Positions 1-64,000 of a DNA stretch of 64,000 nucleotides are shown here, in pieces. How positions within the stretch are numbered: position 1 is the first letter of the stretch; every line of letters begins with the position of its first letter. The notes below the pieces were generated by a model that did no database searches, was not told the origin of the DNA, and was given only the letters and a program-made list of their open reading frames with translations. Source of the stretch: Candidatus Levybacteria bacterium RIFCSPHIGHO2_01_FULL_38_26 (lineage in GTDB: Bacteria > Patescibacteriota > Microgenomatia > Levybacterales > UBA12049); the NCBI GenBank assembly GCA_001782075.1, contig MFNO01000016.1, positions 5,600 to 69,599 of the forward strand, in the 5' to 3' direction. A program made the position numbers and the translations under genes.

Positions 1-453
1 GATATTCTCAAGACAGGAATATATATTATACGTTGTTCCTGTTGAATCATAGGTATATTTGTGTTGCCCGGCATTGATTGGATCGCAGGGAATTCTTGAC
101 ATGTAAGTAACTCCTCCTGCGCTAAAATTATTTCCACAAGATGGGAAAGCAGCCAAAGCAAGGCATGTACCATGTGGATAACAGCCATGATCAGCTCTAA
201 ATAACTCCAGGGCTGATTGAATTTGAGAAAGGTCAGATTTTCTTGTACCGTCGCGACCGCGCTTCAACTGCGTAACAGGATCCAGAATGGTTATCAAGCT
301 GCCTATCAAAACCGCAAGAACACCCATCACAATAAGAAGCTCCACCAAGGTAATCCCAGAAGACTTTCCCCAACAAAGGCGGCTAATATTGCTCCAGCGA
401 CCAAAAAAGGCCCAAAAGGCATGGTGTCGCCGCGCAGTCTTTTTTTGCCCCAT
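1..453 (-). CDS. type IV pilin paralog (partial; C-terminus runs off the window start)
   Basis: Manual minus-strand translation in codon phase 3k-2..3k gives ...WGKSSG|ITLVELLIVMGVLAVLIGSLITILDPVTQLKRGRDGTRKSDL...C..C..YTYDSTGTTYNIYSC. This is a class-III (prepilin) signal plus a Cys-containing C-terminus, and is clearly paralogous to the pilin at 1240..1764 (DPVxQLxRGRDxxRK). The only in-frame ATG is at 451-453, which would give an unusually long 33-aa leader. The region overlaps the pilD 3' end in another frame. No stop before the window edge. Confidence 0.45.
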   Translation of the reverse strand, partial: MGQKKTARRHHAFWAFFGRWSNISRLCWGKSSGITLVELLIVMGVLAVLIGSLITILDPVTQLKRGRDGTRKSDLSQIQSALELFRADHGCYPHGTCLALAAFPSCGNNFSAGGVTYMSRIPCDPINAGQHKYTYDSTGTTYNIYSCLENI

Positions 454-1112
454 AAAATTAGTATGCACCCCAAAACCGCGCCTGTCAAGAAAGCAAAATA
501 AAAGGCAAAAATCGTCTTGGATAGTCCCAAGAAAAGTCCAAGCAAAAATACAAGCTTTACGTCTCCAAATCCCATACCCCGACCGCGCGTAACCAAAAAC
601 AGCACGAGGAAAAATAGAAAAGCACCCGTTGCAGCTATTAAATGTTGTAGTAAGTAGCTTGTATTAAGTAATAAGTATAAGAGGGAAATAAAAATTCCGG
701 GATATACTATTTTATCCAGTATAATTCCATATTTTAGGTCTACAAAGAATACAACAATTAACGAGGAAACAATAAACAAATAGTAAAATAGTGTCACAAA
801 TTGACTTAATTGAAAATTTAGATTTGATTGAAAATTATTAAGAACAAAAAAAGTTGTAACAACAAACATTACTCCAGTAGTAAGCTCAACAACAGGATAG
901 TATAACGAAAGAGGGGAGCGGCAATATCTACATTTACCTTTCAGAAACAGAAAAGAAACAACAGGGATCATATCGTACCACAAAAGTTTCTTTTTGCACG
1001 ACTCGCAATATGACTTGCCTTTGAAAGGAGATTCATTTCGGGGAAACCTATCTATCAAAACATTCAAAAAACTCCCAACCGCAAGGCCTAAGAGGAAAAG
1101 AAAAAATATCAT
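327..1112 (-). CDS. pilD: prepilin peptidase / N-methyltransferase (peptidase A24, PilD)
   Basis: N-terminal CxxC...CxxC zinc motif (CESCKKKL...CRYCRS), multiple TM helices, GMGFGDVKL motif typical of A24 peptidases; adjacent to pilins. Confidence 0.9.
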   Translation of the reverse strand: MIFFLFLLGLAVGSFLNVLIDRFPRNESPFKGKSYCESCKKKLLWYDMIPVVSFLFLKGKCRYCRSPLSLYYPVVELTTGVMFVVTTFFVLNNFQSNLNFQLSQFVTLFYYLFIVSSLIVVFFVDLKYGIILDKIVYPGIFISLLYLLLNTSYLLQHLIAATGAFLFFLVLFLVTRGRGMGFGDVKLVFLLGLFLGLSKTIFAFYFAFLTGAVLGCILILWGKKRLRGDTMPFGPFLVAGAILAAFVGESLLGLPWWSFLL

Positions 1113-1239
1113 CTCTAAACCTATTGTAACACAAACTGTTTAATGCGTAGATGGATGAGTTTATTCGGCTTATGCATAATTTGAAAAGAACATTTTAATC
1201 ATCAAAAATACCAAATAAAAAAATGGAGGCAAAGCAAAA

Positions 1240-1764
1240 CTAGGGCAAAAATGTAGGAGTCAAAGAGGGGTCAGCGGCAGGTGTACAGACTATCCCGGCT
1301 CTTCCCTGGTTAGTTGCGAAAGCAAACCATGCTATGTTTGGGGCACACTTACTGTTTTCAGAATTAGATTCCAGCCTAGCATACACTACAGCCTGAGGAG
1401 TACCTGCTACCAACCCCGTATTGTAACAATACCCCTGAAAGACTGTAGGAGTAGTACAAGCGAAAGCACCACTATATGCTGGATTAGCTGGAAACGCTTG
1501 TATCTCTCCAGCAGACACCAACTGATTTGGAGCTGTAGTCCACTCCGCGCTAGTTAGGTACTGACTTCTTACCGTGTAATAAGCCTGGAGAGCTCTTCCT
1601 AATTGTCCAATAGAAGTTTTTCTTCCAGCGTCTCTTCCTCTAGCCAACTGCTGAACCGGATCAATTGCTACTAAAACCACTGCTGCCAAAATACCGAGTA
1701 CTGCGATGACGATAAGAAGTTCAATTAATGTGAAGCCTTTTGATGATTTAGATAAGTTCTTCAT
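1240..1764 (-). CDS. type IV pilin / pseudopilin
   Basis: Leader MKNLSKSSKG followed by FTLIELLIVIAVLGILAAVV (prepilin cleavage/methylation motif G|FTLIE); Cys pairs in the C-terminal domain. Confidence 0.85.
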   Translation of the reverse strand: MKNLSKSSKGFTLIELLIVIAVLGILAAVVLVAIDPVQQLARGRDAGRKTSIGQLGRALQAYYTVRSQYLTSAEWTTAPNQLVSAGEIQAFPANPAYSGAFACTTPTVFQGYCYNTGLVAGTPQAVVYARLESNSENSKCAPNIAWFAFATNQGRAGIVCTPAADPSLTPTFLP

Positions 1765-1847
1765 TTATTTTTAAAACATATTTAGTGTAATCATAATCTT
1801 TAAATCTTGTCAAGAGGGCATTTTACTATAAGTTGATAAACGAGTGA

Positions 1848-2204
1848 TTAAAACAAGGGCACGTTGAAAAAATCTCCTACTATAGCAACAACAAAAAATG
1901 CCAAAAGCGCGACAACAAGCCCCACGATAGCGTATGTTATCTTTTCCCGAGCAGACTGAATTTTTTCTCTCTCTCCCCTTGCTATAATATAGCGAATCGA
2001 TCCCCAGAGGATATAGCCGATTGACAGAAGAATTATGATAGTCAGAAAGACGCTAACTCCAAGCTGAAGGATCTTTACTCCCTCAACAAATAAACTTCCC
2101 TCGGGTACGTTGGGTGGGGGAGTTATTCCTCCAAAACTGCCAGGCAAAGTCAAAGCAATATCCATACTACATTTACTGTACGTTAACAAAAACGGTTTTG
2201 TCAA
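1848..2204 (-). CDS. small membrane protein, unknown function
   Basis: 118 aa, two hydrophobic segments; start overlaps the histidine-kinase stop (operonic). Confidence 0.4.
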   Translation of the reverse strand: MTKPFLLTYSKCSMDIALTLPGSFGGITPPPNVPEGSLFVEGVKILQLGVSVFLTIIILLSIGYILWGSIRYIIARGEREKIQSAREKITYAIVGLVVALLAFFVVAIVGDFFNVPLF

Positions 2205-3538
2205 GAAAGAGGACTCGCGACTTTGACGGAAAATGTGAATGCAGAACCCTTGTCTTCTCCCTCAGACTCTACCCATATTCTACCACCATGCAATTCTACT
2301 ATAAGCTTACATAAATACAGTCCAAGTCCTGTCCCTTGAATATTTTTCTCTTTTTGTTTGGTAATCCCGACCATGCTAAATTTTTGAAAAAGTTTTGACA
2401 TGTCTTCTTTTTTTATCCCTATTCCATTATCTGAAACACATGTTTCTATAAAATTGTCTTTTTGGTTGAGTGAAACTGTAACTTTTCCTCCCCTTGGCGT
2501 AAACTTCAAACTATTTCCTATCAAATTCATCAACACTTCTTTTATTTTGCTGGAGTCTCCCCAAATCTCCGAAAGAGCAGGGGAGAAAGTCTCCATAATC
2601 TCAATTTGAAACTCTTTTGCCCGAGGGGTCATTTCCGTCACTACTTCCTTTACCAGATCATTGAGCCTAAGTCTTTTAAGGTCAAGAGTAATTTTCCCAG
2701 ACTCGATACGGGAAATGTTCAACATGTCGTTAACAAGCGCTATCAAACTATTGGTTGATCTATACGCAATATTTAGATAATCTTTTTGCTTTTCGGTTAC
2801 ATTTCCTCCGCGTCCCTGTAAAACCATCCAGATATAAGATTTAATAGCCACCATTGGAGTTCTTAGCTCATGGGACGCAAGCGACAAAAACTCATCTTTT
2901 AGCTTATCCAGTGTTTTTAATTTGTCATTTGCCTGCGACAATTCTTTGGACAATCTGGCAAGCTCTACATTTTTTTTATATACTTCCTCATTGACGTTCC
3001 TAAGGTCCTCTGTCGCGTCGCTGACTTTTTGTTCAAGCGTCGCATTGAATCTCTGAATTTCTTCAAAACTCCTGGCGTTTTGTATCGCGACAGCTGTCTC
3101 TGGCGCTAGAATCTTGAGAGCCTGAATTTCGTATGGGGTATACAAACCGCCCAGCAACTTCCTTCCCAGAAGCAACAGCCCAATATTTTCCTCTTGGGTA
3201 CGTAAACATACTACAACGGCAACATCAAGCTTTTTTAGTATATCTTTGAGCTTACCTTCTGGCAGTTCGTTAAAAACTAAAATTTTTACTTGGTCAGAAA
3301 GAATTGCTATTTCCTTCTCGTCAAATTCAGGGACTGAAGCATAACCCTCGTGCAATACTTGGTAAATTTTACTGTCTTTCGTCAGAAGAACAATTGCTCC
3401 ATGACTTATTCGCATTGCTGAAAGAAGTTCAGAGAGCAAGCGGTGCCCCAAATCTTCCAGTCGAAGAGTCGATGCCATAATTGTAGCTAAGTTATAAAGT
3501 ATGCCATGGATCGTCGAGGCGGACTGTTTAATATCCAT
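2201..3538 (-). CDS. sensor histidine kinase (GAF-like N-terminus, HisKA, HATPase_c), cytoplasmic
   Basis: H-box SHELRTPMVAIKSY, N-box LIGNSLKFT, G-boxes DNGIGI / GTGLGLYLCKLIVELHGG; coiled-coil linker; no TM segment. Confidence 0.85.
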   Translation of the reverse strand: MDIKQSASTIHGILYNLATIMASTLRLEDLGHRLLSELLSAMRISHGAIVLLTKDSKIYQVLHEGYASVPEFDEKEIAILSDQVKILVFNELPEGKLKDILKKLDVAVVVCLRTQEENIGLLLLGRKLLGGLYTPYEIQALKILAPETAVAIQNARSFEEIQRFNATLEQKVSDATEDLRNVNEEVYKKNVELARLSKELSQANDKLKTLDKLKDEFLSLASHELRTPMVAIKSYIWMVLQGRGGNVTEKQKDYLNIAYRSTNSLIALVNDMLNISRIESGKITLDLKRLRLNDLVKEVVTEMTPRAKEFQIEIMETFSPALSEIWGDSSKIKEVLMNLIGNSLKFTPRGGKVTVSLNQKDNFIETCVSDNGIGIKKEDMSKLFQKFSMVGITKQKEKNIQGTGLGLYLCKLIVELHGGRIWVESEGEDKGSAFTFSVKVASPLS

Positions 3539-3580
3539 ATCAAAAGAATAATCCAGATTGTGTTTATTGTCAAACCCAAA

Positions 3581-3859
3581 CTACAATAATAACTGCGGCC
3601 TTTGGTCTTGGGGAATTTTAGAAAGAACATCTTTTACCGCGTCTTTGCATACCTCAACCGACGCCTGACCAAAAAGCTCTCTGTATTGCCCAACCAACCT
3701 CTCAACAATTGTCTTCTGATCTCCATCAAATCTCACATCATGCTTTTCCCAATCAACATTTAATCCCTGAACCTTTCTTGCCTGCTCGAGCGCCACAGGA
3801 CCAATAATCCCTTCTTGCTCCCTAATAATTTTTTCAACTATTTGGGCAAAAATATCCAT
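3581..3859 (-). CDS. hypothetical protein (92 aa)
   Basis: ORF in operonic position between the membrane protein and the histidine kinase; no recognisable motif. Confidence 0.35.
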   Translation of the reverse strand: MDIFAQIVEKIIREQEGIIGPVALEQARKVQGLNVDWEKHDVRFDGDQKTIVERLVGQYRELFGQASVEVCKDAVKDVLSKIPQDQRPQLLL

Positions 3860-3862
3860 AGG

Positions 3863-4717
3863 TTATTTCCCTCGTAACTTAGATAAAACAGTTCGCATCT
3901 GTAATATACTAAGCGTCATTAAAAAGTACGCAACAACATACATGTAGTCCAAAATGCTGGCAGGATAATACTGTTCATAAAAAAAAATAAATGAATAATC
4001 TGCCAGAAACTGGCTGGCAAAGGCTATAATCAAAAGCATGATTCTATTTTTCATTATTCCCCCTAGTATATTCCTAGTAAGACTATAGGTAAGTATACCT
4101 ATTGAGATATATATTGCTTGTCCCATTGGATATCCAAAATCAAAAAATGTTTTAAGTGGATTTTCAAAATCCAAAGGATAGTTACGTAAGAACAAGAAAT
4201 AAGCAACGCTCAACATTATAAGAGGGACAATAATCGCCTGAAGCTTGTTCGCTAAGGATCTCAATGAAACCTTTACTCCTGAGGCTTTCGCAATAAGGTA
4301 AGAACCGTATATATAAAAGGGAATTGTACCAAAGAATCCAATATCTCCAAGGGAAGGGTAAGGAATTTCAATGCCAAGTACAAAAATATAAAAACTATAA
4401 GCAAGTTGACCAAACTCCTGCGCAAAAAGCCCTAGAGAAAACATGATAAGACCTCTGCCCATTACGCTTTTGAATCCGCCCCATGCCCTTGAAATGATAA
4501 ATCCCCAAATTCCGCCCCAGACTGCAATCAATCCATAGGTATGCCCAAAAAGTCCATAAAGGCCATGGTCCCTAGGTAAAAAAATGTGAATCAATATCCA
4601 CCAAAGACTAAAAAAGAAAAATAGGAAAACCGCAACCTGCGTTGGTCGATCTTTCCTAATTTCCTCCAACATACAATCAGCGTATAGAATATTCATAGAA
4701 TTGTCAAGTTGACTCAA
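3863..4717 (-). CDS. polytopic membrane protein, unknown function (possible sensor partner of the downstream kinase)
   Basis: 284 aa with about 7 hydrophobic helices; immediately upstream of a soluble histidine kinase on the same strand. Confidence 0.45.
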   Translation of the reverse strand: MSQLDNSMNILYADCMLEEIRKDRPTQVAVFLFFFFSLWWILIHIFLPRDHGLYGLFGHTYGLIAVWGGIWGFIISRAWGGFKSVMGRGLIMFSLGLFAQEFGQLAYSFYIFVLGIEIPYPSLGDIGFFGTIPFYIYGSYLIAKASGVKVSLRSLANKLQAIIVPLIMLSVAYFLFLRNYPLDFENPLKTFFDFGYPMGQAIYISIGILTYSLTRNILGGIMKNRIMLLIIAFASQFLADYSFIFFYEQYYPASILDYMYVVAYFLMTLSILQMRTVLSKLRGK

Positions 4718-4737
4718 AAATCGTATAATATAAGTCT

Positions 4738-5649
4738 GTGATTCCTCAATATCCAGATTTTAAAAAACTAACATTAGAGGATAAAAAAGAAATAGAAAAA
4801 CGTGTGCGTCAATACTCACCCTATTCTGACTTTAATTTCTTAAGCTTATGGAGTTATAACATAGACGATGACATTGTCATTTCAGATCTTTACGGCAACC
4901 TAGTAGTTCGTTTCCGTGATTACATTACCAATGAACCATTCTATTCTTTTATCGGCATCAATAATTTAACCAAAACCATAGATTCTCTTTTGAGGAAAAG
5001 CCAAGAGGAAGGACTAAAACCGATGTTAAAACTCATCCCAGATATTGTAAATAAATCAAGCCCCAAAGATACGAATAGATTTATTTTTGAAGAAGACAGA
5101 GACAATTTCGACTATATATTTTCTGTTTCTGAAATTGCGCAGTTAAACGGAAACAAATACCATACGCAAAAAAACTTTGTGAATAGGTTCCAAAATCTTC
5201 ACCAAAATTTTACCATTAGCCTATTGGATTTACTAAATGGTGACGTACAAACCCAAGTCCTCAATGTTTTTCACACGTGGAAAAGAGCAAAAAATTACGA
5301 CGATGACCATACTCAGCGCGAGCTCACTGCTCTAAATAGAACACTAACAAGCTCTTCTGATTTTAATCTAATAACTTTGGGCATCTACAATATAGAAAAG
5401 TCGCTGATAGGCTTTATAATCGCTGATTTATCAGAAGGAGGTTATGCTCAGTCTCACTTCGTTAAGGCTGACATCTCATATCCCGGGGTTTATTACACCC
5501 TTTATTTTTATCTTGCCAAACATCTGCAAGCAATGGGTTATGAGTTTTTGAATAATGGACAAGATCTTGGAATCATGGGGTTAAGAAAGTCAAAAGAACA
5601 ATGGAATCCAGTTGTATTTTTAAAAAAATATAAAATTACTTATTTATAA
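4738..5649 (+). CDS. hypothetical protein, possibly DUF2156/GNAT-like (MprF C-terminal-domain-like)
   Basis: 303 aa; N-terminal YSPYSDFNFLSLWSY motif recalled from DUF2156 proteins. Family assignment is from memory only. Confidence 0.4.
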   Translation: MIPQYPDFKKLTLEDKKEIEKRVRQYSPYSDFNFLSLWSYNIDDDIVISDLYGNLVVRFRDYITNEPFYSFIGINNLTKTIDSLLRKSQEEGLKPMLKLIPDIVNKSSPKDTNRFIFEEDRDNFDYIFSVSEIAQLNGNKYHTQKNFVNRFQNLHQNFTISLLDLLNGDVQTQVLNVFHTWKRAKNYDDDHTQRELTALNRTLTSSSDFNLITLGIYNIEKSLIGFIIADLSEGGYAQSHFVKADISYPGVYYTLYFYLAKHLQAMGYEFLNNGQDLGIMGLRKSKEQWNPVVFLKKYKITYL

Positions 5650-6523
5650 AATACAAACCCAGAAGGATAACAATCATAGCCAATAGTTTTTTTTGTTTGC
5701 TTCCGTAAGCTGCCTCTCTTAAGTATTTTGGAAAAAGCGGATAAAATACTAAAGCAAATAGAAGTACATATATCGGCTGTATCCCCTCAATAACTTTGAC
5801 AAGCGATACCGGACCTTTACTTATCGCAAGATTATTTGTAAATTCCGCAGCTATGCCTATGAGTTCAGCAGATATAAATACTAATATCCATTTCTTAAAA
5901 CTCTTGTTGAATTCACCTAAAAACCTCCTTCCCTCCCGAAAAAAAACAGAAAGAAAAACAGCTCCTAATCCCATTCCCATAGAGAAATACATATACCCGC
6001 TCCAAAAATCTAAAGCGTTATAAACATATTTTCCGCAAATCGCAACCAATGTATATAACAAGGCTGCAAATATCATGAAATAAAGAGCCTTGGAAAACTT
6101 AAATCTTTTGATATTTATTGCTGAAATAGTAAAAGACGCAAGAAGAATTAGCACAAAACCGATGTACTGGCTCGAGGTTAAAGACTCATCTAAAATAAAA
6201 TAAGCAAGGAATGGCACAAAGGCAGGAGAAAGACTAAATAGGGCAATCACTACTGATGGAGATTCCACATCCAACGCATGAAAATAGAACAAGTAGCTTA
6301 TTACGGTCAAAAATCCTGCAAGCAGTCCCAAAAAAATAATTGTAGGCGAGGAGATTGTAAGAGGAAAAAAAAATAAACCCAGTAGGGGCAGAAGAGCGAA
6401 AAATCCGGAGATAATAGCACCAAAAAACGGCGAACGGTATACGTTTCTTAGTAAATTGTCATCTATAATATTAACAATGGCAAAAAGAGCAGGACTTAGA
6501 AGGGCTATGTAAAACCACTCCAT
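5636..6523 (-). CDS. EamA/DMT-like permease
   Basis: 295 aa, about 10 TM helices in two halves typical of drug/metabolite transporter fold. Confidence 0.5.
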   Translation of the reverse strand: MEWFYIALLSPALFAIVNIIDDNLLRNVYRSPFFGAIISGFFALLPLLGLFFFPLTISSPTIIFLGLLAGFLTVISYLFYFHALDVESPSVVIALFSLSPAFVPFLAYFILDESLTSSQYIGFVLILLASFTISAINIKRFKFSKALYFMIFAALLYTLVAICGKYVYNALDFWSGYMYFSMGMGLGAVFLSVFFREGRRFLGEFNKSFKKWILVFISAELIGIAAEFTNNLAISKGPVSLVKVIEGIQPIYVLLFALVFYPLFPKYLREAAYGSKQKKLLAMIVILLGLYFINK

Positions 6524-6524
6524 G

Positions 6525-6929
6525 TTATTTATCTATATTTTCCGCTGGATATTTTTTTCCTCGTGTCTCAATATAAAATTCAACATCTTGAGTTTTAAAT
6601 ATTTCTTTAAAATAATCTGTAACTTTTTTAGTATTGAATTTTTTACAAGAGTAAACGTCTGCCGTGACAAATCTTCTCTTGATAAACGTATGCAAACTTA
6701 TGTGTGATTCTTGAATAATAACAAATCCAGACCATCCTCCTGGATCTTTTTTTCCATTGGATTTAGCAAAAACAACATGTGGCTCTATCAATTTTCTCAT
6801 GCCTATTTTTTTTGGAAGTGTATCTAAAATATTATGGACTAGTCCTTTATTATTCAGCGTGTCAGGATTACAGTTGTACATATCAATCATTAGGTGGAGC
6901 CCAAAAGGGGTAATTTTTGTTTTATTCAT
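6525..6929 (-). CDS. speH: S-adenosylmethionine decarboxylase proenzyme (pyruvoyl-dependent, SpeH/class 1)
   Basis: GLHLMIDMYNC ... GGWSGFVIIQESHISLHTF: the ESH self-cleavage site and overall length (134 aa) match archaeal/Bacillus-type AdoMetDC. Confidence 0.75.
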   Translation of the reverse strand: MNKTKITPFGLHLMIDMYNCNPDTLNNKGLVHNILDTLPKKIGMRKLIEPHVVFAKSNGKKDPGGWSGFVIIQESHISLHTFIKRRFVTADVYSCKKFNTKKVTDYFKEIFKTQDVEFYIETRGKKYPAENIDK

Positions 6930-7027
6930 ATATTAAATTTATAACATACTAATTTTTATAGAACAACAAGACATGTATTATAGCCTATATTTGACAAATA
7001 AACCAATTATGTGTTAAGTTTTTTGTT

Positions 7028-7402
7028 ATGGCGCAGAAGATTTTGCTCATTGAAGACGATACCTATATAAGAAAACTATATGCGGAAGTTCTAGAACAAG
7101 CAGGATACGAGGTTGAGGTCGCAGAAGATGGAATTTCTGGTTTGGACAAGATCAACAGGGAAAAATTCGATGCAATCCTTTTAGATGTAGTGATGCCTAG
7201 GCTAGATGGGCTGGGAGTTCTTGAGTCGCTTGAAAAAAATCCGCCACCTCAAAAAAACGGCCCGATAATACTTCTGAGCAATCTTGCCAAAGACCCTATC
7301 ACCCAAGGGGGTCTGGATAAAGGGGCTGTCGGCTACATCGTAAAATCCGACATCAACCCTGATGAGTTGATTGAAAAAATACAGAAGTTTTTGACTAATT
7401 AA
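7028..7402 (+). CDS. response regulator, receiver domain only (CheY-like)
   Basis: ILLIEDD acidic pocket, phospho-acceptor D in LLDVVMP, conserved S/T (LLSNL) and K (YIVK); no output domain. Its stop overlaps the pilC-derived stop (TTAA). Confidence 0.85.
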   Translation: MAQKILLIEDDTYIRKLYAEVLEQAGYEVEVAEDGISGLDKINREKFDAILLDVVMPRLDGLGVLESLEKNPPPQKNGPIILLSNLAKDPITQGGLDKGAVGYIVKSDINPDELIEKIQKFLTN

Positions 7403-7526
7403 AATGCTTGAATCAGGTTGTAAATTGGAGTAAGCACAGATATTATCAAAAGCGCAACCCCAACTCCCAACAAAACCATAATAAAAGGCTCCATTGCTGT
7501 AGTGAGAGTTTTGATTGCCTGATCAA
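7350..7526. repeat. direct repeat copy 1 (~177 bp, identical to 9808..9985)
   Basis: Visual alignment: acatcaaccctgatgagttgattgaaaaaatacagaagtttttgactaattaaaatgcttgaatcaggttg...ttgattgcctgatcaa occurs twice. Spans the RR 3' end plus the pilC 3' end. Confidence 0.9.
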
Positions 7527-7782
7527 GCGTTAGAATAGATTTTCTATCAATAAAAATTTCTAGGAGTTTTAGAAGGATAATCCGATTCTGCGGAATTCTT
7601 GTTCCTCTCTGCCAGTGAGAGAAAATGCTGTCTTCATAAATAAAACCTTTTTCCGCAAGCGCACTGCCTAATTCAGACAAGGTAGAAAGTTCAGCTTTCA
7701 ACCTGTATTTTTTAAAAAGCGTCGAGAACTTGCTGGTCTCTGACTGCATATCGCAAGCTAATTCTACCACAACCTTTGTCAA
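7399..7782 (-). CDS. chimeric ORF: XRE-type HTH fragment fused to the last 41 aa of PilC (derived from repeat copy 1)
   Basis: N-terminal part LSELGSALAEKGFIYEDSIFSHWQRGTRIPQNRIILLKLLEIF resembles Cro/C1 HTH. C-terminal DQAIKTLTTAMEPFIMVLLGVGVALLIISVLTPIYNLIQAF is identical to the PilC C-terminus (9858..). Confidence 0.5.
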   Translation of the reverse strand: MTKVVVELACDMQSETSKFSTLFKKYRLKAELSTLSELGSALAEKGFIYEDSIFSHWQRGTRIPQNRIILLKLLEIFIDRKSILTLDQAIKTLTTAMEPFIMVLLGVGVALLIISVLTPIYNLIQAF

Positions 7783-7838
7783 CTTGCCTGAAGAGACTGT
7801 TATATAGCATAGCTTTATTTTTTTACTTATTTTTATCT

Positions 7839-8288
7839 CTACTGTTTTATCTGGGCTGTCTGAATCATATTCCCCATTGATGAAGTGCCTGAAGTGGAAA
7901 CTGTGCCTTGTGTTGATAAATGTTGCGTTGCAGTTTTTGGAGTTGGTGTTGGCGTAGGAGTTGGAAAATCGTCTATCCAGATATCTTTTCCTGCCGAATC
8001 AGTTCCTATCCAGACTTGTGCTTGATTTAAATCTGACCGCCAATACCAACCACCGTATTGTTTTGCTTTTTGCGTTGTTTGAGTCTGGTGTGATACTGAT
8101 TTAGCTTCTGGTGTTGGAGAAGGAGTTAGAGTAGGCGTGGGAGTAGAAGCTAGAGGTAGCGAGATGGTTGTAGATACACCTTTTACAGATGACCTTGGCC
8201 ATTCATTCAAAATAATGACACCACTACCAATCAGGCAAATAACAAAACCTAATCCCAGAATCGTTTTGTTCATGTTCATATTGATCAT
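7839..8288 (-). CDS. membrane-anchored/secreted protein with TPTPTP linkers
   Basis: N-terminal hydrophobic anchor, two (TP)n low-complexity linkers flanking a small domain (QYGGWYWRSDLNQAQVWIGTDSAGKDIWIDDF). Confidence 0.45.
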   Translation of the reverse strand: MINMNMNKTILGLGFVICLIGSGVIILNEWPRSSVKGVSTTISLPLASTPTPTLTPSPTPEAKSVSHQTQTTQKAKQYGGWYWRSDLNQAQVWIGTDSAGKDIWIDDFPTPTPTPTPKTATQHLSTQGTVSTSGTSSMGNMIQTAQIKQ

Positions 8289-8554
8289 TTTGTATATTTA
8301 CTATTCCACCATTGCAGAATTTTTTTAACGTTTTGATTAAGTTCATGTGGTCTTGAATCAATACCAAAATGGTCTTTTAGTTCTTTTGAAAGAAAAGAAG
8401 TGAGTTTATCTGAATCTGCTCTTTTACGCATTAATGAGAAAATCGGCGCAATTAAACAATCATATTCGTCTTTCGGTCCACCTTTGAAAGGTAAAACTCC
8501 GATAAAATCCCATGTATTTAATAAACGAATTAGCTCTTGTTTTTGAGATTTCAT
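8285..8554 (-). CDS. small cytoplasmic protein, candidate (orphan) immunity protein
   Basis: 89 aa, ATGA start/stop overlap with neighbour; positional inference only (downstream of an Rhs toxin tip). Confidence 0.35.
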   Translation of the reverse strand: MKSQKQELIRLLNTWDFIGVLPFKGGPKDEYDCLIAPIFSLMRKRADSDKLTSFLSKELKDHFGIDSRPHELNQNVKKILQWWNSKYTK

Positions 8555-8623
8555 ATATAGAATAAGTACGTTTTTGCATTAATACTCATAGGCCTAATAT
8601 TTTAGCACTAAATAGTCAATAAT

Positions 8624-8977
8624 TTATATAAGGAAAAATGCATGAAATAGAAAATTGATAAAAATAATAGCTAGAAAAACCCAAAATGAGCTACGGGTTT
8701 TTCTAGCTAATTCATTCAATTCTTGATCTTTATGACTTTCAAAAATTATCTTCCATTGAAGAAGAGGGACAATCGGTAACTTCTGTAAATAATCAAGAGG
8801 ATCTTTAGAAAAATAGTTAGTTGCCTCTCCGAATAATAGAGGATAATCAGGATTTATTTTTTTTCGATATAACCTAACATATTTCTTATAAGACCTTAGA
8901 AAGATAATGCAACCTAAGAAAAAGGGTGTAAAAAACGTAATTATTATAAATGGGAAGCCTACATGAAGCGAATCCAT
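8624..8977 (-). CDS. small membrane protein, candidate immunity protein for the upstream Rhs-CT
   Basis: 117 aa with N- and C-terminal TM segments; located 16 bp downstream of the toxin-tip ORF on the same strand. Confidence 0.4.
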   Translation of the reverse strand: MDSLHVGFPFIIITFFTPFFLGCIIFLRSYKKYVRLYRKKINPDYPLLFGEATNYFSKDPLDYLQKLPIVPLLQWKIIFESHKDQELNELARKTRSSFWVFLAIIFINFLFHAFFLI

Positions 8978-8992
8978 ACAACTAGTTATTTA

Positions 8993-9769
8993 TTATTGAG
9001 ATATCCATGGAAATGCCCATGAATACGAGGCACCACCATGAATTTCAACTGGTAGCAATACAACTCCGCCTATTGTAACATCAGGACCAGGAGTAAATCC
9101 ACCACTAAATGTCTTAATTGAGGGATCATCATGATCCTGGGCTACGTCAATACCGCCTGCCCATGCAGATCCTCCAGCAAACGTATCACGACCCGCTATT
9201 TGTTCAAAATTATTAGCATTCGTAACAAATCCTGTCACTCCGACTCCAGACGCTACCCCTGCAACACCACCTCCACCTACAGAAGCTATTGGCCCAGCCT
9301 GCCAACCTGTCCCCCAATTAGAAGAATTTGAATCTTTTGCTATTCCAATACAGAATGAGCAAGTACCATATATACCTGCTCCTAAGTTGGCACTTACACA
9401 AAGTCCAATAGCCATTTCTCCCGAGGGATCAGAAAGATTGATTGGGTTATTCAAGGCATAAGCATAAGGATTCTGCGTCTGAGGGTTATTAACCATACCA
9501 TCTATTGGATCTCTTGAAATGAATTGACCATTAACAGGATCATAATAACGTGCTCTCATATAGTACATGTCACTTTCTTCATCGAGATATTGTTCTTGAA
9601 ATTGATATTTTGGAGGGATACTGTTATCATATCGCTTGTTTCCAAAGGGATCATAATCCGTCTGCGATGCTTCGTTTCCGGACGAATTAGACGTAAACCT
9701 TATATTACCCATTCCATCTTCCATAATCCATTCTCGTCCAGAATTTGATCCAGAACCTACGCTAATCAA
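8993..9769 (-). CDS. Rhs/YD-repeat C-terminal fragment: Rhs repeat-associated core + glycine-rich C-terminal (toxin-like) domain; 5'-truncated
   Basis: YDPFGNKRY YD repeat, then MRARYYDPVNGQFISRDPIDG...NPYAYALNNPINLSDPSGE (canonical Rhs core ending in DPxGx), followed by ~138 aa Gly-rich tail (GGGGVAGVASGVGVTG...). No N-terminal region. The reading frame stays open upstream into repeat copy 2 without a plausible start. Confidence 0.7.
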   Translation of the reverse strand: MISVGSGSNSGREWIMEDGMGNIRFTSNSSGNEASQTDYDPFGNKRYDNSIPPKYQFQEQYLDEESDMYYMRARYYDPVNGQFISRDPIDGMVNNPQTQNPYAYALNNPINLSDPSGEMAIGLCVSANLGAGIYGTCSFCIGIAKDSNSSNWGTGWQAGPIASVGGGGVAGVASGVGVTGFVTNANNFEQIAGRDTFAGGSAWAGGIDVAQDHDDPSIKTFSGGFTPGPDVTIGGVVLLPVEIHGGASYSWAFPWISQ

Positions 9770-9807
9770 TTCTTGATTTAGTCCATAGATGTTGAATTCG
9801 GAAACAT

Positions 9808-9985
9808 AACATCAACCCTGATGAGTTGATTGAAAAAATACAGAAGTTTTTGACTAATTAAAATGCTTGAATCAGGTTGTAAATTGGAGTAAGCACAGAT
9901 ATTATCAAAAGCGCAACCCCAACTCCCAACAAAACCATAATAAAAGGCTCCATTGCTGTAGTGAGAGTTTTGATTGCCTGATCAA
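9808..9985. repeat. direct repeat copy 2 (~177 bp, identical to 7350..7526)
   Basis: See copy 1; here attached to the intact pilC 3' end and to an orphan remnant of the RR 3' end. Confidence 0.9.
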
Positions 9986-11066
9986 CTTCTCCCTCAAAGT
10001 ACTCCGAGGCTTTTAGCAATAACTCATCTATTTTCCCAGTCTGCTCGCCAACCTCGACCAAATGTACCAGAAGAGGAGGGAACAGCTCGTGATGCGAAAG
10101 AGAAGACGCCACAGATTCACCCTTTTCAACTCTACTGGAAACATCAAGAATCGCGTTTTTGTAATGAATATTGCCTGTAATTTCAGAAACCCTGTTCAGA
10201 GAATCAACAATTAAAGTTCCGCTTCCCACCAATAATCCAAAAGTTCTTGAAAACTCGGTAAGTATTGTCTTTCTGATTAGGGGACCAAAGATTGGAAGCT
10301 TTAACACTAAATTACCAATCACTACTTGTCCAGTTTCTGTTTTGTTCCAAAATCTAAAAAGGACAGCAAAAACTACCATAAAAATTAACCCGATTGGCCA
10401 ATAAGCAACTGTAAAATCAGAAATACCAACAACAATCCTGGTTATCAACGGCAACTCAAGATTAGGAATGCTTGTGTAAAGCACGGAAAGAGTAGGGATG
10501 ACAAAAACCATCATTATAAACACAACAACAACCATTCCTGATACAACTATCGAGGGGTAAAGAAGAGCTGCTTTAATAGTACTTTTGAGCTTTTGATCTT
10601 TTTCAAGATTATCTGCAAAACGAAGAAGCGCCTTGTCCAGAAGTCCAGAGGATTCAGAAGCCTTAATCGTCGAGACATAAACAGGCGAAAAAACCTTTGG
10701 AAATCTTCCGACAGCTGCTGAAAAAGACTGCCCTCCCTCAATGCCTCCAATAACCCCTTCTATAACCTCCGAAAGAGAAGTTTTTTTTGTCTGGTTTTTC
10801 AAAACCTCTAAAGATCGCACAAGAGTAAGCCCCGACGACAACATAGAAGCCAATTGTCTCGTAAATATTACGACATCACTTGAGGTAACTTTGCCAAAGG
10901 GGAGAGGCAAGTCCTCCAAAATATTGCCACTACTTTTTTTTGAAACCTTTATTGGAAAAAATGCTTTACTTCTCAGGTATTCAGCGGCCTGATGTTCGCT
11001 TTGGGCTTCTATTGTTCCCTGAATTAGTTTTCCTTCTTTGGTTGCCGCCTTGTAAGATAATTTCAT
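9858..11066 (-). CDS. pilC: type IV pilus assembly protein PilC (GspF family inner-membrane platform)
   Basis: 402 aa, two T2SSF-like repeats with 3 TM segments, upstream of pilT/pilB. Confidence 0.9.
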   Translation of the reverse strand: MKLSYKAATKEGKLIQGTIEAQSEHQAAEYLRSKAFFPIKVSKKSSGNILEDLPLPFGKVTSSDVVIFTRQLASMLSSGLTLVRSLEVLKNQTKKTSLSEVIEGVIGGIEGGQSFSAAVGRFPKVFSPVYVSTIKASESSGLLDKALLRFADNLEKDQKLKSTIKAALLYPSIVVSGMVVVVFIMMVFVIPTLSVLYTSIPNLELPLITRIVVGISDFTVAYWPIGLIFMVVFAVLFRFWNKTETGQVVIGNLVLKLPIFGPLIRKTILTEFSRTFGLLVGSGTLIVDSLNRVSEITGNIHYKNAILDVSSRVEKGESVASSLSHHELFPPLLVHLVEVGEQTGKIDELLLKASEYFEGEVDQAIKTLTTAMEPFIMVLLGVGVALLIISVLTPIYNLIQAF

Positions 11067-11068
11067 TT

Positions 11069-12136
11069 TTAAGAAACGAGCTGTAAAAAGTCATCTTGAT
11101 GCAGCGCATAAGCTTTTGCAACTTCGATATCAACTACCCCAGATGAAACCAAGCTTGCCAAAGAAGACTCAAGAGTCACCATACCGGCATCTTTGGACGT
11201 CTGGATAACAGAATCCAAAACATGAGTTTTTCCCTCTCTTATAACATTGGCAACAGCCGGTGTACCAAGAAGTATCTCACAAGCCGGAACCCTACCTCCA
11301 TTTACAGCCGGCAAGAGTCTTTGAGACACTATTCCCCTAAGCGTTGCCGAGAGTTGAAGTCTTATCTGCGCTTGTTGGTTTGCGGGAAAGACATCTATCA
11401 TCCTATCTATTGTTTGAGCAGCTGAGTTGGTATGAAGTGTCGAAAAAACTAAATGCCCAGTTTCGGCAACGCTAATTGCTGTGGCGATAGTCTCTGGGTC
11501 CCTCATCTCTCCAACCAAAACAACATCTGGATCCTCACGAAGAGCAGCTCTTAGAGACGCCTCCCAAGAATGTGTATCAACACCCATCTCTCTTTGGGAA
11601 ATAAGACTTTTTCCAGCTGGATACATATATTCGATTGGGTCCTCTACAGTTAAAATATGAGAAGCTTTATTCAAGTTGATGATATTTATAATAGAAGCTA
11701 ATGTAGTTGATTTACCATGCCCATTGGGCCCAGCAATCAATACAAAACCTTGTTTTAATTTAGCAAAATCATTGAGTATATTGGGCAAATTTAGCTCTGA
11801 AACTGATCTTATGGTCGGGGGGAATAATCGGAACGCTCCGCTTAAAAAGCGTCTTTGATAGTAAATGTTTGCGCGAAATCGCCCTTTGTCGCCGTATACC
11901 CCACCTCCAAAACCGAAAGAAAAATCAAGCTCTTTGTTAGCAAGTAGATACTCCTTTTGTTCTGGGGTCAGTAGGGAAAAAATCATCTCCTCCAAAAGAT
12001 CTTGGGTAAGAACAGGCTGATTGGACATGTATCTTAGGGATCCATCTATGCGAAGAGCTGGAGGGTTTCCCGCCACAAGGTGTAAATCCGACGCGTTATT
12101 TTTAATCGTAAGATGTAACAGTTCTTGTATGTCCAT
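11069..12136 (-). CDS. pilT: twitching motility ATPase PilT
   Basis: MDIQELLHLTIKNNASDLHL N-terminus, Walker A GPNGHGKST, Asp/His boxes (EDPIEY, LVGEMRD, TGHLVFSTLHT) closely matching PilT. Confidence 0.9.
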   Translation of the reverse strand: MDIQELLHLTIKNNASDLHLVAGNPPALRIDGSLRYMSNQPVLTQDLLEEMIFSLLTPEQKEYLLANKELDFSFGFGGGVYGDKGRFRANIYYQRRFLSGAFRLFPPTIRSVSELNLPNILNDFAKLKQGFVLIAGPNGHGKSTTLASIINIINLNKASHILTVEDPIEYMYPAGKSLISQREMGVDTHSWEASLRAALREDPDVVLVGEMRDPETIATAISVAETGHLVFSTLHTNSAAQTIDRMIDVFPANQQAQIRLQLSATLRGIVSQRLLPAVNGGRVPACEILLGTPAVANVIREGKTHVLDSVIQTSKDAGMVTLESSLASLVSSGVVDIEVAKAYALHQDDFLQLVS

Positions 12137-12139
12137 AGT

Positions 12140-13879
12140 TTATTCCTGCGCTACTCTTATCACTTCCTCAATAGTAGTTACTCCACCTAACGCTTTTAGA
12201 TATCCGTCTTGTTTCATTGTAATCATTCCCTCCGAAATAGCCTGTCTTTCTATAGTACCACTATCCGCGTTTTCAGATATAAGCTTTATTATCTTTTCAG
12301 ATACTGGAAGCGTCTCAAAAATTCCAATTCTGCCTAGGTATCCGGAACTACCGCATTCATCGCAGCCTTTTCCTTTGTAAAGCTTGATTTCTTTATTTGA
12401 AGGAAAGAGTTTTTGCAACACATTTTTCATCTCATCCACAATTTGAGGCAATGGAATATAGCTTTCTTTACAATGATCACAAATTATTCTAACAATTCTT
12501 TGGCCCAAAACAGCGTTCATTGTTGACGCCAAAAGAAAGCTTTGAGCGCCTAAATCAATAAGACGAGGAAGCGCCCCAGCTGCGTTTGAGGTATGAAGTG
12601 TCGAAAAAACTAAATGTCCAGTGAGAGCTGCCTGAATAGCCAAGTCTGTTGTCTCCTGATCACGTATTTCTCCCACCAAAATTATATTTGGATCTTGCCT
12701 TAGGAAAGAACGAAGTCCAGTCGCGAAAGTCAGTCCAACAGCAGGATTTATGGCTACTTGATTTACTCCCGTTATCTGATACTCAACAGGATCCTCCAGT
12801 GTCATAATATTGACTCTAGTTGTATTTAATCTGGACAAAACCGAATAAAGAGTTGTTGTTTTTCCACTTCCTGTAGGTCCGCAAACGATAATAATACCAT
12901 GGGGACGTAAAATAGCAGTCTCAAGGTTGCGAAGACTGGCGCCTGAAAGCCCTAACTTCTCAAGGCTTGGAATTCCTCCGGATTTTCTAAGCAACCTCAT
13001 TACTATTTTTTCTCCGTGAGCTGTTGGCAAAACAGAAATACGAAGGTCTACCTCTTTATCTCCTGTTTTAAAGTTGAATCTGCCGTCTTGAGGAATACGA
13101 TGCTCATCTATTTTCATATCTGACATAATTTTTATACGGGAAACCACAGAGTCTTGAACATTCTTGGGAAGGCTTAATTTATCGTACAAGATCCCATCTA
13201 TTCTGTACCTAACCCTTATCCTATCTTCTTGCGGCTCTACGTGAATATCGGAAGACCTGCTCGCCATAGCGTAATCTAAAATCGTTGATACAATTTTGGC
13301 TATTGGCGCTTCCGCGACAGTCTGTGAAATCTGCGTTGTATCATAAGTATGCACTTTTTCAGATACTTCTACCGACTCCTTCAAGGCTTCTCCGACTTCG
13401 CCAACCAAACCCTGCCTGTACTGTACGCTAATTGCTTGCTCGACGTCATTCTTTTCTGCCGCAAATACTTTTATGTTAAGCCCTGTTCTCCTACGGATAA
13501 AGGAGATTGCCTCAAGGTCAGTAGCGTTACTCATCGCGACTGACAAAGTCTTTAGTTTATCGTCGTAAGCAAAAGGGATTAAAGAAAATCTTTCCGCCAC
13601 AGAAAACGGTATAAAACCAAGCGCCTGAGGAGAAAACGATGATGAGCCAAGGGAAATAAAAGGCAATCCCAAGCTTTTGGCTTTGGCTTTTTCTATTTCC
13701 TCTTTTTTAATTAAATTAAGAGATTCAATGGCCTTTTCTTCTGGAATACCTTCTGTCGCGCTTTTTAGCTTCACTTGCCTAGCTTGCTCATGAGTCAACA
13801 AACGTTCGGACACGAGAGCATCAACTAAACTTACTTTGGCGTTAGGTATTGTTGAAAAAGGATCGGGCATTATTTTCAT
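12140..13879 (-). CDS. pilB: type IV pilus assembly ATPase PilB (GspE family)
   Basis: N-terminal GSPII-like domain, Walker A GPTGSGKTTT, His box, C-terminal tetracysteine motif CDHC...CDEC. Confidence 0.9.
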   Translation of the reverse strand: MKIMPDPFSTIPNAKVSLVDALVSERLLTHEQARQVKLKSATEGIPEEKAIESLNLIKKEEIEKAKAKSLGLPFISLGSSSFSPQALGFIPFSVAERFSLIPFAYDDKLKTLSVAMSNATDLEAISFIRRRTGLNIKVFAAEKNDVEQAISVQYRQGLVGEVGEALKESVEVSEKVHTYDTTQISQTVAEAPIAKIVSTILDYAMASRSSDIHVEPQEDRIRVRYRIDGILYDKLSLPKNVQDSVVSRIKIMSDMKIDEHRIPQDGRFNFKTGDKEVDLRISVLPTAHGEKIVMRLLRKSGGIPSLEKLGLSGASLRNLETAILRPHGIIIVCGPTGSGKTTTLYSVLSRLNTTRVNIMTLEDPVEYQITGVNQVAINPAVGLTFATGLRSFLRQDPNIILVGEIRDQETTDLAIQAALTGHLVFSTLHTSNAAGALPRLIDLGAQSFLLASTMNAVLGQRIVRIICDHCKESYIPLPQIVDEMKNVLQKLFPSNKEIKLYKGKGCDECGSSGYLGRIGIFETLPVSEKIIKLISENADSGTIERQAISEGMITMKQDGYLKALGGVTTIEEVIRVAQE

Positions 13880-13908
13880 AATAAAGAATAATTAGTTATA
13901 ATGTCAAT

Positions 13909-14625
13909 ATGCATTCATTTTTAATAGTCTCAAAAATCCAAAAAGCCGCTCTTGAATATGCAGTGAGAAATTGTAAAGAGAGTAAAATAGACAAATTTGA
14001 CATAAGCATCCTGACATTTGAAAAATCAATCGGTATAGAAGATATAAGAAATTTTCAAAAAAAACTAGTTTTAAAACCACTCAGAAGCAAGGCAAAAGCT
14101 GTAATTTTAGATGGGTCAAAAGATGTTACCATAGAAGCTCAAAATGCGCTTTTGAAAACTCTTGAGGAACCGCCTTCTAATACTATTATATATATAATAA
14201 TATCAAATAAAGATCTTGTTCTTCCAACAATTCTTTCACGGTGCCAGGTGATCGAGCTTAGAGACAAAGAATATAAACTTTCCAAAGACGAAGAAGCTCA
14301 ATACCTCAACATCTTAACATCATTATCCTCCTGCGGAGTAGGGGACAGATTAAAACTAGCCCAGGATGTGGCGAAAAACAAGCAAGAGTCGATTCCCGAG
14401 CTTGAAAAGATGATTATTGCGGCGAGGCAAAAATTGATTAATTCCGTATGTCATTCTGAACATAGAGAAGAATCTCTAGAGATTCTTCGGCTAAAGCCTC
14501 AGGATGACAATGCGGTACACAAATATCTTAATATCCTAATATCTTTAAATAAAACCTACGCGCTTCTCAAAACCACCAACGTCAACTCCCGTCTCGCCCT
14601 CGAAAACTTATTTTTGAATTTATAA
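13909..14625 (+). CDS. holB: DNA polymerase III delta'-like clamp-loader subunit (short)
   Basis: AAA+ clamp-loader signatures NALLKTLEEPP and TILSRCQ (SRC motif). Confidence 0.65.
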   Translation: MHSFLIVSKIQKAALEYAVRNCKESKIDKFDISILTFEKSIGIEDIRNFQKKLVLKPLRSKAKAVILDGSKDVTIEAQNALLKTLEEPPSNTIIYIIISNKDLVLPTILSRCQVIELRDKEYKLSKDEEAQYLNILTSLSSCGVGDRLKLAQDVAKNKQESIPELEKMIIAARQKLINSVCHSEHREESLEILRLKPQDDNAVHKYLNILISLNKTYALLKTTNVNSRLALENLFLNL

Positions 14626-14702
14626 AACTTAACTAAACTAGCTTCCAAACATCCATATTCTCCCATATCGCAAAGCTATTCCGATCCCGTATCGGAAGTC
14701 GT

Positions 14703-15164
14703 CTATATAAGTCTGGACTCTCTCAATATATTAAATGTCAAGCCATGGCCGGCCCTTTCAACAAAATCTTCCGTTTCCTGGGGGTTTAAACGCAATATTC
14801 TAGCCATTAATATCGTATCGCCTAAGCTGGGGTGACTACGCTGGTCGCTAACTAACAAATGCACATAAGCATCAGAATAATCTAGACGTCTTGCAAACTC
14901 AGCCTTAGTAACCCCCAATCTCTGTATATAAACTCCTAGTCTTCCTCCAAGGCTTTCCGGCATTACTTCGGGTAAGGCATCAGGGCTAAAGTTTATCGGA
15001 GCGCTAACCATCTCTTTTCGAATCTCTTCTATGGAAGGCACGCCCAGATATGCGTCAACTATTTGACCAAGCTCACCCAGTTGTTCTGGTTTATTTATAC
15101 TATTGATTCTAGAAGTAATATGGTGTTTAATATTCTCGACCATAATAATATTATACAATACCAA
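14703..15164 (-). CDS. HTH (XRE-like) domain protein
   Basis: LGVYIQRLGVTKAEFARRLDYSDAYVHLLVSDQRSHPSLGDTILMARIL resembles Cro/C1-type HTH. Confidence 0.45.
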   Translation of the reverse strand: MVLYNIIMVENIKHHITSRINSINKPEQLGELGQIVDAYLGVPSIEEIRKEMVSAPINFSPDALPEVMPESLGGRLGVYIQRLGVTKAEFARRLDYSDAYVHLLVSDQRSHPSLGDTILMARILRLNPQETEDFVERAGHGLTFNILRESRLI

Positions 15165-15297
15165 AAGATAAAATAAAAATAATCACAAGCTTCTCTAGAC
15201 CTCAGAGTAAGAAATTCCAAAAAAAGCGCTATTACGTATATGATGGGTTTAACCTTTTTCTAATTTTGACCTACATTGTTATAACTGATAAAATTGT

Positions 15298-16551
15298 TTG
15301 ATGATAGGTGGAATTAAAAAAATACTTTATTTCCCGATTGCCTCTTATTTCAAATTCTTCGCCCAAATCAGGTTAAATCGTTGGAATCCAAGAATTATTG
15401 TTATAACAGGTTCGAGCGGGAAAACAACGCTTTTACATCTGATCGAATCACAGCTTGGGACAGCGGCAAAATATTCCCACCAGGCCAACAGCAGCTTTGG
15501 TATACCGTTTGATATTTTGGACTTGCATAGAAAAAACTTAATCTTTTCAGAATGGCCAATTCTCTTTCTACTCGCTCCTTTTACTGCCTTCAAAGCTCCG
15601 CCAAAAGAAAAACTTTATATAGTCGAGGCGGATGTTGACAGACCGAATGAGGGAAAATTTCTTGCAGATTTATTAAACCCCGAAGTTACGCTATGGACCG
15701 GGGTCGGAAAAACCCACGCAGCCAACTTTAACCAGCTTTTAAAAAACAAGAATTTCTCCATTGTCGAAGACGCTATAGGTTATGAATTTGGATTTTATTT
15801 AGAGTCAACTTCCAAACTTGCTATTGTGAACGGAGATTCTGATTTAATAAACAAACAGACAAAAAGATCAAAAGCAGAGATAAAAAATGCCTCTCAAAAG
15901 AATACTGATTATTACAAACTTTTTAAAGACCGCACAGAGTTTAGAATTAAAGGAAAAACCTACTTAATTAATGCCCTGCTTCCAAAAGAAGCGTCTCTTT
16001 CAATCCAAATGACTCTTTCTCTTCTTGAGTGTCTTGATGTTAAACCCGATTATTCGTTCTCAAAATTCACTCTTCCCCCCGGGAGATCCGGAATTTTTAA
16101 AGGCATAAAAAATACTACTATAATAGACAGCTCTTACAACGCAACTCCGGACGGAGTGATTTCTATTCTTGAAATGTTTGAATTTTACCCAAGTAATAAA
16201 AAGTGGCTGGTTTTGGGAGATATGATAGAACTTGGCGAAGAAGAGAAGGAAGAACACGAAAAACTTGCCGAAATAATTGGACGAATGAAACTTGAAAAAA
16301 TTATTCTGGTCGGACCACGTGTGTCAAAGTATACATATCCGAAAATAAAAAATGCAGAAAAATTCCTTATGCCAAAAGATGCAATGGGTTATCTAACAAA
16401 CAATCTAAAGGGTAGGGAAGTGGTATTGTTTAAGGGGGCAAGGTTTCTGGAAGGAATTATCGAGCATCTTTTAGCTGATAAAGCAGATGTGAGCAATCTA
16501 TGTCGGAGGGAAAAAATTTGGCAACAAAGGAGAAAAAAATGGGGACTCTAA
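15298..16551 (+). CDS. Mur ligase family protein (MurF/MurE-like)
   Basis: P-loop ITGSSGKTT typical of Mur ligases, central and C-terminal Mur ligase regions; clustered with cell-wall genes. Confidence 0.65.
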   Translation: MMIGGIKKILYFPIASYFKFFAQIRLNRWNPRIIVITGSSGKTTLLHLIESQLGTAAKYSHQANSSFGIPFDILDLHRKNLIFSEWPILFLLAPFTAFKAPPKEKLYIVEADVDRPNEGKFLADLLNPEVTLWTGVGKTHAANFNQLLKNKNFSIVEDAIGYEFGFYLESTSKLAIVNGDSDLINKQTKRSKAEIKNASQKNTDYYKLFKDRTEFRIKGKTYLINALLPKEASLSIQMTLSLLECLDVKPDYSFSKFTLPPGRSGIFKGIKNTTIIDSSYNATPDGVISILEMFEFYPSNKKWLVLGDMIELGEEEKEEHEKLAEIIGRMKLEKIILVGPRVSKYTYPKIKNAEKFLMPKDAMGYLTNNLKGREVVLFKGARFLEGIIEHLLADKADVSNLCRREKIWQQRRKKWGL

Positions 16552-17225
16552 ACAAAGTTTACATTCTTCACGGTTGGACATATTCAACAGACAAATGGAA
16601 ACCTTTCGTTGAGTTTTTAAAACAAAAGGGAATTGACTCAACTCTTCTAAAAATTCCAGGCTTGACTGAAAAACTCGATAAAGCGTGGAAGATAGAGGAC
16701 TATATTGAATGGTTAAAAAACAAAGTGGGCAACAAAGTAATCCTAATCGGCCACTCCAATGGCGGCAGGATTGCTCTTAATTTTGCTATTAAATATCCTG
16801 ATAGATTAGACTGTCTAATTTTAATAGATAGCGCAGGGATTTACCATGATGATCTTGCTGTAAAAACAAAACGATATGTATTTAAAGGTATCTCAAAGAT
16901 TGCTAAAAAGTTCACCTCGTCTGAAAAATTAAGAACTCTTCTGTACAAAGTAGTAGGGGAGACCGACTACAAAAATGCCAATCCACTTATGCGGCAAACC
17001 ATGGTCAATCTTATAAATTCGGATAAATCTCTAAAACTTGATAAAATAATAGTCAAGACCTTAATTGTTTGGGGAGAAAAAGACCAAGTTACGCCACTTT
17101 CGGATGGAAGAATCATGAACAGACTAATTAAAGACTCAAAACTTTATATCGTCAAAGAAGCTAAACACTCTCCGCAGTTTACACACCCGCGGGAAGTAAG
17201 CGATATTATAAGTAAAAAACTATGA
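16539..17225 (+). CDS. alpha/beta hydrolase
   Basis: Nucleophile elbow GHSNGG, AAGGAG SD 7 nt upstream of ATG at 16539 (the tracked ORF starts earlier at a weak start inside the Mur ligase gene). Confidence 0.65.
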   Translation: MGTLNKVYILHGWTYSTDKWKPFVEFLKQKGIDSTLLKIPGLTEKLDKAWKIEDYIEWLKNKVGNKVILIGHSNGGRIALNFAIKYPDRLDCLILIDSAGIYHDDLAVKTKRYVFKGISKIAKKFTSSEKLRTLLYKVVGETDYKNANPLMRQTMVNLINSDKSLKLDKIIVKTLIVWGEKDQVTPLSDGRIMNRLIKDSKLYIVKEAKHSPQFTHPREVSDIISKKL

Positions 17226-18400
17226 ATATTTTTAATTCTTTAGGATCAAATTACGACTGGAGATTTGTTCTAAAGGCCTTGTTTGCAAAAAACAAAGAGT
17301 CATACTCGGCAAATCTTAAGAATCTCCTTGAAAAAAAATACAATGGGGAGGTGCTTCTTGCTTACAAAGGTAGGCAGGCTATAGAATTGACATTGGAAAT
17401 ATTAAATCTTCCAAAAGAAAGTTTTATTGCGATTAATGGATTTACGTGTGTCGCGGTTTTCAATTCAATTCGAAAAGCTGGATTTGAACCAGTTTGCCTT
17501 GATCTTCAAGATTCAGGCGGCTTGAATTTTACGCCAGATTCACTCGAGAAAACATTATCAAAAAACAAAAAAATATCTGCAGTAATTATTCAAAATACGT
17601 TGGGATATCCGTGTGATATCGAAGGAATTCTTGCCATCTGCAAAAGACATAATCTAATTCTGATTGAAGATCTTGCTCACTGCGTCGGGACTCGTTACCC
17701 AAATGGGAAAGAAACAGGAACAATGGGGGATTTTGTAGTTTTGTCTTTCAGCCAGGATAAAATAATAGACTCAGTTTCCGGCGGAGCACTCGTTATCCGC
17801 AACAAAAAATATTTTGACAAGGGAAACTCCCTAGGTGGCCTATCTAAACCACCTCCAATGTGGATTTTTAGAGACAGGATTTACCCGTTTGAAACGTACA
17901 AAATTCGTGCAGCATACAAATTGGGACTAGGAAAACCGTACCACTTTCTACTAAAAAAGCTTGGCTTGTTGCCAAATGTTATGAACCAATCGTTTTATGA
18001 TTATTATTCATTGCCCAATTGGCATGCAAGTCTTGCACTTTATCAGTTTAAACACCTTGACACACAACTAAACCACAGAAGGAAAATTGCCCAAATTTAT
18101 GTCTCTCTGCTGCCAGAAAATATACTCATGTTCGCAAAGGAAAAAAACAAAGAAGCGGTATCGCTATCATCAAATTTACGCTTTCCAATCTTCGTAGAAA
18201 ACAGGTCTAAACTCATTCGAAAACTCAAAGATCAAGGTGTTTACATATCAGATGTCTGGTATACTGATGTTGCGCCACAATGCCCAAATGCAGTCGATGA
18301 CTCAAAAATGATCCTTAACCTCCCAACGCATATTAACATCACAGAAAAAGATGCTAAAAATATTTCTTTAATTATAAACCAATGGCTAAAATCACAATAA
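17222..18400 (+). CDS. DegT/DnrJ/EryC1/StrS-family PLP-dependent aminotransferase
   Basis: Family-typical segments ...IAINGFTCVAV..., ...IIQNTLGYPCDIEGI..., DLAHCVG, SFSQDKII (PLP-lysine region). Confidence 0.7.
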   Translation: MNIFNSLGSNYDWRFVLKALFAKNKESYSANLKNLLEKKYNGEVLLAYKGRQAIELTLEILNLPKESFIAINGFTCVAVFNSIRKAGFEPVCLDLQDSGGLNFTPDSLEKTLSKNKKISAVIIQNTLGYPCDIEGILAICKRHNLILIEDLAHCVGTRYPNGKETGTMGDFVVLSFSQDKIIDSVSGGALVIRNKKYFDKGNSLGGLSKPPPMWIFRDRIYPFETYKIRAAYKLGLGKPYHFLLKKLGLLPNVMNQSFYDYYSLPNWHASLALYQFKHLDTQLNHRRKIAQIYVSLLPENILMFAKEKNKEAVSLSSNLRFPIFVENRSKLIRKLKDQGVYISDVWYTDVAPQCPNAVDDSKMILNLPTHINITEKDAKNISLIINQWLKSQ

Positions 18401-19419
18401 AAAATATCCTGAGCTCGTCGAAGGACAAAACAGAATGGGAGAATTTTCTCTCGCATCATCCCGAGACAAATTTTCTACAGTCTTGGTATTGGGGAGAATT
18501 TCACAAAAAAATAAAAAACGACATTCAAAGAACTGGATTTCATGAAAATAATAAACTTGTCGGAGTTATGTTGTCTATAGTTGAGGATGCGAAAAGGGGA
18601 CGATATCTGACAGTACCTGGAGGTCCAATTATTGATTGGAGAAATAATAATCTTATCTCTGCTTTTGATGATGAAGTAATAAAAATCGCAAAAGAAAAAA
18701 ATTGTGTTTTCGCAAGAATCCGTCCTCAACTTGAATCAAATGAACTCTCAAAAAATATTTTCAAAAAAACCGGCTTTATCAATGCCCCTATGCACCTTCA
18801 TGCCGAACTAACAACGCAACTAGATATTACAAAATCAGAAGATGAGCTTCTTAAAAACATGAGGAAAACGACAAGGTATGAAATTAAAAAAGCAATCAAT
18901 CAAGAAATAAAAATAACAACTTCAAAGGATCCTGCGGCAATCAAGAAGTTTTATGAGCTTCAGATTGAGACGGCAAAAAGACAAAAATTTATTCCTTTCT
19001 CAAACGAGTTTTTATATGAACAATTCAAAACATTCGCAGAAAACAATCTTGCACTGTTGTATGAAGCGAGGCTTGAAAAAATATTACTTGCTCAAGCTTT
19101 TATTATTTTTTATGGTCAGGAAGCTGTTTACCATTACGGCGCGAGTACCGAGGAAGGAAGAAAGCATCCTGGGGCTTATTTAATACAATGGGAAGCGATC
19201 AAAGAGGCAAAAAAAAGAAAAATGAGCCGCTACAATTTTTGGGGAGTTGCACCTGTTGATGAGATAAAACACAGATTTTACGGCTTATCCCTTTTCAAGC
19301 GCGGATTCGGCGGAGAAGACATAGAGTATCTCCATGCCCAAGACCTAATCATAAACCGCCCAAAATACTTAATAAACTACGCAATCGAAAATATAAGAAA
19401 AAAAGTTAGAAACGTATAA
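18382..19419 (+). CDS. FemAB-family (aminoacyl-tRNA-dependent peptidyltransferase-like) protein
   Basis: 345 aa; N-terminal W..FL.SW.W motif and overall architecture of the FemAB/GNAT family; in cell-wall gene cluster. Confidence 0.55.
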   Translation: MAKITIKNILSSSKDKTEWENFLSHHPETNFLQSWYWGEFHKKIKNDIQRTGFHENNKLVGVMLSIVEDAKRGRYLTVPGGPIIDWRNNNLISAFDDEVIKIAKEKNCVFARIRPQLESNELSKNIFKKTGFINAPMHLHAELTTQLDITKSEDELLKNMRKTTRYEIKKAINQEIKITTSKDPAAIKKFYELQIETAKRQKFIPFSNEFLYEQFKTFAENNLALLYEARLEKILLAQAFIIFYGQEAVYHYGASTEEGRKHPGAYLIQWEAIKEAKKRKMSRYNFWGVAPVDEIKHRFYGLSLFKRGFGGEDIEYLHAQDLIINRPKYLINYAIENIRKKVRNV

Positions 19420-19591
19420 TTTTGTTTGACCATTAGCAGAAAAAAAGCAAGTTTTGGAGAAAATGACGATACCCTTAATATTCCAGGAATTATAAAACAG
19501 TTCTAAGCACAAAAGGTTAACACCAATACAAATACTATATAATAATATTGCAAAAAAAACTTGGATTTGATATAATACTATAGGTTGAAAT

Positions 19592-22063
19592 ATGGTCAAT
19601 CACGAAACCTTTAATCCAAGTTCAATTGAGGAAAATTCAGAATTATCAAAGCTTGAATCAAATCGAAGACAGGCTTTGGCTAGCCTTAAGAAAGTAAGCC
19701 TAAATCCCAAAGAAACATTCCTAAGAGAACATCAGATAAGCATGGTCCAATCCCTCATTGAACATCTTGAGAAAGGGGAGACTGCCGGTTATATGAGCGA
19801 GCCGACAGGTTCCGGAAAATCAGCCGTAATTGCAAAAATCGCGGAGGTCATGGGTCTTAAAACAATAATTCTTTCTCCAACTCAGCAGATTCTAAGACAA
19901 ACCAGAGATGACGCTAAAAAATTCACTCCGGATCTAAATCTCACAAATTATTACGCAAACGAAAAAGATTCATCTGGAAAAGTAATAAATACTACTTATC
20001 AATCTATTCCTACAGTAATTGAAAATGAAAACTTCAACTCCGAAGAAATTCAGCTTGTTATTTGCGATGAACTGCACACATCGCTCGGAGAACAAAGGCA
20101 CACTATTTTTAGAAATTTTCCAAATGCATTAAAAATAGGAATGACCGCAACGCCTGCATTTGATCAATTGGAAGAATACATGGAAAGGGGAATCGTTGAT
20201 GAAGACGAAGAATGGACAAAATTATACACCAACCTAATACACGAAATGAGTTTAGAAGAGGCAATGGAAAGAGGAATATTGATCAATCCCCTCAACGTAC
20301 ATCTGTTAAAAACCAACGTTACCGTATCAGATATCCAGGTGCAATCAAACGGCGAATATAGAGAAGCTGATGTCAGAAGATATTTCGCGACTAAATCAAG
20401 AAATGCGTTGGCAATTGGAATGATCGCGGGTGTTGATAAAATTCCAGCACAGTACAATATACCTGAAGATCAAAAAAGAGAACTTGAAGCAATCCACACG
20501 AAAATCTCAGGAAAAAAAACAGTCGTATTCGGAATCGACATCGATCACGCTGAACAGCTAGCGCAAGACTTGAGAGATGCCGAAGTAAATGCCACGGCAG
20601 TTCATGGAAAAACAAAAAATTCCGAAGATATTCTTAGAGATCATTCGAAGGGAAATACCCAAGTAGTTACGGGCGTTGACATGTTGGGAATCGGATGGAA
20701 TTCGCCGGAAACAGAGGTAGGTATATTTTTACGTCCCACTTATTCTGAAAAGAAAGCGGTACAACAGCTAGGAAGAATTATGCGCATTTCCCCCGATTCG
20801 GGCAAAGAAAACGCTTTTGCAATTCAATTAGTTGACCAATTTTCAAGAAGAGTAGACCGTCCGGTACTAATACCAGATATTTTTGATCCGGAATTCGTAA
20901 TGAAAGGAAACATTTCAAAATCAAGTACGACTCCAGGACAAAAAGAAAATGCTCAAGATAAAGCGGTGGTTTCTTTCTCAGGAATGGATATTGAATCCAT
21001 AGTTGAAGAGATACAAATTAAAAGCATGTTAAAAAGCCGCTTTTCTCAAGGCTCGATACAAGAAATTAGCAATCTTACAAACAAGCTTATTCAGGAAACC
21101 CACGAGCAATATCCCGACGCCACACTGTACGAATTGTTTAGGCTAGTAGTAGATCAGCTGCCCCAAAGGATTCCATCTGAAGCTCAGGAAAAATCATTTC
21201 AAGCAATTGCAGATCCCGATCCCAAAATAAAAGAACTTGGAAAAAACTCATTTTTACTCTTCAATATGAAAACTATACTTAGAGTAGTAGATTTATATTT
21301 CGATGAAGATTCAGATACCATTGACGATCGGGATGAATTGTTCTCAACCGCGACAGCAGCAGTCTTGGAAAAATTATCAAATATATCCGGCAAAACCCAG
21401 GTTTCTCAACAGGTTCACTCAATAGCAAGAAATGGATTGGTCAATTTTCTCTCAAAAAACGAGAATATGCCACCCGCGTGGATAAGACGCGGCAACCAAA
21501 CAAAAAAAACAATAAACGACCGTATAGATGAAACTCTCGGACCGCAAAATTATATAATGTCCGAAAAAGAGATTGGGGATCTGGCTGGATCCATAATAGA
21601 TGAGACGAGTGTAGGAAGGACAAACCTGGAAAAATACATAATTTTCAAAAATTCACTTAGAATAGAAAAACAAGCAAATAACGAAGATGCAACTTTCAAA
21701 GAATATTCTTCATCCGCCTTAGAAGAGGACTTAAAAAGAGCAATGGAAACACTCACGGATCGAGAGAGACGAGTTCTGGAATCGCGATTTGGGACAGAAG
21801 AGGGAAAATCACAAACTCTGGAAGACGTGGCGCGACAATTTGGCGTAACAAGAGAAAGAATAACACAAATAGAAAAAAAAGCCCTAAGAAAACTTCGCCA
21901 CCCGACAAGATCAAAACATATAATAGACCATATGGATGATGACTATATAGCAAGACCAATTAAGACAATTAAATCAGAAAGCTCGGCAAACAAAGCACCA
22001 TATCGTGATCCTGATTTAATCTCGGAACTTGTCAAAAAACAATCCCAAGAGCAGCGGCTTTAA
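19592..22063 (+). CDS. SF2 DExH helicase (res/XPB-like) fused to a C-terminal sigma-70 region 4 HTH domain
   Basis: Helicase motifs: [51 protein letters not shown]-terminus [51 protein letters not shown] is a near-canonical sigma-70 region 4.2. Confidence 0.8.
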
Positions 22064-22097
22064 CACTAGAAACCCTCTGGTTTTTCTGCTAGAATAG

Positions 22098-24065
<1,968 letters not shown>

Positions 24066-24215
24066 CAGAAATATCATTCTAAGAGAAGCCAGGCCTGACT
24101 TGGTGAAGCGAAGAATCTAGGCCTATTTATCTAAACCTCAAGAAAATTCCTAAATCTACATTATATCCTATAATATTTGCTTGGCTTGTCTTTTTATGGT
24201 ATAGTATGCGCCACT

Positions 24216-24728
24216 ATGACAGAACGAGAACAACCAAACGAACCGCGAAGAGGAGTGGCCCCATTTTTAGCCGGGATTGAAAGAGAAGAAAACCAAGAGG
24301 CAAAATTACAGTCAATATTTAGTGCAAGAATTCCTTTCGGCTCACTTGGGGATTTAAGAATAGAGCTTAATCGGCCAACTGATGAAGAATCTCTTGTTGA
24401 TCAGACGCTTGAAGAAGATCAAGCATATACAATTAACCTGGATGGAACAATAGAAAGAGGGAATCTCAGGGATTTTTTCAGACGAGGGTATTTCACGGTA
24501 AGAGTGGACATAGAGCCGATCGAAACTGAAATAGCTCAGGATTTAAATGTAAGCCTCTGGATTAACAACACCGATTCAATTTTTAGCACTGAATTAACTA
24601 TCGAAGCAGAGTTTATCGATGCTTTCTTCTATGAATATGACCGGGAAAAAGGAATATCTGAACAGTTGGTTCTACCAGACAATCCGGAAATTTTAAATGC
24701 TGTGAGAATCAGCGTCAGCAGCGCCTAA
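24216..24728 (+). CDS. hypothetical protein, paralog A of an unknown family
   Basis: Shares with the next ORF conserved blocks G[VI]APF, PxGSLG, LRDxxxxGY, LW, LVLPxNPxxLxxVRIxVS. ATG at 24216 preceded by tatagtat -10-like box. Confidence 0.5.
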   Translation: MTEREQPNEPRRGVAPFLAGIEREENQEAKLQSIFSARIPFGSLGDLRIELNRPTDEESLVDQTLEEDQAYTINLDGTIERGNLRDFFRRGYFTVRVDIEPIETEIAQDLNVSLWINNTDSIFSTELTIEAEFIDAFFYEYDREKGISEQLVLPDNPEILNAVRISVSSA

Positions 24729-24774
24729 CATCCTTGACCAAAAGCCTCATTTCGTGCTATAATTTAACTCGAAT

Positions 24775-25305
24775 ATGAAACACGAACTGTATCAAACACC
24801 ATCAAATTTGGTAATTGAAAGAGGAATCGCTCCTTTTGAAAAAGGTATTCCAGAATCAAGAGAGACAAATAAATACAGTTTCATAAAAAGTAGCCCAATA
24901 CCCGTAGGATCGTTAGGAGAAATATCTATGGAACTCATGAAGCCAAAAACAGAAGAGGAACTGTTTGTTTCTACTCTTGAGACAGAAAAAGCTTTTTCTT
25001 TTCTTCGCTCAGGGGAAATATTTATAGGATACCTTCGCGATCTTTTAAATAAAGGTTATTATCAAACAGGAGTGGTTATAGAGCATCCTTTAGAAGAGAC
25101 TTTAATCGAGGAACGCGGAGAAAAATTAAATGCACATCTTTGGAATTTACACGGAAATCAAGTCATCACTTCTCCTTTAGAAAGTGTAGACAAAGACAGA
25201 GCTGTATTTTTTCTACAAAATCCTAATAATACTCTTATAGAGCTTGTGTTGCCAAACGATCCAAAAGTATTAAAAGACGTAAGAATCAACGTAAGCAACA
25301 ATTAG
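24775..25305 (+). CDS. hypothetical protein, paralog B of the same unknown family
   Basis: ~30% identity to paralog A across the whole length; tataat box 11 nt upstream of the ATG. Confidence 0.5.
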   Translation: MKHELYQTPSNLVIERGIAPFEKGIPESRETNKYSFIKSSPIPVGSLGEISMELMKPKTEEELFVSTLETEKAFSFLRSGEIFIGYLRDLLNKGYYQTGVVIEHPLEETLIEERGEKLNAHLWNLHGNQVITSPLESVDKDRAVFFLQNPNNTLIELVLPNDPKVLKDVRINVSNN

Positions 25306-25370
25306 AGACCATTCAAGGCAAAACTCTGCTTGATTAGTTGCGTAAATTTCCCTATAATATATCTTGCTTT

Positions 25371-27401
25371 ATGGATTTATCTTTTGTAGCAGGCAACGCT
25401 CTAATGCTTAGCGTTGGTGCAGGAATTTTGTCTATTATCTTCAGCATTTTCCTGACATTAAAAGTATTATCAAACCCCCGCGGCGACAAAAAAATGAATG
25501 AGATCGCGGATGCAATCCAGGAAGGTGCAACAGCGTATCTTAAAAGACAATACACGGTGGTTGCTATAATCGGAGCTATAATTTTTGTTGCGCTTTTACT
25601 TTTTCTTGGAACTTTGACCGCAATCGGATTTGCCATTGGCGCAATCTTCTCCGCGGTCGCGGGCATAATCGGAATGAATGTTGCCGTCAGAAGCAATATT
25701 CGTACTGCTCAGGCGGCAAAAAAAGGTCTATCATCTGCTTTTTCTCTTGCGTTTCAAGGAGGAGCAGTAACAGGACTTATCGTTGCGGGACTTGCCCTTT
25801 TTTCCGTAAGTGGACTATATCTTGTGCTAAACAATCTTCAAATGGAAAGCCTTCAGCCATTGATCGCTCTTGGTTTTGGAGGATCGCTTATTTCTGTTTT
25901 TGCAAGACTGGGCGGGGGAATATTCACCAAAAGCGCTGACGTTGGTACGGATATGGTAGGCAAAATCGAAAAAGGGATTCCAGAGGATGATCCCAGAAAT
26001 CCAGGTGTAATAGCGGATTTGGTAGGAGACAATGTTGGCGATGATGCTGGAATGGCAGCGGATTTGTTTGAGACATATGTAATTACCCTTGTTGCTGCTA
26101 TGATCTTAGGAAACCTTATATTTGGGAATACATCTTCTGTTTTGCTTTATCCTCTATTAATAGGCGCGGTATCTATAGTAGCCTCCATTGTTGGAGCTTT
26201 TTTCGTTCGCTTAAGCGGCAAAAGCATTATGACTGCGTTATATCAAGGACTGGCCGTCTCAATAATAATAGCGGTTGGCTCTTTTTACTTTATAACTACA
26301 GCACTGTTTCCACAAGGATTAAATGAAATCTCTAGCTTAAGTCTTTATTATGCGTCTATTGTCGGACTGATAATCACCATCGGCATGGTGGTTATTACGG
26401 AATATTTTACTTCCAAAAAATTCTCTCCTGTTAAAACCATAGCAAATGCCTCTACAACAGGCCACGGCACCAATGTTATCGCCGGTCTTGCCGTGTCGAT
26501 GAAATCAACTCTTGCTCCGATTCTTTTGATATCGGCAGGAATTTTGGTCGCTTATAATCTAGCAGGTCTCTATGGAGTCGCGATTGCCGCAACCAGCATG
26601 CTTTCCTTAACAGGAATTATTGTTGCTATTGACGCCTTTGGACCAATCACCGACAATGCAGGAGGAATCGCCGAGATGGCGGGACTAGATAAAAAAGTCA
26701 GAGACGTTACTGATCCTTTGGACGCAGTTGGGAATACCACAAAAGCAGTAACTAAAGCCTATGCAATAGGCTCTGCAGGGCTTGCGGCTCTGGTACTTTT
26801 CGCAAGCTATACTCAAGAACTAAATGCAGGCAGAACTGTACCACTTGAGTTTTCCCTTTCTGATCCAAGTGTAATAGTCGGCTTGTTTATTGGCGGAGCA
26901 CTGCCATATTTCTTCGGTGCTTTGGCAATGGAAGCAGTAGGGAAGGCAAGCGTTGCGGTGGTCAATGAAGTAAGACGACAATTTAGAGAGATCAAAGGCC
27001 TTATGAAAGGTACGGCAAAACCGCAGTATGCTAGGGCCGTTGACATTGTAACTAGAGCTTCTATAAAAGAGATGATTGTTCCAGCTCTTATTCCGGTTGT
27101 TACTCCGGTACTGGTCGGTATTTTCTTAGGTCCTGTAGCGCTTGGGGGATTATTGGTCGGAAGTATTATTACCGGTCTTTTTGTAGCAATCTCTATGACC
27201 ACAGGCGGTGCCGCATGGGATAACACAAAAAAATATATTGAGGAGGGAAATTTGGGCGGAAAGGGCAGTTTTGCGCACCAGGCAGCTGTAACAGGCGACA
27301 CGGTAGGCGATCCATACAAAGACACTGCGGGGCCTGCGATTAACCCGATGATAAAAGTATTAAATATAGTGGCACTTTTGATTGCCTCGTTTATTGTGTA
27401 A
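25371..27401 (+). CDS. hppA: membrane-bound proton-translocating pyrophosphatase (H+-PPase)
   Basis: Signature [24 protein letters not shown], ~16 TM helices. ATG at 25371 preferred over the tracked TTG at 25338 because a tataat box (25353-25358) lies between. Confidence 0.9.
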
Positions 27402-27508
27402 GAAGTGTCCCATTTTTATCCTTCGAGTGAGAATCCGCCACTGGCGGAGACGAATCGAGAAGTTTTCAACCGAATAGCTCTCGACTTCGCTCGAACAATA
27501 ATTAGATT

Positions 27509-30031
27509 ATGACTGATATAGGAAGGTTACAACAAACAGAAATAACCTCGGAGATGAAACGCGCGTACTTGGACTACGCTATGTCTGTTATTGTATCAAG
27601 GGCGCTTCCTGATGTAAAAGACGGATTAAAGCCGGTTCACCGAAGAATATTATATGCCATGCACGAGATGGGCTTGACGCACTCCGCAAAATACTCAAAA
27701 TCGGCAAAAATAGTTGGAGAAGTAATGGGAAAATATCATCCCCATGGTGATTTGCCAATTTATGACGCGCTAGTAAGGCTTGCACAGAATTTCTCCATGC
27801 GTTATCCATTAATTGACGGCCAGGGAAACTTCGGCTCTATGGATGGAGACCCGCCGGCGGCAATGAGGTATACGGAAGCCCGTATGGCAGCCATCGCCTC
27901 CGAGGTGCTGTTTGATTTGGAAAAAGAAACAGTTGACTTCGTGCCCAATTTCGACGCAAGTCTAAAAGAACCAGTATTCCTGCCTGCAAAATTGCCGAAT
28001 CTGCTGCTTATGGGCTCCGAAGGAATAGCAGTGGGCATGGCAACCAAAATCCCGCCGCATAACCTCGGAGAAATAGTAGATGCGATTGTGTATATGATAA
28101 GTAAAACTACCTTTGCAAAAGAGCCAAGGGGGTCAAAAGAGACAAAGGAACCAAATATAGAAATAGCTTCGTTTGTCTCCCCTGTCTCATTGACAACATC
28201 AGTAACAGTCGACGAGCTCCTGCAATTCATCAAGGGTCCTGACTTCCCAACAGCTGGCGCTATATACGACATTAATGAAATAAAAAATGTTTATACAACC
28301 GGTAGAGGAAGAATAATCATAAGAGGAAAAGCAGATATTGAAGATATTGGAAATGGAAAATCAGCAATTATCATTACAGAGCTTCCATATCAAGTAAACA
28401 AAGCTCTACTTGTTGCAAGAATAGCAGATCTTGCACGAGAGAAGAAAGTAGAGGGAATATCTGATCTTCGCGACGAGTCGGACAGACACGGAACAAGAAT
28501 AGTTGTTGAACTAAAAAGAGACAGCATGCCCAAAAAAGTACTCAACAATCTGTTTAAACACACAAGTCTTCAGACTATCTTTCCTGTCAATGTTGTAGCT
28601 CTTGTTGATGGAACACCTCAGACTCTAAATCTCAAAACCATTCTTGAAGAGTATTTAAAACACCGCTACCTTGTAGTCACCAGACGATCTGTATTTGAGT
28701 TAAAACAAGCAAAAGCAAGACTTCACATCCTGGAGGGACTAAAGATAGCAGTTGACAACATAGATGCGGTAATAAGAACAATTAGAGCATCCAAAACACA
28801 AGAGGAAGCCAAGCAAAATTTAATAGAGAAATTTAAGCTAAGTGAAATCCAAGCAACGGCGATTCTTGATATGCAGCTAAGACGTCTAGCAGCGCTTGAG
28901 AGACAAAAAATTGAAGACGAGTACGAAATGATCAAAGAAACAATTGCATACCTTGAAGACCTTCTCTCCCATTCAGAAAAAATATTAACTGTCATAAAAG
29001 ACGAGCTTGTAAGTCTCAGGAAGAAGTATCAGGATGCGAGACGCACTAGGGTATTCAAAAGCAAAGTCGGAGAGTTTTCAGAGGAAGACCTTATTCCAAA
29101 TGAACCAACAGTGATAACCTTGACCAATACTGGATATATAAAACGCCAGAGTCTTAATAGTTTTCGAGTTCAGCAGCGAGGGGGCAAGGGAGTAAAAGGC
29201 ATGACCACCAAAGAAGAAGACGGAATTTTAAGTATCCGCTATGCCGAAACCCACGACAACATACTATTCTTTACAAATCGGGGAAAGGTGTATCAGCTCA
29301 GAGCTTATGAAATATCAGAAAGCAGCAGAACCAGCAAAGGTACCGCTGTTGTAAACTTGATTAATATAGAACAAGGAGAAAGAATCGAATCATTTATCAA
29401 TTACAAACCCAATGATAATCATGGGTATGTATTTCTGACTACTAAAAACGGTACTGTCAAAAAAACAAGCTTAAAGGAATTTGAAAATATAAGAAGAAAC
29501 GGAATTATTGCCATAAAACTTGAAAAAGGCGATGAGCTGGTGTGGAGCAATCTCACCAAAGGAAAAGAAGATATCATCCTGACTACCCGCGAAGGCAAAG
29601 CAATAAGATTCTCTGAAATTGGTGTAAGGCCTCTTGGCAGAAGCACCATGGGAGTCAGGGGGATAAAACTTGGCAGCGGCGATGAGGTGATTAGCCAGGA
29701 TGTAATAGACAAAGAAGACAAGCCGGATGTACTCGCGATTATGGAAAATGGGCTTGGCAAAAAAACTTCTGCAAAATCCTTTCGAGGTCAGAGTAGGGGA
29801 GGAGTAGGAGTAAAAATAGCAAAGGTGAATCCAAAGACAGGAAAAGTCGCTTTCGCGGCAGTAATATCTCCAAATTGCAAAGAGATAATAATTACTTCAA
29901 ATAGAGGGCAGGTGGTAAAAATACCAATTGCTCAAATTCCAAGACTCTCAAGAGACACCCAAGGCATCATCCTCATGCGATTTTCTAAATCAACCGACAA
30001 AATAACATCCGCAACTTGTGTGGAGGAGTAA
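27509..30031 (+). CDS. gyrA: DNA gyrase subunit A
   Basis: [28 protein letters not shown] (active-site Tyr region), GyrA box-like QRRGGKG, C-terminal beta-pinwheel repeats. Confidence 0.95.
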
Positions 30032-30882
30032 TGAAGATTGATGGAGCGGGAATCGCAAACACAATTCTCGAAGAGCTTAAAGTAAAAGTAAATAATCTTG
30101 GAAATAAAAATATCATTCCTCATCTTGCTGTAATTTTAGTTGGCAACGAACCTTCATCTGTTTCATATGTAACCCAAAAAGAAATAAGGGGGGAAAGTAT
30201 TGGCGTAAAAGTTTCTGTTAAAAACATTTCAACAAATATAATACAGACAAGACTTTTAGAAACAATTGACAGCTTGAATAGCGATCGAAATGTTCATGGA
30301 ATAATAGTCCAACGACCCCTTCCTCAAAGCATTGATCCAAACGCAATATCTCTGGCAATCAACCCAGAAAAAGACGTCGACGGTTTTCATCCAGAATCTA
30401 AATTTCAACCTCCGATTGCTTTGGCAGTTTTAAATATATTAGAAAAAATTTATGATTTTAGCTCTAACGCCGACGAACATAATTTCAGCGGTTGGCTTGC
30501 TTCCAAGAAAATTGCTATAGTTGGCAAAGGAGAAACAGGCGGAAAACCAATAGCTGATACATTTGGAAAAATGGATATTAAGCCAGAAATAGTAGACAGC
30601 AAAACACCAAATTCTCAAAACCTCACAACAAAAGCCGACATAATTATCTCCGCAGTTGGCAAAGCAAATACTATAAAGCATGATACGATAAAGAGTGGAG
30701 CAATGCTAATTAGTGTTGGACTACATAAAGGAGAAGATGGAAAACTTCACGGAGACTATGACGAAGAGAAAATTAAAAATGTGGCTTCATTTTACACCCC
30801 AACCCCAGGCGGAGTTGGTCCTGTGAACGTCGCGATGTTATTAAAAAACCTTGTCAAAGCTGCAGAAATCTCCATGTCCTAG
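30031..30882 (+). CDS. folD: bifunctional methylenetetrahydrofolate dehydrogenase/cyclohydrolase
   Basis: VGNEPSSVSYV, IVGKGETGGKPIA, TPTPGGVGPVNVAMLLKN match FolD. GGAGGA SD; ATG overlaps gyrA stop (TAATG). Confidence 0.85.
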   Translation: MKIDGAGIANTILEELKVKVNNLGNKNIIPHLAVILVGNEPSSVSYVTQKEIRGESIGVKVSVKNISTNIIQTRLLETIDSLNSDRNVHGIIVQRPLPQSIDPNAISLAINPEKDVDGFHPESKFQPPIALAVLNILEKIYDFSSNADEHNFSGWLASKKIAIVGKGETGGKPIADTFGKMDIKPEIVDSKTPNSQNLTTKADIIISAVGKANTIKHDTIKSGAMLISVGLHKGEDGKLHGDYDEEKIKNVASFYTPTPGGVGPVNVAMLLKNLVKAAEISMS

Positions 30883-30930
30883 GATGCAGCCTCCCTTTCA
30901 CCCCTAGGGTGTACTCAAATTTTTTAGTTG

Positions 30931-30959
30931 TTGACCAAATGGGGGTTTTCTGTTAAAGT
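30931..30959 (+). promoter_or_regulatory. candidate sigma-70-type promoter (TTGACC-N17-TAAAGT) for the pyr operon
   Basis: Hexamers read directly; the predicted transcription start falls at the foot of the hairpin 30966-30984. Confidence 0.35.
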
Positions 30960-30965
30960 AAAGTC

Positions 30966-30991
30966 CCAGAGGCAAAAACTCTGGTTTTTTT
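30966..30991 (+). terminator. intrinsic terminator / possible pyr attenuator hairpin (ccagag-gcaaaaa-ctctgg + T7)
   Basis: Perfect 6-bp stem, 7-nt loop, 7 consecutive T ending 1 nt before the pyrB ATG (30992). Lies 84 nt after the folD stop. Confidence 0.6.
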
Positions 30992-31972
30992 ATGCATTCG
31001 ACAAACTCAGCATACAAGCGTTTTGATAAAATAAACGGAAATTTTAAAGGAAAAGACATTGTTTCACTTGACCAATTTTCTCAAAAAGACATAAAAATAT
31101 TATTTGACGAAGTTCCGAAGATGCGCGAAATCGCCCTCAACGCACGGCCTTCCAAAATAATTGAAGGAAAAATAGTAGTTCTACTATTCTACGAACCATC
31201 AAGCCGCACATTCGGATCCTTCTCAACAGCAGTAAAACAAATCGGAGGTCAAACGGTTGAAATTCTAAACCCCCAAGATTTCTCTTCTATCGTCAAAGGC
31301 GAGACTTTCGAAGACACAATTAGAGTGTTTGAAGCCTACTCAGACGCAATAATCCTGAGGCACCCCCAGGTCGGCTCTGCATCAAAAGCTGCCCAAATCG
31401 CAAAACTTGTACCAGTCATAAATGCTGGTGATGGAGTAGGAGAACATCCTACCCAAACACTTCTTGACCTATATACTATTTATGAAAAATTTGGGAGACT
31501 TGATAATCTCACTGTACTTTTTGCAGGCGATATGTTAAATGGCAGAACTGTGCATTCTCTTATAAAAGGACTTGCTTTATATCCCAAGAATACTTTATAC
31601 CTGCTTTCTTTGCCCAGTTTAAAACTATCAAGAAAAGAATATTCGAACTTTCTAAATCTTGGAATAAAATTGGTGGAATTAGAAAGCGTTAATGACATTC
31701 CCAAAAACGCCGATGTTTGGTATTGGACAAGGATTCAAAAGGAACGATTCAAAAGCATAAAAGACTATGAAAAAACAAGCAACAAATTCGTTGTAAACCA
31801 AGAGTTTTTAGATACTTACGCGAGCAAAAACACAATACTAATGCATCCGCTGCCCAGAGTGGGGGAAATAACACCCAAGGTCGATGATGATCCACGGGCA
31901 GTATATCTTAAAAGTCAAATTAGAAATGGAACATATGTAAGGATGGCTCTTTTGACCAAGGTTTTAGAATAA
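30992..31972 (+). CDS. pyrB: aspartate carbamoyltransferase catalytic subunit
   Basis: STRTFGSF (STRT carbamoyl-P site), HPTQTLLD, HPLPR motif near C-terminus (ATCase rather than OTCase). Confidence 0.9.
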   Translation: MHSTNSAYKRFDKINGNFKGKDIVSLDQFSQKDIKILFDEVPKMREIALNARPSKIIEGKIVVLLFYEPSSRTFGSFSTAVKQIGGQTVEILNPQDFSSIVKGETFEDTIRVFEAYSDAIILRHPQVGSASKAAQIAKLVPVINAGDGVGEHPTQTLLDLYTIYEKFGRLDNLTVLFAGDMLNGRTVHSLIKGLALYPKNTLYLLSLPSLKLSRKEYSNFLNLGIKLVELESVNDIPKNADVWYWTRIQKERFKSIKDYEKTSNKFVVNQEFLDTYASKNTILMHPLPRVGEITPKVDDDPRAVYLKSQIRNGTYVRMALLTKVLE

Positions 31973-31991
31973 CAAATTGTGACAAAAAAAG

Positions 31992-33065
31992 ATGGCAAAA
32001 ATTATCTTGGAGGACGGTTCGATTTTTGAAGGACAAAGTTTTGGTGCATCGATAAGTACCGCCGGTGAAGTAGTTTTTTCAACAGGAATGGTCGGGTATC
32101 CTGAGGCCCTAACCGATCCGTCATACCTAGGACAAATATTGATTCTAACGTATCCCCTAATAGGAAATTATGGGGTTCCGGAAAAAAAGTTATGGGAGTC
32201 TGACAGTTTAAAAATATCGGGGCTGATAGTCTCCAACTACATTGACACTCCCTCTCATTTCCAAAGCAAGAGAACATTAGGAGAATGGCTAAAAGATGAA
32301 AAAATTCCAGGTTTGGAAATTAAGGACACTAGATTTCTCACTCAAAAAATAAGGGCCAAAGGAACCATGCTTGGAAAAATTATTTTAGATAAAGATGTTG
32401 CTTTTTATAATCCAGACAAAGACAACCTAGTGGAAAAAGTGTCAACCAAAAAAGTTTACGTTCACACCTCGGGTGTTGGTTACGTTCACACCTCGGGAAA
32501 AAAACAAAAAACAGTTTTACTTATCGACTGCGGAGCAAAAAAAAATATAGAACGATGTCTTGTCAAAAGGGGAGCCCGAGTCATAACCGTACCTTGGGAC
32601 TATGATCCATTCAATTTACAGCACCCCTCACCCTTGAATAACTTTGACGCAATTATCATTTCAAATGGCCCCGGCGATCCAAAAATGGCTGAAAAAACAA
32701 TAAATACTATTAGCAAAGCGCTAAATAAAAAAATTCCTATTCTAGGCGTATGTCTTGGTCATCAACTCCTAACGCTTGCCGCTGGCGGAGATACAAAAAA
32801 GCTCAAATTCGGCCATCGCAGTCAAAACCAACCATGTATTTTAAAAAATTCCAACAGATGTTATATAACCACCCAAAACCACGGATTTACCGTACATAAA
32901 ATTCCAAAAGGTTTTAAAACCTGGTTTGAAAACGCAAATGATGGCTCCAACGAAGGAATAATTCACGAAAGCCTTCCAATTATGTCTGTGCAATTTCACC
33001 CGGAGTCCACTCCGGGCCCAAATGATACAGAATGGGTCTTTGACTATTTCCTGCAAAAGTTATGA
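31992..33065 (+). CDS. carA: carbamoyl-phosphate synthase small (glutaminase) subunit
   Basis: N-terminal CPSase small-chain domain, class-I GATase catalytic GVCLGHQLL ... HPE. Contains an in-frame 24-bp tandem duplication at 32456-32503. Confidence 0.9.
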   Translation: MAKIILEDGSIFEGQSFGASISTAGEVVFSTGMVGYPEALTDPSYLGQILILTYPLIGNYGVPEKKLWESDSLKISGLIVSNYIDTPSHFQSKRTLGEWLKDEKIPGLEIKDTRFLTQKIRAKGTMLGKIILDKDVAFYNPDKDNLVEKVSTKKVYVHTSGVGYVHTSGKKQKTVLLIDCGAKKNIERCLVKRGARVITVPWDYDPFNLQHPSPLNNFDAIIISNGPGDPKMAEKTINTISKALNKKIPILGVCLGHQLLTLAAGGDTKKLKFGHRSQNQPCILKNSNRCYITTQNHGFTVHKIPKGFKTWFENANDGSNEGIIHESLPIMSVQFHPESTPGPNDTEWVFDYFLQKL

Positions 33066-36000
33066 AAAAAGTATTAATTCTTGGTTCGGGTGCGCTCAAA
33101 ATAGGGGAGGCAGGGGAGTTTGACTACTCAGGCTCCCAGGCAGTCAAATCCCTCAAAGAGGAAGGAATAAAAACCGTATTGGTAAACCCAAATATAGCAA
33201 CTATCCAAACTTCCAAACTTTTGGTGGACACAGTATATTTCTTGCCTGTCAATAGTTTTTTTGTAGAGAAAATAATAAACAAAGAAAAACCGGATGGAAT
33301 TCTTTTATCATTTGGGGGACAAACTGCACTTAATTGCGGAGTAGAGCTTTACGAAAAAGGGGTGTTGGACAAAAATAAGGTTGAGGTCCTTGGTACACCT
33401 GTTTCGTCAATTATTTTAAGCGAAGATAGAGATACATTTGCCAAACATCTCCATAAAATAGGACTCCCCACTCCAAAAAGCGGTGCTGCAAAAAATATAA
33501 AAGATGCCATAAAAATATCCCAATCTGTCGGTTTTCCTGTTATGATAAGAGCGGGCTTCGCACTTGGCGGGCAGGGATCAGGAGTTGCGCACAACAAAAA
33601 ACAGCTTGAAGAAATTGTAGCCCACGCTTTGTCTTTCGCTCCGCAGGTTTTAATTGAGAAATATCTTCACCACTACAAAGAAATCGAATACGAAGTTGTG
33701 CGAGATAAATATGATAACTGCATTACCGTCTGCAACATGGAAAATATGGATCCTATGGGAATCCACACGGGTGAATCAATAGTTATAGCTCCAAGTCAAA
33801 CTCTTAATAACTTCGAATACCAAACACTGCGAAACGCGGCTATAAAAATAGCCAGAAGTCTAAATATAGTCGGGGAATGCAATGTACAATTCGCCCTTAA
33901 CCCATATCCTGAAAAAAAACTTATGAGGGGTGACGCGAGCGGAGGAGTCCAAAGGAGCGCATCTTCGTTCGAACTTGAGAGACTAGAAGGAGCACCTTTG
34001 GACGAGCGAGCGGCAGGACCCCGAACGCAAAACAATATTGACTACTACGTCATCGAGGTCAACGCCCGCCTTTCTCGAAGCTCTGCCTTGGCTTCCAAAG
34101 CCACGGGCTATCCACTAGCATACGTAGCAGCCAAACTTGCTTTGGGAAAAAATCTAACAGAAATAAAAAATAAAGTCACTCGAGTCACTCAAGTCTGCTT
34201 TGAACCAGCCCTTGATTACATAGTTGTAAAAATCCCAAGATGGGATATTGAAAAATTCAAAGGAGCTGAGGAAAAGATAGGAAGCAGCATGAAATCAGTA
34301 GGCGAAGTGATGGGAATCGGAAGAATGTTTGAGGAAGCATATCAAAAAGCAATTAGGATGCTTGATCTTGATTTTGAAGGAGCGACAAGCAAGCTGCTTC
34401 TTAAAAAAGGAGAATCTTTGACCTCACTTCTAAAAAACCCGACTCCAAAACGAATGTTTGCTATAGCCGCGGCTCTAAAACGTGGAATGTCTATAAAAAA
34501 AATCAATAACCTCACCGGGATTGATCCGTGGTTTTTGTACAGACTAAAGAATATAGTTGACGAGGAGCGAACTGAACAAAGTGAAGAAGCTCGCCTTCAA
34601 GCAAAACAAGAGAGACGTGGAAAAGCTGTCCGGAGTATTAAAAAAGCATTATCAAAAGAGCGATTGCTCCATCTCAAGCAGCTCGGTTTTTCAGATAGAA
34701 AAATCGGCGAGCTTGTCGGAACTACGGGACTTGAAATAAGAACCCTAAGAAAAAAATATAGCATAATACCCTCTGTATTCTCAATTGACACACTGGCTGG
34801 AGAATTTGAAGCAAAAACTAATTATTTATATCTCACGTACAATGGCAATCACAATGACGTTGAGCCGCTAAAGAAAAATGGCGTTATGGTCTTGGGCTCC
34901 GGTCCATATCGAATCGGCTCATCAGTTGAGTTTGACTGGACTAGCGTAAATACAGCCCAAATCCTCAAGAAGCACAACAAAAAATCAATTATTATCAACT
35001 GCAACCCAGAAACAGTCTCAACCGACTATGATATTTCAGACAGGCTTTATTTTGAGGAGCTGACTTTTGAACGAATAGCAGATATTTACGAATTTGAAAA
35101 TCCATATGGAGTCATCATATCAGTCGGCGGACAAACTCCCAACAACAGAGCTAAGTCTTTAAAAGCTCAGGGATTTAATATACTTGGAACCGATCCTGAA
35201 AATATCGATAGAGCAGAGGATAGGAGTAGATTTTCCAAACTATTAGACGAGTTAGATATATCTCAACCCGCGTGGGAAAAAGTGACAAATGTCAAACAGG
35301 CAATTTCTTTTTGCTCACGCGTTGGATACCCCGTGTTAATTCGACCATCTTATGTTCTTTCAGGAACCCTAATGCGAATTTGTCACAATGTCGACGATCT
35401 GACCCGTTTTATCAAAAAAGCAGCAATTGTCTCAAAAGAATATCCTCTCACTATTTCTAAATTTATAGAAGACGCGAAAGAAATTGAGCTGGATGCTGTT
35501 TCGAAAAACGGAGAAATCAAAGCATCTGTAATTTCCGAACACATAGAAAATGCGGGCGTTCACTCAGGAGACGCCACAATTGTTCTTCCTGTACAAAAGA
35601 TATATGTGAGTACTCAGCGAAAAATTGAAGAAATTGGCAGCAAAATTGCTTCAAGGCTTATGGTCAGCGGACCGTTTAATATCCAATTTTTGGCAAAAGA
35701 CAATCAAGTCCAGGTTATAGAAGTAAATCTTCGCTCATCAAGAACATTCCCATTTATATCAAAAGTGACAGGAATTGATCTTATAAAATTATCTGTCGAT
35801 TCGTTTTTCGGTGAAAGCACTATAGAAAATGATTCAATCCAAAATGTGGAAAATATGAATTTTGTTGCCGTAAAAGCTGCTCAATTTTCTTTTGCGAGAT
35901 TAACGGGCGCGGATCCAATCCTCCATGTTGAGATGGCCTCAACAGGTGAGGTTGCCTGCTTCGGTGAAGATTTGGAAGAAGCATTCCTCAAGGCAGAACT

Positions 36001-36442
36001 TGCGGTGGGTGGAAAAATTCCTAAAAAAGGAATTTTCCTAAGTCTTGGAGCGGAAGAGAACAAAATGAAATTTTTGGAATCTGCGAAAATGATTCAAAAA
36101 TTAAATATCCCGATCTATGCAACAGAAAAAACATCGGCTTTCTATAACAAAAACGGAGTATCAGTAAAACCGCTTTTTAAAATTCATGAAAAAAAATCTC
36201 CCAATATTCTTGAGTGTTTTGAAAGGGGCAGGGTGGACCTGGCTGTAAATATAGTTGATTCACACGTCAAAAAAATTATTGACGATGATTATGCAATTCG
36301 GCGCGCCGCAGTTGATCACAACATCCCACTTTTTACAGACATAAAAAAAGCAGAACTTTTTATAAAAGCAATCACTTCAAAAAAACTAGAAACTCTCCCA
36401 ATAAAATCCTGGGACGAGTACCTTCATTCCGTGGTAAAATAA
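33062..36442 (+). CDS. carB: carbamoyl-phosphate synthase large subunit
   Basis: Two ATP-grasp halves (…EVNARLSRSSALASKATGYP…; second half …EVNLRSSRTFPFISKVTG…), oligomerisation and MGS-like domains. Carries an atypical ~40-aa GC-rich insertion near residue 290. Confidence 0.95.
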   Translation: MKKVLILGSGALKIGEAGEFDYSGSQAVKSLKEEGIKTVLVNPNIATIQTSKLLVDTVYFLPVNSFFVEKIINKEKPDGILLSFGGQTALNCGVELYEKGVLDKNKVEVLGTPVSSIILSEDRDTFAKHLHKIGLPTPKSGAAKNIKDAIKISQSVGFPVMIRAGFALGGQGSGVAHNKKQLEEIVAHALSFAPQVLIEKYLHHYKEIEYEVVRDKYDNCITVCNMENMDPMGIHTGESIVIAPSQTLNNFEYQTLRNAAIKIARSLNIVGECNVQFALNPYPEKKLMRGDASGGVQRSASSFELERLEGAPLDERAAGPRTQNNIDYYVIEVNARLSRSSALASKATGYPLAYVAAKLALGKNLTEIKNKVTRVTQVCFEPALDYIVVKIPRWDIEKFKGAEEKIGSSMKSVGEVMGIGRMFEEAYQKAIRMLDLDFEGATSKLLLKKGESLTSLLKNPTPKRMFAIAAALKRGMSIKKINNLTGIDPWFLYRLKNIVDEERTEQSEEARLQAKQERRGKAVRSIKKALSKERLLHLKQLGFSDRKIGELVGTTGLEIRTLRKKYSIIPSVFSIDTLAGEFEAKTNYLYLTYNGNHNDVEPLKKNGVMVLGSGPYRIGSSVEFDWTSVNTAQILKKHNKKSIIINCNPETVSTDYDISDRLYFEELTFERIADIYEFENPYGVIISVGGQTPNNRAKSLKAQGFNILGTDPENIDRAEDRSRFSKLLDELDISQPAWEKVTNVKQAISFCSRVGYPVLIRPSYVLSGTLMRICHNVDDLTRFIKKAAIVSKEYPLTISKFIEDAKEIELDAVSKNGEIKASVISEHIENAGVHSGDATIVLPVQKIYVSTQRKIEEIGSKIASRLMVSGPFNIQFLAKDNQVQVIEVNLRSSRTFPFISKVTGIDLIKLSVDSFFGESTIENDSIQNVENMNFVAVKAAQFSFARLTGADPILHVEMASTGEVACFGEDLEEAFLKAELAVGGKIPKKGIFLSLGAEENKMKFLESAKMIQKLNIPIYATEKTSAFYNKNGVSVKPLFKIHEKKSPNILECFERGRVDLAVNIVDSHVKKIIDDDYAIRRAAVDHNIPLFTDIKKAELFIKAITSKKLETLPIKSWDEYLHSVVK

Positions 36443-36447
36443 TCTTA

Positions 36448-38220
36448 ATGAGACGTATTATTCTTCTGGTAGCGCTAATATTTCTCTTTTTAATAAAGCC
36501 TCATGTTCACGCAGATGAGGGATGGACTATCGACAATTTCCACTCGGATATTGAAATCCAAAACACAGGAGAAATTCTGATATCCGAAAAAATAGATGTT
36601 GATTTTAACACTCTGTCAAAGCATGGAATCTTTAGAGACATTCCTTATGCTTATGAGTCCAATGGCAAGAAGTCATATACAGAGATTGAAATTATAGATA
36701 TTTTTCAAAATAATTCTAAAGCAAAATATAATATAAATAAGGATCAAGATTATATTCGCCTTAAGATTGGTGATGCCCAAAAAGAAATTTCAGGAGAAAA
36801 TTCTTATATTATCAATTACAGAGCAAAAGGAATATTAAGAGGTTTTACCGATTACGATGAATTGTACTGGAATGTAACAGGAGATAACTGGCCGGTTCCA
36901 ATAACCAATGCGTCTGCCTCCGTAACTTTGCCAAAAGAAGGAATTTTAGAAGTTACTTGCTTCCAAGGATTTTATGGATCACAAGAAATATGCAATTCAA
37001 ATATTTTATCTCCCGCAAATGCTTTTTTTGAAACTAATAAAAACCTTGACTCCCAAGAGGGAATGACAATTGTTGCAGGGTACAACAAAGGACTTGTGCC
37101 TATATTAACTGTCCAAAAACCTCTGACTCTTTGGGACAAGTTTTGGACGCTGCCGTCTCTTGCAACTTTGATTACAGTAATTTTGTTTGGAATCGTTACC
37201 GTATTTATAATATGGTACAAATACGGACGTGATTACTGGTTTTCGCAAAAATATGTCTTTGACCCTAACGCCAAAAGAGAGTTAAAACCAATTGGCGCAA
37301 AAGAAACAATCGTTCCTGAATTCACGCCGCCAGAAAATCTTTCTCCGGCAGAACTTGGAATACTTGTTGACGAACGCGCAAATACTCTTGACGTAGTAGC
37401 AACAATCATTGATCTTGCTGCTCGTGGTTACCTGACTATAAAAGAGGTTCCCAAAAAATGGCTTTTTGGAAATAAAGATTATGTTCTAAATAAACGAAAG
37501 AAAAATAATACATCATATGATCTAAAATATTTTGAAAAGAGCCTTTTGGACAAGCTGTTTAAAGATGTAGACGAAGTATCGATTTCAGATTTAAAAACAA
37601 ATTTTTACACGGATCTTAAGCAAATTAAAGATGAGCTATACAAACACGTTGTCACAAAAAATTTATTCCCCTCAAATCCAGATCGTGTAAGGTTAAAATA
37701 TTTAGCTTTAGGATTTGTAGCCGTAGCGTGGGGATCTATAACAACTTTTCTTAGTAGTAATTTTGAATGGATTTGGCCATTTGATATCGGACTAGGAATA
37801 ATAACGAGCGGATTAATTCTTATAATAATGTCCCGCTTTATGTCCAAAAGAACAGCGCATGGACGGGAATTATATAGAAGGACAAAAGGTTTCCAATTAT
37901 TTATAAGTCAAGCGGAAAAATACAGACAACGGTTTTTTGAAAAAGAAAATATGTTTAATGAAATCCTACCCTATGCAATTGTATTTGGCCTTACAACAAA
38001 GTTTGCAAAAGCTATGGAAAAAATCGCACTACACCCACAAACGTCTTCCTGGTACATAGGCTCAAGATCTTTTAATATTGCAGTTTTTAGCTCTAGTATA
38101 AATAGTTTTTCAAACTCTCTTTCATCAGCAATAGCCGCGACTCCAAAAGGAAGCGGGTTTTCTAGAGGAGGCGGGTTTAGCGGCGGCGGATTTGGCGGCG
38201 GCGGGGGAGGGAGTTGGTAA
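36448..38220 (+). CDS. DUF2207-like membrane protein with C-terminal Gly-rich tail
   Basis: Signal peptide, ~220-aa extracytoplasmic domain, TM, cytoplasmic region, two further TMs, terminal GGGFSGGGFGGGGGGSW. Architecture recalled for DUF2207. Confidence 0.5.
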   Translation: MRRIILLVALIFLFLIKPHVHADEGWTIDNFHSDIEIQNTGEILISEKIDVDFNTLSKHGIFRDIPYAYESNGKKSYTEIEIIDIFQNNSKAKYNINKDQDYIRLKIGDAQKEISGENSYIINYRAKGILRGFTDYDELYWNVTGDNWPVPITNASASVTLPKEGILEVTCFQGFYGSQEICNSNILSPANAFFETNKNLDSQEGMTIVAGYNKGLVPILTVQKPLTLWDKFWTLPSLATLITVILFGIVTVFIIWYKYGRDYWFSQKYVFDPNAKRELKPIGAKETIVPEFTPPENLSPAELGILVDERANTLDVVATIIDLAARGYLTIKEVPKKWLFGNKDYVLNKRKKNNTSYDLKYFEKSLLDKLFKDVDEVSISDLKTNFYTDLKQIKDELYKHVVTKNLFPSNPDRVRLKYLALGFVAVAWGSITTFLSSNFEWIWPFDIGLGIITSGLILIIMSRFMSKRTAHGRELYRRTKGFQLFISQAEKYRQRFFEKENMFNEILPYAIVFGLTTKFAKAMEKIALHPQTSSWYIGSRSFNIAVFSSSINSFSNSLSSAIAATPKGSGFSRGGGFSGGGFGGGGGGSW

Positions 38221-38240
38221 AAATATAAATATAATCACAT

Positions 38241-38678
38241 TTATTCACTTAACATGTCTTTTATTTTATTAAAATTTACCTGTGTTTTAATTTTCCTTAA
38301 TGTGTTTCTATATCCAATAATTTCGTCAGGGTACGCATCATGAAAAAATCCCTCTCTATTAAGTCTTTTGGCATAATAACTCTCCTGCCCCTCAGGGCCA
38401 CTTTTTGAAACAAAAAAAGGATCCATACCTTTAATGGTAAATTTTACTCTTCCAGCTCTTTCTAAATTATTTCCAGCCTTCATTTCCATTGTAACTATTG
38501 GCTTCTCTGACTCATCACTAAATCGAAAAACCTGGTATCTTAACCACATAAATCCTTTTTCTTCAGTCCCATTATTTTTCAACAATTCAATTGCAGTCTT
38601 AAATATTTCACCTTTCAACAAGTCCAATTTTTCCGCGCACCTTCCCTCATTATTTACATTATAATTCTCTATACTCAT
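38241..38678 (-). CDS. hypothetical protein (145 aa)
   Basis: ORF only; no motif recognised. Confidence 0.35.
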   Translation of the reverse strand: MSIENYNVNNEGRCAEKLDLLKGEIFKTAIELLKNNGTEEKGFMWLRYQVFRFSDESEKPIVTMEMKAGNNLERAGRVKFTIKGMDPFFVSKSGPEGQESYYAKRLNREGFFHDAYPDEIIGYRNTLRKIKTQVNFNKIKDMLSE

Positions 38679-38737
38679 CTCGCAAGCCTAACATAAACTT
38701 TTGCAAAATTCAATATTTGTTTGATAAAATAAAGCCA

Positions 38738-39802
38738 ATGTCATTAATCAACCTTCCAGGGCTAATCGATCCTCATGTTCATCTAAGAGACCCTGGCCAA
38801 ACAGAAAAAGAAGATTTTTATGCCGGCACTTGCGCGGCCATCGCCGGGGGATACACAACTATAATAGACATGCCGAATAATAAATTCCCTATTACGACTC
38901 TTGAGAGGCTTGAGGAAAAAATTTCAATTGCCAAGAGAAAAATTGCTTGTGATGTTGGATTTTATTTCGGATCAGCAGGAGACAACTTAGACGAATTTGA
39001 AAAAGCAAAAGACAAAGTCCTAGGTCTGAAATTATATCTCAACCAAACAACAGGTAATCTTTTGATCTTTAAAAATTTGCTGGAAAAAACATTTTATGCA
39101 TGGTCCAAATCTTGTTCCAAACCAATCCTTGTTCATGCAGAAGACAAATCAGTTGAAGACCTTATAAATATAGTTAAAAAAATAAATACTCCCACTCATT
39201 TTTGCCATATAAGTCTGAAGTCAGAGTTAAAAATGATAATAGATGCAAAAGAGAAGGGGATACCGGTTACATGCGGCGTTACTCCTCATCATTTGTTCCT
39301 GACAGAAAAAGATGTGAAAATACTTGGACCTTTTGGACAAATGAAACCGCCTCTTTCGAGTAAAAAAGATCAAGACTTCCTTTGGAAGTATTTAAGGTAT
39401 ATTGACGTAGTTGAATCCGATCATGCACCGCATACTATAGATGAAAAAAGGGGAAAGGGGACTGTTTTCGGTGTTCCGGGACTTGAGACAACACTCCCTC
39501 TTTTACTAACAGCTGTTTCTGAAAACCGATTAATATTTGATGACATTATCCGACTCTGCCACACAAATCCATCCAAAATATTTGGTATTAAAACTGATTC
39601 ACAAACAAAAATCGAAATCGATCTTCAAAAATCATACATCATAAATCGTAAATCATTGTTTACCAAATGCGGCTGGTCACCGTTTGAAGGATGGAAATTA
39701 AAAGGAAAAGTGAAAAGAGTTTTTATAAGAGGAGAGAAGGTTTTTGAAGACGAAAAAATCCTTGCAATGCTGGGATCAGGAGAAACTATAATGAATACTT
39801 AA
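38738..39802 (+). CDS. pyrC: dihydroorotase
   Basis: LIDPHVHLRDPG and DHAPH metal-binding motifs of the DHOase/amidohydrolase family. ATG 38738 preferred: extended -10 TGaTAAAAT at 38722-38730 suggests a leaderless start. Confidence 0.8.
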   Translation: MSLINLPGLIDPHVHLRDPGQTEKEDFYAGTCAAIAGGYTTIIDMPNNKFPITTLERLEEKISIAKRKIACDVGFYFGSAGDNLDEFEKAKDKVLGLKLYLNQTTGNLLIFKNLLEKTFYAWSKSCSKPILVHAEDKSVEDLINIVKKINTPTHFCHISLKSELKMIIDAKEKGIPVTCGVTPHHLFLTEKDVKILGPFGQMKPPLSSKKDQDFLWKYLRYIDVVESDHAPHTIDEKRGKGTVFGVPGLETTLPLLLTAVSENRLIFDDIIRLCHTNPSKIFGIKTDSQTKIEIDLQKSYIINRKSLFTKCGWSPFEGWKLKGKVKRVFIRGEKVFEDEKILAMLGSGETIMNT

Positions 39803-39806
39803 CCGT

Positions 39807-40400
39807 CTATAATGCTTGGTGTAATTGAACATTCCTTGTCTCATGTACTCTTCTACAAAAATCCCTAGCTTCTTTGTCTGTTATTTCTGTGGATCTAAAA
39901 CCTGTATATTTTTTATCGCTAAATAAAGATATAGAATTACCATCAACTAAAGAAGTAAGATTATTAAACTCCTGCGGAATTCCAATACTAAAAGCAGTTG
40001 TTTTTCCCGGATAAAATCCCCTTCCTCTTTCATCCTTTTTATAATAGACAAATTCTGCAGTTACCCCTTCTTTTTCCCGTAATATTCCATCCTCTTTAAC
40101 ATAATCAGTCTGAATCTTTATACTATATCCTCCGCTATTATTCGGCCCTAAAAATACGTAATTCAGTTTTCTTTCGTCATCTCTAACACTTGGGTCACTG
40201 CCGCCAATCTCTCCCTCCGCAAGTTCATTACGATCTCTGGGACTTGAAAGCTTCTTCATGCCTGAAACGAAATTATTAAAATCCTGATATACAAAATCGT
40301 CTTTCCTCAAAATCTCCGCAAGCTGAGCCTCCAGTTCTTCTTTCGATTCTAAACTAAGATTTTCCCTGAGGGTCCTACTAGGGAATTCTGCTAACGACAT
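39807..40400 (-). CDS. hypothetical protein (197 aa)
   Basis: ORF only. Confidence 0.35.
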   Translation of the reverse strand: MSLAEFPSRTLRENLSLESKEELEAQLAEILRKDDFVYQDFNNFVSGMKKLSSPRDRNELAEGEIGGSDPSVRDDERKLNYVFLGPNNSGGYSIKIQTDYVKEDGILREKEGVTAEFVYYKKDERGRGFYPGKTTAFSIGIPQEFNNLTSLVDGNSISLFSDKKYTGFRSTEITDKEARDFCRRVHETRNVQLHQAL

Positions 40401-40575
40401 GGTTACACATTAACACATAAATTACTCTTTTTCAATATCAAAAATCAATCACGCTATTTACGGTTTTTTACCGAATCGTCAATAGAAAACCGATACGGGA
40501 TCGATAAAGCTTTGACGATGTGGAAATTTAACTTTTCTTGACTAATTAAAGCTTAAACTATATAGTCAAATTAAG

Positions 40576-41352
40576 ATGAGTACTGATTCCGGAGTAATTG
40601 AACTGACTCCTCCAGCGGCACCGGTTGAACATCGTCCTGGTCGTCCAGATTGGAGCTACTCAAAAAATTTTGAACAAAGCCATAGAAATAATCCGCTTTA
40701 TGAAGAAAGATACGATCCTGAAATAGGCAAAGAAATATTTTTTGCAGGAAGACGAATAATCCGACGCGATAACCCTATAAACGGAGGCGTTTACTTAGTT
40801 GGTGGAGCAGGAGAGGCTGCGGTTGTTGATGATGTAAAAGATCCAGCTTTAAATAACGTTTATAATAACTTTAGAGCACTTCTCCCAAAAGATTCAGAAG
40901 GAACTAGAAGAAATGCTTTGAATGTCGCCTGGGATTTAGCACAAAAACAAATCCCATATAGCCAAGAAAAGGTCGATATTATTCATAATGAAAATGACAT
41001 CAAAACAGACAGAAAAATCCTTCTTGGAGCATATATAGGAAAAGGGGGTGTATGCAGACATCAGGCCTTACTGGCCGGGTATCTACTCGAAAAACTGACC
41101 CAAGAAGGCATACTTGGCGGAAAAGTCTCTGTAGATAGAAACTTTATCGAAGGTCGAGGCGGTCATGCCTGGGTAAGATATACCAACAGCCGAGAAGAGG
41201 TGTTTATATTGGATCCCGCGCAAGACTATAAAGGTACGCTCAAAGACGCCCCAAAAAATGGATGGGACTACAGAAGACCCGAAGACTCGGCAGGTCCTGT
41301 TGTCAATAAACTAAATCAAATCCGCTCGCAACTAAAAAAATTTACTAAATAA
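40576..41352 (+). CDS. transglutaminase-like (papain-fold Cys-His-Asp) domain protein
   Basis: GGVCRHQALLAGYLL (catalytic Cys context), GGHAWVRY (His), ILDPAQD (Asp) in the order and spacing of transglutaminase-like cysteine proteases. Confidence 0.5.
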   Translation: MSTDSGVIELTPPAAPVEHRPGRPDWSYSKNFEQSHRNNPLYEERYDPEIGKEIFFAGRRIIRRDNPINGGVYLVGGAGEAAVVDDVKDPALNNVYNNFRALLPKDSEGTRRNALNVAWDLAQKQIPYSQEKVDIIHNENDIKTDRKILLGAYIGKGGVCRHQALLAGYLLEKLTQEGILGGKVSVDRNFIEGRGGHAWVRYTNSREEVFILDPAQDYKGTLKDAPKNGWDYRRPEDSAGPVVNKLNQIRSQLKKFTK

Positions 41353-41356
41353 AACT

Positions 41357-41902
41357 TTAACCTTCAAGCTGCTGTGGTCTTGCAAAAGCATTTCTTGCAA
41401 AATTCAAAAAAATTGGCCCCATGCGACCACGTGGGTGTTTATTGTTAGATACCGCCTGCCTAATTTGCCCTAAAGTTCTATATTCTTTCCTTTTGAACGT
41501 GTTCAGAAATCCAGAATAGGCAGCCTTTACTCTTTTATCTATGGGTAAAAGATCTAATTCATTCAGTCTGCCCAGTTCAAGATCACTGATTCTCACTTCA
41601 TTTCCTAAATATTGACCGACATTTTCATTAATCTCTTTTGCCACACTAACGCTCAACAATGGCTTACCGGCGGCAATGTCTATTTTTGAAAGAATATCGG
41701 CTATTTTTAATCTAGCTTCTTCCATTTTGCCAAATTTTATAGGGAATTGGTCTGGAACGCCTGCTATTCTGAAGTTCACTGCATCAGCTTCTAACATAGC
41801 TGCCTCAGCCAAAAAACCATTCTGCCTATATTCTCTGGCTAAGTTTTCTAATTTTGATACCATAGTTCGCGCATTATAACACCAGGCTTCACTTATTTCC
41901 AC
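41357..41902 (-). CDS. hypothetical protein co-transcribed with the Xer-like recombinase
   Basis: 181 aa; start overlaps the recombinase stop by 14 nt. Confidence 0.4.
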   Translation of the reverse strand: MEISEAWCYNARTMVSKLENLAREYRQNGFLAEAAMLEADAVNFRIAGVPDQFPIKFGKMEEARLKIADILSKIDIAAGKPLLSVSVAKEINENVGQYLGNEVRISDLELGRLNELDLLPIDKRVKAAYSGFLNTFKRKEYRTLGQIRQAVSNNKHPRGRMGPIFLNFARNAFARPQQLEG

Positions 41903-42857
41903 TGTGGAAGGCTTCGTGCACCTCCCTTAGCTGTTTATTTGTGATGTGTGTATAAATCTGGGTGGTTGAGATATTTTTGTGGCCCAACATTTCCTGGACA
42001 CTCCTGAGGTCGGCGCCGTTTGAAAGCAAATCTGTTGCAAAACTATGCCTTAGTGTATGCACTGTAGCGTCCACGGGCAACCGAGCCAAGCGAACGTATT
42101 TTTTGACAATCCTTTCAACGCTTCTGGCTGTTAGCCTCATTTTTTCACCATTGTTGTCCTCAATAATTTTTCCCGAATAGCGGATAAATAGGGGAGAGAA
42201 GCGGTCTTTTCGCGCCTCTTGGTATCGCTTTATCCAATCAGAAGCTCTGTCTGAGATAAAAACCAAACGCGCACGCCCTCCTTTGCCAATAACTCCAAAT
42301 TCTTTTCTCTCCAAATTTACCTGACTGTGATTCAACCGCACCAGTTCTGAAACACGAAGTCCGGTTGAAAACAAAAGCTCTACGATAGTCCGATCCCGCA
42401 TCCCTTCTTCCTTTGAAGTATCAACCGACGTGACCAGACGATCCACCTGATCTCTATCCAAAAACTTCAAGCTTCTGCTTTCTGCTTTTGGCAAATCAAT
42501 CTTTGACGGTTCAAGCACTTTATGATCATTTTTTATCAAGAAACGCAAAAAAGACCGTAGAGCTATAACGTAATAATTCTGGGTAATTCGCTTCAGAGTC
42601 AAACCCTTTTCATCCGCCCTGTTTGCCAAAAAAACTCTGTATTTTCTAACTGTTGCAATATCTAGACTCTCGATAGATTTATTAGGCAGGGTGGAGGAAA
42701 GCCAATTGGAAAAAACCTCAAGATAATGCCTATAGTCCCGAATAGTGAGCTTGGAGCAATTCTTCTCAATTTCCAAGTATTCAAGGAACTGATCAATTAG
42801 CTCGTTTAAGTTAGAGGAGATCATTATTTTCAGTATACCAAAATCATTTTGCGACAT
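41889..42857 (-). CDS. tyrosine site-specific recombinase, XerC/XerD family
   Basis: N-terminal SAM-like core-binding domain; catalytic R..., HTLRHSFATDLLSNGADLRSVQEMLGHKNISTTQIYTH (RHRH+Y signature). Confidence 0.85.
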   Translation of the reverse strand: MSQNDFGILKIMISSNLNELIDQFLEYLEIEKNCSKLTIRDYRHYLEVFSNWLSSTLPNKSIESLDIATVRKYRVFLANRADEKGLTLKRITQNYYVIALRSFLRFLIKNDHKVLEPSKIDLPKAESRSLKFLDRDQVDRLVTSVDTSKEEGMRDRTIVELLFSTGLRVSELVRLNHSQVNLERKEFGVIGKGGRARLVFISDRASDWIKRYQEARKDRFSPLFIRYSGKIIEDNNGEKMRLTARSVERIVKKYVRLARLPVDATVHTLRHSFATDLLSNGADLRSVQEMLGHKNISTTQIYTHITNKQLREVHEAFHSGNK

Positions 42858-42934
42858 GCAAATGTCGTAAAATATGCTTGTGCGACGCGATTGCGCCTTG
42901 ACAATACCACATTAAAAACCATACTATAATACTT

Positions 42935-44383
42935 ATGCGGGGACCTTACGTAAGATTCATTAAAAAATATATTGAGCTAAACCGCAAAGATCACAGCGTA
43001 CACGAAATAAGAATAAATCTTTTAAAATTTGGGGCCACTCCTGAAGAATTTGATGAGGCCATGAAACAATCCAACGAAACTCCACCGGTCTCAAAAATCC
43101 CAAGACCATCTCCAAGTCTTATTAAAAAAACCGCAATCGCAGGTGTAACTTTTGTAGCTTTGATTTTATTCATCTATACAACCTTCATCTACCAAAAATC
43201 CTCAACCGGACAGAATGTTGTAAGCCCGGCGTCTGACAAAACCCTAAATGACATAGCAAAAAATAGTCAAAATGCCTCAGGCGTGCCCATATCTCAGGTC
43301 TACGCAAATGTGCACCAGATTGATGCCTCCAAAATATTCTCGATACCGCCGTCCAATACGCCACTCGCTGTTACCGGGAAGCCCAAAAAAGAAGTCTTGG
43401 GATTTTTACCTTATTGGATGCTTGATGCAACCGATGAAATTCAAATAAGCCATCTTACATCTGTCAGTCTTTTTGGCTTGGAAGTAAATGGAAAAGGAGA
43501 AATAATCACGGCAGGCAGCGACAAAGCCGACGGAGGTTGGGACATGTGGAAAGACCCAAAGCTTGATAGTTTTATAAAAAAAGCAAAAAACGAAGATGTA
43601 AAAGTCTTTGTCACATTCAAATCCTTCAAAAACGCCAATATCGAGAACCTAGTGGCTTCTGATGAGGCGCAAAAGACTTTTATTACAAATGCAATATACC
43701 TTGTAGACTCAAAAAATCTAGACGGAATCAATCTTGATTTTGAATATATTGGCAAGCCAACTGAAGAATCCAGAAATCACTTTACTCGCTTTGTAACCAA
43801 TCTTAATGTCGAACTCAAGCGTCAAATCCCCAACGCAATTCTTACTATCGATACATACATACTCTCAGGTTCCGTGCGTGATCTTTTTGATATAGCTCTT
43901 CTTTCAGAACACGTGGACGCATTTGTGATTATGGGATACGACATGCATTATGCCCTGGGAAATCCTGGACCTCTTTCTCCAATGGGAGGAGCTGTAAATA
44001 TAATCGGACTTGTACAGGGTTATCTTGAAAAAGTCGCTCCCGAAAAGCTGATTTTGGCAGTGCCGTATTATGGCTACGATTGGCCGCTAAATCAAGATTC
44101 ATCAGCTGCGTCCCCAAGCGCAACAATCCTATCCTATGCTGAGCTTGCGGTTTCATCTCGCAATCACAATATGATATGGGACGAGACATCCCAAACCCCG
44201 TCTTACAAGTATACGGAAAATGGTATAGATCGAGAAGTTCATTTTGAAAACGTCCGTTCTTTGGGGGTAAAATACGATTACGTGATCTCAAAGAATCTGC
44301 GAGGAATCGGTATTTGGGCTTTAGGCTATGACGGTCTAAATTCAGATCTCCAAAGGCTTATTGTAGATAAATTCGCCAACTGA
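42935..44383 (+). CDS. glycoside hydrolase family 18-like protein (membrane-anchored)
   Basis: N-terminal TM anchor; GH18 barrel with catalytic-motif variant DGINLDFEY (DxxDxDxE with the middle D replaced by N); YDxxxxG-like segments. Confidence 0.55.
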   Translation: MRGPYVRFIKKYIELNRKDHSVHEIRINLLKFGATPEEFDEAMKQSNETPPVSKIPRPSPSLIKKTAIAGVTFVALILFIYTTFIYQKSSTGQNVVSPASDKTLNDIAKNSQNASGVPISQVYANVHQIDASKIFSIPPSNTPLAVTGKPKKEVLGFLPYWMLDATDEIQISHLTSVSLFGLEVNGKGEIITAGSDKADGGWDMWKDPKLDSFIKKAKNEDVKVFVTFKSFKNANIENLVASDEAQKTFITNAIYLVDSKNLDGINLDFEYIGKPTEESRNHFTRFVTNLNVELKRQIPNAILTIDTYILSGSVRDLFDIALLSEHVDAFVIMGYDMHYALGNPGPLSPMGGAVNIIGLVQGYLEKVAPEKLILAVPYYGYDWPLNQDSSAASPSATILSYAELAVSSRNHNMIWDETSQTPSYKYTENGIDREVHFENVRSLGVKYDYVISKNLRGIGIWALGYDGLNSDLQRLIVDKFAN

Positions 44384-44390
44384 TAGCTCA

Positions 44391-44894
44391 TTAAGCGCTT
44401 GAATTGCCTTCAGTATCGATATCTTTTAAGATATATCCTTTATTAGATATATTAACTAGATATTTACACTCCTTGGCGCTTTTCCCTGGTTCCAAAACCA
44501 TCCTTATTTTAAATATAATGTTAGTCAATGCATTTCTAAAATCAATATCAATATTTGAGTTGTATAATAATTGATCAAACATGGGATATGTTACAGGAGC
44601 ACCCTTATTTACCAACAACAGCTCCAGACATTTGCTCTCTTTGGGATACAGTTTATTAGATATTCCATTTCTCACTACAACCCTTGTCCCGGAGTGAAAA
44701 TTAAGCTTCAATCCATGATGCTCATAAATACGCCCCTCATCAATTGCAAGCTCAAGGCTTTTATCATATACTGTAACACCTTCTAACACATCATAATCTT
44801 TAGCTTTCTGTCTCTTGGACATATCCCTAAATTCAAAAGCCAAATCCGGGTCGCCCCCCATTTCTGCTATTTCTGCAAGTCTTTCTAAAGCCAT
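44391..44894 (-). CDS. receiverless OmpR/PhoB-type winged-helix DNA-binding protein
   Basis: C-terminal KCLELLLVNKGAPVTYPMFDQLLY...IIFKIRMVLEP...GYIL matches trans_reg_C wHTH; no receiver domain. Confidence 0.45.
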   Translation of the reverse strand: MALERLAEIAEMGGDPDLAFEFRDMSKRQKAKDYDVLEGVTVYDKSLELAIDEGRIYEHHGLKLNFHSGTRVVVRNGISNKLYPKESKCLELLLVNKGAPVTYPMFDQLLYNSNIDIDFRNALTNIIFKIRMVLEPGKSAKECKYLVNISNKGYILKDIDTEGNSSA

Positions 44895-44900
44895 AAAATT

Positions 44901-45728
44901 TTAAACAGGTCTTTCGCTTTTGCCTGGATCATGAAGTCTATATCCGATACCATCAATATATTTTATATATATAAAGCCGTTTCCATTTTTATCTGGTTCT
45001 ACTTTTCGCCTGACTCTCATCATGGTATTCCTAACTACAGAAGATAAATTTTCACGGCTACCCACATAATCAGGCTCAAGCAATTCAAATGTAGCAATAT
45101 CATTCAAACACAAAGTATTTAAATACTTGCTTTGTTTAATTGGCAGCGCAATAAACTCTCCCTTATCATTTACTAACCAATTTCTATCAGGGTAAAAAGT
45201 AAATCCAGAATGTGCAAGAACTATTTCAGATGAACCATCTTTTCCCTTTACAAGTTTTATTTCTTTACCAAGGTCTTTCAATATATATCCATGTTCTTTT
45301 GAGAATAAAATCAGATCCGGCATTTTTGGATCCGATTCAATTTTCATTCTAGACCTATAAACTGTCTGCTTCAGACTATAGCTTGAAGATCCTTCTCCCT
45401 GGACTCTCTCCTGCAGTTCTCTTACAGATACAAACTTATTTTCATTGTCTTCTAGTTCGGTTAAAAATGAATTTTCAGTTGGCCCAATATGTATCTCCAC
45501 ACCTCTTACAAAAGCCACGCTTGCGCCACGATCATGAACAAATCCATTTGTATGAGCGTATATCATGTTTTCTCTTTCGCTCCTATCATAAATGACAACG
45601 TTCTTCAAAATCTCCGGTGTGTTGCCTTTGCTGCGAAGATCTTGAGCTAAATCTCTTAAGGACACCGCCTGATCGATCATGCCATGTCTCTCATATACAC
45701 CTACAATTGATTCTAAAAGCTGAACCAT
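44901..45728 (-). CDS. paralogous OmpR-type winged-helix protein (two wHTH-like segments)
   Basis: N-terminus similar to previous ORF (NVVIYDRS vs GVTVYDKS); wHTH-like RSRMKIESDPKMPDLILFSKEHGYIL and C-terminal ATFELLEP...MMRVRRKVEPDKNGNGFIYIKYIDGIGYRL. Confidence 0.45.
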   Translation of the reverse strand: MVQLLESIVGVYERHGMIDQAVSLRDLAQDLRSKGNTPEILKNVVIYDRSERENMIYAHTNGFVHDRGASVAFVRGVEIHIGPTENSFLTELEDNENKFVSVRELQERVQGEGSSSYSLKQTVYRSRMKIESDPKMPDLILFSKEHGYILKDLGKEIKLVKGKDGSSEIVLAHSGFTFYPDRNWLVNDKGEFIALPIKQSKYLNTLCLNDIATFELLEPDYVGSRENLSSVVRNTMMRVRRKVEPDKNGNGFIYIKYIDGIGYRLHDPGKSERPV

Positions 45729-46592
45729 ATTGTAAAAGATTATACCAGAATATATTTCAAATTAAAATAATTAACCTATAGTAGGGGATAGGAGAAAAAT
45801 TTTTTACCCCTAAAGAAATGGGAAATCAGAGGTATGCAAATATTTAGACAAACAAAAATCAAAATAAAAAACAACAAAAATCCGGCATTTGTAGACCACT
45901 TCTCCGGACACGAGAGCCTGAGACACGTCGTAAAAGTATTATTGTACGACATAATCACTTTCTGCTCTTCCTGACCTTATTACCTATTTTCTTACAGCTT
46001 TAAGAGGACTTGCTGGTTTACAGCAGCATATATATACCATAGAGAGTGTAGTAACCATAGCGTCTCTTCTATTAATATAGAGAAGACGAAAAACATGCAA
46101 TGAATTAACCATCTTTTTTATTTACACTTCGTTTCAATCGAGTAACGACTCCCTCCCGAAAGCTTGAGTTGATATGAATTTAGATTGATAAAGTAATCCA
46201 AACATCTAATTTTAGCCTCAGAAAATGTAAGAAAGGCATTGCCCCCGTGTCAAAACACGGCATTCGTATTTTTTTCTTTAGAATCCGTTTACGATTCCGC
46301 ATAAAGGCGGAGAACAATTACGGATTCTTAAGTCCGCCGATTATTCACGCTTTGAGCCGGATTCGAATAGAATTGCAAAGGCGAAAAACAAGAATAAGGC
46401 GGACAGTCTCCTATAGGTAAAAGAGGGCTATTGTGAATCTGTGAAAACTAACACAAAAATCTGTGAAAACTATAAGTTATCCACATTTTATATCCTATAA
46501 TAATTTTATCTAACTATATCAAACAGTATCACGGAGTGCTAAGCAAAAATGTGTCCTCCCCTGTCCCCTTTCATTACGCGTCTAAAATTTCC

Positions 46593-47408
46593 TCACCCCT
46601 TAATCGTGAATACAACAAAAATTAAAAATACAATTACTGCGACCCATACATATTCCCACATTATATTTTTAAAAAGTCTTCTCTCAAGCCAAATCTGTGA
46701 TATTCCAACTATAATATAAAAAAATCCAGTTAGAAAAAGCGCGATTATAGTCGGAGCAGTTGGGAAAAACCACAAAATCAGAGAAGCTTCAACCAGGGTA
46801 ACAGAAAGTATCGCTGACCAAGTAATGCTAATTAAAAAGTTTTTTTCCATTGCATACGTCCAGATGCACTGTAAAACCAACGGAAAGGAAAAAGCAAATA
46901 CAAAAAACAAAGTTACAAAAACGTTTGTATGCAAAGAGAAGGTAACGTTTGATAGAAAAAAATATGACACTAGTGCGGCTATAAAAGATACAGTCCTAGC
47001 CGATGATAATAGAGCGATCGTCCTAATTGTGGAAACTGCGAAAATATTCTGGCTGAGAAAAAGTGAGTACAGCCCGAACGCATACAACGTAGTCATAACA
47101 ATCCTTGTTAGAAAACGTGCGGGCACCAGAAAGTAGAATAATCCAAAAGCCAATGAATAAAAAAATGGCAGGATGAAAATCTGCAAAGAATGTTTTTCTT
47201 TTAGATCGCTCCTTATTGCCCAAAATAAAAACAAGTCTGTTAGAACCGCGACTGTAACTATAATGTATATTCCCCATCTCCCAAACAAATTCTCTGATAG
47301 AAATAATAAAAGAGACAGAATGACAATAGATGTTACAAATTTCTGCCTTTTGCTTATTTTAATAAGAGGAATTCTTTTTGTCCAAATTCGAGTAAACTTT
47401 TTGTACAT
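46593..47408 (-). CDS. polytopic membrane protein, unknown function
   Basis: 271 aa, about 8 hydrophobic helices. Confidence 0.4.
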   Translation of the reverse strand: MYKKFTRIWTKRIPLIKISKRQKFVTSIVILSLLLFLSENLFGRWGIYIIVTVAVLTDLFLFWAIRSDLKEKHSLQIFILPFFYSLAFGLFYFLVPARFLTRIVMTTLYAFGLYSLFLSQNIFAVSTIRTIALLSSARTVSFIAALVSYFFLSNVTFSLHTNVFVTLFFVFAFSFPLVLQCIWTYAMEKNFLISITWSAILSVTLVEASLILWFFPTAPTIIALFLTGFFYIIVGISQIWLERRLFKNIMWEYVWVAVIVFLIFVVFTIKG

Positions 47409-48099
47409 CGTCTAGTTCTTCCAGCTTGTTCAGGAAATCCTCAGTTTTCAATCTAACCTCTTCAGTTTGAACAGCAACTGTTGAGATAGGTTTTCTAATT
47501 ACCTCTGTAGCTGCGATTTCAAACCCCATTTCTTTAAGTCTATCTCTTGTTTTTGAAAGCTGGGATAGTTCTGAATATATAAAAACATTTTCACCTGCTT
47601 CCTCTATGTCCTCTGCCCCGCTTCCTGCTGCTATATTAAATATTTCATCATATTTTTTTCCATTTTTCATTATAACAATTACGCCTTTTGTGACAAACTG
47701 ATAAGCAACGGCTCCTGGTTGTCCGAAACTAGCACCAAAGGTTTTAAAAATATTCTTAACTTCGCTAGTTGTCCTTTGAGCATTGTCTGTTGCGGCCTCA
47801 ACAATTACGCTCACTCCTCCCTTGGCAAAACCTTCATAAACAACCTCCTGGAGTCCTTTTGCGTCTTCCCCTTTTGCTTTACTAATAGCCCTTTCTATGT
47901 TTTCTTTGGGCATATTTGCATCTCGTGCTTTTTCAATGGCAAGCCGCAGCTTGAAGTTACTCTCCGGCTCCGAGACGCCTCCCCCCTGCCTAACGGCAAT
48001 TATTATCGCGTTGGCAAGTTTGGTAAAAACCTGTCCTCTTTTGATGTCTGCGGCGCCTTTTTGTCTTTTGATCGTCGCCCACTTAGAATGACCGCTCAT
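47359..48099 (-). CDS. yebC: YebC/PmpR-family transcriptional regulator
   Basis: MSGHSKWATIKRQKGAADIKRGQVFTKL N-terminus is diagnostic. Confidence 0.9.
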   Translation of the reverse strand: MSGHSKWATIKRQKGAADIKRGQVFTKLANAIIIAVRQGGGVSEPESNFKLRLAIEKARDANMPKENIERAISKAKGEDAKGLQEVVYEGFAKGGVSVIVEAATDNAQRTTSEVKNIFKTFGASFGQPGAVAYQFVTKGVIVIMKNGKKYDEIFNIAAGSGAEDIEEAGENVFIYSELSQLSKTRDRLKEMGFEIAATEVIRKPISTVAVQTEEVRLKTEDFLNKLEELDDVQKVYSNLDKKNSSY

Positions 48100-48165
48100 A
48101 TGGTAGTATTATACCTATTCCCCATTGACTTTTGCAATCAACAATAGTACAATAATACGCTATAA

Positions 48166-48849
48166 ATGTCATCAAAGAATCTAGCCATCCAGACTGCGCT
48201 ATCAGGAGATTGGCAAAGCGCAACCTCCATAAATCAGAATCTTCTCACCCAAAATCCCAATGATACAGAAGCCCTAAACCGACTGGCGTTTGCTTTTACA
48301 ATCCTTGGCAAAATCAAAGAAGCAAAGGCTACTTATAAAAGAGTCTTGGATATCGACCCTCTCAATCCAATAGCAGCAAGAAACCTAAAGAAATTAGCCG
48401 AAAACAAAGACAATCTAAAAATAAATTCCCACAGCGGCTTTTCCATGCATGTTCATAACACATTTCTTGAAGAAACTGGTAAGACAAAAATTGTTGAACT
48501 GATCAATATAGCTCAGCCACGGATTATCTCAAATCTTCGAATTGGGCAGCCCTTGAATATCTATATAAAAAGACTTAAGATCTTCGTTGAAAATTTAGAA
48601 AAACAGTACATTGGAGTATTGCCAGATGACATTGGCAACAGGTTAATAAGTCTTATCAAAGGAGGCAATCAGTATGAGGCTCTTATCAGATCAGCTGATA
48701 ACCATCATGTTATTGTATTTTTAAAGGAGATAAAAAGAGCGACGCGTTTTAGTAATCAGCCTTCTTTTTTACAAAACAGTGAAAAACCAACGATTTTTTA
48801 TAAAAAAGGGACAAATACAAAAAACGGTCAGTCGTCAAAATCAGAATAA
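48166..48849 (+). CDS. TPR-repeat protein
   Basis: Two to three TPR-like helical pairs (…ALNRLAFAFTILGKIKEAKATYKRVLDIDPLNPIAARNL…). Confidence 0.55.
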   Translation: MSSKNLAIQTALSGDWQSATSINQNLLTQNPNDTEALNRLAFAFTILGKIKEAKATYKRVLDIDPLNPIAARNLKKLAENKDNLKINSHSGFSMHVHNTFLEETGKTKIVELINIAQPRIISNLRIGQPLNIYIKRLKIFVENLEKQYIGVLPDDIGNRLISLIKGGNQYEALIRSADNHHVIVFLKEIKRATRFSNQPSFLQNSEKPTIFYKKGTNTKNGQSSKSE

Positions 48850-49647
48850 ATTTGAACCCTCATTATCCTCTCCAATAATAATAGTAATATCGCCTACCAA
48901 CTCTCTATCAACTCGGGATAATTTAAAACCAAATATGCGATTGAGTCTTTCAACGGTGTATGTTTTCTCTCCATTGTATAAAATTTCAGACTTTTTGCGC
49001 GGAATATTCTCTGTTGAGATTTGAACAACTTTTCCCCCCATATTTTTAACAAATCTTCCAACTTGTAAGCCTAAACCACTCACAGAAGTTGTGTTAATAA
49101 TTACAACTGACTGATTTTCCTTTTCCAATCTCTGGTCAAAAAAAAGATTACCTAAAATTTTGTCTGCAGCATCGCGATCAAGCGCGGTTGATATTTCTCG
49201 AATTTCAACATTTTTTGAGGAAACTGTCTTTGAAGCCCAAAATAACCTTAGAGTATCTATAATGGTAAGATCAGTTTTTATATTTCCGAAATTTAAAAAA
49301 AATGTTGATGTTAAACCTGATACGTCATTGTTAAAATCTAAGAATTCTGCCTCTACAAATCCATCTATAGGCAAAGCCAAAAACACACTGGCGTTCAACT
49401 TTTTTATCTCCCCATTTAAATTCAAGACAGATATGGAGTCAGAGTTGGGAGAAAATGACACAACTTTGAGATTTTTGCTATTAGAAACGCTTATATTAAA
49501 GCGGTTGATTCCATCAAACCTGCTCTGCCCCATTATCTGAATCAACTTAAAAATAAAAGAAAATAAAACTATCAAGCAAACAAAAATCACAAATAAAACA
49601 GCAATTTTTGTGTTGTGTTTTTCTGCTTTTTGTTTTCTTGTCCTCAT
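48841..49647 (-). CDS. membrane-anchored protein with LytR_C-like C-terminal domain
   Basis: N-terminal TM; C-terminal VVIINTTSVSGLGLQVGRFVKNMGGKVV...EILY pattern resembles the LytR C-terminal domain. Confidence 0.35.
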   Translation of the reverse strand: MRTRKQKAEKHNTKIAVLFVIFVCLIVLFSFIFKLIQIMGQSRFDGINRFNISVSNSKNLKVVSFSPNSDSISVLNLNGEIKKLNASVFLALPIDGFVEAEFLDFNNDVSGLTSTFFLNFGNIKTDLTIIDTLRLFWASKTVSSKNVEIREISTALDRDAADKILGNLFFDQRLEKENQSVVIINTTSVSGLGLQVGRFVKNMGGKVVQISTENIPRKKSEILYNGEKTYTVERLNRIFGFKLSRVDRELVGDITIIIGEDNEGSNLF

Positions 49648-49692
49648 TATTTGTGGCTTGTCCGCCGATAATAGGTAAGGCGAATGCTGAAA

Positions 49693-49830
49693 TCAGGCGG
49701 GCTTTTTCTTTGTGATGATCTCAGGCATTGTTAAAACTGGAGCACCAAATCCCGAAGAAGATGCTTCTTTGGCTTCGCCTTTTTTCTTTTTTTTCTTCTC
49801 TCCCTTATAAAATCCACCGTAGCTTCCCAT
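49693..49830 (-). CDS. small lysine-rich ORF (45 aa) with strong Shine-Dalgarno sequence
   Basis: Manual translation MGSYGGFYKGEKKKKKKGEAKEASSSGFGAPVLTMPEIITKKKPA*; AAGGTGGTGA 6 nt upstream of ATG. Below the 60-aa cutoff of the ORF track. Confidence 0.3.
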   Translation of the reverse strand: MGSYGGFYKGEKKKKKKGEAKEASSSGFGAPVLTMPEIITKKKPA

Positions 49831-49883
49831 ATTCTCACCACCTTTTTTAGGATAAAAGTATTATATCTTATCTACTCCACAAA

Positions 49884-50633
49884 TCAAGAATTAAGTTTTT
49901 TTAAAAACTGATTAAGCTCTTCTGGCAAAGGAGATTCAAATAGCAACTCTTTCTTGGATGTTGGATGCGCAAAAACTATCATTGACGCATGAAGAAATAT
50001 TCTCCCGAGAATTTTTCTATCGTTTCTTGATGTTTTACGCCCCCCGTACAATGGATCCGAAAAAATTGGCCTATTTATATATTTCAAATGTACTCTGATC
50101 TGATGAGTTCTTCCTGTCTTAGGATACAACTCCAACAATGTCAGCGGCTCTTTCTTTCCATGAGATTCAAATTCCAATTCTTTCAAAAATTTAAGATTGG
50201 TTACGGACTCACGTCCTCCGGATAGAACTCCAAATCTTTTTCTATTCCAAGGAAGTCTTCCAACGGGTACATTTATTTCACCCTCTTCAGAATCAATCTT
50301 ACCGTGTACAAGCGCTGTGTATGTCTTTTTAACAACCCGCTCCCTAAACTGTCTTTGCAGATCTAAAAAGGAATCAGGATTTTTTGCGACCAAAAGAATT
50401 CCCGAAGTCTCCTTGTCAAGCCTATGCACTATCCCTGCTCTATTATAAAAATCCAATCCTCCGCCAACTCTGAATTCTGAATTCTGAATTCTGAATTTAT
50501 TTTCCACCCATTCCTGAACCGTCCTCTCCCCTCCTGTAGTATCTGATTTATTCACAATCATCCCCGAAGGCTTATCCAAAACCAAAATATCACTATCCTG
50601 AAAAATAACCCTTGGTTCCATCTGGCGTATCAT
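49884..50633 (-). CDS. RluA-family pseudouridine synthase
   Basis: Catalytic HRLDKETSGILLVAK motif; contains (CTGAATT)4 microsatellite at 50470-50497. Confidence 0.85.
   Translation of the reverse strand: MIRQMEPRVIFQDSDILVLDKPSGMIVNKSDTTGGERTVQEWVENKFRIQNSEFRVGGGLDFYNRAGIVHRLDKETSGILLVAKNPDSFLDLQRQFRERVVKKTYTALVHGKIDSEEGEINVPVGRLPWNRKRFGVLSGGRESVTNLKFLKELEFESHGKKEPLTLLELYPKTGRTHQIRVHLKYINRPIFSDPLYGGRKTSRNDRKILGRIFLHASMIVFAHPTSKKELLFESPLPEELNQFLKKLNS
50470..50497. repeat. heptanucleotide microsatellite (CTGAATT)x4 inside coding sequence
   Basis: Four perfect tandem 7-mers read directly; unit length not divisible by 3. Confidence 0.9.
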
Positions 50634-50653
50634 ACCACAACGATTTATAAAGG

Positions 50654-51373
50654 CTATCGCCTTAATTTATCTACCGCTCTCAAATTTTTTCTAACTTTTG
50701 CCAACAACTTCTCCTGTCTGAAAAGAAAAACTGCTGATGTATAAAGGATGAGGATTAAAACCAAGTCCTCAATTCCGAGTCTTAGCTTGTCCCCTTCTCT
50801 AACAAGGATATTATCCGCCAAAAAAGTGACAGAAAAAAAGATTAGAAATAAAAACCCAAGAGTTCCGTCTTTGAATCTTGCGCTTGTCATTTTTGGCAAG
50901 AGAAATTTAAGAAAAAAACCCAGTTCAATAACATGAATCATAAATAGAGCGACAGACCGCTGTGAAAAAACATCTCCCGAGAATCCAAAATAGCCCAAGA
51001 TTCCAAATGGCAGGCTGCACAAAGCAGATATAGAAAATATGTCAAAAAGCCGTCCGGTCGGAAGCTTCTTAAACCTTGATAGCATCAGCAAAAACAACGC
51101 TGCTCCTCCCACTCCACCCACAAGAGATAGCCCTGGAAAATATGGGAAAAGAAAAAATACAAATGGGTTCAGAAAACTAAAGCTGGGGTTAGATACCGCG
51201 TATAAAACCCTGGCGGCAAATAAAGACGCTGCAAGCAAAACAAAAGCGATATTAAAAACATTCTCTGTCGTCACGTCTTTTCGGATCAAAACGAAATCAT
51301 CACGAGAAAGAAGATATACAGGAAAAAGGAAGATAAAAAAACACGCAAAAACAACCAAAATAAAAAATTGCAT
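50654..51373 (-). CDS. membrane protein, unknown function
   Basis: 239 aa, about 7 TM segments. Confidence 0.4.
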   Translation of the reverse strand: MQFFILVVFACFFIFLFPVYLLSRDDFVLIRKDVTTENVFNIAFVLLAASLFAARVLYAVSNPSFSFLNPFVFFLFPYFPGLSLVGGVGGAALFLLMLSRFKKLPTGRLFDIFSISALCSLPFGILGYFGFSGDVFSQRSVALFMIHVIELGFFLKFLLPKMTSARFKDGTLGFLFLIFFSVTFLADNILVREGDKLRLGIEDLVLILILYTSAVFLFRQEKLLAKVRKNLRAVDKLRR

Positions 51374-51380
51374 ACGTTTT

Positions 51381-52604
51381 TCAGGTAAAAACAGAAATAA
51401 AAATACTCAAAGCTATCATCAAGACTCCTGAAACAGCCACAACCGTTCCCACACCAAAAAGGTCAGCAAACCCTCCGGCAAGAACTACCGGAAGAAAAGA
51501 CACTGTCCCGCTTGTAGCATTTAAAAGACCATAAATTCTTCCCCTCAAATTCTCACTTGTCTCAACCTGAATAGTAGCATGACCGGAGATAAAAACCAAA
51601 GATACGGCAAATCCAACCAGCATAGATAAGACAAACGTTGTGGGAAGAGCCGATGCTATATTTCGAACATGCGGGAAGATTAGAAATATTATTCCCGAAA
51701 GCACAAATCCAATTGCTGAGAGCCACTTAAATTCCAATCTCTTGCCAATTCCTCCAAGAAAAAAACTGCCCGCACCCACTCCCAAAACAGCAGGCGCTAT
51801 AACAAGAAGAGAAAGGTTCTCGATCTGGACATTAAGAACAGTCGAGACATATCCGGGTCCTAAAACGGCAAATATAAAAATTATCGCCTGGGCAATTGTC
51901 AAAACCACAAACGCTCGCACAACTTTTGAAGCTTTTTTTATAAAGGGCAGGATTTCGTTTAGTTCCTTAAAAAAAGAAACATTCGAATCTTTTAATCTAA
52001 CAGAAGGATAGGAAGGTTTTAAAAGAAAAATAAAAAAAGTTCCGAGCAAAAAAAGGGAAGCAATGTACATTATAGTATATTCTCTTCCCCACAAAAGCAA
52101 AAAAGGTCCCGCAAGAATATATCCCAAAAACATACTTACGTATGTAGCCATATACAAAATTGAGTTTGCTGATATTATGAGATTTTTTGGAACTAGGTTT
52201 GGAACTATAGCGGAGGATGCTGGAAGAAAAAACTGAGTCACAATTGCTACAAAAAACGTAATAACATAAATAAATCCAACATGAAGATCGGCAATCATAA
52301 GGGGCAGGATCAATATTCCCCGAATCAGATTGGCAAAAAATAAAATCTTTCTTTTATCCCATCTGTCAACTTGAACTCCAGAGATAACACTAAGCAAAAC
52401 CGCGGGAATCGTAAAAGAAAGAATTAGACCAGAGACAGAAACACTTGATCTAGTCAAGCCAAAAACTATAAGAATCAAAACAAAGTTCTGCATATTAAAC
52501 GCTAGCTGGGAGAAAAACTGGGAGACAATCATAAGAAGAAAAGGTCTAACGCGGATAACTTGAAGAATATCATTACCGATAATTGCCTTTTTGACAACCT
52601 CCAT
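51381..52604 (-). CDS. MFS transporter
   Basis: 407 aa, 12 predicted TM helices in 6+6 arrangement; G-x-x-x-D-R/K-like loop (GVQVDRWDKRK). Confidence 0.6.
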   Translation of the reverse strand: MEVVKKAIIGNDILQVIRVRPFLLMIVSQFFSQLAFNMQNFVLILIVFGLTRSSVSVSGLILSFTIPAVLLSVISGVQVDRWDKRKILFFANLIRGILILPLMIADLHVGFIYVITFFVAIVTQFFLPASSAIVPNLVPKNLIISANSILYMATYVSMFLGYILAGPFLLLWGREYTIMYIASLFLLGTFFIFLLKPSYPSVRLKDSNVSFFKELNEILPFIKKASKVVRAFVVLTIAQAIIFIFAVLGPGYVSTVLNVQIENLSLLVIAPAVLGVGAGSFFLGGIGKRLEFKWLSAIGFVLSGIIFLIFPHVRNIASALPTTFVLSMLVGFAVSLVFISGHATIQVETSENLRGRIYGLLNATSGTVSFLPVVLAGGFADLFGVGTVVAVSGVLMIALSIFISVFT

Positions 52605-52607
52605 CTT

Positions 52608-53162
52608 TTACGCCTTCTCCGTATATTCACCTGTCCTGGTGTCTATACGGACAGTATCTCCAGCATCCACGAAAAGTGGAACCTTTGTTTTGAGTCCATT
52701 TTCTAAGACCGCGTCCTTAAAGATATTGGTTGCGGAATTTCCTCTCACCCCTGGTCCCGTTTCTGCTACTTTAAGATCAATTTTGGGAGGAAGATTGAGA
52801 AAAAGCGCCTCGTCTTCCAAAAAACTTATTGAAAACCTCTCGCCCTCTTTCAAAAATTCATGTCCAGCAAGCGTTTTTAAGGAAAAATCAAGCTGTTCAT
52901 ATATCTGTGGGTCCATAAAATAAGCTTTATCATCATCTATGTAAAGAAACTGAAGATCTTTCTTGGAAATTTGAACACTGTTTACCTTCGCTCCGTTTAT
53001 AAAGCTTTTTTCTGTTATCGCGCCGCTTCTTAGATTCCGCAGTTTAACTCTAATATTGGCGCTTCCCCTCCCCATCTTGATGTGATCGTAAGAAAGTACT
53101 TGGAAGATTTGCCCCTCGTCTTCAAAAACCGTACCGTTTCTAAGGTCTGCGACACTAACCAT
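52608..53162 (-). CDS. efp: elongation factor P
   Basis: KMGRGSANIRVKLRNLRSGAITEKSF (EF-P KOW-like N-domain with modified-Lys loop context), 184 aa, three-domain length. Confidence 0.9.
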   Translation of the reverse strand: MVSVADLRNGTVFEDEGQIFQVLSYDHIKMGRGSANIRVKLRNLRSGAITEKSFINGAKVNSVQISKKDLQFLYIDDDKAYFMDPQIYEQLDFSLKTLAGHEFLKEGERFSISFLEDEALFLNLPPKIDLKVAETGPGVRGNSATNIFKDAVLENGLKTKVPLFVDAGDTVRIDTRTGEYTEKA

Positions 53163-55728
53163 AGACCTTTATCTTATCAGTTTTGTTCTTTTTACACCAG
53201 TCTCTGATAGTCTTTTTGTCACGCGAAAGCCAGAGAGCATTTGAGTAAATCTGTTCTACCGCCTGAGCAATTGATCTTTGTGCCTCAGGAAGCGGATGTT
53301 TTTTTACAAAAGAAGTAATATCCTTGGCATCTGAAACTTTTGTAAAATCCGAAGCAGAAGTAAAAACTCTGGAAAAATAATGTCCGCCCGCGTACCGATC
53401 TTTGAAAAACTGCCAATGTTTTTTCACAAACTCCCAAGCAATATACCTGCCTTGTGGATTTGACCACACAGATGCAACTATCTGGAGAGTGTTTTGATAT
53501 CGAACATGCTTGGAAATCGCGAAATCCAAAGTTTTTGCCAGTAAATTATCTTCTGTAAACCTTCCCATTGATATTCCAATTCTATCTCTCTCTTGCTGAT
53601 TTTCTTCTTTTTTATACATAAAAATAAGTTTGTCAAATTCTTTCTGGTCCCCATTTTCAGCAACCAATTGGTAAACAGCACCTCTTAGATCAGGATCGAT
53701 CTTGTTGTTTTTAATTGTCGCGAAGAGTTCCTGTGCTTTAATAATCGTCTCTTTATCTCCATATGACCCCAGTTTATGTAACGCAACTCCTCGCAATAAC
53801 CCGTCTGTATACTTCTCTCCACTTTTTTTCGCCCAACCTAAAGAATGCGCAATTTTTCGGTATACTTGCCCCAACCTTCTTTTATAATCCCCATAAAAAG
53901 ACTCAAGCGCCAAAAGGCTATCTAATTGATTTATATGCCTGGTGATTTCCAACCAAACTGTGTAATCTTTTTCGTCTTTATAAGACTCTACCAAATCAAG
54001 AGCAAGTGATGTCGGACTGCCGCCTGATTGCGCGAGAGCAAAGGTGTCCCTAAGTAGCCCAAGCCTATCCGAAGGTTCAAGTTTTTTACCGCTAATCCCC
54101 TTCTCTAACTGTCTTAAGTAGTTTTTTGGGTAATCTATTCGGACAAAACTCGTCTCGCCTTTATTTAGCTTGGCAAAGTTTTTCGGCTTGGCTATCGAGA
54201 TAAATTTTTTATCCATCAGAATTTGTTTCTTGCCTATTCTAAGGGGAATTGACCAAACTGTTTTGTTGTCATGGCTTTCTCTTTTTGAAATTGGGCTTGA
54301 GAAAAATCTGTCTTGTCTAATCTTCAACGTTGTCTTACTCTCTGAAACAGCAACAACAGGATGACCTGCTTTTGAAGTCCAATTTTTCATTATCTTTCCA
54401 ACCGGCTTTTTAGAAACTTTCTCCAAAGATGCCCACAAATCCTCGGTCTGTGCGTTTGAATAAGCATGGGTTTTTAAATAATGCTGCAAGCCTTTTTGAA
54501 AATCGCGCGCCCCTAGGTATTTGTGGAGCATTCGCAGAATCGATGCGCCTTTGGAATACGAAACTTTGTCAAAAATCTCACTAATCTGCGCTGGATGGCC
54601 CACCTCTACTTCGATAGGATGCGTGTTGTTTAATGCGTCAAGGTGAAGAGCCGTACCCATTTCGCTTGATACAAATTGCGTCCAGATATCCCAATCTGGA
54701 AATATATGATCTATTGCCAGATATTCGATAAAAGAGGCAAATCCTTCATTTAACCACAAATGAGTCCACCACTCCATTGTTACCAAATTCCCAAACCACT
54801 GATGCGCCAATTCATGGGCAATAACCAAAGCCACCCATTGCCTGTTGGCAACCGACGACTTCTCCTCATCAACCAAAATAGTCGATTCCCTATAAGTAAC
54901 CGCTCCCCAATTCTCCATAGCTCCCGCGCTAAAGTCGGGAATGGCAATCATATCCAAAACCGCCAAAGGATATGGAATTTTAAAATAATCATGGTAAAAC
55001 TCCATAGATTTTATCCCGACATGAAGCGCAAATTTTGCCTGCTCTTTTTTCCCGGGAGTTGTAAATACTCTAACGAGAACTCCATCCCTGGTCTTGCCTT
55101 CGATATGCTCAAACTCTCCCACTATAAAAGCCAAAAGGTATGTTGACATTTTTGGCGTTGGCTCAAACTCTACAATTTTGTAGCCTGATTCGTGCTCTGA
55201 AACTTCTGACTCAATGGTATTTGAAATTGCTACGGTATGACTGGGTATCATAAGGGTAACGTCAAAAATTGCTTTTTGTGATGGCTCATCAAAAGACGGA
55301 AAAGCCCGTCTCGCATCTGTTGATTCAAACTGGGTTGTCGCCAGATGTTTTATCTTCCCATCAACTGTATACGCGCTTCTATAAAATCCCCGCATTTTGT
55401 CGTTTAGTTTACCGCTAAACTTGAGTTTTAGCTCGCCTTTTCCTTTCTGTAGTTTTTTGGGGAATGTAAATACAGCTGTTTCGGCATCTTTATTATAAGA
55501 AATTTTTCCTGCCCAAACTTCCTTTTTGCCATGAAAAAACTCAGCGCTTTGAATATCAAGCTCTGCGGCATGAAGATTAATAATATTATCAGATTTGTCT
55601 AAAGCTAATTGAATTGACTCCTCACCCCAGAAAGAAAAGTTTTCAAAGTTTGGCCTCAAGATTATTTTGTAGCGAAGCGGCTTTATGTGAGCAGGCAGAC
55701 GATGACTATTTTTTTGCTTTTTTGCCAT
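53155..55728 (-). CDS. pepN: aminopeptidase N (M1 family)
   Basis: GAMENWG exopeptidase motif, zinc site HELAHQWFGNLVTMEWW...WLNEGFASF, ERAP1-like C-terminal domain. Confidence 0.9.
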   Translation of the reverse strand: MAKKQKNSHRLPAHIKPLRYKIILRPNFENFSFWGEESIQLALDKSDNIINLHAAELDIQSAEFFHGKKEVWAGKISYNKDAETAVFTFPKKLQKGKGELKLKFSGKLNDKMRGFYRSAYTVDGKIKHLATTQFESTDARRAFPSFDEPSQKAIFDVTLMIPSHTVAISNTIESEVSEHESGYKIVEFEPTPKMSTYLLAFIVGEFEHIEGKTRDGVLVRVFTTPGKKEQAKFALHVGIKSMEFYHDYFKIPYPLAVLDMIAIPDFSAGAMENWGAVTYRESTILVDEEKSSVANRQWVALVIAHELAHQWFGNLVTMEWWTHLWLNEGFASFIEYLAIDHIFPDWDIWTQFVSSEMGTALHLDALNNTHPIEVEVGHPAQISEIFDKVSYSKGASILRMLHKYLGARDFQKGLQHYLKTHAYSNAQTEDLWASLEKVSKKPVGKIMKNWTSKAGHPVVAVSESKTTLKIRQDRFFSSPISKRESHDNKTVWSIPLRIGKKQILMDKKFISIAKPKNFAKLNKGETSFVRIDYPKNYLRQLEKGISGKKLEPSDRLGLLRDTFALAQSGGSPTSLALDLVESYKDEKDYTVWLEITRHINQLDSLLALESFYGDYKRRLGQVYRKIAHSLGWAKKSGEKYTDGLLRGVALHKLGSYGDKETIIKAQELFATIKNNKIDPDLRGAVYQLVAENGDQKEFDKLIFMYKKEENQQERDRIGISMGRFTEDNLLAKTLDFAISKHVRYQNTLQIVASVWSNPQGRYIAWEFVKKHWQFFKDRYAGGHYFSRVFTSASDFTKVSDAKDITSFVKKHPLPEAQRSIAQAVEQIYSNALWLSRDKKTIRDWCKKNKTDKIKVYG

Positions 55729-55800
55729 AATTTTCTTGAAAGAAGACAGATGAAAGTATATAATAAGAGTTGTAAAAACGCAATTTTAAAATAAGAAACT

Positions 55801-55884
55801 GGCGCGGTGATGGAACGGTAGACATGCAAGTCTCAAAAACTTGTGAAGGTAAACTTCATGAGAGTTCGAATCTCTCCCGCGCCA
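55801..55884 (+). tRNA. tRNA-Leu (anticodon CAA), class II with long variable arm
   Basis: Hand-folded cloverleaf: acceptor GGCGCGG/CCGCGCC with discriminator A; anticodon stem CAAGT/ACTTG and loop CTCAAAA; variable arm GAAG-GTAAA-CTTC; T arm GAGAG-TTCGAAT-CTCTC. The D stem is short. No encoded CCA. Confidence 0.85.
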
Positions 55885-55901
55885 CTAAAATGTGTTCGCT
55901 T

Positions 55902-57431
55902 TTAAAAAGCCGGGGAGGCAACGAAATTTTCTAGCACTTCGATTCTTTTTTTCATATCTTTTATCATTTCGTCCGAGATACTTGGGGATTCTGACAGGCT
56001 TCTTACAAAACCGCTATCCATTGCCTCTTCTATTTCTCGAATTTCCCAAATATGCATTTGGGGATCAAAGCTTTCATTATACCTCTGCGTAGACGTTTCT
56101 TTTAGCGCTGGGTATTTATTGATTACTCTGCTATAAATAGTTGAAAAATGCTGAGCTATGTCTCTTTGATCTCCTGAAATCTCTAAGTTCATTGGCAATC
56201 CTTTTGCTTTAGAAAAAAGTTGGAAAGACCTCTCATTTTTTTCAGTTACTTCCTGTTGTTTTTTCGCCCTTTCTTGCTCTTCAGGGGATAATGTGGGAGC
56301 AATAGACGTTTCTGGAGATGTCGATGACAACATTATTTTTTCAGCTTTATTTCTTTTTAGAATTTCATCACTCGGTTTACTTATTGATTCTGCGATGTCA
56401 GACATATTTGAATTATCCGCTATTGCTGAAATAACTTCTGTAATTCCGCTTATAACGTCACTGTTGTACTGAATTTTGTCCTGATACAATAAACCATATT
56501 TGAACATCTCAGCATAAATCTCACGACAAGCGGCCTCCATTCTTTGCTGATATTCTTCTTTTAAGTCGCCTTCAAATCTAATTTCACCACATCTAAGAAG
56601 TGCTATCAATCTCTCTCCAATTTCTTTACAAACTGCCTTGTTGTATTTTATATTATTAGAGTTTTCCCCTATTTCCCTAGCAATCCTATCGACTTCGTTT
56701 CTAACTTCTGTTATATTTTTGTCATCAACAATTGATGTCTTTTGGTCACCAACCATAAAACGCCCAACCATTTCTCCTACAGACCTTTTTACCATGGGCA
56801 GCATCAAATCTCTTGAATGATTGAGAAATTGGTCTGGAACAGAAAAAGCTTGCGATAAAGCTCTCCATTTCCCGTGTTCCACACGAACTAGTATTTCCGA
56901 AGGATAACTAGCTCCAACCGCAGGATCAGATCCATACCCACAAGCTTCATGTAATGCGTAGTCTGTAAACTCCTTTTCCAAAGGGATACTGTGCGCAGAA
57001 TCGGATATATTGCAAAATCGACTACCTCCATCAAAACTCATCCCATAAGGATGCTGAGGATGTGGTTTAGACCCTTTAACAATACGGGTAGCGTTGTTCC
57101 CGAATACTATTTGAATTACCTCAAAAGTTCTCATGGAATAGGATTTATTTTTTTCTGGCAGAGCGTCGACATAATCAGCTGGGCTGCCTGACCACTGCTC
57201 TTGTTTTCGTAAACCAGGCTGAATCTCATCCGGCAGTCCCTCCAATCCAAGGGATTCACGAAAAGAGGTGATTTCCGATAGCATCTTTGCTTCTTCCTCA
57301 GGTAAACCAATCAGCTCACCTTTCTCTGTAGCCCAATCTATTTTCATGCCAACCAGTGCTGATCCGCCAATACAAAGCGCAAGCTTAATGAAGTCTCTTC
57401 TGGATATGCCATTTTGCCGTTGCTCAATCAT
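55902..57431 (-). CDS. Tat-signal (twin-arginine) exported protein, unknown function
   Basis: N-terminus ISRRDFIKLALCIGGSALVG = S-R-R-x-F-[LI]-K consensus plus h-region; 509 aa, no recognised catalytic motif. Confidence 0.5.
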   Translation of the reverse strand: MIEQRQNGISRRDFIKLALCIGGSALVGMKIDWATEKGELIGLPEEEAKMLSEITSFRESLGLEGLPDEIQPGLRKQEQWSGSPADYVDALPEKNKSYSMRTFEVIQIVFGNNATRIVKGSKPHPQHPYGMSFDGGSRFCNISDSAHSIPLEKEFTDYALHEACGYGSDPAVGASYPSEILVRVEHGKWRALSQAFSVPDQFLNHSRDLMLPMVKRSVGEMVGRFMVGDQKTSIVDDKNITEVRNEVDRIAREIGENSNNIKYNKAVCKEIGERLIALLRCGEIRFEGDLKEEYQQRMEAACREIYAEMFKYGLLYQDKIQYNSDVISGITEVISAIADNSNMSDIAESISKPSDEILKRNKAEKIMLSSTSPETSIAPTLSPEEQERAKKQQEVTEKNERSFQLFSKAKGLPMNLEISGDQRDIAQHFSTIYSRVINKYPALKETSTQRYNESFDPQMHIWEIREIEEAMDSGFVRSLSESPSISDEMIKDMKKRIEVLENFVASPAF

Positions 57432-57435
57432 ATAT

Positions 57436-58914
57436 TCAACTTTTTCTTCTCCGTCTCTCCAGCCAATGCAGAGACCTTCTGCTTATTCTTATCAGAAGAT
57501 AAGGGGACAAATGCAGCCTAGGCAATCCCAAATGCGAAGACTCTTGCGAATCTGCTTCTTTTTGTCTTTTCAAAAGAAAAGTAAGAATTGGAGGTGTTAA
57601 TAGAGTTGAGAAAATTACCATAACTACTATAACAGAGAAGACTTCATCGGATACAACACCAAGGCCTCTTCCTATTGTAGCAAATATCAAGCCTACCTCT
57701 CCTCTGGGGATCATGCCAAAGCCAACAATGAGTTTGTTGGCGGATCCCGCGGCAAGTCCTGCAACAAGCTTTCCTAAAAACGCCACCACAGTAATCCCCA
57801 ATGCTGTTAATAAAATCGAAGGATTAAACATCGTATCAAGTCTCACGCTCATCCCCGTCATCACGAAAAATATTGGCACTAGCAAAAAAGCCACCGGCTC
57901 TATCAAATCTTCAATATGTCTGTAGGAATATCTTTCAACAGCCTGGAAAATTTTCTCACGTGTCTTGGAATTGACCCCTTTTACAGCACTTCTTATATCC
58001 CTTACAATCTGAGGATCTCTAAAGAATCGAAAGTGTACTGGATCCAAAACCAAACCAGCCGCAAACGCTCCGACAATAGGAGCAAGTCCTATCATCTGAG
58101 CAGCAAACGCCGCAAATAATCCAATACTGATTGCCAAACTAAATTTCATCCCAACCCCTGTATTGATCTTTGAAAATAATTTCCCAAGCCGTGGCGCGAA
58201 GATTTGTCCCAAAATAATTGATCCTGCTAGAAAAAGAAAAGACTTTGCTGTTATTAATCCTATTGTTGCCGGACTGACAGATCCAGACGTCGCTATTGCC
58301 GAAACAACAGCAAGAATAATAAGACCAAAAACATCATCGATTACAGCCGCCCCCAAGACAATCTGAGCCTCAGGACTCCTAAGCTTACCGAGGTCTTTAA
58401 ATACTCTTGCAGTTATACCAACTGACGTAGCTGTCAAGGCAGCGCCCAAGAAAAGATAAGCATTGGGATCAAGATTAGGAAGAAGCAAAGGACCCACTAT
58501 ATAAGTGCCCAGTACAAAAGGCACGACAACTCCAATGCACGCGACCAGCAAAGCAGGAATTCCTACCCTGCGCATATCTTTGATATTGGACTCCAAACCT
58601 ATTTGGAAAAGCAGGATTACCACTCCAAGTTCCGCGAGAAATAATATAATAGAATCTGTCTTGACTTGCTCAAAAAAATTGATCCCTAAAATAGCCAGAT
58701 TCCCCAGGATTACACCTGCAACAAGCTCACCAAGAACGGAGGGTTGTCCAAATTTCTCCACAAGACTTGCCGCCTTTGCCACCAAAAGCAAAATCGCTAT
58801 CCATAGAAATGTAACTGCCGCGCTCCCATGAGAAGCTTCTTCTGCCCCGGAAGCTAACACGTCGCCTGCTAAGCCAAAAAATAACCCTCCAACTAGAAGG
58901 GTGCTTACTATCAT
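57436..58914 (-). CDS. monovalent cation:proton antiporter (CPA2/Kef-NapA-like)
   Basis: ~12-13 TM helices, Na_H_Exchanger-like motifs; the last ~60 aa are polar and basic. Confidence 0.7.
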   Translation of the reverse strand: MIVSTLLVGGLFFGLAGDVLASGAEEASHGSAAVTFLWIAILLLVAKAASLVEKFGQPSVLGELVAGVILGNLAILGINFFEQVKTDSIILFLAELGVVILLFQIGLESNIKDMRRVGIPALLVACIGVVVPFVLGTYIVGPLLLPNLDPNAYLFLGAALTATSVGITARVFKDLGKLRSPEAQIVLGAAVIDDVFGLIILAVVSAIATSGSVSPATIGLITAKSFLFLAGSIILGQIFAPRLGKLFSKINTGVGMKFSLAISIGLFAAFAAQMIGLAPIVGAFAAGLVLDPVHFRFFRDPQIVRDIRSAVKGVNSKTREKIFQAVERYSYRHIEDLIEPVAFLLVPIFFVMTGMSVRLDTMFNPSILLTALGITVVAFLGKLVAGLAAGSANKLIVGFGMIPRGEVGLIFATIGRGLGVVSDEVFSVIVVMVIFSTLLTPPILTFLLKRQKEADSQESSHLGLPRLHLSPYLLIRISRRSLHWLERRRRKS

Positions 58915-58921
58915 CTTGAAA

Positions 58922-60244
58922 CTACTCCTCTCTTTTCTTTTCTACATCATAGAATTTTAATCTATCTCCTCTAAAAAGCAAGTCTATTTCCCCTGTCGGT
59001 CCATTTCTATGCTTGGCAATTAAAAGCTTTGTGACCATATTAACTCCCATTTCTGCGTCAGGACGATACAAAAACATAACTACGTCCGCGTCCTGTTCTA
59101 TAGCTCCCGATTCTCTCAGATCGGCAAGCTGGGGCTTCCTATCTCCTCCTCTGTGTTCAACAGCTCGAGAAAGCTGAGACACAGCCAGAATCGGAATCTT
59201 AAGTTCTCTTGCCAGGTTTTTAAGAGACTGAGAGACTATTGAAACTTCCTGCACCCGATTGTCATATCTTCTTCCCGGATCAACTAACTGTAAATAATCA
59301 ACCAAAAACAAAGATATATTTTTTTCAAGTTGTAGTCTTCTTGCTTTGGTGCGCATTTCAGAAACCGAAATTCCAGGAGTATCGTCTATATAGATGGGCG
59401 CTTCTGCCAATTCTCCCATCGCGTTTGAAAGTTTTGTAAAGTCTGTTTCAGATAGCCTGCCCGTTTTTATTTTCCACGCGTCAACGTCTGATCGACCAAT
59501 CAAAAATCTATCAACCAACTCTTCTTTGCTCATTTCCAAAGAAAATATACCAACAGACAACTTGTCATTCACAGCTATGTTTTGCGCGATATTTACTATC
59601 ATTGCTGTTTTTCCTTGCCCTGGACGCGCTGCCAAGATAAGAAGGTTTGAGCTTTGCATTCCGGAAAGAGTATTATCAAGATCTGTAAAGCCAGTTTTTA
59701 CTCCGCGAAGACCTACTCCTTTCTTGTGGAGCTCGTCTATTCGATCAAAACTTTCTGCCAAAGTCTCTTTAAGAGGAACAAAGTTCTTCTGTAAATTTTT
59801 TTGAGAAATAGCGAATATCTTGCTTTCCGCTTTATTTAAAACTTCCTCTACGTCTTTTTCATCCGAGAACGCGGATTCCACAATCTCTGACCCCGCGGAA
59901 ATAAGAGCTCTTTTGGTTGATGCCTCTTTGATTATCCCGGCATAGTGTTCGATATTGGCGGCTGTGGGTACCGTATTGACCAAATCAGCAAGATAAGAAG
60001 GTTCTATCTTCTGATATGTTTTGTTTTTTTTAAGATTTGATTTTACCGTCAGAATATCGATGGGCTTTCCTTCTTCATACAGAGAAAGCATCGTACTAAA
60101 AATAGCGCCGTTTATAGAACTGTAAAAATCGTTCTCGGATAAAATTCCCGAAGCAACACTTATGGCGTCCTTTTCAATAAGAATCGCGCCCAACACGCTT
60201 GCTTCAGCTTCCTCATTGTGCGGTGGAATTTTTAAAGCTGCCAT
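58922..60244 (-). CDS. dnaB: replicative DNA helicase DnaB (no intein)
   Basis: N-terminal IPPHNEEAEASVLGAIL, Walker A ARPGQGKTAM, RecA-like fold motifs, 440 aa. Confidence 0.9.
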   Translation of the reverse strand: MAALKIPPHNEEAEASVLGAILIEKDAISVASGILSENDFYSSINGAIFSTMLSLYEEGKPIDILTVKSNLKKNKTYQKIEPSYLADLVNTVPTAANIEHYAGIIKEASTKRALISAGSEIVESAFSDEKDVEEVLNKAESKIFAISQKNLQKNFVPLKETLAESFDRIDELHKKGVGLRGVKTGFTDLDNTLSGMQSSNLLILAARPGQGKTAMIVNIAQNIAVNDKLSVGIFSLEMSKEELVDRFLIGRSDVDAWKIKTGRLSETDFTKLSNAMGELAEAPIYIDDTPGISVSEMRTKARRLQLEKNISLFLVDYLQLVDPGRRYDNRVQEVSIVSQSLKNLARELKIPILAVSQLSRAVEHRGGDRKPQLADLRESGAIEQDADVVMFLYRPDAEMGVNMVTKLLIAKHRNGPTGEIDLLFRGDRLKFYDVEKKREE

Positions 60245-60247
60245 AAT

Positions 60248-60820
60248 CTACCCAAGCATTACTACTTCCATCTCAAGTGGCAATTTGTCTTTTAATATTG
60301 TAGTTTTTTTAGTAGGAATTATGTTTTCTTTACCCAAAGCTCTCACTCCATCTTCTTTGCTGCTGCCATAAAGTATAGAAACTTTCGGCTCAAGTTTGGT
60401 TATTATTGAAGGCTCCAATTGACTATCCACGTTCAATATCGCTACTTGAGGCGATGTACTGACTTCTTCTTTAAGTTTTGAAAGCTCTTGAGTTTTACCC
60501 AAAAAAACACTTAATCCATCTCCAATTATATTATAAATAAATCCCGCGTTTGACCTGACTCCTTCGATTTTAACTCCCCCTACCTCATATTCCCCTGCTC
60601 CTTTTACAATCAGCCGATAATCAGTTACCCTAGATAAATCAAGATTTCCCGAAGGGTCAAGAAAAACAACCGCGTCCGCGCTTGTTTTAGAGCCTTGCCC
60701 TCCCGGATCTATTACTAAAGCTGCATGTCTGAAACGGATTCTTATAGAAGAGCCCTCAAGAATATTTACATCCACGGTATCTAACATCCTATCATAGCAA
60801 TCTTTTCTTGACAAGAGCAT
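60248..60820 (-). CDS. hypothetical protein, possibly MBL-fold (UPF0173-like) with degenerate metal-binding motif
   Basis: HAALVIDPGG and GAGEYEVGGVKIEG resemble UPF0173/YtkL-type MBL-fold proteins, but the HxHxDH position reads DAVVFLDPSGN. Recognition from memory only. Confidence 0.3.
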   Translation of the reverse strand: MLLSRKDCYDRMLDTVDVNILEGSSIRIRFRHAALVIDPGGQGSKTSADAVVFLDPSGNLDLSRVTDYRLIVKGAGEYEVGGVKIEGVRSNAGFIYNIIGDGLSVFLGKTQELSKLKEEVSTSPQVAILNVDSQLEPSIITKLEPKVSILYGSSKEDGVRALGKENIIPTKKTTILKDKLPLEMEVVMLG

Positions 60821-60835
60821 GTTTTTGCCCTAAAC

Positions 60836-61270
60836 TTGGGTACGATGAAAACGGAAAGAGTCTTGCTCTCTGTACTGGCTGTTGTTCTTGGGCTACTTGT
60901 CGCAGGAATTGTTTTTTTTCTTTATGAAAATACAAGAAATACTCCCCAGGAAGAAGCAAAAATAATTTCCCCGGCTTCTCCAACTCCCCCATCAAAATCT
61001 TCGGTTTTTCTAACGGTTGACAAACCCAAAGATGAAGAAGTGGTTGAAGAAAAAGTTATTGACATTTCAGGAAAAACCACCGCTGACGCAATAGTTATTG
61101 TCCTAACTAACAACGACGAACAAGTCCTAACTCCAACAGGCAATGGAGATTTTTCAACCACAACCACCCTTGAAGAAAATCAAAATTTCATAGAAACAAC
61201 AGCGATCGCGCCAAACGGCGAGAGCGTTCATGTTCTGAGGGTTGTAACATATTCAACAGAAGAGTTTTAA
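60836..61270 (+). CDS. membrane-anchored hypothetical protein
   Basis: N-terminal TM (VLLSVLAVVLGLLVAGIVFFL), Pro/Ser/Thr-rich linker, small domain. Confidence 0.4.
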   Translation: MGTMKTERVLLSVLAVVLGLLVAGIVFFLYENTRNTPQEEAKIISPASPTPPSKSSVFLTVDKPKDEEVVEEKVIDISGKTTADAIVIVLTNNDEQVLTPTGNGDFSTTTTLEENQNFIETTAIAPNGESVHVLRVVTYSTEEF

Positions 61271-61274
61271 TGCT

Positions 61275-62000
61275 ATGAAAATAATAATTTTATTATTAAT
61301 AATGTTTCATATTTCATACTTCATATTTCATGCTTCAATTGCTGGTGCTCAAACTCCAACTAAAACTTCTGATATTGGAGATATCAAAGACCAGCTTATC
61401 GAGACCATCGCGTCCCGAGTCGCCCAACTCAATCTGGTTGAAAAACGTTCAGTTGTCGGGACGGTAACCGAGGCTTCAAATACACAAATCACTCTCTCTG
61501 ACATCCAAAACAATACCCGATTTATTGATGTTGACGAGCTGACAAAATTTTCATCTCAGGATGAAGACTCTTTTGGAATCTCAGACATTACAAACGGTAC
61601 GACAATGTCTGCATTGGGCTTGTACAACAAAGATTCAAGAAGACTTTTGGCGAGATTTGTTGATGTGGTAACGCTGCCGATGTATATACATGGAGAGGCT
61701 GCTAATATCGACAAAACAAATCGTGTTTTTGATGTAATCCAAAAAAATGGAGAGACAGCAAAGATCGACTTTTTGAATTCCACCTCAATTCGCTCCTATA
61801 CAAAGACTGAGGATTTAACAAGATCGCAATTTTCAGCCATTCAAGAGGGTCAGCGTATTATCGTGACTGGTTCGCCTGATGAGGATAATGAAGAACTTAT
61901 TACAGCAGAAAGAATAATTCTCTTCCCCGAAATCCCTAGCACCATCAGGATCAACAGTGAAGCTGCATCCTCCGCAACTCAAAGCGCTATAGAAAATTAG
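61275..62000 (+). CDS. secreted hypothetical protein
   Basis: Signal peptide ending AGAQT; 241 aa. Confidence 0.4.
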   Translation: MKIIILLLIMFHISYFIFHASIAGAQTPTKTSDIGDIKDQLIETIASRVAQLNLVEKRSVVGTVTEASNTQITLSDIQNNTRFIDVDELTKFSSQDEDSFGISDITNGTTMSALGLYNKDSRRLLARFVDVVTLPMYIHGEAANIDKTNRVFDVIQKNGETAKIDFLNSTSIRSYTKTEDLTRSQFSAIQEGQRIIVTGSPDEDNEELITAERIILFPEIPSTIRINSEAASSATQSAIEN

Positions 62001-62002
62001 TT

Positions 62003-63097
62003 ATGAATAGTCGCCTATCCCAACTCAGAAGTCTAATGACTAAACGAAATCTAGATGCCGCTCTAATTTCTTCTGTCCCCAACATTACCTATCTAACTGG
62101 TTTCTCTCACTTCTCCAAAGACGAACGCGAAGCATTCCTTTTTATTACAAAGGCTAAACAATACATTCTAACCGACGGACGGTACTCAGAAGCAGTGGTA
62201 AATAAAATTAATGACTTCGAGCTTATTGAGATATCCACGAAACTTTCTTTGGAAAAAGCTCTAAAACTTCTGGTGGAAAAACACGATGCAAAAAAAGTAG
62301 GCATCGACCATTACAGTATCACTCTTGCCGAACACAAAAAGCTGTCGAGTTGCTTTAAAGCATTAAAACATTTCAGTATTGAAAGTCTAAGAATTATAAA
62401 AGATTCAAGCGAAATCACAGCCATTGAGAAGGCGTGCAGACTTGGTGATAAAACATTCAAACGCATACTGGGCAAAGTAAAAGAAGGAATAACTGAAAAA
62501 GAGTTGGCTTTTGAAATAGAATTTTTTATCAAAAAATCTGGGGCCGATATTTCCTTCCCACCTATTGTTGCCTTTGGAAAAAACTCATCGATTCCCCACC
62601 ATAAATCGGCAGATAAAAAGCTTGAAAAAAACTCGATTGTACTTTTGGATTTTGGAGTGAGATTAAACAATTACTGCTCAGACATGACCAGAACAGTATT
62701 CTTTGGCTCCGCAAACGCGAAGTTTAAGAAAATGTACCAAACAGTTCTCGACGCCCAACAAAAAGCAATAAAAGCGCTCACCTCGGATGGTGGTCCTGAG
62801 CGAAGTCGAATGGACTCCTCCGAGGTGGATCGGGTTGCTCGATCATACATAACTTCTAAGGGCTTCCCATCCATCCCCCACTCCCTCGGCCACGGAATCG
62901 GACTTGATGTCCACGAATCCCCCAGGCTTTCCCCAAAATCCAAAGACATACTAAAACCCGGAATGGTATTTTCTATAGAACCTGGAATTTACCTGCCCGG
63001 ATATGGCGGGGTAAGAATTGAAGACGTAGTAGCTATAGAAAAATCAGGACCTCGCGCCCTTACCAAATCCCCAAAAGAGCTAATTGAAGTTAAATAA
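62003..63097 (+). CDS. Xaa-Pro aminopeptidase / M24B family peptidase
   Basis: Creatinase-like N-domain and M24 metal ligands (D...D, HSLGHGIGLDVHE, E...E). Confidence 0.85.
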   Translation: MNSRLSQLRSLMTKRNLDAALISSVPNITYLTGFSHFSKDEREAFLFITKAKQYILTDGRYSEAVVNKINDFELIEISTKLSLEKALKLLVEKHDAKKVGIDHYSITLAEHKKLSSCFKALKHFSIESLRIIKDSSEITAIEKACRLGDKTFKRILGKVKEGITEKELAFEIEFFIKKSGADISFPPIVAFGKNSSIPHHKSADKKLEKNSIVLLDFGVRLNNYCSDMTRTVFFGSANAKFKKMYQTVLDAQQKAIKALTSDGGPERSRMDSSEVDRVARSYITSKGFPSIPHSLGHGIGLDVHESPRLSPKSKDILKPGMVFSIEPGIYLPGYGGVRIEDVVAIEKSGPRALTKSPKELIEVK

Positions 63098-63150
63098 ATT
63101 CAGTCCTGTTAATCATTGGAAGCAAAGTGAATAAGTTGTATAATACAAAT

Positions 63151-64000
63151 ATGATCAAACCGCAGACCCTCAAAGGTTTTCGAGATTTTCTACCTGTAGA
63201 AGCGAGGAAAAGACAGTATGTTATAGACACCCTAAAATCGGTGTTTGAGTCGTATGGTTTTGAGCCACTCGAAACACCTGCGCTTGAATATGAAGAGATT
63301 TTAACAGGCAAATACGGTGATGAGGGAGATAAATTGATGTACAGATTTACAGATCGAGGCGATCGTAAGGTCGCTTTGAGATACGACCAGACCGTCCCCC
63401 TCGCCCGAGTTGTGGCACAATATGGAGACAAACTTCCCATGCCGTTCAAACGCTACCAAATCCAAAACGTCTGGCGCGCGGACAACACGCAAAAAGGCCG
63501 CTATAGGGAGTTCCTGCAATGCGATACGGATATTGTCGGGACAGACTCCCCTCTTGCGGATGCTGAAATAATCGCGCTTGCGATAAAATCTTTGGAAAAC
63601 CTAGGGTTTGTAAATTTTAAAATTCTTGTAAATGATAGAGAAAATCTCAATTTTGCAAACAAAAGCATTAAGCTTTCTCAAGACCAAAATATCAAAGCTA
63701 TGATCGCGGTTGATAAGTTAAAAAAGATAGGAAAAGAGGCAGTAATTAAAGAGCTTGAAAAATCCGGATTTTCCAACGAAGAATCCTTGCTCATCTTAAA
63801 AACAGTTAAAGAATCTATGCCCACAAAAAAACTTAATGAAATATTTATTAAACTTGAAGATTTAAGCATTAGTTCTTCGAAATATGAATTCTCCCCCACC
63901 CTTGCACGAGGACTTAACTATTACACTGGATTAATAATCGAAATTGAAGTTCCGCAATACTCAGCAGGCTCTCTTGGCGGAGGCGGAAGATATGATAATC
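63151..64000 (+). CDS. hisS: histidyl-tRNA synthetase (5' part; continues beyond window)
   Basis: Class II aaRS motif 1 region and HisRS-specific KGFRDFLP, ...YRFTDRGDRKVALRYDQTVPLARVVAQ..., RYQIQNVWRADNTQKGRYREFLQCD. TATAAT 7 nt upstream of ATG 63151. Not in the ORF track because no stop is reached. Confidence 0.85.
   Translation, partial: MIKPQTLKGFRDFLPVEARKRQYVIDTLKSVFESYGFEPLETPALEYEEILTGKYGDEGDKLMYRFTDRGDRKVALRYDQTVPLARVVAQYGDKLPMPFKRYQIQNVWRADNTQKGRYREFLQCDTDIVGTDSPLADAEIIALAIKSLENLGFVNFKILVNDRENLNFANKSIKLSQDQNIKAMIAVDKLKKIGKEAVIKELEKSGFSNEESLLILKTVKESMPTKKLNEIFIKLEDLSISSSKYEFSPTLARGLNYYTGLIIEIEVPQYSAGSLGGGGRYDN

Follow-up and report, generated by a model that had tools for sequence, protein, structure and literature searches.

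Integrase-mediated islands that duplicate the 3' end of a gene, such as e14 in icd, leave long direct repeats while their target stays intact, and Campbell-type insertion-duplication in transformable bacteria places an insert between two identical chromosomal copies of a few hundred bp. Orphan rhs-CT/immunity modules have been described in the Enterobacteria Salmonella, E. coli and Serratia (Koskiniemi 2014, PMC3967940; Zhang 2012, PMC3482391; PMC10539506) and, as far as these accounts go, are believed to persist because they provide immunity or a reservoir of toxins. Orphan immunity genes also occur in arrays and islets, of which the T6SS arrays of V. cholerae (PMC5361080) and the immunity islet of S. 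Typhi (PMC7400221) are examples. Replicative template-switch insertions of the FoSTeS/MMBIR kind are described in human complex insertions (PMC5120786).

Here we consider a cassette that lies between a response-regulator gene and a pilus gene in a 64,000-nt stretch ('the window') of the Levybacteria contig MFNO01000016.1; all coordinates are positions in this window. The host is an uncultivated groundwater Levybacterium.

A duplicated junction between RR and pilC

Two direct repeats, D1 and D2, enclose an inserted segment, X (Table 1), and are identical at 177 of 177 positions. Each copy holds the final 53 nt of the gene for a receiver-only response regulator (RR) and the final 128 nt of pilC, stop included, the two convergent stop codons sharing a 4-nt overlap, TTAA (7399-7402 in D1, 9858-9861 in D2); the repeats are host sequence along 100% of their length. 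D1 runs on into the intact RR gene and D2 into the intact pilC. A first-pass annotation of this DNA had described just such a pair of identical copies, with this content and these continuations, presumably the only repeat of its kind in the window, enclosing ~2.28 kb with five minus-strand ORFs unrelated to pilus genes. Base-by-base re-alignment, self-comparison and the measured length of the insert (2,282 bp, or 2,459 bp with one repeat copy) all agree with it, save that it began the second copy at 9808, one base too early: base 9808 is A where base 7349 is G, so the true start is 9809. Besides D1/D2, self-comparison of the 64 kb at a threshold of 40 nt or more returns only the 71%-identical paralogy of pilB and pilT. 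Direct repeats of 50 bp or longer with 95% identity or more are scarce in related Levybacteria loci, with only four across 1.78 Mb, and D1/D2 are therefore not a product of chance. The predicted fold of the repeat as single-stranded DNA is unremarkable (z-score -0.57), and a terminator-like hairpin at its left edge does not rise above shuffle expectation.

Table 1. Features of the RR/pilC region, in window coordinates
Feature	Coordinates	Strand	Remarks
Receiver-only response regulator (RR) gene, intact	7028..7402	+	PF00072, E=1.5e-24
Direct repeat copy 1 (D1)	7350..7526		RR 3' end 7350-7402; duplicated, orphan pilC 3' end 7399-7526
Chimeric ORF	7399..7782	-	residues 1-86 from X, 87-127 the duplicated PilC tail, in frame
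Putative microhomology at D1/X joint	7515..7526		TTGATCAGGCAA on the minus strand, coding for (L)DQA
Inserted segment X, 2,282 bp	7527..9808		not present where pilC meets RR in relatives
149-aa protein (p149)	7839..8288	-	N-terminal hydrophobic anchor, Pro/Thr-rich linkers, conserved core; transmembrane segment 7-31
89-aa cytosolic protein (p89)	8285..8554	-	may be a second (orphan) immunity protein or an accessory protein
117-aa protein (p117), two transmembrane helices, putative immunity	8624..8977	-	hydrophobic segments 3-30, 96-117
5'-truncated RHS gene	8993..9808	-	frame open from the 9808 joint; first possible start TTG at 9769
Direct repeat copy 2 (D2)	9809..9985		duplicated, orphan RR 3' end 9809-9861; functional pilC 3' end 9858-9985
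pilC (T2SSF platform protein), intact	9858..11066	-	PF00482, E=2.5e-56

Both junctions are real. Five contigs span the passage through D1 into X and four that from X through D2, one contig being common to both sets; they come from different samples and three assembly pipelines, some of the assemblies possibly sharing raw data, so that their independence is incomplete. All of them seem to be drawn from one nearly clonal aquifer population. Two '99.6%' contigs, considered and rejected as strain variants for dating the insertion, differ by scaffold Ns alone, and the population is essentially clonal. An assembly artefact, or the fusion of two strain variants into one contig, would be suggested by the metagenomic origin of the data, by a repeat longer than the largest k-mer and by six MEGAHIT contigs that break within the repeat. 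However, the MEGAHIT k141 contigs end exactly 141 nt inside it, as expected of a genuine 177-nt repeat in a k=141 graph, and the four to five contigs at each junction run from unique flank to unique flank. The uninterrupted RR/pilC junction has no exact match (0) in JGI metagenome contigs, and the empty site is absent from every contig with an exact-protein match. We find an artefact barely credible. The possibility first raised, of a strain-variable island collapsed by assembly, is likewise disfavored by contigs from different samples and assemblers that cross each junction.

In the host, pilC ends the pilB-pilT-pilC run, and a DNA_pol3_delta2 gene (labelled holB) lies upstream on the opposite strand. 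The synteny of the pilC region is kept in about 150 related loci, and in relatives, too, RR adjoins pilC convergently. In the related locus L104 the two genes overlap by 4 nt with nothing between them, in three other loci they overlap by 9 nt, and in three more they are separated by short spacers. Comparison with the nearest Levybacteria relatives, which the first-pass annotation had proposed as a check, thus shows this junction, overlapping, abutting or short-spaced, to be normally uninterrupted and bears out the claim of an insertion with duplication of its target, both repeats keeping the RR/pilC overlap. By this comparison, the ancestral site was empty and the insertion duplicated its target at the convergent ends of RR and pilC. 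Among 161 related loci there was no relevant case of a pilC-tail duplication or similar long repeat. A repeat in one of these loci, tried as a parallel case, proved to be a pair of paralogous pilin genes.

Gene content of the inserted segment

Judged by homology, X derives from the 3' portion of an RHS polymorphic-toxin locus, and both of its ends cut ORFs: homology to RHS proteins reaches residue 1 of the ORF at one end, and the HTH gene at the other lacks its conserved C-terminus. The GC content of X (0.369, vs 0.386 +/- 0.022 in windows of the same size) and its tetranucleotide distance (90th percentile) are close to those of the host, and so point to a donor of similar composition; we infer that X is foreign and came from a related Levybacterium. 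The donor itself was not found, the best non-self matches being 50% for RHS, 75-83% for HTH and 88% for p89, and the joints of X cannot therefore be compared with their true source. The best match to the RHS core in any database is about 50-60%, and a database-wide search returned no second copy of the insert genes in any other context.

The reading frame of the RHS ORF is closed upstream by a stop within D2. Its residues 52-130 match the RHS-associated core (TIGR03696, E=2.1e-22; score 79.4 bits, cut-off 32.5), which ends in a DPxG-type motif, NPINLSDPSGE, in which D127, P128, S129 and G130 do not vary among 16-18 homologues, and a 140-aa C-terminal toxin domain follows. Full-length RHS relatives measure 1,469-1,864 aa; here the N-terminal YD-repeat shell (>1,000 aa) and the trafficking domain are missing, 130 core residues are left, and the 64-kb window contains no other RHS-like sequence. 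Without shell or export part, the truncated toxin is probably inert. Structural modeling predicts that the toxin domain, which has no Pfam match, adopts the Vap-like beta-barrel fold of the Rhodococcus equi Vap proteins (VapB, 4cv7; VapG, 5aeo), to which it is ~10% identical in sequence. In contrast to those proteins, the barrel here would be the toxin cargo of an RHS protein, paired with a putative membrane immunity protein.

That partner would be p117. Genes of 116-118 aa directly follow the same type of toxin domain in L104, L180 and L182 (the first two encode homologues at 45-47% identity, and the 116-aa gene of L182 is matched by position only), and because a p117-type gene is tied to the toxin type in these three other loci, p117 is probably the cognate immunity protein of the adjacent domain. 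The layout, a truncated core with its toxin domain and then a putative immunity gene, is that of orphan rhs-CT/immunity modules. The remaining two genes also have relatives at RHS loci. In L186/L187, a homologue of p89 with 88% identity lies downstream of an RHS-containing gene of at least 1,469 aa, and in L191 a further homologue is flanked by RHS fragments. The core of p149, a protein with no match in Pfam or NCBIfam, is 83% identical to a 161-aa protein adjoining the RHS gene of L104. In L186-L190, a full RHS gene has the p89 homologue downstream of it and then a p149 homologue; the p89-p149 pair as found elsewhere has 80-86% nucleotide identity.

At the opposite end of X, a gene of predicted HTH fold has been joined to the duplicated end of pilC. 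The 41-aa tail of this chimeric ORF is identical to the PilC C-terminus and includes a transmembrane helix (92-127), and its HTH part is 3'-truncated where intact family members go on ...ANEFLxSAxQGYLT. Members of the family occur beside RHS genes. The chimeric ORF had been read initially as an XRE-HTH fragment fused to the PilC tail. The fusion stands; the XRE-HTH assignment finds no support in Pfam, with no HTH-model match at E<=1 for any of 15 members of the family, and is consistent with the predicted fold. The AF2 model of the truncated gene has a pLDDT of 79, and its top Foldseek matches are all of the cro/C1-type HTH (EspR, POU-specific, SinR, C.AhdI), at weak E-values (E>=0.3; probability <=0.99, TM ~0.6). 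The residues D-Q-A, encoded by the first bases of the repeat, agree with the HTH family consensus at the joint columns, [NDE][QED]A, in which A is conserved in at least 90% of members. The DNA of the closest homologue reads CTTAATCAAGCAAAT and that of pilC GTTGATCAGGCAATC, a match at 11 of 13 positions. This suggests a microhomology of ~9-12 nt at the HTH/pilC joint, as read from homologues 75-83% identical in place of the true donor. At the X/D2 joint, the RHS DNA of L104 is too divergent for such a comparison.

None of the insert ORFs contains a recombinase or transposase domain (Pfam, NCBIfam), there are no terminal inverted repeats at 7527 or 9808, and X has no match in phage, plasmid and viral-contig collections. 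A transposon or IS would be expected to encode a transposase, to end in inverted repeats and to duplicate no more than 2-15 bp of its target; X has neither of the first two features, and its duplication is 177 bp. One might also suppose a degenerate island that lacks an integrase and is mobilized in cis, with attL/attR lying within the 177-bp repeats and a tyrosine recombinase acting in trans, since islands integrating at the 3' end of a gene bring a substitute for that end and come to be flanked by direct repeats, and the window does encode one tyrosine recombinase (41889-42857). That gene, however, lies in a housekeeping neighborhood at a distance of 32 kb, and its product has an Xer-like domain architecture. 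Furthermore, the insert encodes neither integrase nor excisionase, its ends fall inside truncated ORFs and not at element boundaries, the repeats belong wholly to the host, the mobile-element collections are without a match, and the three related loci with other DNA at the pilC/RR junction (L107, L047, L090) show no such repeats. We consider a degenerate island very improbable.

Routes of insertion

We lean, with no great margin of confidence, towards a single illegitimate event, independent of any recombinase, that put the 2.28-kb RHS-locus fragment between the ends of RR and pilC. The fragment would have come from the 3' end of the RHS polymorphic-toxin locus of a related Levybacterium, with joints at arbitrary positions within donor genes and at least one of them at a short microhomology, and the event would have left a copy of 165-177 bp of the target on either side. 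By one route, a replication or repair polymerase may have left the chromosome, copied a foreign or ectopic template and re-entered ~177 nt upstream of its exit, which amounts to two template switches; by another, a staggered break may have been filled in and then joined to a linear fragment. We know of no documented bacterial case of template switching with a 177-bp flanking duplication, and our literature search found no bacterial precedent for a templated insertion with long flanking duplications. Because of the 4-nt overlap of RR and pilC, the two genes can both stay whole only if an insertion duplicates the end of each, and this accounts for the survival of so unusual a product. The selectable cargo would be the putative membrane immunity gene, perhaps with the genes for p89 and p149, expressed by read-through from the pil operon and affording protection against the RHS toxins of neighbors. 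The cassette is probably the outcome of a single recombination accident, retained on account of its putative immunity genes, and not a new kind of mobile element. With perfect repeats on either side, it is now precisely deletable via homologous recombination.

Two ordinary illegitimate rearrangements could give the same D-X-D arrangement if a large tandem duplication joined an RHS locus to position 7350 and a deletion then removed the DNA between 7526 and the start of X. The homologous RHS locus of L104 lies ~2 kb from its RR/pilC junction, which makes an ancestral RHS locus near the site plausible. Nevertheless, this scheme predicts that the source of X persists nearby with its RHS and HTH genes uncut, and the window holds no second copy; the genes of X are found in no other database context, and the cassette is oriented opposite to its counterpart in L104. 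As two rare events and the loss of the source are also needed, we hold it to be improbable.

The perfect repeats also recall a Campbell-type origin, in which a 2,459-bp circle, made up of X and one 177-bp copy of the junction, enters by a RecA-dependent single crossover; in a variant, the circle is the excision product of a sibling cell, taken up by a competence pilus. Two identical full-length copies of the homology around an insert are the product of such a crossover, 177 bp exceeds the length of homology that supports Campbell integration in transformable bacteria, and type IV pilus or competence-type machinery is encoded beside the site. But the circle would itself first require the same two illegitimate joints, so that a Campbell step adds to the scheme and replaces nothing. 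Moreover, DNA taken up by transformation is linear and single-stranded, and neither a circle junction (X end, D, X start) nor an empty site is seen in any contig, though short-read assemblies could not resolve them. We judge a Campbell origin unlikely, if worth keeping in view. The final sequence is identical under a Campbell origin and under the single illegitimate insertion that we prefer. If the Campbell route were true, the cassette could spread in the population without a recombinase of its own. It is tempting to go further and regard the 177-bp repeats as the working part of a cassette that cycles between the chromosome and the 2,459-bp circle and moves between cells by uptake and Campbell re-insertion, a vehicle for orphan immunity genes that targets itself and needs no recombinase, in a presumably competent, pilus-bearing population; such cycling strikes us as decidedly improbable.

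Read as a single illegitimate insertion, the locus is a clean, multiply assembled natural case in which a streamlined CPR genome acquired foreign DNA without mobile-element machinery, and would indicate that overlapping convergent genes with no intergenic space can take up DNA if both gene ends are duplicated. It opens no new class of element and answers no long-standing question. Fragments of RHS toxin/immunity loci would travel beyond those loci in Levybacteria, and this fragment points to an uncharacterized RHS toxin domain with a predicted Vap-like barrel fold and a putative membrane immunity partner. For annotation, neither the chimeric ORF nor the toxin remnant should be read as a functional gene.

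Relation to described systems

Islands inserted by integrases have an integrase, usually imperfect repeats and defined att sites, none of which is seen in X. The circle of laboratory Campbell integration is an engineered plasmid, whereas here there is no natural circle, plasmid backbone or origin. The FoSTeS/MMBIR events, as far as the cited account describes them, also combine a templated insertion and microhomology at the joints (both putative in our case) with a duplicated insertion point; those are kb-Mb rearrangements of eukaryotic genomes, whereas this one is bacterial.

In what it carries, the cassette resembles the orphan immunity arrays, which in the accounts cited likewise hold immunity genes (here putative) without a deliverable toxin, protection from neighbors being the presumed benefit. 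Those arrays are described as arising by homologous-recombination displacement at effector loci; here an illegitimate insertion would have placed the genes elsewhere in the chromosome. The likeness to orphan rhs-CT modules, to the extent that the cited papers describe them, extends to a 5'-truncated RHS core, a variable C-terminal toxin domain and then a small putative immunity gene. By the same descriptions, however, the immediate upstream neighbor of an orphan rhs-CT module is a full-length rhs gene that has core sequence in common with it for recombination, and there is no rhs gene of that kind in the 64 kb analyzed here. Unlike them, this module sits between pilus and RR genes, bracketed by the duplicated target.

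Duplication of the RR/pilC junction

Each of the two repeat copies (D1 on the side of RR, the receiver-only response regulator gene, and D2 on the side of pilC, with the insert X between them; see table) consists of the final 53 nt of RR and the final 128 nt of pilC. As the first-pass annotation had described, the stop codons of the two genes overlap as TTAA within the repeats, D1 runs into the intact RR gene and D2 into the intact pilC, and five minus-strand ORFs occupy the 2,282 bp between them. Base-by-base realignment bore out the perfect identity claimed for the copies (177 of 177 positions); the second copy itself stands, but its start had been placed one base too far left, at 9808 rather than 9809. 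The pair is indeed the only long repeat, a scan of the whole 64-kb window returning no other of 40 nt or more save the pilB/pilT paralogy (71% identical). Across 1.78 Mb of DNA from related Levybacteria we counted just four direct repeats of 50 bp or longer, so a 177-bp repeat is far beyond chance. One of those four is a perfect 126-bp repeat, with 282-bp spacing, at the edge of the RHS orphan region in the related locus L098. An inverted repeat (ATCAAC...GTTGAT) two bases inside the repeat's left edge scores as a weak terminator-like hairpin on the pilC strand, the T-rich tail of copy 2 coming from X; terminator-like hairpin sites in the repeat region are no more numerous than in shuffles, and we found no unusual single-strand structure in the 177-bp repeat.

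Coordinates of features in the window and in loci of related bacteria (L numbers)
Feature	Locus	Coordinates	Strand	Details
RR gene, receiver-only	window	7028-7402		PF00072, E=1.5e-24
Repeat copy 1 (D1)	window	7350-7526		177 bp
Chimeric ORF	window	7399-7782		HTH-fold start, PilC tail
Insert (X)	window	7527-9808		2,282 bp
149-aa ORF	window	7839-8288	minus	
89-aa ORF	window	8285-8554	minus	
117-aa ORF	window	8624-8977	minus	two hydrophobic helices
Truncated RHS gene	window	8993-9808		RHS-associated core TIGR03696, E=2.1e-22; DPSG boundary motif; then 140-aa C-terminal domain
Repeat copy 2 (D2)	window	9809-9985		177 bp
Inverted repeat	window	7352-7371, 9811-9830		
pilC	window	9858-11066		T2SSF, E=2.5e-56
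153-aa HTH_31 protein	window	14703-15164	minus	E=2.4e-07
Tyrosine recombinase, 322 aa	window	41889-42857	minus	Phage_int_SAM_1 + Phage_integrase, E=3e-42
RHS / 118-aa / 161-aa cassette	L104	4468-6810		
Classic RHS locus	L098	1-16130		
Classic RHS locus	L180	1-6529		
126-bp direct repeat	L098	1-126, 283-408		
822-aa NB-ARC (STAND) NTPase	L069	13050-15518		
Genes between pilC and RR	L107	1670-5193		3.5 kb

Exact-protein look-up with PilC and RR retrieved about 20 contigs from at least 8 samples, built by three pipelines (scaffolded ANAN16 assemblies, MEGAHIT k141 and JGI/AMFJ); because some raw data may be shared among assemblies, their independence is good, not complete. Five of them (L001, L010, L013, L015, L017) span the RR-D1-X junction with unique sequence on both sides, and four (L001, L003, L004, L006) do so for the X-D2-pilC junction. 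Six MEGAHIT contigs end exactly 141 nt into the repeat, which is how an assembly graph with k=141 should behave where a 177-nt repeat is genuine. An uninterrupted RR/pilC junction occurs in none of the contigs, and scanning the JGI metagenome collection for its exact pattern gave no match. Apparent 99.6% variants differ solely by scaffold Ns, and the population is thus nearly clonal. An assembly artefact, contradicted by the contigs that span one junction or the other, deserves almost no credence; a chimera is very unlikely as the origin of the structure, and the earlier suggestion of a strain-variable island collapsed by assembly is disfavoured by the same junctions, spanned in several contigs from three pipelines. 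Two scaffolds share the window in sample ERZ28563803: scaffold_1139 ends near window 15.4 kb, and the region of carbamoyl-phosphate synthase is on scaffold_2373. Most public contigs are thus less contiguous than the assembly behind the 64-kb window.

The host belongs to Candidatus Levybacteria (Microgenomates, CPR). Its nearest PilC among genome and metagenome collections is 63-73% identical, and the gene order holB, pilB-pilT-pilC, with holB on the strand opposite the pil genes, is kept in about 150 loci. In the nearest relatives RR is convergent with pilC and directly abuts it, with a 4-nt overlap in L104, 9-nt overlaps in L101, L105 and L106, spacers of 25-85 bp in L069, L071 and L097, and an insert in none of these seven. 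Since both repeat copies hold the uninterrupted overlap, the direct ancestor had overlapping RR and pilC, and the present structure (A-D-X-D-B, where A and B are the RR-side and pilC-side flanks) is an insertion with target duplication; repeat content and the relatives' junctions agree with this first-pass interpretation. Genes seem to have been gained repeatedly at the pilC/RR junction. In L107 it holds 3.5 kb of metabolic genes (for a 473-aa HAD-hydrolase/methyltransferase-like protein, a 258-aa protein and a 403-aa aminotransferase-like protein) and in L047 and L090 about 850 bp, with no flanking repeats around the junction DNA of any of the three.

Contents of the insert

By its ORF contents, X is the 3' portion of an RHS polymorphic-toxin locus, with genes cut at both ends. 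The composition of X resembles that of the host closely and so indicates a related donor; the donor was not found in databases, where the three genes used as queries have best non-self matches of 50%, 83% and 88%. X contains no recombinase or transposase domains, has no terminal inverted repeats at its ends, and matches nothing in phage, plasmid or viral-contig collections. This absence of any element features, together with ends that cut through genes, contradicts a degenerate integrase-dependent island, which is highly improbable. The window's only recombinase, probably XerC/D-like, lies 32 kb from the cassette among housekeeping genes and is not linked to it.

Homology between the truncated RHS gene and the long RHS gene of L104 extends to the very first codon past the joint, and a stop codon lies two codons upstream, inside D2; the cut thus fell at an arbitrary place in the gene. 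Lacking shell and export parts, the truncated toxin is probably inert. In L104 and L180 the same type of toxin is followed by a homologue of the 117-aa protein (45-47% identity), and in L182 by a 116-aa gene matched by its position; we take this recurrent linkage as evidence that toxin domain and 117-aa protein form a putative toxin/immunity pair. The homologous cassette of L104 stands at a different site, after an EamA transporter gene, about 2 kb from that locus's uninterrupted pilC/RR junction and in opposite orientation, on a contig that ends within the RHS gene. L098, L180 and L191 are classic RHS loci with full-length genes of 1,528-1,864 aa; in such loci of related CPR, full genes are followed by arrays of 200-250-aa orphans (core plus C-terminal toxin domain) and small presumed immunity genes. 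Short proteins of this kind make up most database matches to the window's RHS fragment.

The 89-aa and 149-aa genes recur as a pair (80-86% nucleotide identity) in Hainich groundwater contigs, downstream of a gene of at least 1,469 aa whose RHS core is recognized by tblastn match to the window fragment, without a Pfam call; a homologue of the 149-aa protein also lies beside the L104 RHS gene. The small HTH-fold family to which the start of the chimeric ORF belongs adjoins RHS genes in L098 and L099, and in L069 the same domain forms the N terminus of an NB-ARC NTPase whose C-terminus crosses the membrane several times. Where intact members go on with ...ANEFLxSAxQGYLT, the window copy, which matches as far as ...TLDQA, is joined in frame to the 41-aa PilC tail; the reported fusion is real. 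As to its XRE-HTH label, no member of the family matches a Pfam HTH model; the best neighbours of the predicted four-helix fold are cro/C1-type HTH proteins only, at weak E-values. Near RHS loci, several stand-alone copies (P0123, P0125, P0129) are truncated around residues 85-95, each at a slightly different position. The HTH_31 protein just beyond holB is unrelated in sequence to the cassette gene.

Formation and retention of the cassette

Read on the coding strand from the D1/X joint, the repeat opens with TT GAT CAG GCA A, which encodes (L)DQA. This fits the family consensus [NDE][QED]A, its alanine kept in at least 90% of members, and the DNA of the closest homologue (CTTAATCAAGCAAAT) matches pilC (GTTGATCAGGCAATC) at 11 of 13 positions. 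Judged from these homologues, the true donor sequence being absent from databases, donor gene and pilC likely shared about 9-12 nt and the joint formed within that microhomology, so that the true duplication would be 165-177 bp. At the X/D2 joint the RHS DNA of L104 is too divergent for such a comparison.

To arrive at the present structure, two illegitimate joints offset by 177 bp are required. The most economical account would be one event of replication or repair that switches template twice: synthesis would exit the chromosome at 7526, continue through X on an ectopic or incoming template and re-enter at 7350; a staggered break, filled in and then joined to a linear fragment, would be equivalent. 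We lean modestly towards this account, taken together with the selection and immunity benefit described below. Campbell-type entry of a 2,459-bp circle (D plus X) yields an identical product but still requires the same two joints beforehand, and strikes us as rather unlikely. If a large tandem duplication had formed and then been reduced by deletion, the source copy should survive; none is seen, and this route is improbable. We likewise consider recombinase-free cycling of the cassette by host recombination and transformation improbable.

Because the host genes overlap, any insertion without duplication of both ends would truncate one of them, and selection would therefore explain why a rare product is seen. 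The benefit is likely the candidate immunity gene, downstream of pilBTC and in the same orientation, as is presumed for orphan immunity genes elsewhere. The identical repeats and intact cargo ORFs are the only indications that the event may be recent.

Comparison with known systems

The cargo would work like an orphan rhs-CT/immunity module (CT, C-terminal toxin domain), but a defining feature of such modules is a full rhs gene upstream whose core matches theirs, and this cassette has none. Its architecture equals that of laboratory insertion-duplication, and resembles the template-switch insertions described in human genomes (PMC5120786). In the literature we found no bacterial precedent for a templated insert flanked by a 177-bp duplication. 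Orphan toxin/immunity fragments and illegitimate duplicative insertions are both known kinds.

Follow-up and report, generated by a model that had tools for sequence, protein, structure and literature searches.

The window analysed here, a 64-kb stretch of DNA from Candidatus Levybacteria (OP11/CPR) of the Rifle aquifer, carries on its minus strand a truncated rhs reading frame at positions 8993..9808. The frame comprises 271 codons and a stop, and contains the remnant of the last YD repeat, a complete Rhs core and a C-terminal (CT) domain. It had been listed as an ORF of 258 amino acids at 8993-9769, initiated at a TTG codon. In fact, the frame is open back to 9808, the closing stop being a TGA at 9814-9812, and gene callers place the start of the fragment at either TTG 9769 or ATG 9724. 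The Rhs repeat-associated core (9419..9655, minus strand) ends in a cleavage-type motif, NLSDPSGE. The first-pass annotation had recognised this core as well as a start inside YD repeats, and both assignments hold: TIGR03696 (Rhs_assc_core) matches residues 52-130 of the 271-residue frame with an E-value of 2.1e-22 and 79.4 bits (cut-off 32.5), spanning model positions 1-75 of 76. The annotation had also named Rhs-core profiles as a check, which succeeded with TIGR03696 and failed with Pfam-A, where the frame has no match at E ≤ 1. The precomputed Pfam record for the fragment holds a weak PF25023 (TEN_YD-shell) match, and the match to NF041261 (RHS_core) is limited to the last ~87 model positions. 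At the core/CT boundary, NLSDPSGE is followed by MAIG in the window, and homologues at the same column read DPSGL followed by W, DPTGE followed by D and DPSGK followed by A.

The YD sequence left on the fragment amounts to ~50 residues, the first of which lies exactly at the boundary of a 177-bp repeat. The stop that closes the frame sits within this repeat, and Rhs homology begins at the first unique base. Reading the frame with genetic code 25 (UGA = Gly) was considered and rejected, because further TAA/TAG stops lie upstream and the frame is not reopened. Upstream of the core, the fragment has neither a signal peptide nor a delivery domain, and a long YD shell is likewise missing. The window copy is a fragment and not a full toxin, and, since it has none of these elements, it is almost certainly not deliverable. 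This agrees with the earlier description of a tip that starts without an N-terminal delivery region and cannot be exported as is; the positions assigned to the individual features, all on the minus strand, were likewise correct.

Insertion of the toxin-locus segment next to pilC

The rhs tip forms one end of an inserted segment of 2,282 bp (7527..9808, genes on the minus strand) that lies between two direct repeats of 177 bp. The repeats (7350-7526 and 9809-9985) are identical at 177 of 177 positions and spaced by 2,459 nt. The segment is located just past the 3' end of an intact pilC gene (9858..11066, minus strand), encoding the type IV pilus platform protein (PF00482 T2SSF, E 2.5e-56). The repeat copy at this gene (9809..9985) consists of the last 128 nt of pilC and 49 nt downstream, the latter being antisense to the 3' end of a response-regulator gene. 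The other flank is formed by this response-regulator receiver gene itself (7028..7402, plus strand; PF00072, E 1.5e-24), which is convergent with pilC and whose true 3' end is supplied by the second repeat copy (7350..7526). Both ends of the insert cut genes, one junction interrupting the rhs frame and the other a small HTH gene. At the latter junction, the second repeat copy contributes 42 C-terminal codons and a stop to an HTH'-'PilC fusion ORF (7399..7782, minus strand), in which 7399-7526 is the duplicated PilC tail and 7527-7782 encodes the N-terminal ~85 residues of a small HTH-like protein. Accordingly, the match of this ORF to the NCBIfam PilC/GspF models is confined to residues 86-126. 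The full-length HTH homologue at the related locus L086 (8054-8350) has 98 residues, so the window copy is without its last ~25-30 residues. Neither the insertion nor the 177-bp repeat had been noticed in the first-pass annotation.

In four relatives (L115, L088, L086 and L114), pilC adjoins the response regulator with no insert between them. The closest relative, L115, shares the same EamA-AdoMetDC-RR/pilC-pilT backbone, and its pilC and response-regulator genes overlap by 4 nt, the exact state to which the window would return on removal of the insert and one repeat copy. L115 has its own cassette of Rhs-CT, immunity and 149-residue protein genes on the other side of EamA. In L088, L086 and L114, the response regulator follows pilC at a distance of 25-85 nt. 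Presumably, a toxin locus supplied the 2,282 bp, from ~50 codons before an Rhs core to a point two thirds into a small HTH gene, and this stretch was pasted or copied in between pilC and the response-regulator gene, which converge; 177 bp of the target were duplicated in this event. As the duplication is still perfect, the event would be recent.

A 177-nt exact repeat is longer than the read and k-mer lengths used, and several contigs end inside it, one of them (L006) measuring exactly 2,282 + 2 × 141 nt. Duplication and insertion could thus be an assembly artefact, the real arrangement being an uninterrupted pilC/response-regulator junction and a separate circular or tandem element of 2,459 bp that shares the 177 bp. 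We regard this as very improbable. The insert junctions are found at 100% identity in the IDBA, MEGAHIT, JGI and 2012 AMFJ01 assemblies from several Rifle samples, and all copies in the population are identical; four assemblers with paired-end resolution, run on different samples, made the same joins of pilC, repeat and rhs tip on one side and of HTH', repeat and response regulator on the other. Furthermore, no contig with the exact PilC or response-regulator protein has an empty junction, and it is hard to credit a circle of 2.5 kb that has two genes cut short and none for replication.

The layout of the insert can be compared with that of known mobile elements. Some integrative elements insert at the 3' end of a gene and bring along a substitute for that end, as does e14 in icd. 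Like these, the insert has a conserved gene as its target, lies at the 3' end of this gene and leaves it intact, and long direct repeats of the target 3' end flank it on both sides. Unlike integrase-borne elements, it has no integrase or transposase within it or within ~8 kb on each side (precomputed Pfam), and its five ORFs contain no recombinase domain (Pfam, NCBIfam). Moreover, a defined element does not fit, because both ends of the insert cut through genes.

The CT domain and its two-transmembrane partner

The CT domain (8996..9415, minus strand) comprises 140 residues and belongs to a family without a name. Its Gly/Ala/Ser-rich character, pointed out on first inspection, is evident from the composition: 28 Gly (20%), 16 Ala and 13 Ser, with 3 basic and 9 acidic residues. 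A word-index search with the CT yielded no relatives, and the family was recovered only by an exhaustive search among 1.8 billion representatives, which returned 20 relatives at E ≤ 1e-3 covering residues 2-138. Some of these form the extreme C-terminus of full-length Rhs proteins, namely P0007 (2,095 residues, CT at 1968-2087) and P0010 (2,056 residues, CT at 1935-2055). The same CT also ends a 2,384-residue SpvB/TcdB_midN/RHS protein, whose gene is followed by an immunity homologue. Because the same family ends Rhs proteins of 2,056 and 2,095 residues, we take the CT, on sequence grounds, to be a genuine polymorphic-toxin domain. All family-invariant residues (G75, G81, G110, P122, E124 and G128) are kept in the window copy, as are the near-invariant C22, D77, S83, H126 and G127, and conservation centres on the motifs G.D.F.GG.SA and P.E.HGG. 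Contigs L009 and L010 had raised the idea that the last 35 CT codons are a read-through into an antisense TPP-enzyme pseudogene. This idea was rejected; the C-terminal GPD...P.E.HGG segment is common to all CT homologues, and L009/L010 therefore represent a separate recombinant.

Directly downstream of the CT lies the gene of a 117-residue protein (8624..8977, minus strand), the candidate cognate immunity protein. It has N- and C-terminal transmembrane (TM) helices around a basic helical loop of ~60 residues with an LYRKKxNPDYP motif; in the structural model (pLDDT 90), long helices extend over residues 3-40 and 85-116, with hydrophobic stretches at both ends. The family has 21 members. In related loci, the two-TM gene is found directly downstream of the CT wherever downstream DNA is available: in L115, L116, L117, L119, L127, L031 (twice) and L125/L126, as in the window itself. 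In P0004, the two genes are read as a fusion, L035 keeps the two-TM gene as a remnant, and L124 and L122/L123 hold members of the two-TM family without the toxin. The immunity position initially proposed for this ORF is thus borne out by conserved gene order, which also marks the two-TM protein as the likely cognate partner of the CT and its putative source of protection.

The remaining genes of the insert behave differently. An 89-residue ORF (8285..8554, minus strand), also put forward as an immunity partner, is confined to this population. None of the related loci (L115, L116, L117, L127 and L031) contains a homologue, so that it is not a conserved partner of the CT. In contrast, the 149-residue protein encoded at 7839..8288 (minus strand) combines a membrane anchor at its N-terminus with linkers rich in Pro and Thr and a core, YGGWYW...GTDSAGKDIW, that is conserved. 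Its 62% identical homologues adjoin the CT in L115 and L035, and its gene is a conserved, recurrent neighbour of the toxin cassette.

Library scans with the CT, immunity, 89-residue, 149-residue and HTH' proteins matched only the Rhs core and one PHROG of Rhs-like proteins. In particular, neither the CT nor the two-TM protein has a match in Pfam or NCBIfam, and the 89-residue ORF has none in Pfam, NCBIfam, PADLOC or PHROGs. PDB sequence searches with the CT profile (every chain, E ≤ 10) and with the 89-residue protein brought up only noise (Pizza designer propellers, E 0.12), and the two-TM protein is likewise absent from the PDB. Of the new toxin/immunity pair suggested by the first-pass annotation, the CT and the two-TM protein stand, both being absent from Pfam, NCBIfam and the PDB, and the 89-residue ORF, having no conserved link, does not. 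Judged from homology and gene order, the toxin/immunity family is real, uncharacterised and absent from curated libraries.

Predicted fold and presumed mode of action of the CT

The AlphaFold model of the CT, built from 14 sequences (pLDDT 88, pTM 0.80), shows a predicted eight-stranded β-barrel in which strand 4 is followed by a short helix; one face of the strands is hydrophobic and the opposite one rich in Gly, Ser and Thr. The predicted all-β barrel speaks against the glycine-zipper toxin envisaged at first, as does the lack of similarity to the helical Rhs pore-former Tse5. A Foldseek search with the model gave VapG, VapB and VapD as the sole high-probability neighbours (probability 0.69-0.99, TM-score 0.47-0.61), at weak E-values of 0.07-0.4; the same search with the model of the two-TM protein gave no match. 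Vap proteins of Rhodococcus (Prescottella) equi (PF05526; VapD 4csb, VapB 4cv7/7b1z, VapG 5aeo) have a glycine-rich barrel fold of eight strands, in which a helix separates strands 4 and 5 (PMC4118825). As predicted, the CT fold would resemble theirs in its compact antiparallel eight-stranded barrel, the placement of the short helix, the very high glycine content, a surface poor in side chains and a last strand that is rich in Gly and leads into a Trp. Pfam PF05526 (R_equi_Vir) had no match at E ≤ 10 among the 14 CT sequences, and hhalign of the CT alignment against the six Vap proteins of pVAPA1037 gave a probability of 0.09%; the link is one of predicted fold only, with no detectable sequence homology. 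In addition, the Vaps are secreted by an actinobacterial pathogen as proteins in their own right and have no immunity gene, whereas the CT is the tip of an Rhs toxin.

VapA makes membranes permeable to protons (PMC10100859), and the predicted fold, together with the membrane-embedded partner, suggests that the CT may permeabilise membranes as well. A precedent for an Rhs membrane toxin paired with a membrane-embedded immunity protein is Tse5 (RhsP1)/Tsi5 of Pseudomonas aeruginosa (PMC9637101), for which the demonstrated activity of the toxin is membrane depolarisation (PMC9637101, PMC10684867). Similar to Tse5-CT, the window CT is a domain of ~140 residues of non-enzymatic appearance at the end of an Rhs toxin, and, as with Tsi5, its partner is a small protein with two TM segments. 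Three differences set the systems apart: there is no sequence similarity, even though Tse5 was in the PDB set searched (E ≤ 10), Tse5-CT is predicted to be largely helical and the window CT all-β, and delivery by a T6SS is impossible for the window system. In full-length relatives, the CT is enclosed in a YD-repeat shell of more than 2,000 residues and released at the DPxG motif. It would then act on the cytoplasmic membrane of a competitor, where the small glycine-rich β-barrel may permeabilise the bilayer. For the producer, protection would come from the two-TM protein of the adjoining downstream gene, which would encounter the toxin at the membrane or within it.

The conserved positions of the CT may be read in another way. 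The invariant E124 and the near-invariant H126, D77, S83 and C22 cluster in conserved motifs and could mark an active site, and envelope-targeting enzymes also come with membrane-anchored immunity proteins. The CT might hence be an enzyme whose substrate at the membrane is, for instance, a lipid or a precursor of the cell envelope, with the two-TM protein blocking its active site or access to the substrate. We view this as a possibility to be held with some doubt, as the CT matches no enzyme family in sequence or fold, its sole fold neighbours are without known catalytic activity (PMC4118825), and glycines occupy many of the conserved positions, as is to be expected of a tightly packed barrel.

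A probable stranded toxin tip with its candidate immunity gene

With its N-terminally truncated rhs fragment, retained core sequence, variable CT and downstream immunity gene, the module resembles the orphan rhs-CT/rhsI modules of Enterobacteria (Salmonella Typhimurium LT2; PMC3967940) and the polymorphic-toxin cassettes described by Zhang et al. 2012 (PMC3482391). It is also like orphan modules in that its CT family occurs both on full-length Rhs proteins and in tip arrays (L031, L127), the array of L031 lying behind a full-length rhs. In Salmonella, recombination of such orphan tips into the main gene has been demonstrated (PMC3967940). The window tip, retaining a complete core, an intact CT and the immunity gene, could accordingly be a silent reserve cassette, as first proposed, its ~390 nt of YD/core sequence (9416-9808) providing homology for recombination with a full-length rhs elsewhere and a swap of the toxin/immunity pair. 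This scenario is unlikely in our view. Unlike orphan modules, the tip is not placed behind a main rhs gene: the 64-kb window contains no second Rhs/YD sequence, full-length rhs included, and the module lies not in an rhs array but inside a 2.3-kb insertion between pilC and the response regulator. The earlier idea of a displaced module, read as a cassette in an rhs array, is not supported for the same two reasons. The 5' end of the tip was fixed by an insertion junction and not by a displacement event, and an exchange with a distant rhs would either remove or invert the stretch of chromosome in between. A search of GTDB representative genomes and JGI metagenome contigs with the tip, whose source genome is not a species representative, returned no relatives, and a donor locus was not found in either collection. 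The module further departs from the orphan systems in its 177-bp target duplication, its position at the pilC 3' end and its CPR host, and from the named polymorphic-toxin cassettes in that its CT and immunity families are not among the named ones.

A toxic product might also be made from the window copy itself. The ORF is uninterrupted and keeps every family-invariant residue. It follows pilC on the same strand after 89 nt, no convincing terminator separates the two, and it could be translated from TTG 9769 or ATG 9724 after read-through from the pilBTC operon; cytoplasmically made Tse5-CT is toxic (PMC9637101). Kept inside the cell with its membrane immunity protein, such a product could stabilise the insert in the manner of an addiction-type toxin/antitoxin pair. 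We judge this improbable. A promoter/terminator scan of 7000-10200 found sites no more frequent than in shuffled sequence, promoter or ribosome-binding signals do not rise above background, evidence of expression is absent, and the arrangement is indistinguishable from a simple recent arrival without decay.

On balance, we think that the locus is probably a stranded, non-deliverable Rhs toxin tip that is kept together with an intact candidate immunity gene. The cell would plausibly retain the latter as protection against neighbours carrying full-length toxins of the same family.

Rhs toxins are a well-known class in which new C-terminal domains turn up frequently, so that the locus by itself is a modest contribution. 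It does, however, define a putative toxin/immunity pair that has no name in curated libraries and is backed by full-length carriers and strict linkage across unrelated metagenomes. It also presents a clean, and apparently very recent, case of gene-fragment shuffling in a CPR genome, with cut genes, a perfect 177-bp duplication and an empty site in a close relative. A predicted soluble-looking glycine-rich β-barrel paired with an integral-membrane immunity protein would differ from the helical membrane attack of Tse5, and the predicted fold offers a link to the poorly understood Vap virulence proteins. Tentatively, the CT may found a family of Vap-fold, glycine-rich β-barrel toxins that are delivered by Rhs proteins in CPR and other bacteria and collapse the membrane potential of a rival, with the two-TM protein neutralising them in the membrane. 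If this were true, the virulence fold of the Rhodococcus equi Vaps would represent a single branch within a more ancient class of membrane toxins used between bacteria.

Truncated rhs end and insertion scar

All features that the first-pass annotation had listed were found, on the minus strand. ORF 8993–9769 (−) has a TTG as its called start, and its frame is open as far as 9808, reading ...YVSEFNIYGLNQELISVGSGS... ahead of that codon. Within the resulting 271-aa frame, the NCBIfam Rhs repeat-associated core model TIGR03696 matched residues 52–130 at 79.4 bits (cut-off 32.5), bearing out the Rhs core previously read there; the full RHS core-protein model (NCBIfam) was matched at just its last ~87 positions, and a Pfam-A scan of the frame gave no match. 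The C-terminal toxin-like domain (CT, 8996–9415, −) comprises the 140 aa directly after NLSDPSGE, among them 28 Gly, 16 Ala and 13 Ser; charged residues are very scarce. Because the Rhs part is reduced to its final ~130 residues and an export signal is absent, the toxin is not deployable, and this copy is probably inert as a weapon. That the tip instead serves as a reserve cassette for a distant full-length rhs gene seems unlikely to us. Within 8501–9500, G+C content is 28% over the immunity gene versus 45% over the CT; codon content (a Phe/Ile/Lys-rich membrane protein versus a Gly/Ala-rich domain) explains this swing, and separate origins of the two genes were thus rejected as its cause.

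The setting of the module had been overlooked in the first-pass annotation. A 177-nt direct repeat (7350–7526 and 9809–9985, 100% identical, 2,459 nt apart) flanks it, identifying the 2,282 bp between the copies (7527–9808) as an insertion with target duplication. The repeat consists of the last 128 nt of pilC (9858–11066, −) and 49 nt past its stop, which double as the 3′ end of the convergent response-regulator gene (7028–7402, +). Genes are cut at both insert ends. The rhs frame starts at the first unique base, its closing stop (9814–9812) sitting in the repeat, and at the other end a small HTH-like gene continues in frame into the duplicated PilC tail, forming ORF 7399–7782 (−). PilC/GspF models (NCBIfam) matched residues 86–126 only of this ORF, and relative to a full-length 98-aa HTH homologue (8054–8350 in the related locus L086) the window copy is short of the last ~25–30 residues. 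The chimera thus joins the first ~85 HTH-like residues to the last 42 of PilC, including the final TM helix; public annotations call it as a 123–127-aa gene. It is probably a functionless by-product of the insertion.

The undecayed duplication (177/177) points to a recent arrival. No recombinase lies in the insert, and none is recorded within ~8 kb. Together with the gene-cutting ends and the long target duplication, this fits two possible origins: replication may have switched template to a toxin locus and returned 177 nt behind its departure point, or a foreign fragment may have been joined to the ends of a staggered break. A circle bearing the 177 bp could also have integrated by the Campbell route, but this presupposes the junctions.

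The same sequence and junctions occur in contigs of several Rifle aquifer samples, whether built by IDBA scaffolding, by MEGAHIT or by the JGI pipeline, or in the AMFJ01 assembly of 2012, and we regard an assembly artefact or a separate circle as extremely improbable. Some contigs end within the repeat, and one (L006) measures exactly 2,282 + 2 × 141 nt, the length predicted for k = 141 and a repeat of 177 nt. A further copy of the 2,282-bp segment was not detected in these samples, where unitigs pass from the insert directly into the repeat, and the uninterrupted pilC/response-regulator junction was absent from contigs carrying the exact PilC or response-regulator protein. Across samples, the insert shows essentially no variation, which indicates an element fixed in one clonal population and means that polymorphism gives no reading of selection.

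Two short contigs from other Rifle samples (L009 1–170, L010 1–140) match the window at 100% identity between 9096 and ~8200, a stretch spanning the last 35 CT codons, the immunity gene, an 89-aa ORF and the start of a 149-aa ORF. Their upstream part encodes, in antisense, a piece (~50 aa) of the N-domain of a thiamine-pyrophosphate enzyme (PF02776, E = 7e-10), and in this part SNPs separate the two contigs; at the junction, the antisense of the CT motif TPGPDVTIGG reads PPIVTSGPGV. The window holds no such enzyme gene, and the contigs look like a second, differently truncated cassette copy in another context.

The toxin family and its membrane partner

A word-index search with the CT returned no matches; an exhaustive search of 1.84 billion representatives yielded 20 proteins at E ≤ 1e-3, eight of them at E ≤ 1e-10, aligning across residues 2–138 of 140. 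Two are full-length Rhs proteins with the CT at the extreme C-terminus (P0007, 2,095 aa; P0010, 2,056 aa, the latter with a hydrophobic N-terminal leader), and many others are tips or ends truncated by a contig edge. G75, G81, G110, P122, E124 and G128 are invariant in the alignment, and C22, D77, S83, H126 and G127 nearly so; the window CT keeps them all and carries a 9-residue loop insertion. None of 14 aligned CT sequences matches a Pfam family, and the CT profile found nothing above noise among PDB chain sequences. Judged by sequence, the CT is a real toxin family. An aquatic metagenome locus (L031 1–9400) encodes a full-length Rhs (>1,964 aa) and then four orphan tips, of two CT families in alternation, each followed by a small gene of its own; one tip pair belongs to the window's CT family. 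A second, more distant Gly-rich CT at 7045–7659 of this locus has as its partner a two-TM gene read from the opposite strand.

Downstream of the CT, ORF 8624–8977 (−) encodes 117 aa with hydrophobic N- and C-termini. Its family (21 clusters) carries the motifs LYRKKxNPDYP and WKIxFEKHKDxELN between two terminal hydrophobic helices. An HMM scan over all fetched loci placed members immediately after the CT in the window, L115, L116, L117, L119, L127 (after the 2,095-aa P0007), L031 (two pairs) and L125/L126, which supports the earlier proposal of this ORF as the CT partner. L035 retains a remnant, P0004 is a read-through fusion of both proteins, and in another sample a member follows a 2,384-aa SpvB/TcdB_midN/RHS protein; toxin-less members in L124 and L122/L123 are orphan immunity genes. 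In the predicted structure (pLDDT 90), the 117-aa protein folds as a helical hairpin whose TM helices are separated by a small helical domain; the model has no structural neighbours. Since basic residues lie beside both TM helices on the loop side, the loop would be cytoplasmic under the positive-inside rule.

For the other proposed immunity candidate, the 89-aa ORF 8285–8554 (−), which is present as described, neither the related loci nor the libraries gave a homologue; it is not a conserved partner. ORF 7839–8288 (−, 149 aa) has a membrane anchor, Pro/Thr linkers and a conserved YGGWYW...GTDSAGKDIW core. It is 62% identical to CT-adjoining genes in L115 and L035, a conservation exceeding that of toxin and immunity protein, and appears to be a conserved gene that accompanies or neighbours this locus.

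Predicted fold and action

The AlphaFold model of the CT (14-sequence alignment; pLDDT 88, pTM 0.80) has eight strands and one short helix after strand four, leaving the helical glycine zipper first proposed unsupported. Along the strands, hydrophobic residues alternate with Gly/Ser/Thr/Ala, which would create a packed hydrophobic core and a side-chain-poor surface. The only high-probability Foldseek matches in the PDB were VapG, VapB and VapD of Rhodococcus equi (probability 0.69–0.99, TM 0.47–0.61, E 0.07–0.4), all others falling below 0.12. In Vap proteins, eight strands form a barrel and a helix separates strands 4 and 5; glycines are conserved at many positions, and a 'bald' surface binds lipid or detergent (PMC4118825). 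Membrane permeabilisation by VapA collapses proton gradients (PMC10100859). The likeness is structural only, with a predicted model on the CT side: profile–profile comparison with six Vap proteins of pVAPA1037 gave a probability of 0.09%. Kinship with the Rhs pore-former Tse5 is unsupported, given the lack of a PDB sequence match and the beta model; the functional likeness to Tse5/Tsi5, where a two-TM immunity protein accompanies an Rhs membrane toxin (PMC9637101), stands.

On the modelled Vap-like fold and this analogy, we favour membrane permeabilisation as the CT's action. An enzyme, whose site the conserved E124, H126, D77 and S83 would mark, is possible but doubtful. In full-length relatives, the CT would stay encapsulated until its release at DPxG and then be carried to a competitor; the two-TM protein encoded downstream would shield the producer. 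In the window, the immunity protein is the segment's single plausibly useful product, matching the stand-alone immunity genes of its family; that truncated tip and immunity protein form an intracellular addiction module is very unlikely.

Recurrence in Levybacteria

PilC is 50–63% identical to that of many Candidatus Levybacteria (OP11, CPR) genomes, and the database record of the immunity protein is ACD_50C00032G0008; the window genome is not among the GTDB representatives. The window at 1–16000, like L001, is a type IV pilus neighbourhood, with prepilin peptidase and pilin-like genes (327–2204), pilC, pilT (11069–12136) and pilB (12140–13879); a histidine kinase (2201–3538) and the response regulator lie among them. 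In L088, L086 and L114, the convergent response regulator lies 25–85 nt past pilC. The closest relative found, L115 (Ga0213870_1003183), shares the backbone EamA, AdoMetDC, response regulator, pilC, pilT, and its pilC/response-regulator overlap of 4 nt is the exact outcome of removing the insert and one repeat copy from the window.

L115 also has an Rhs gene of this CT family, located across EamA and cut by the contig edge to at least 483 aa. Downstream of it come a 118-aa two-TM gene and a homologue of ORF 7839–8288; neither the 89-aa ORF nor the HTH gene occurs there. This cassette (1–2343) faces EamA convergently and lies 1.9 kb away from the pilC/regulator junction that the insert splits in the window, and its PT-rich membrane protein has 161 aa. 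L115 looks to retain the complete arrangement of long Rhs, immunity gene and PT-rich membrane protein. L119 has a decayed tip and immunity gene directly next to the regulator orthologue, at its 3′ end. L035 shows a tip, an immunity remnant and the 149-aa homologue, and after these an HTH homologue in convergent orientation. The cassette genes thus recur together in Levybacteria, variously arranged. At 79 other pilC loci, the cassette is missing within 6 kb of the gene. In several Levybacteria, the toxin cassette, the HTH family and this response regulator again lie close to pilC.

Orphan Rhs tips and new CT/immunity families are of a kind already known. The moderate interest of this case lies in an unnamed family that combines a predicted Vap-like fold with a membrane immunity partner and occurs in CPR bacteria, and in the clean insertion scar.
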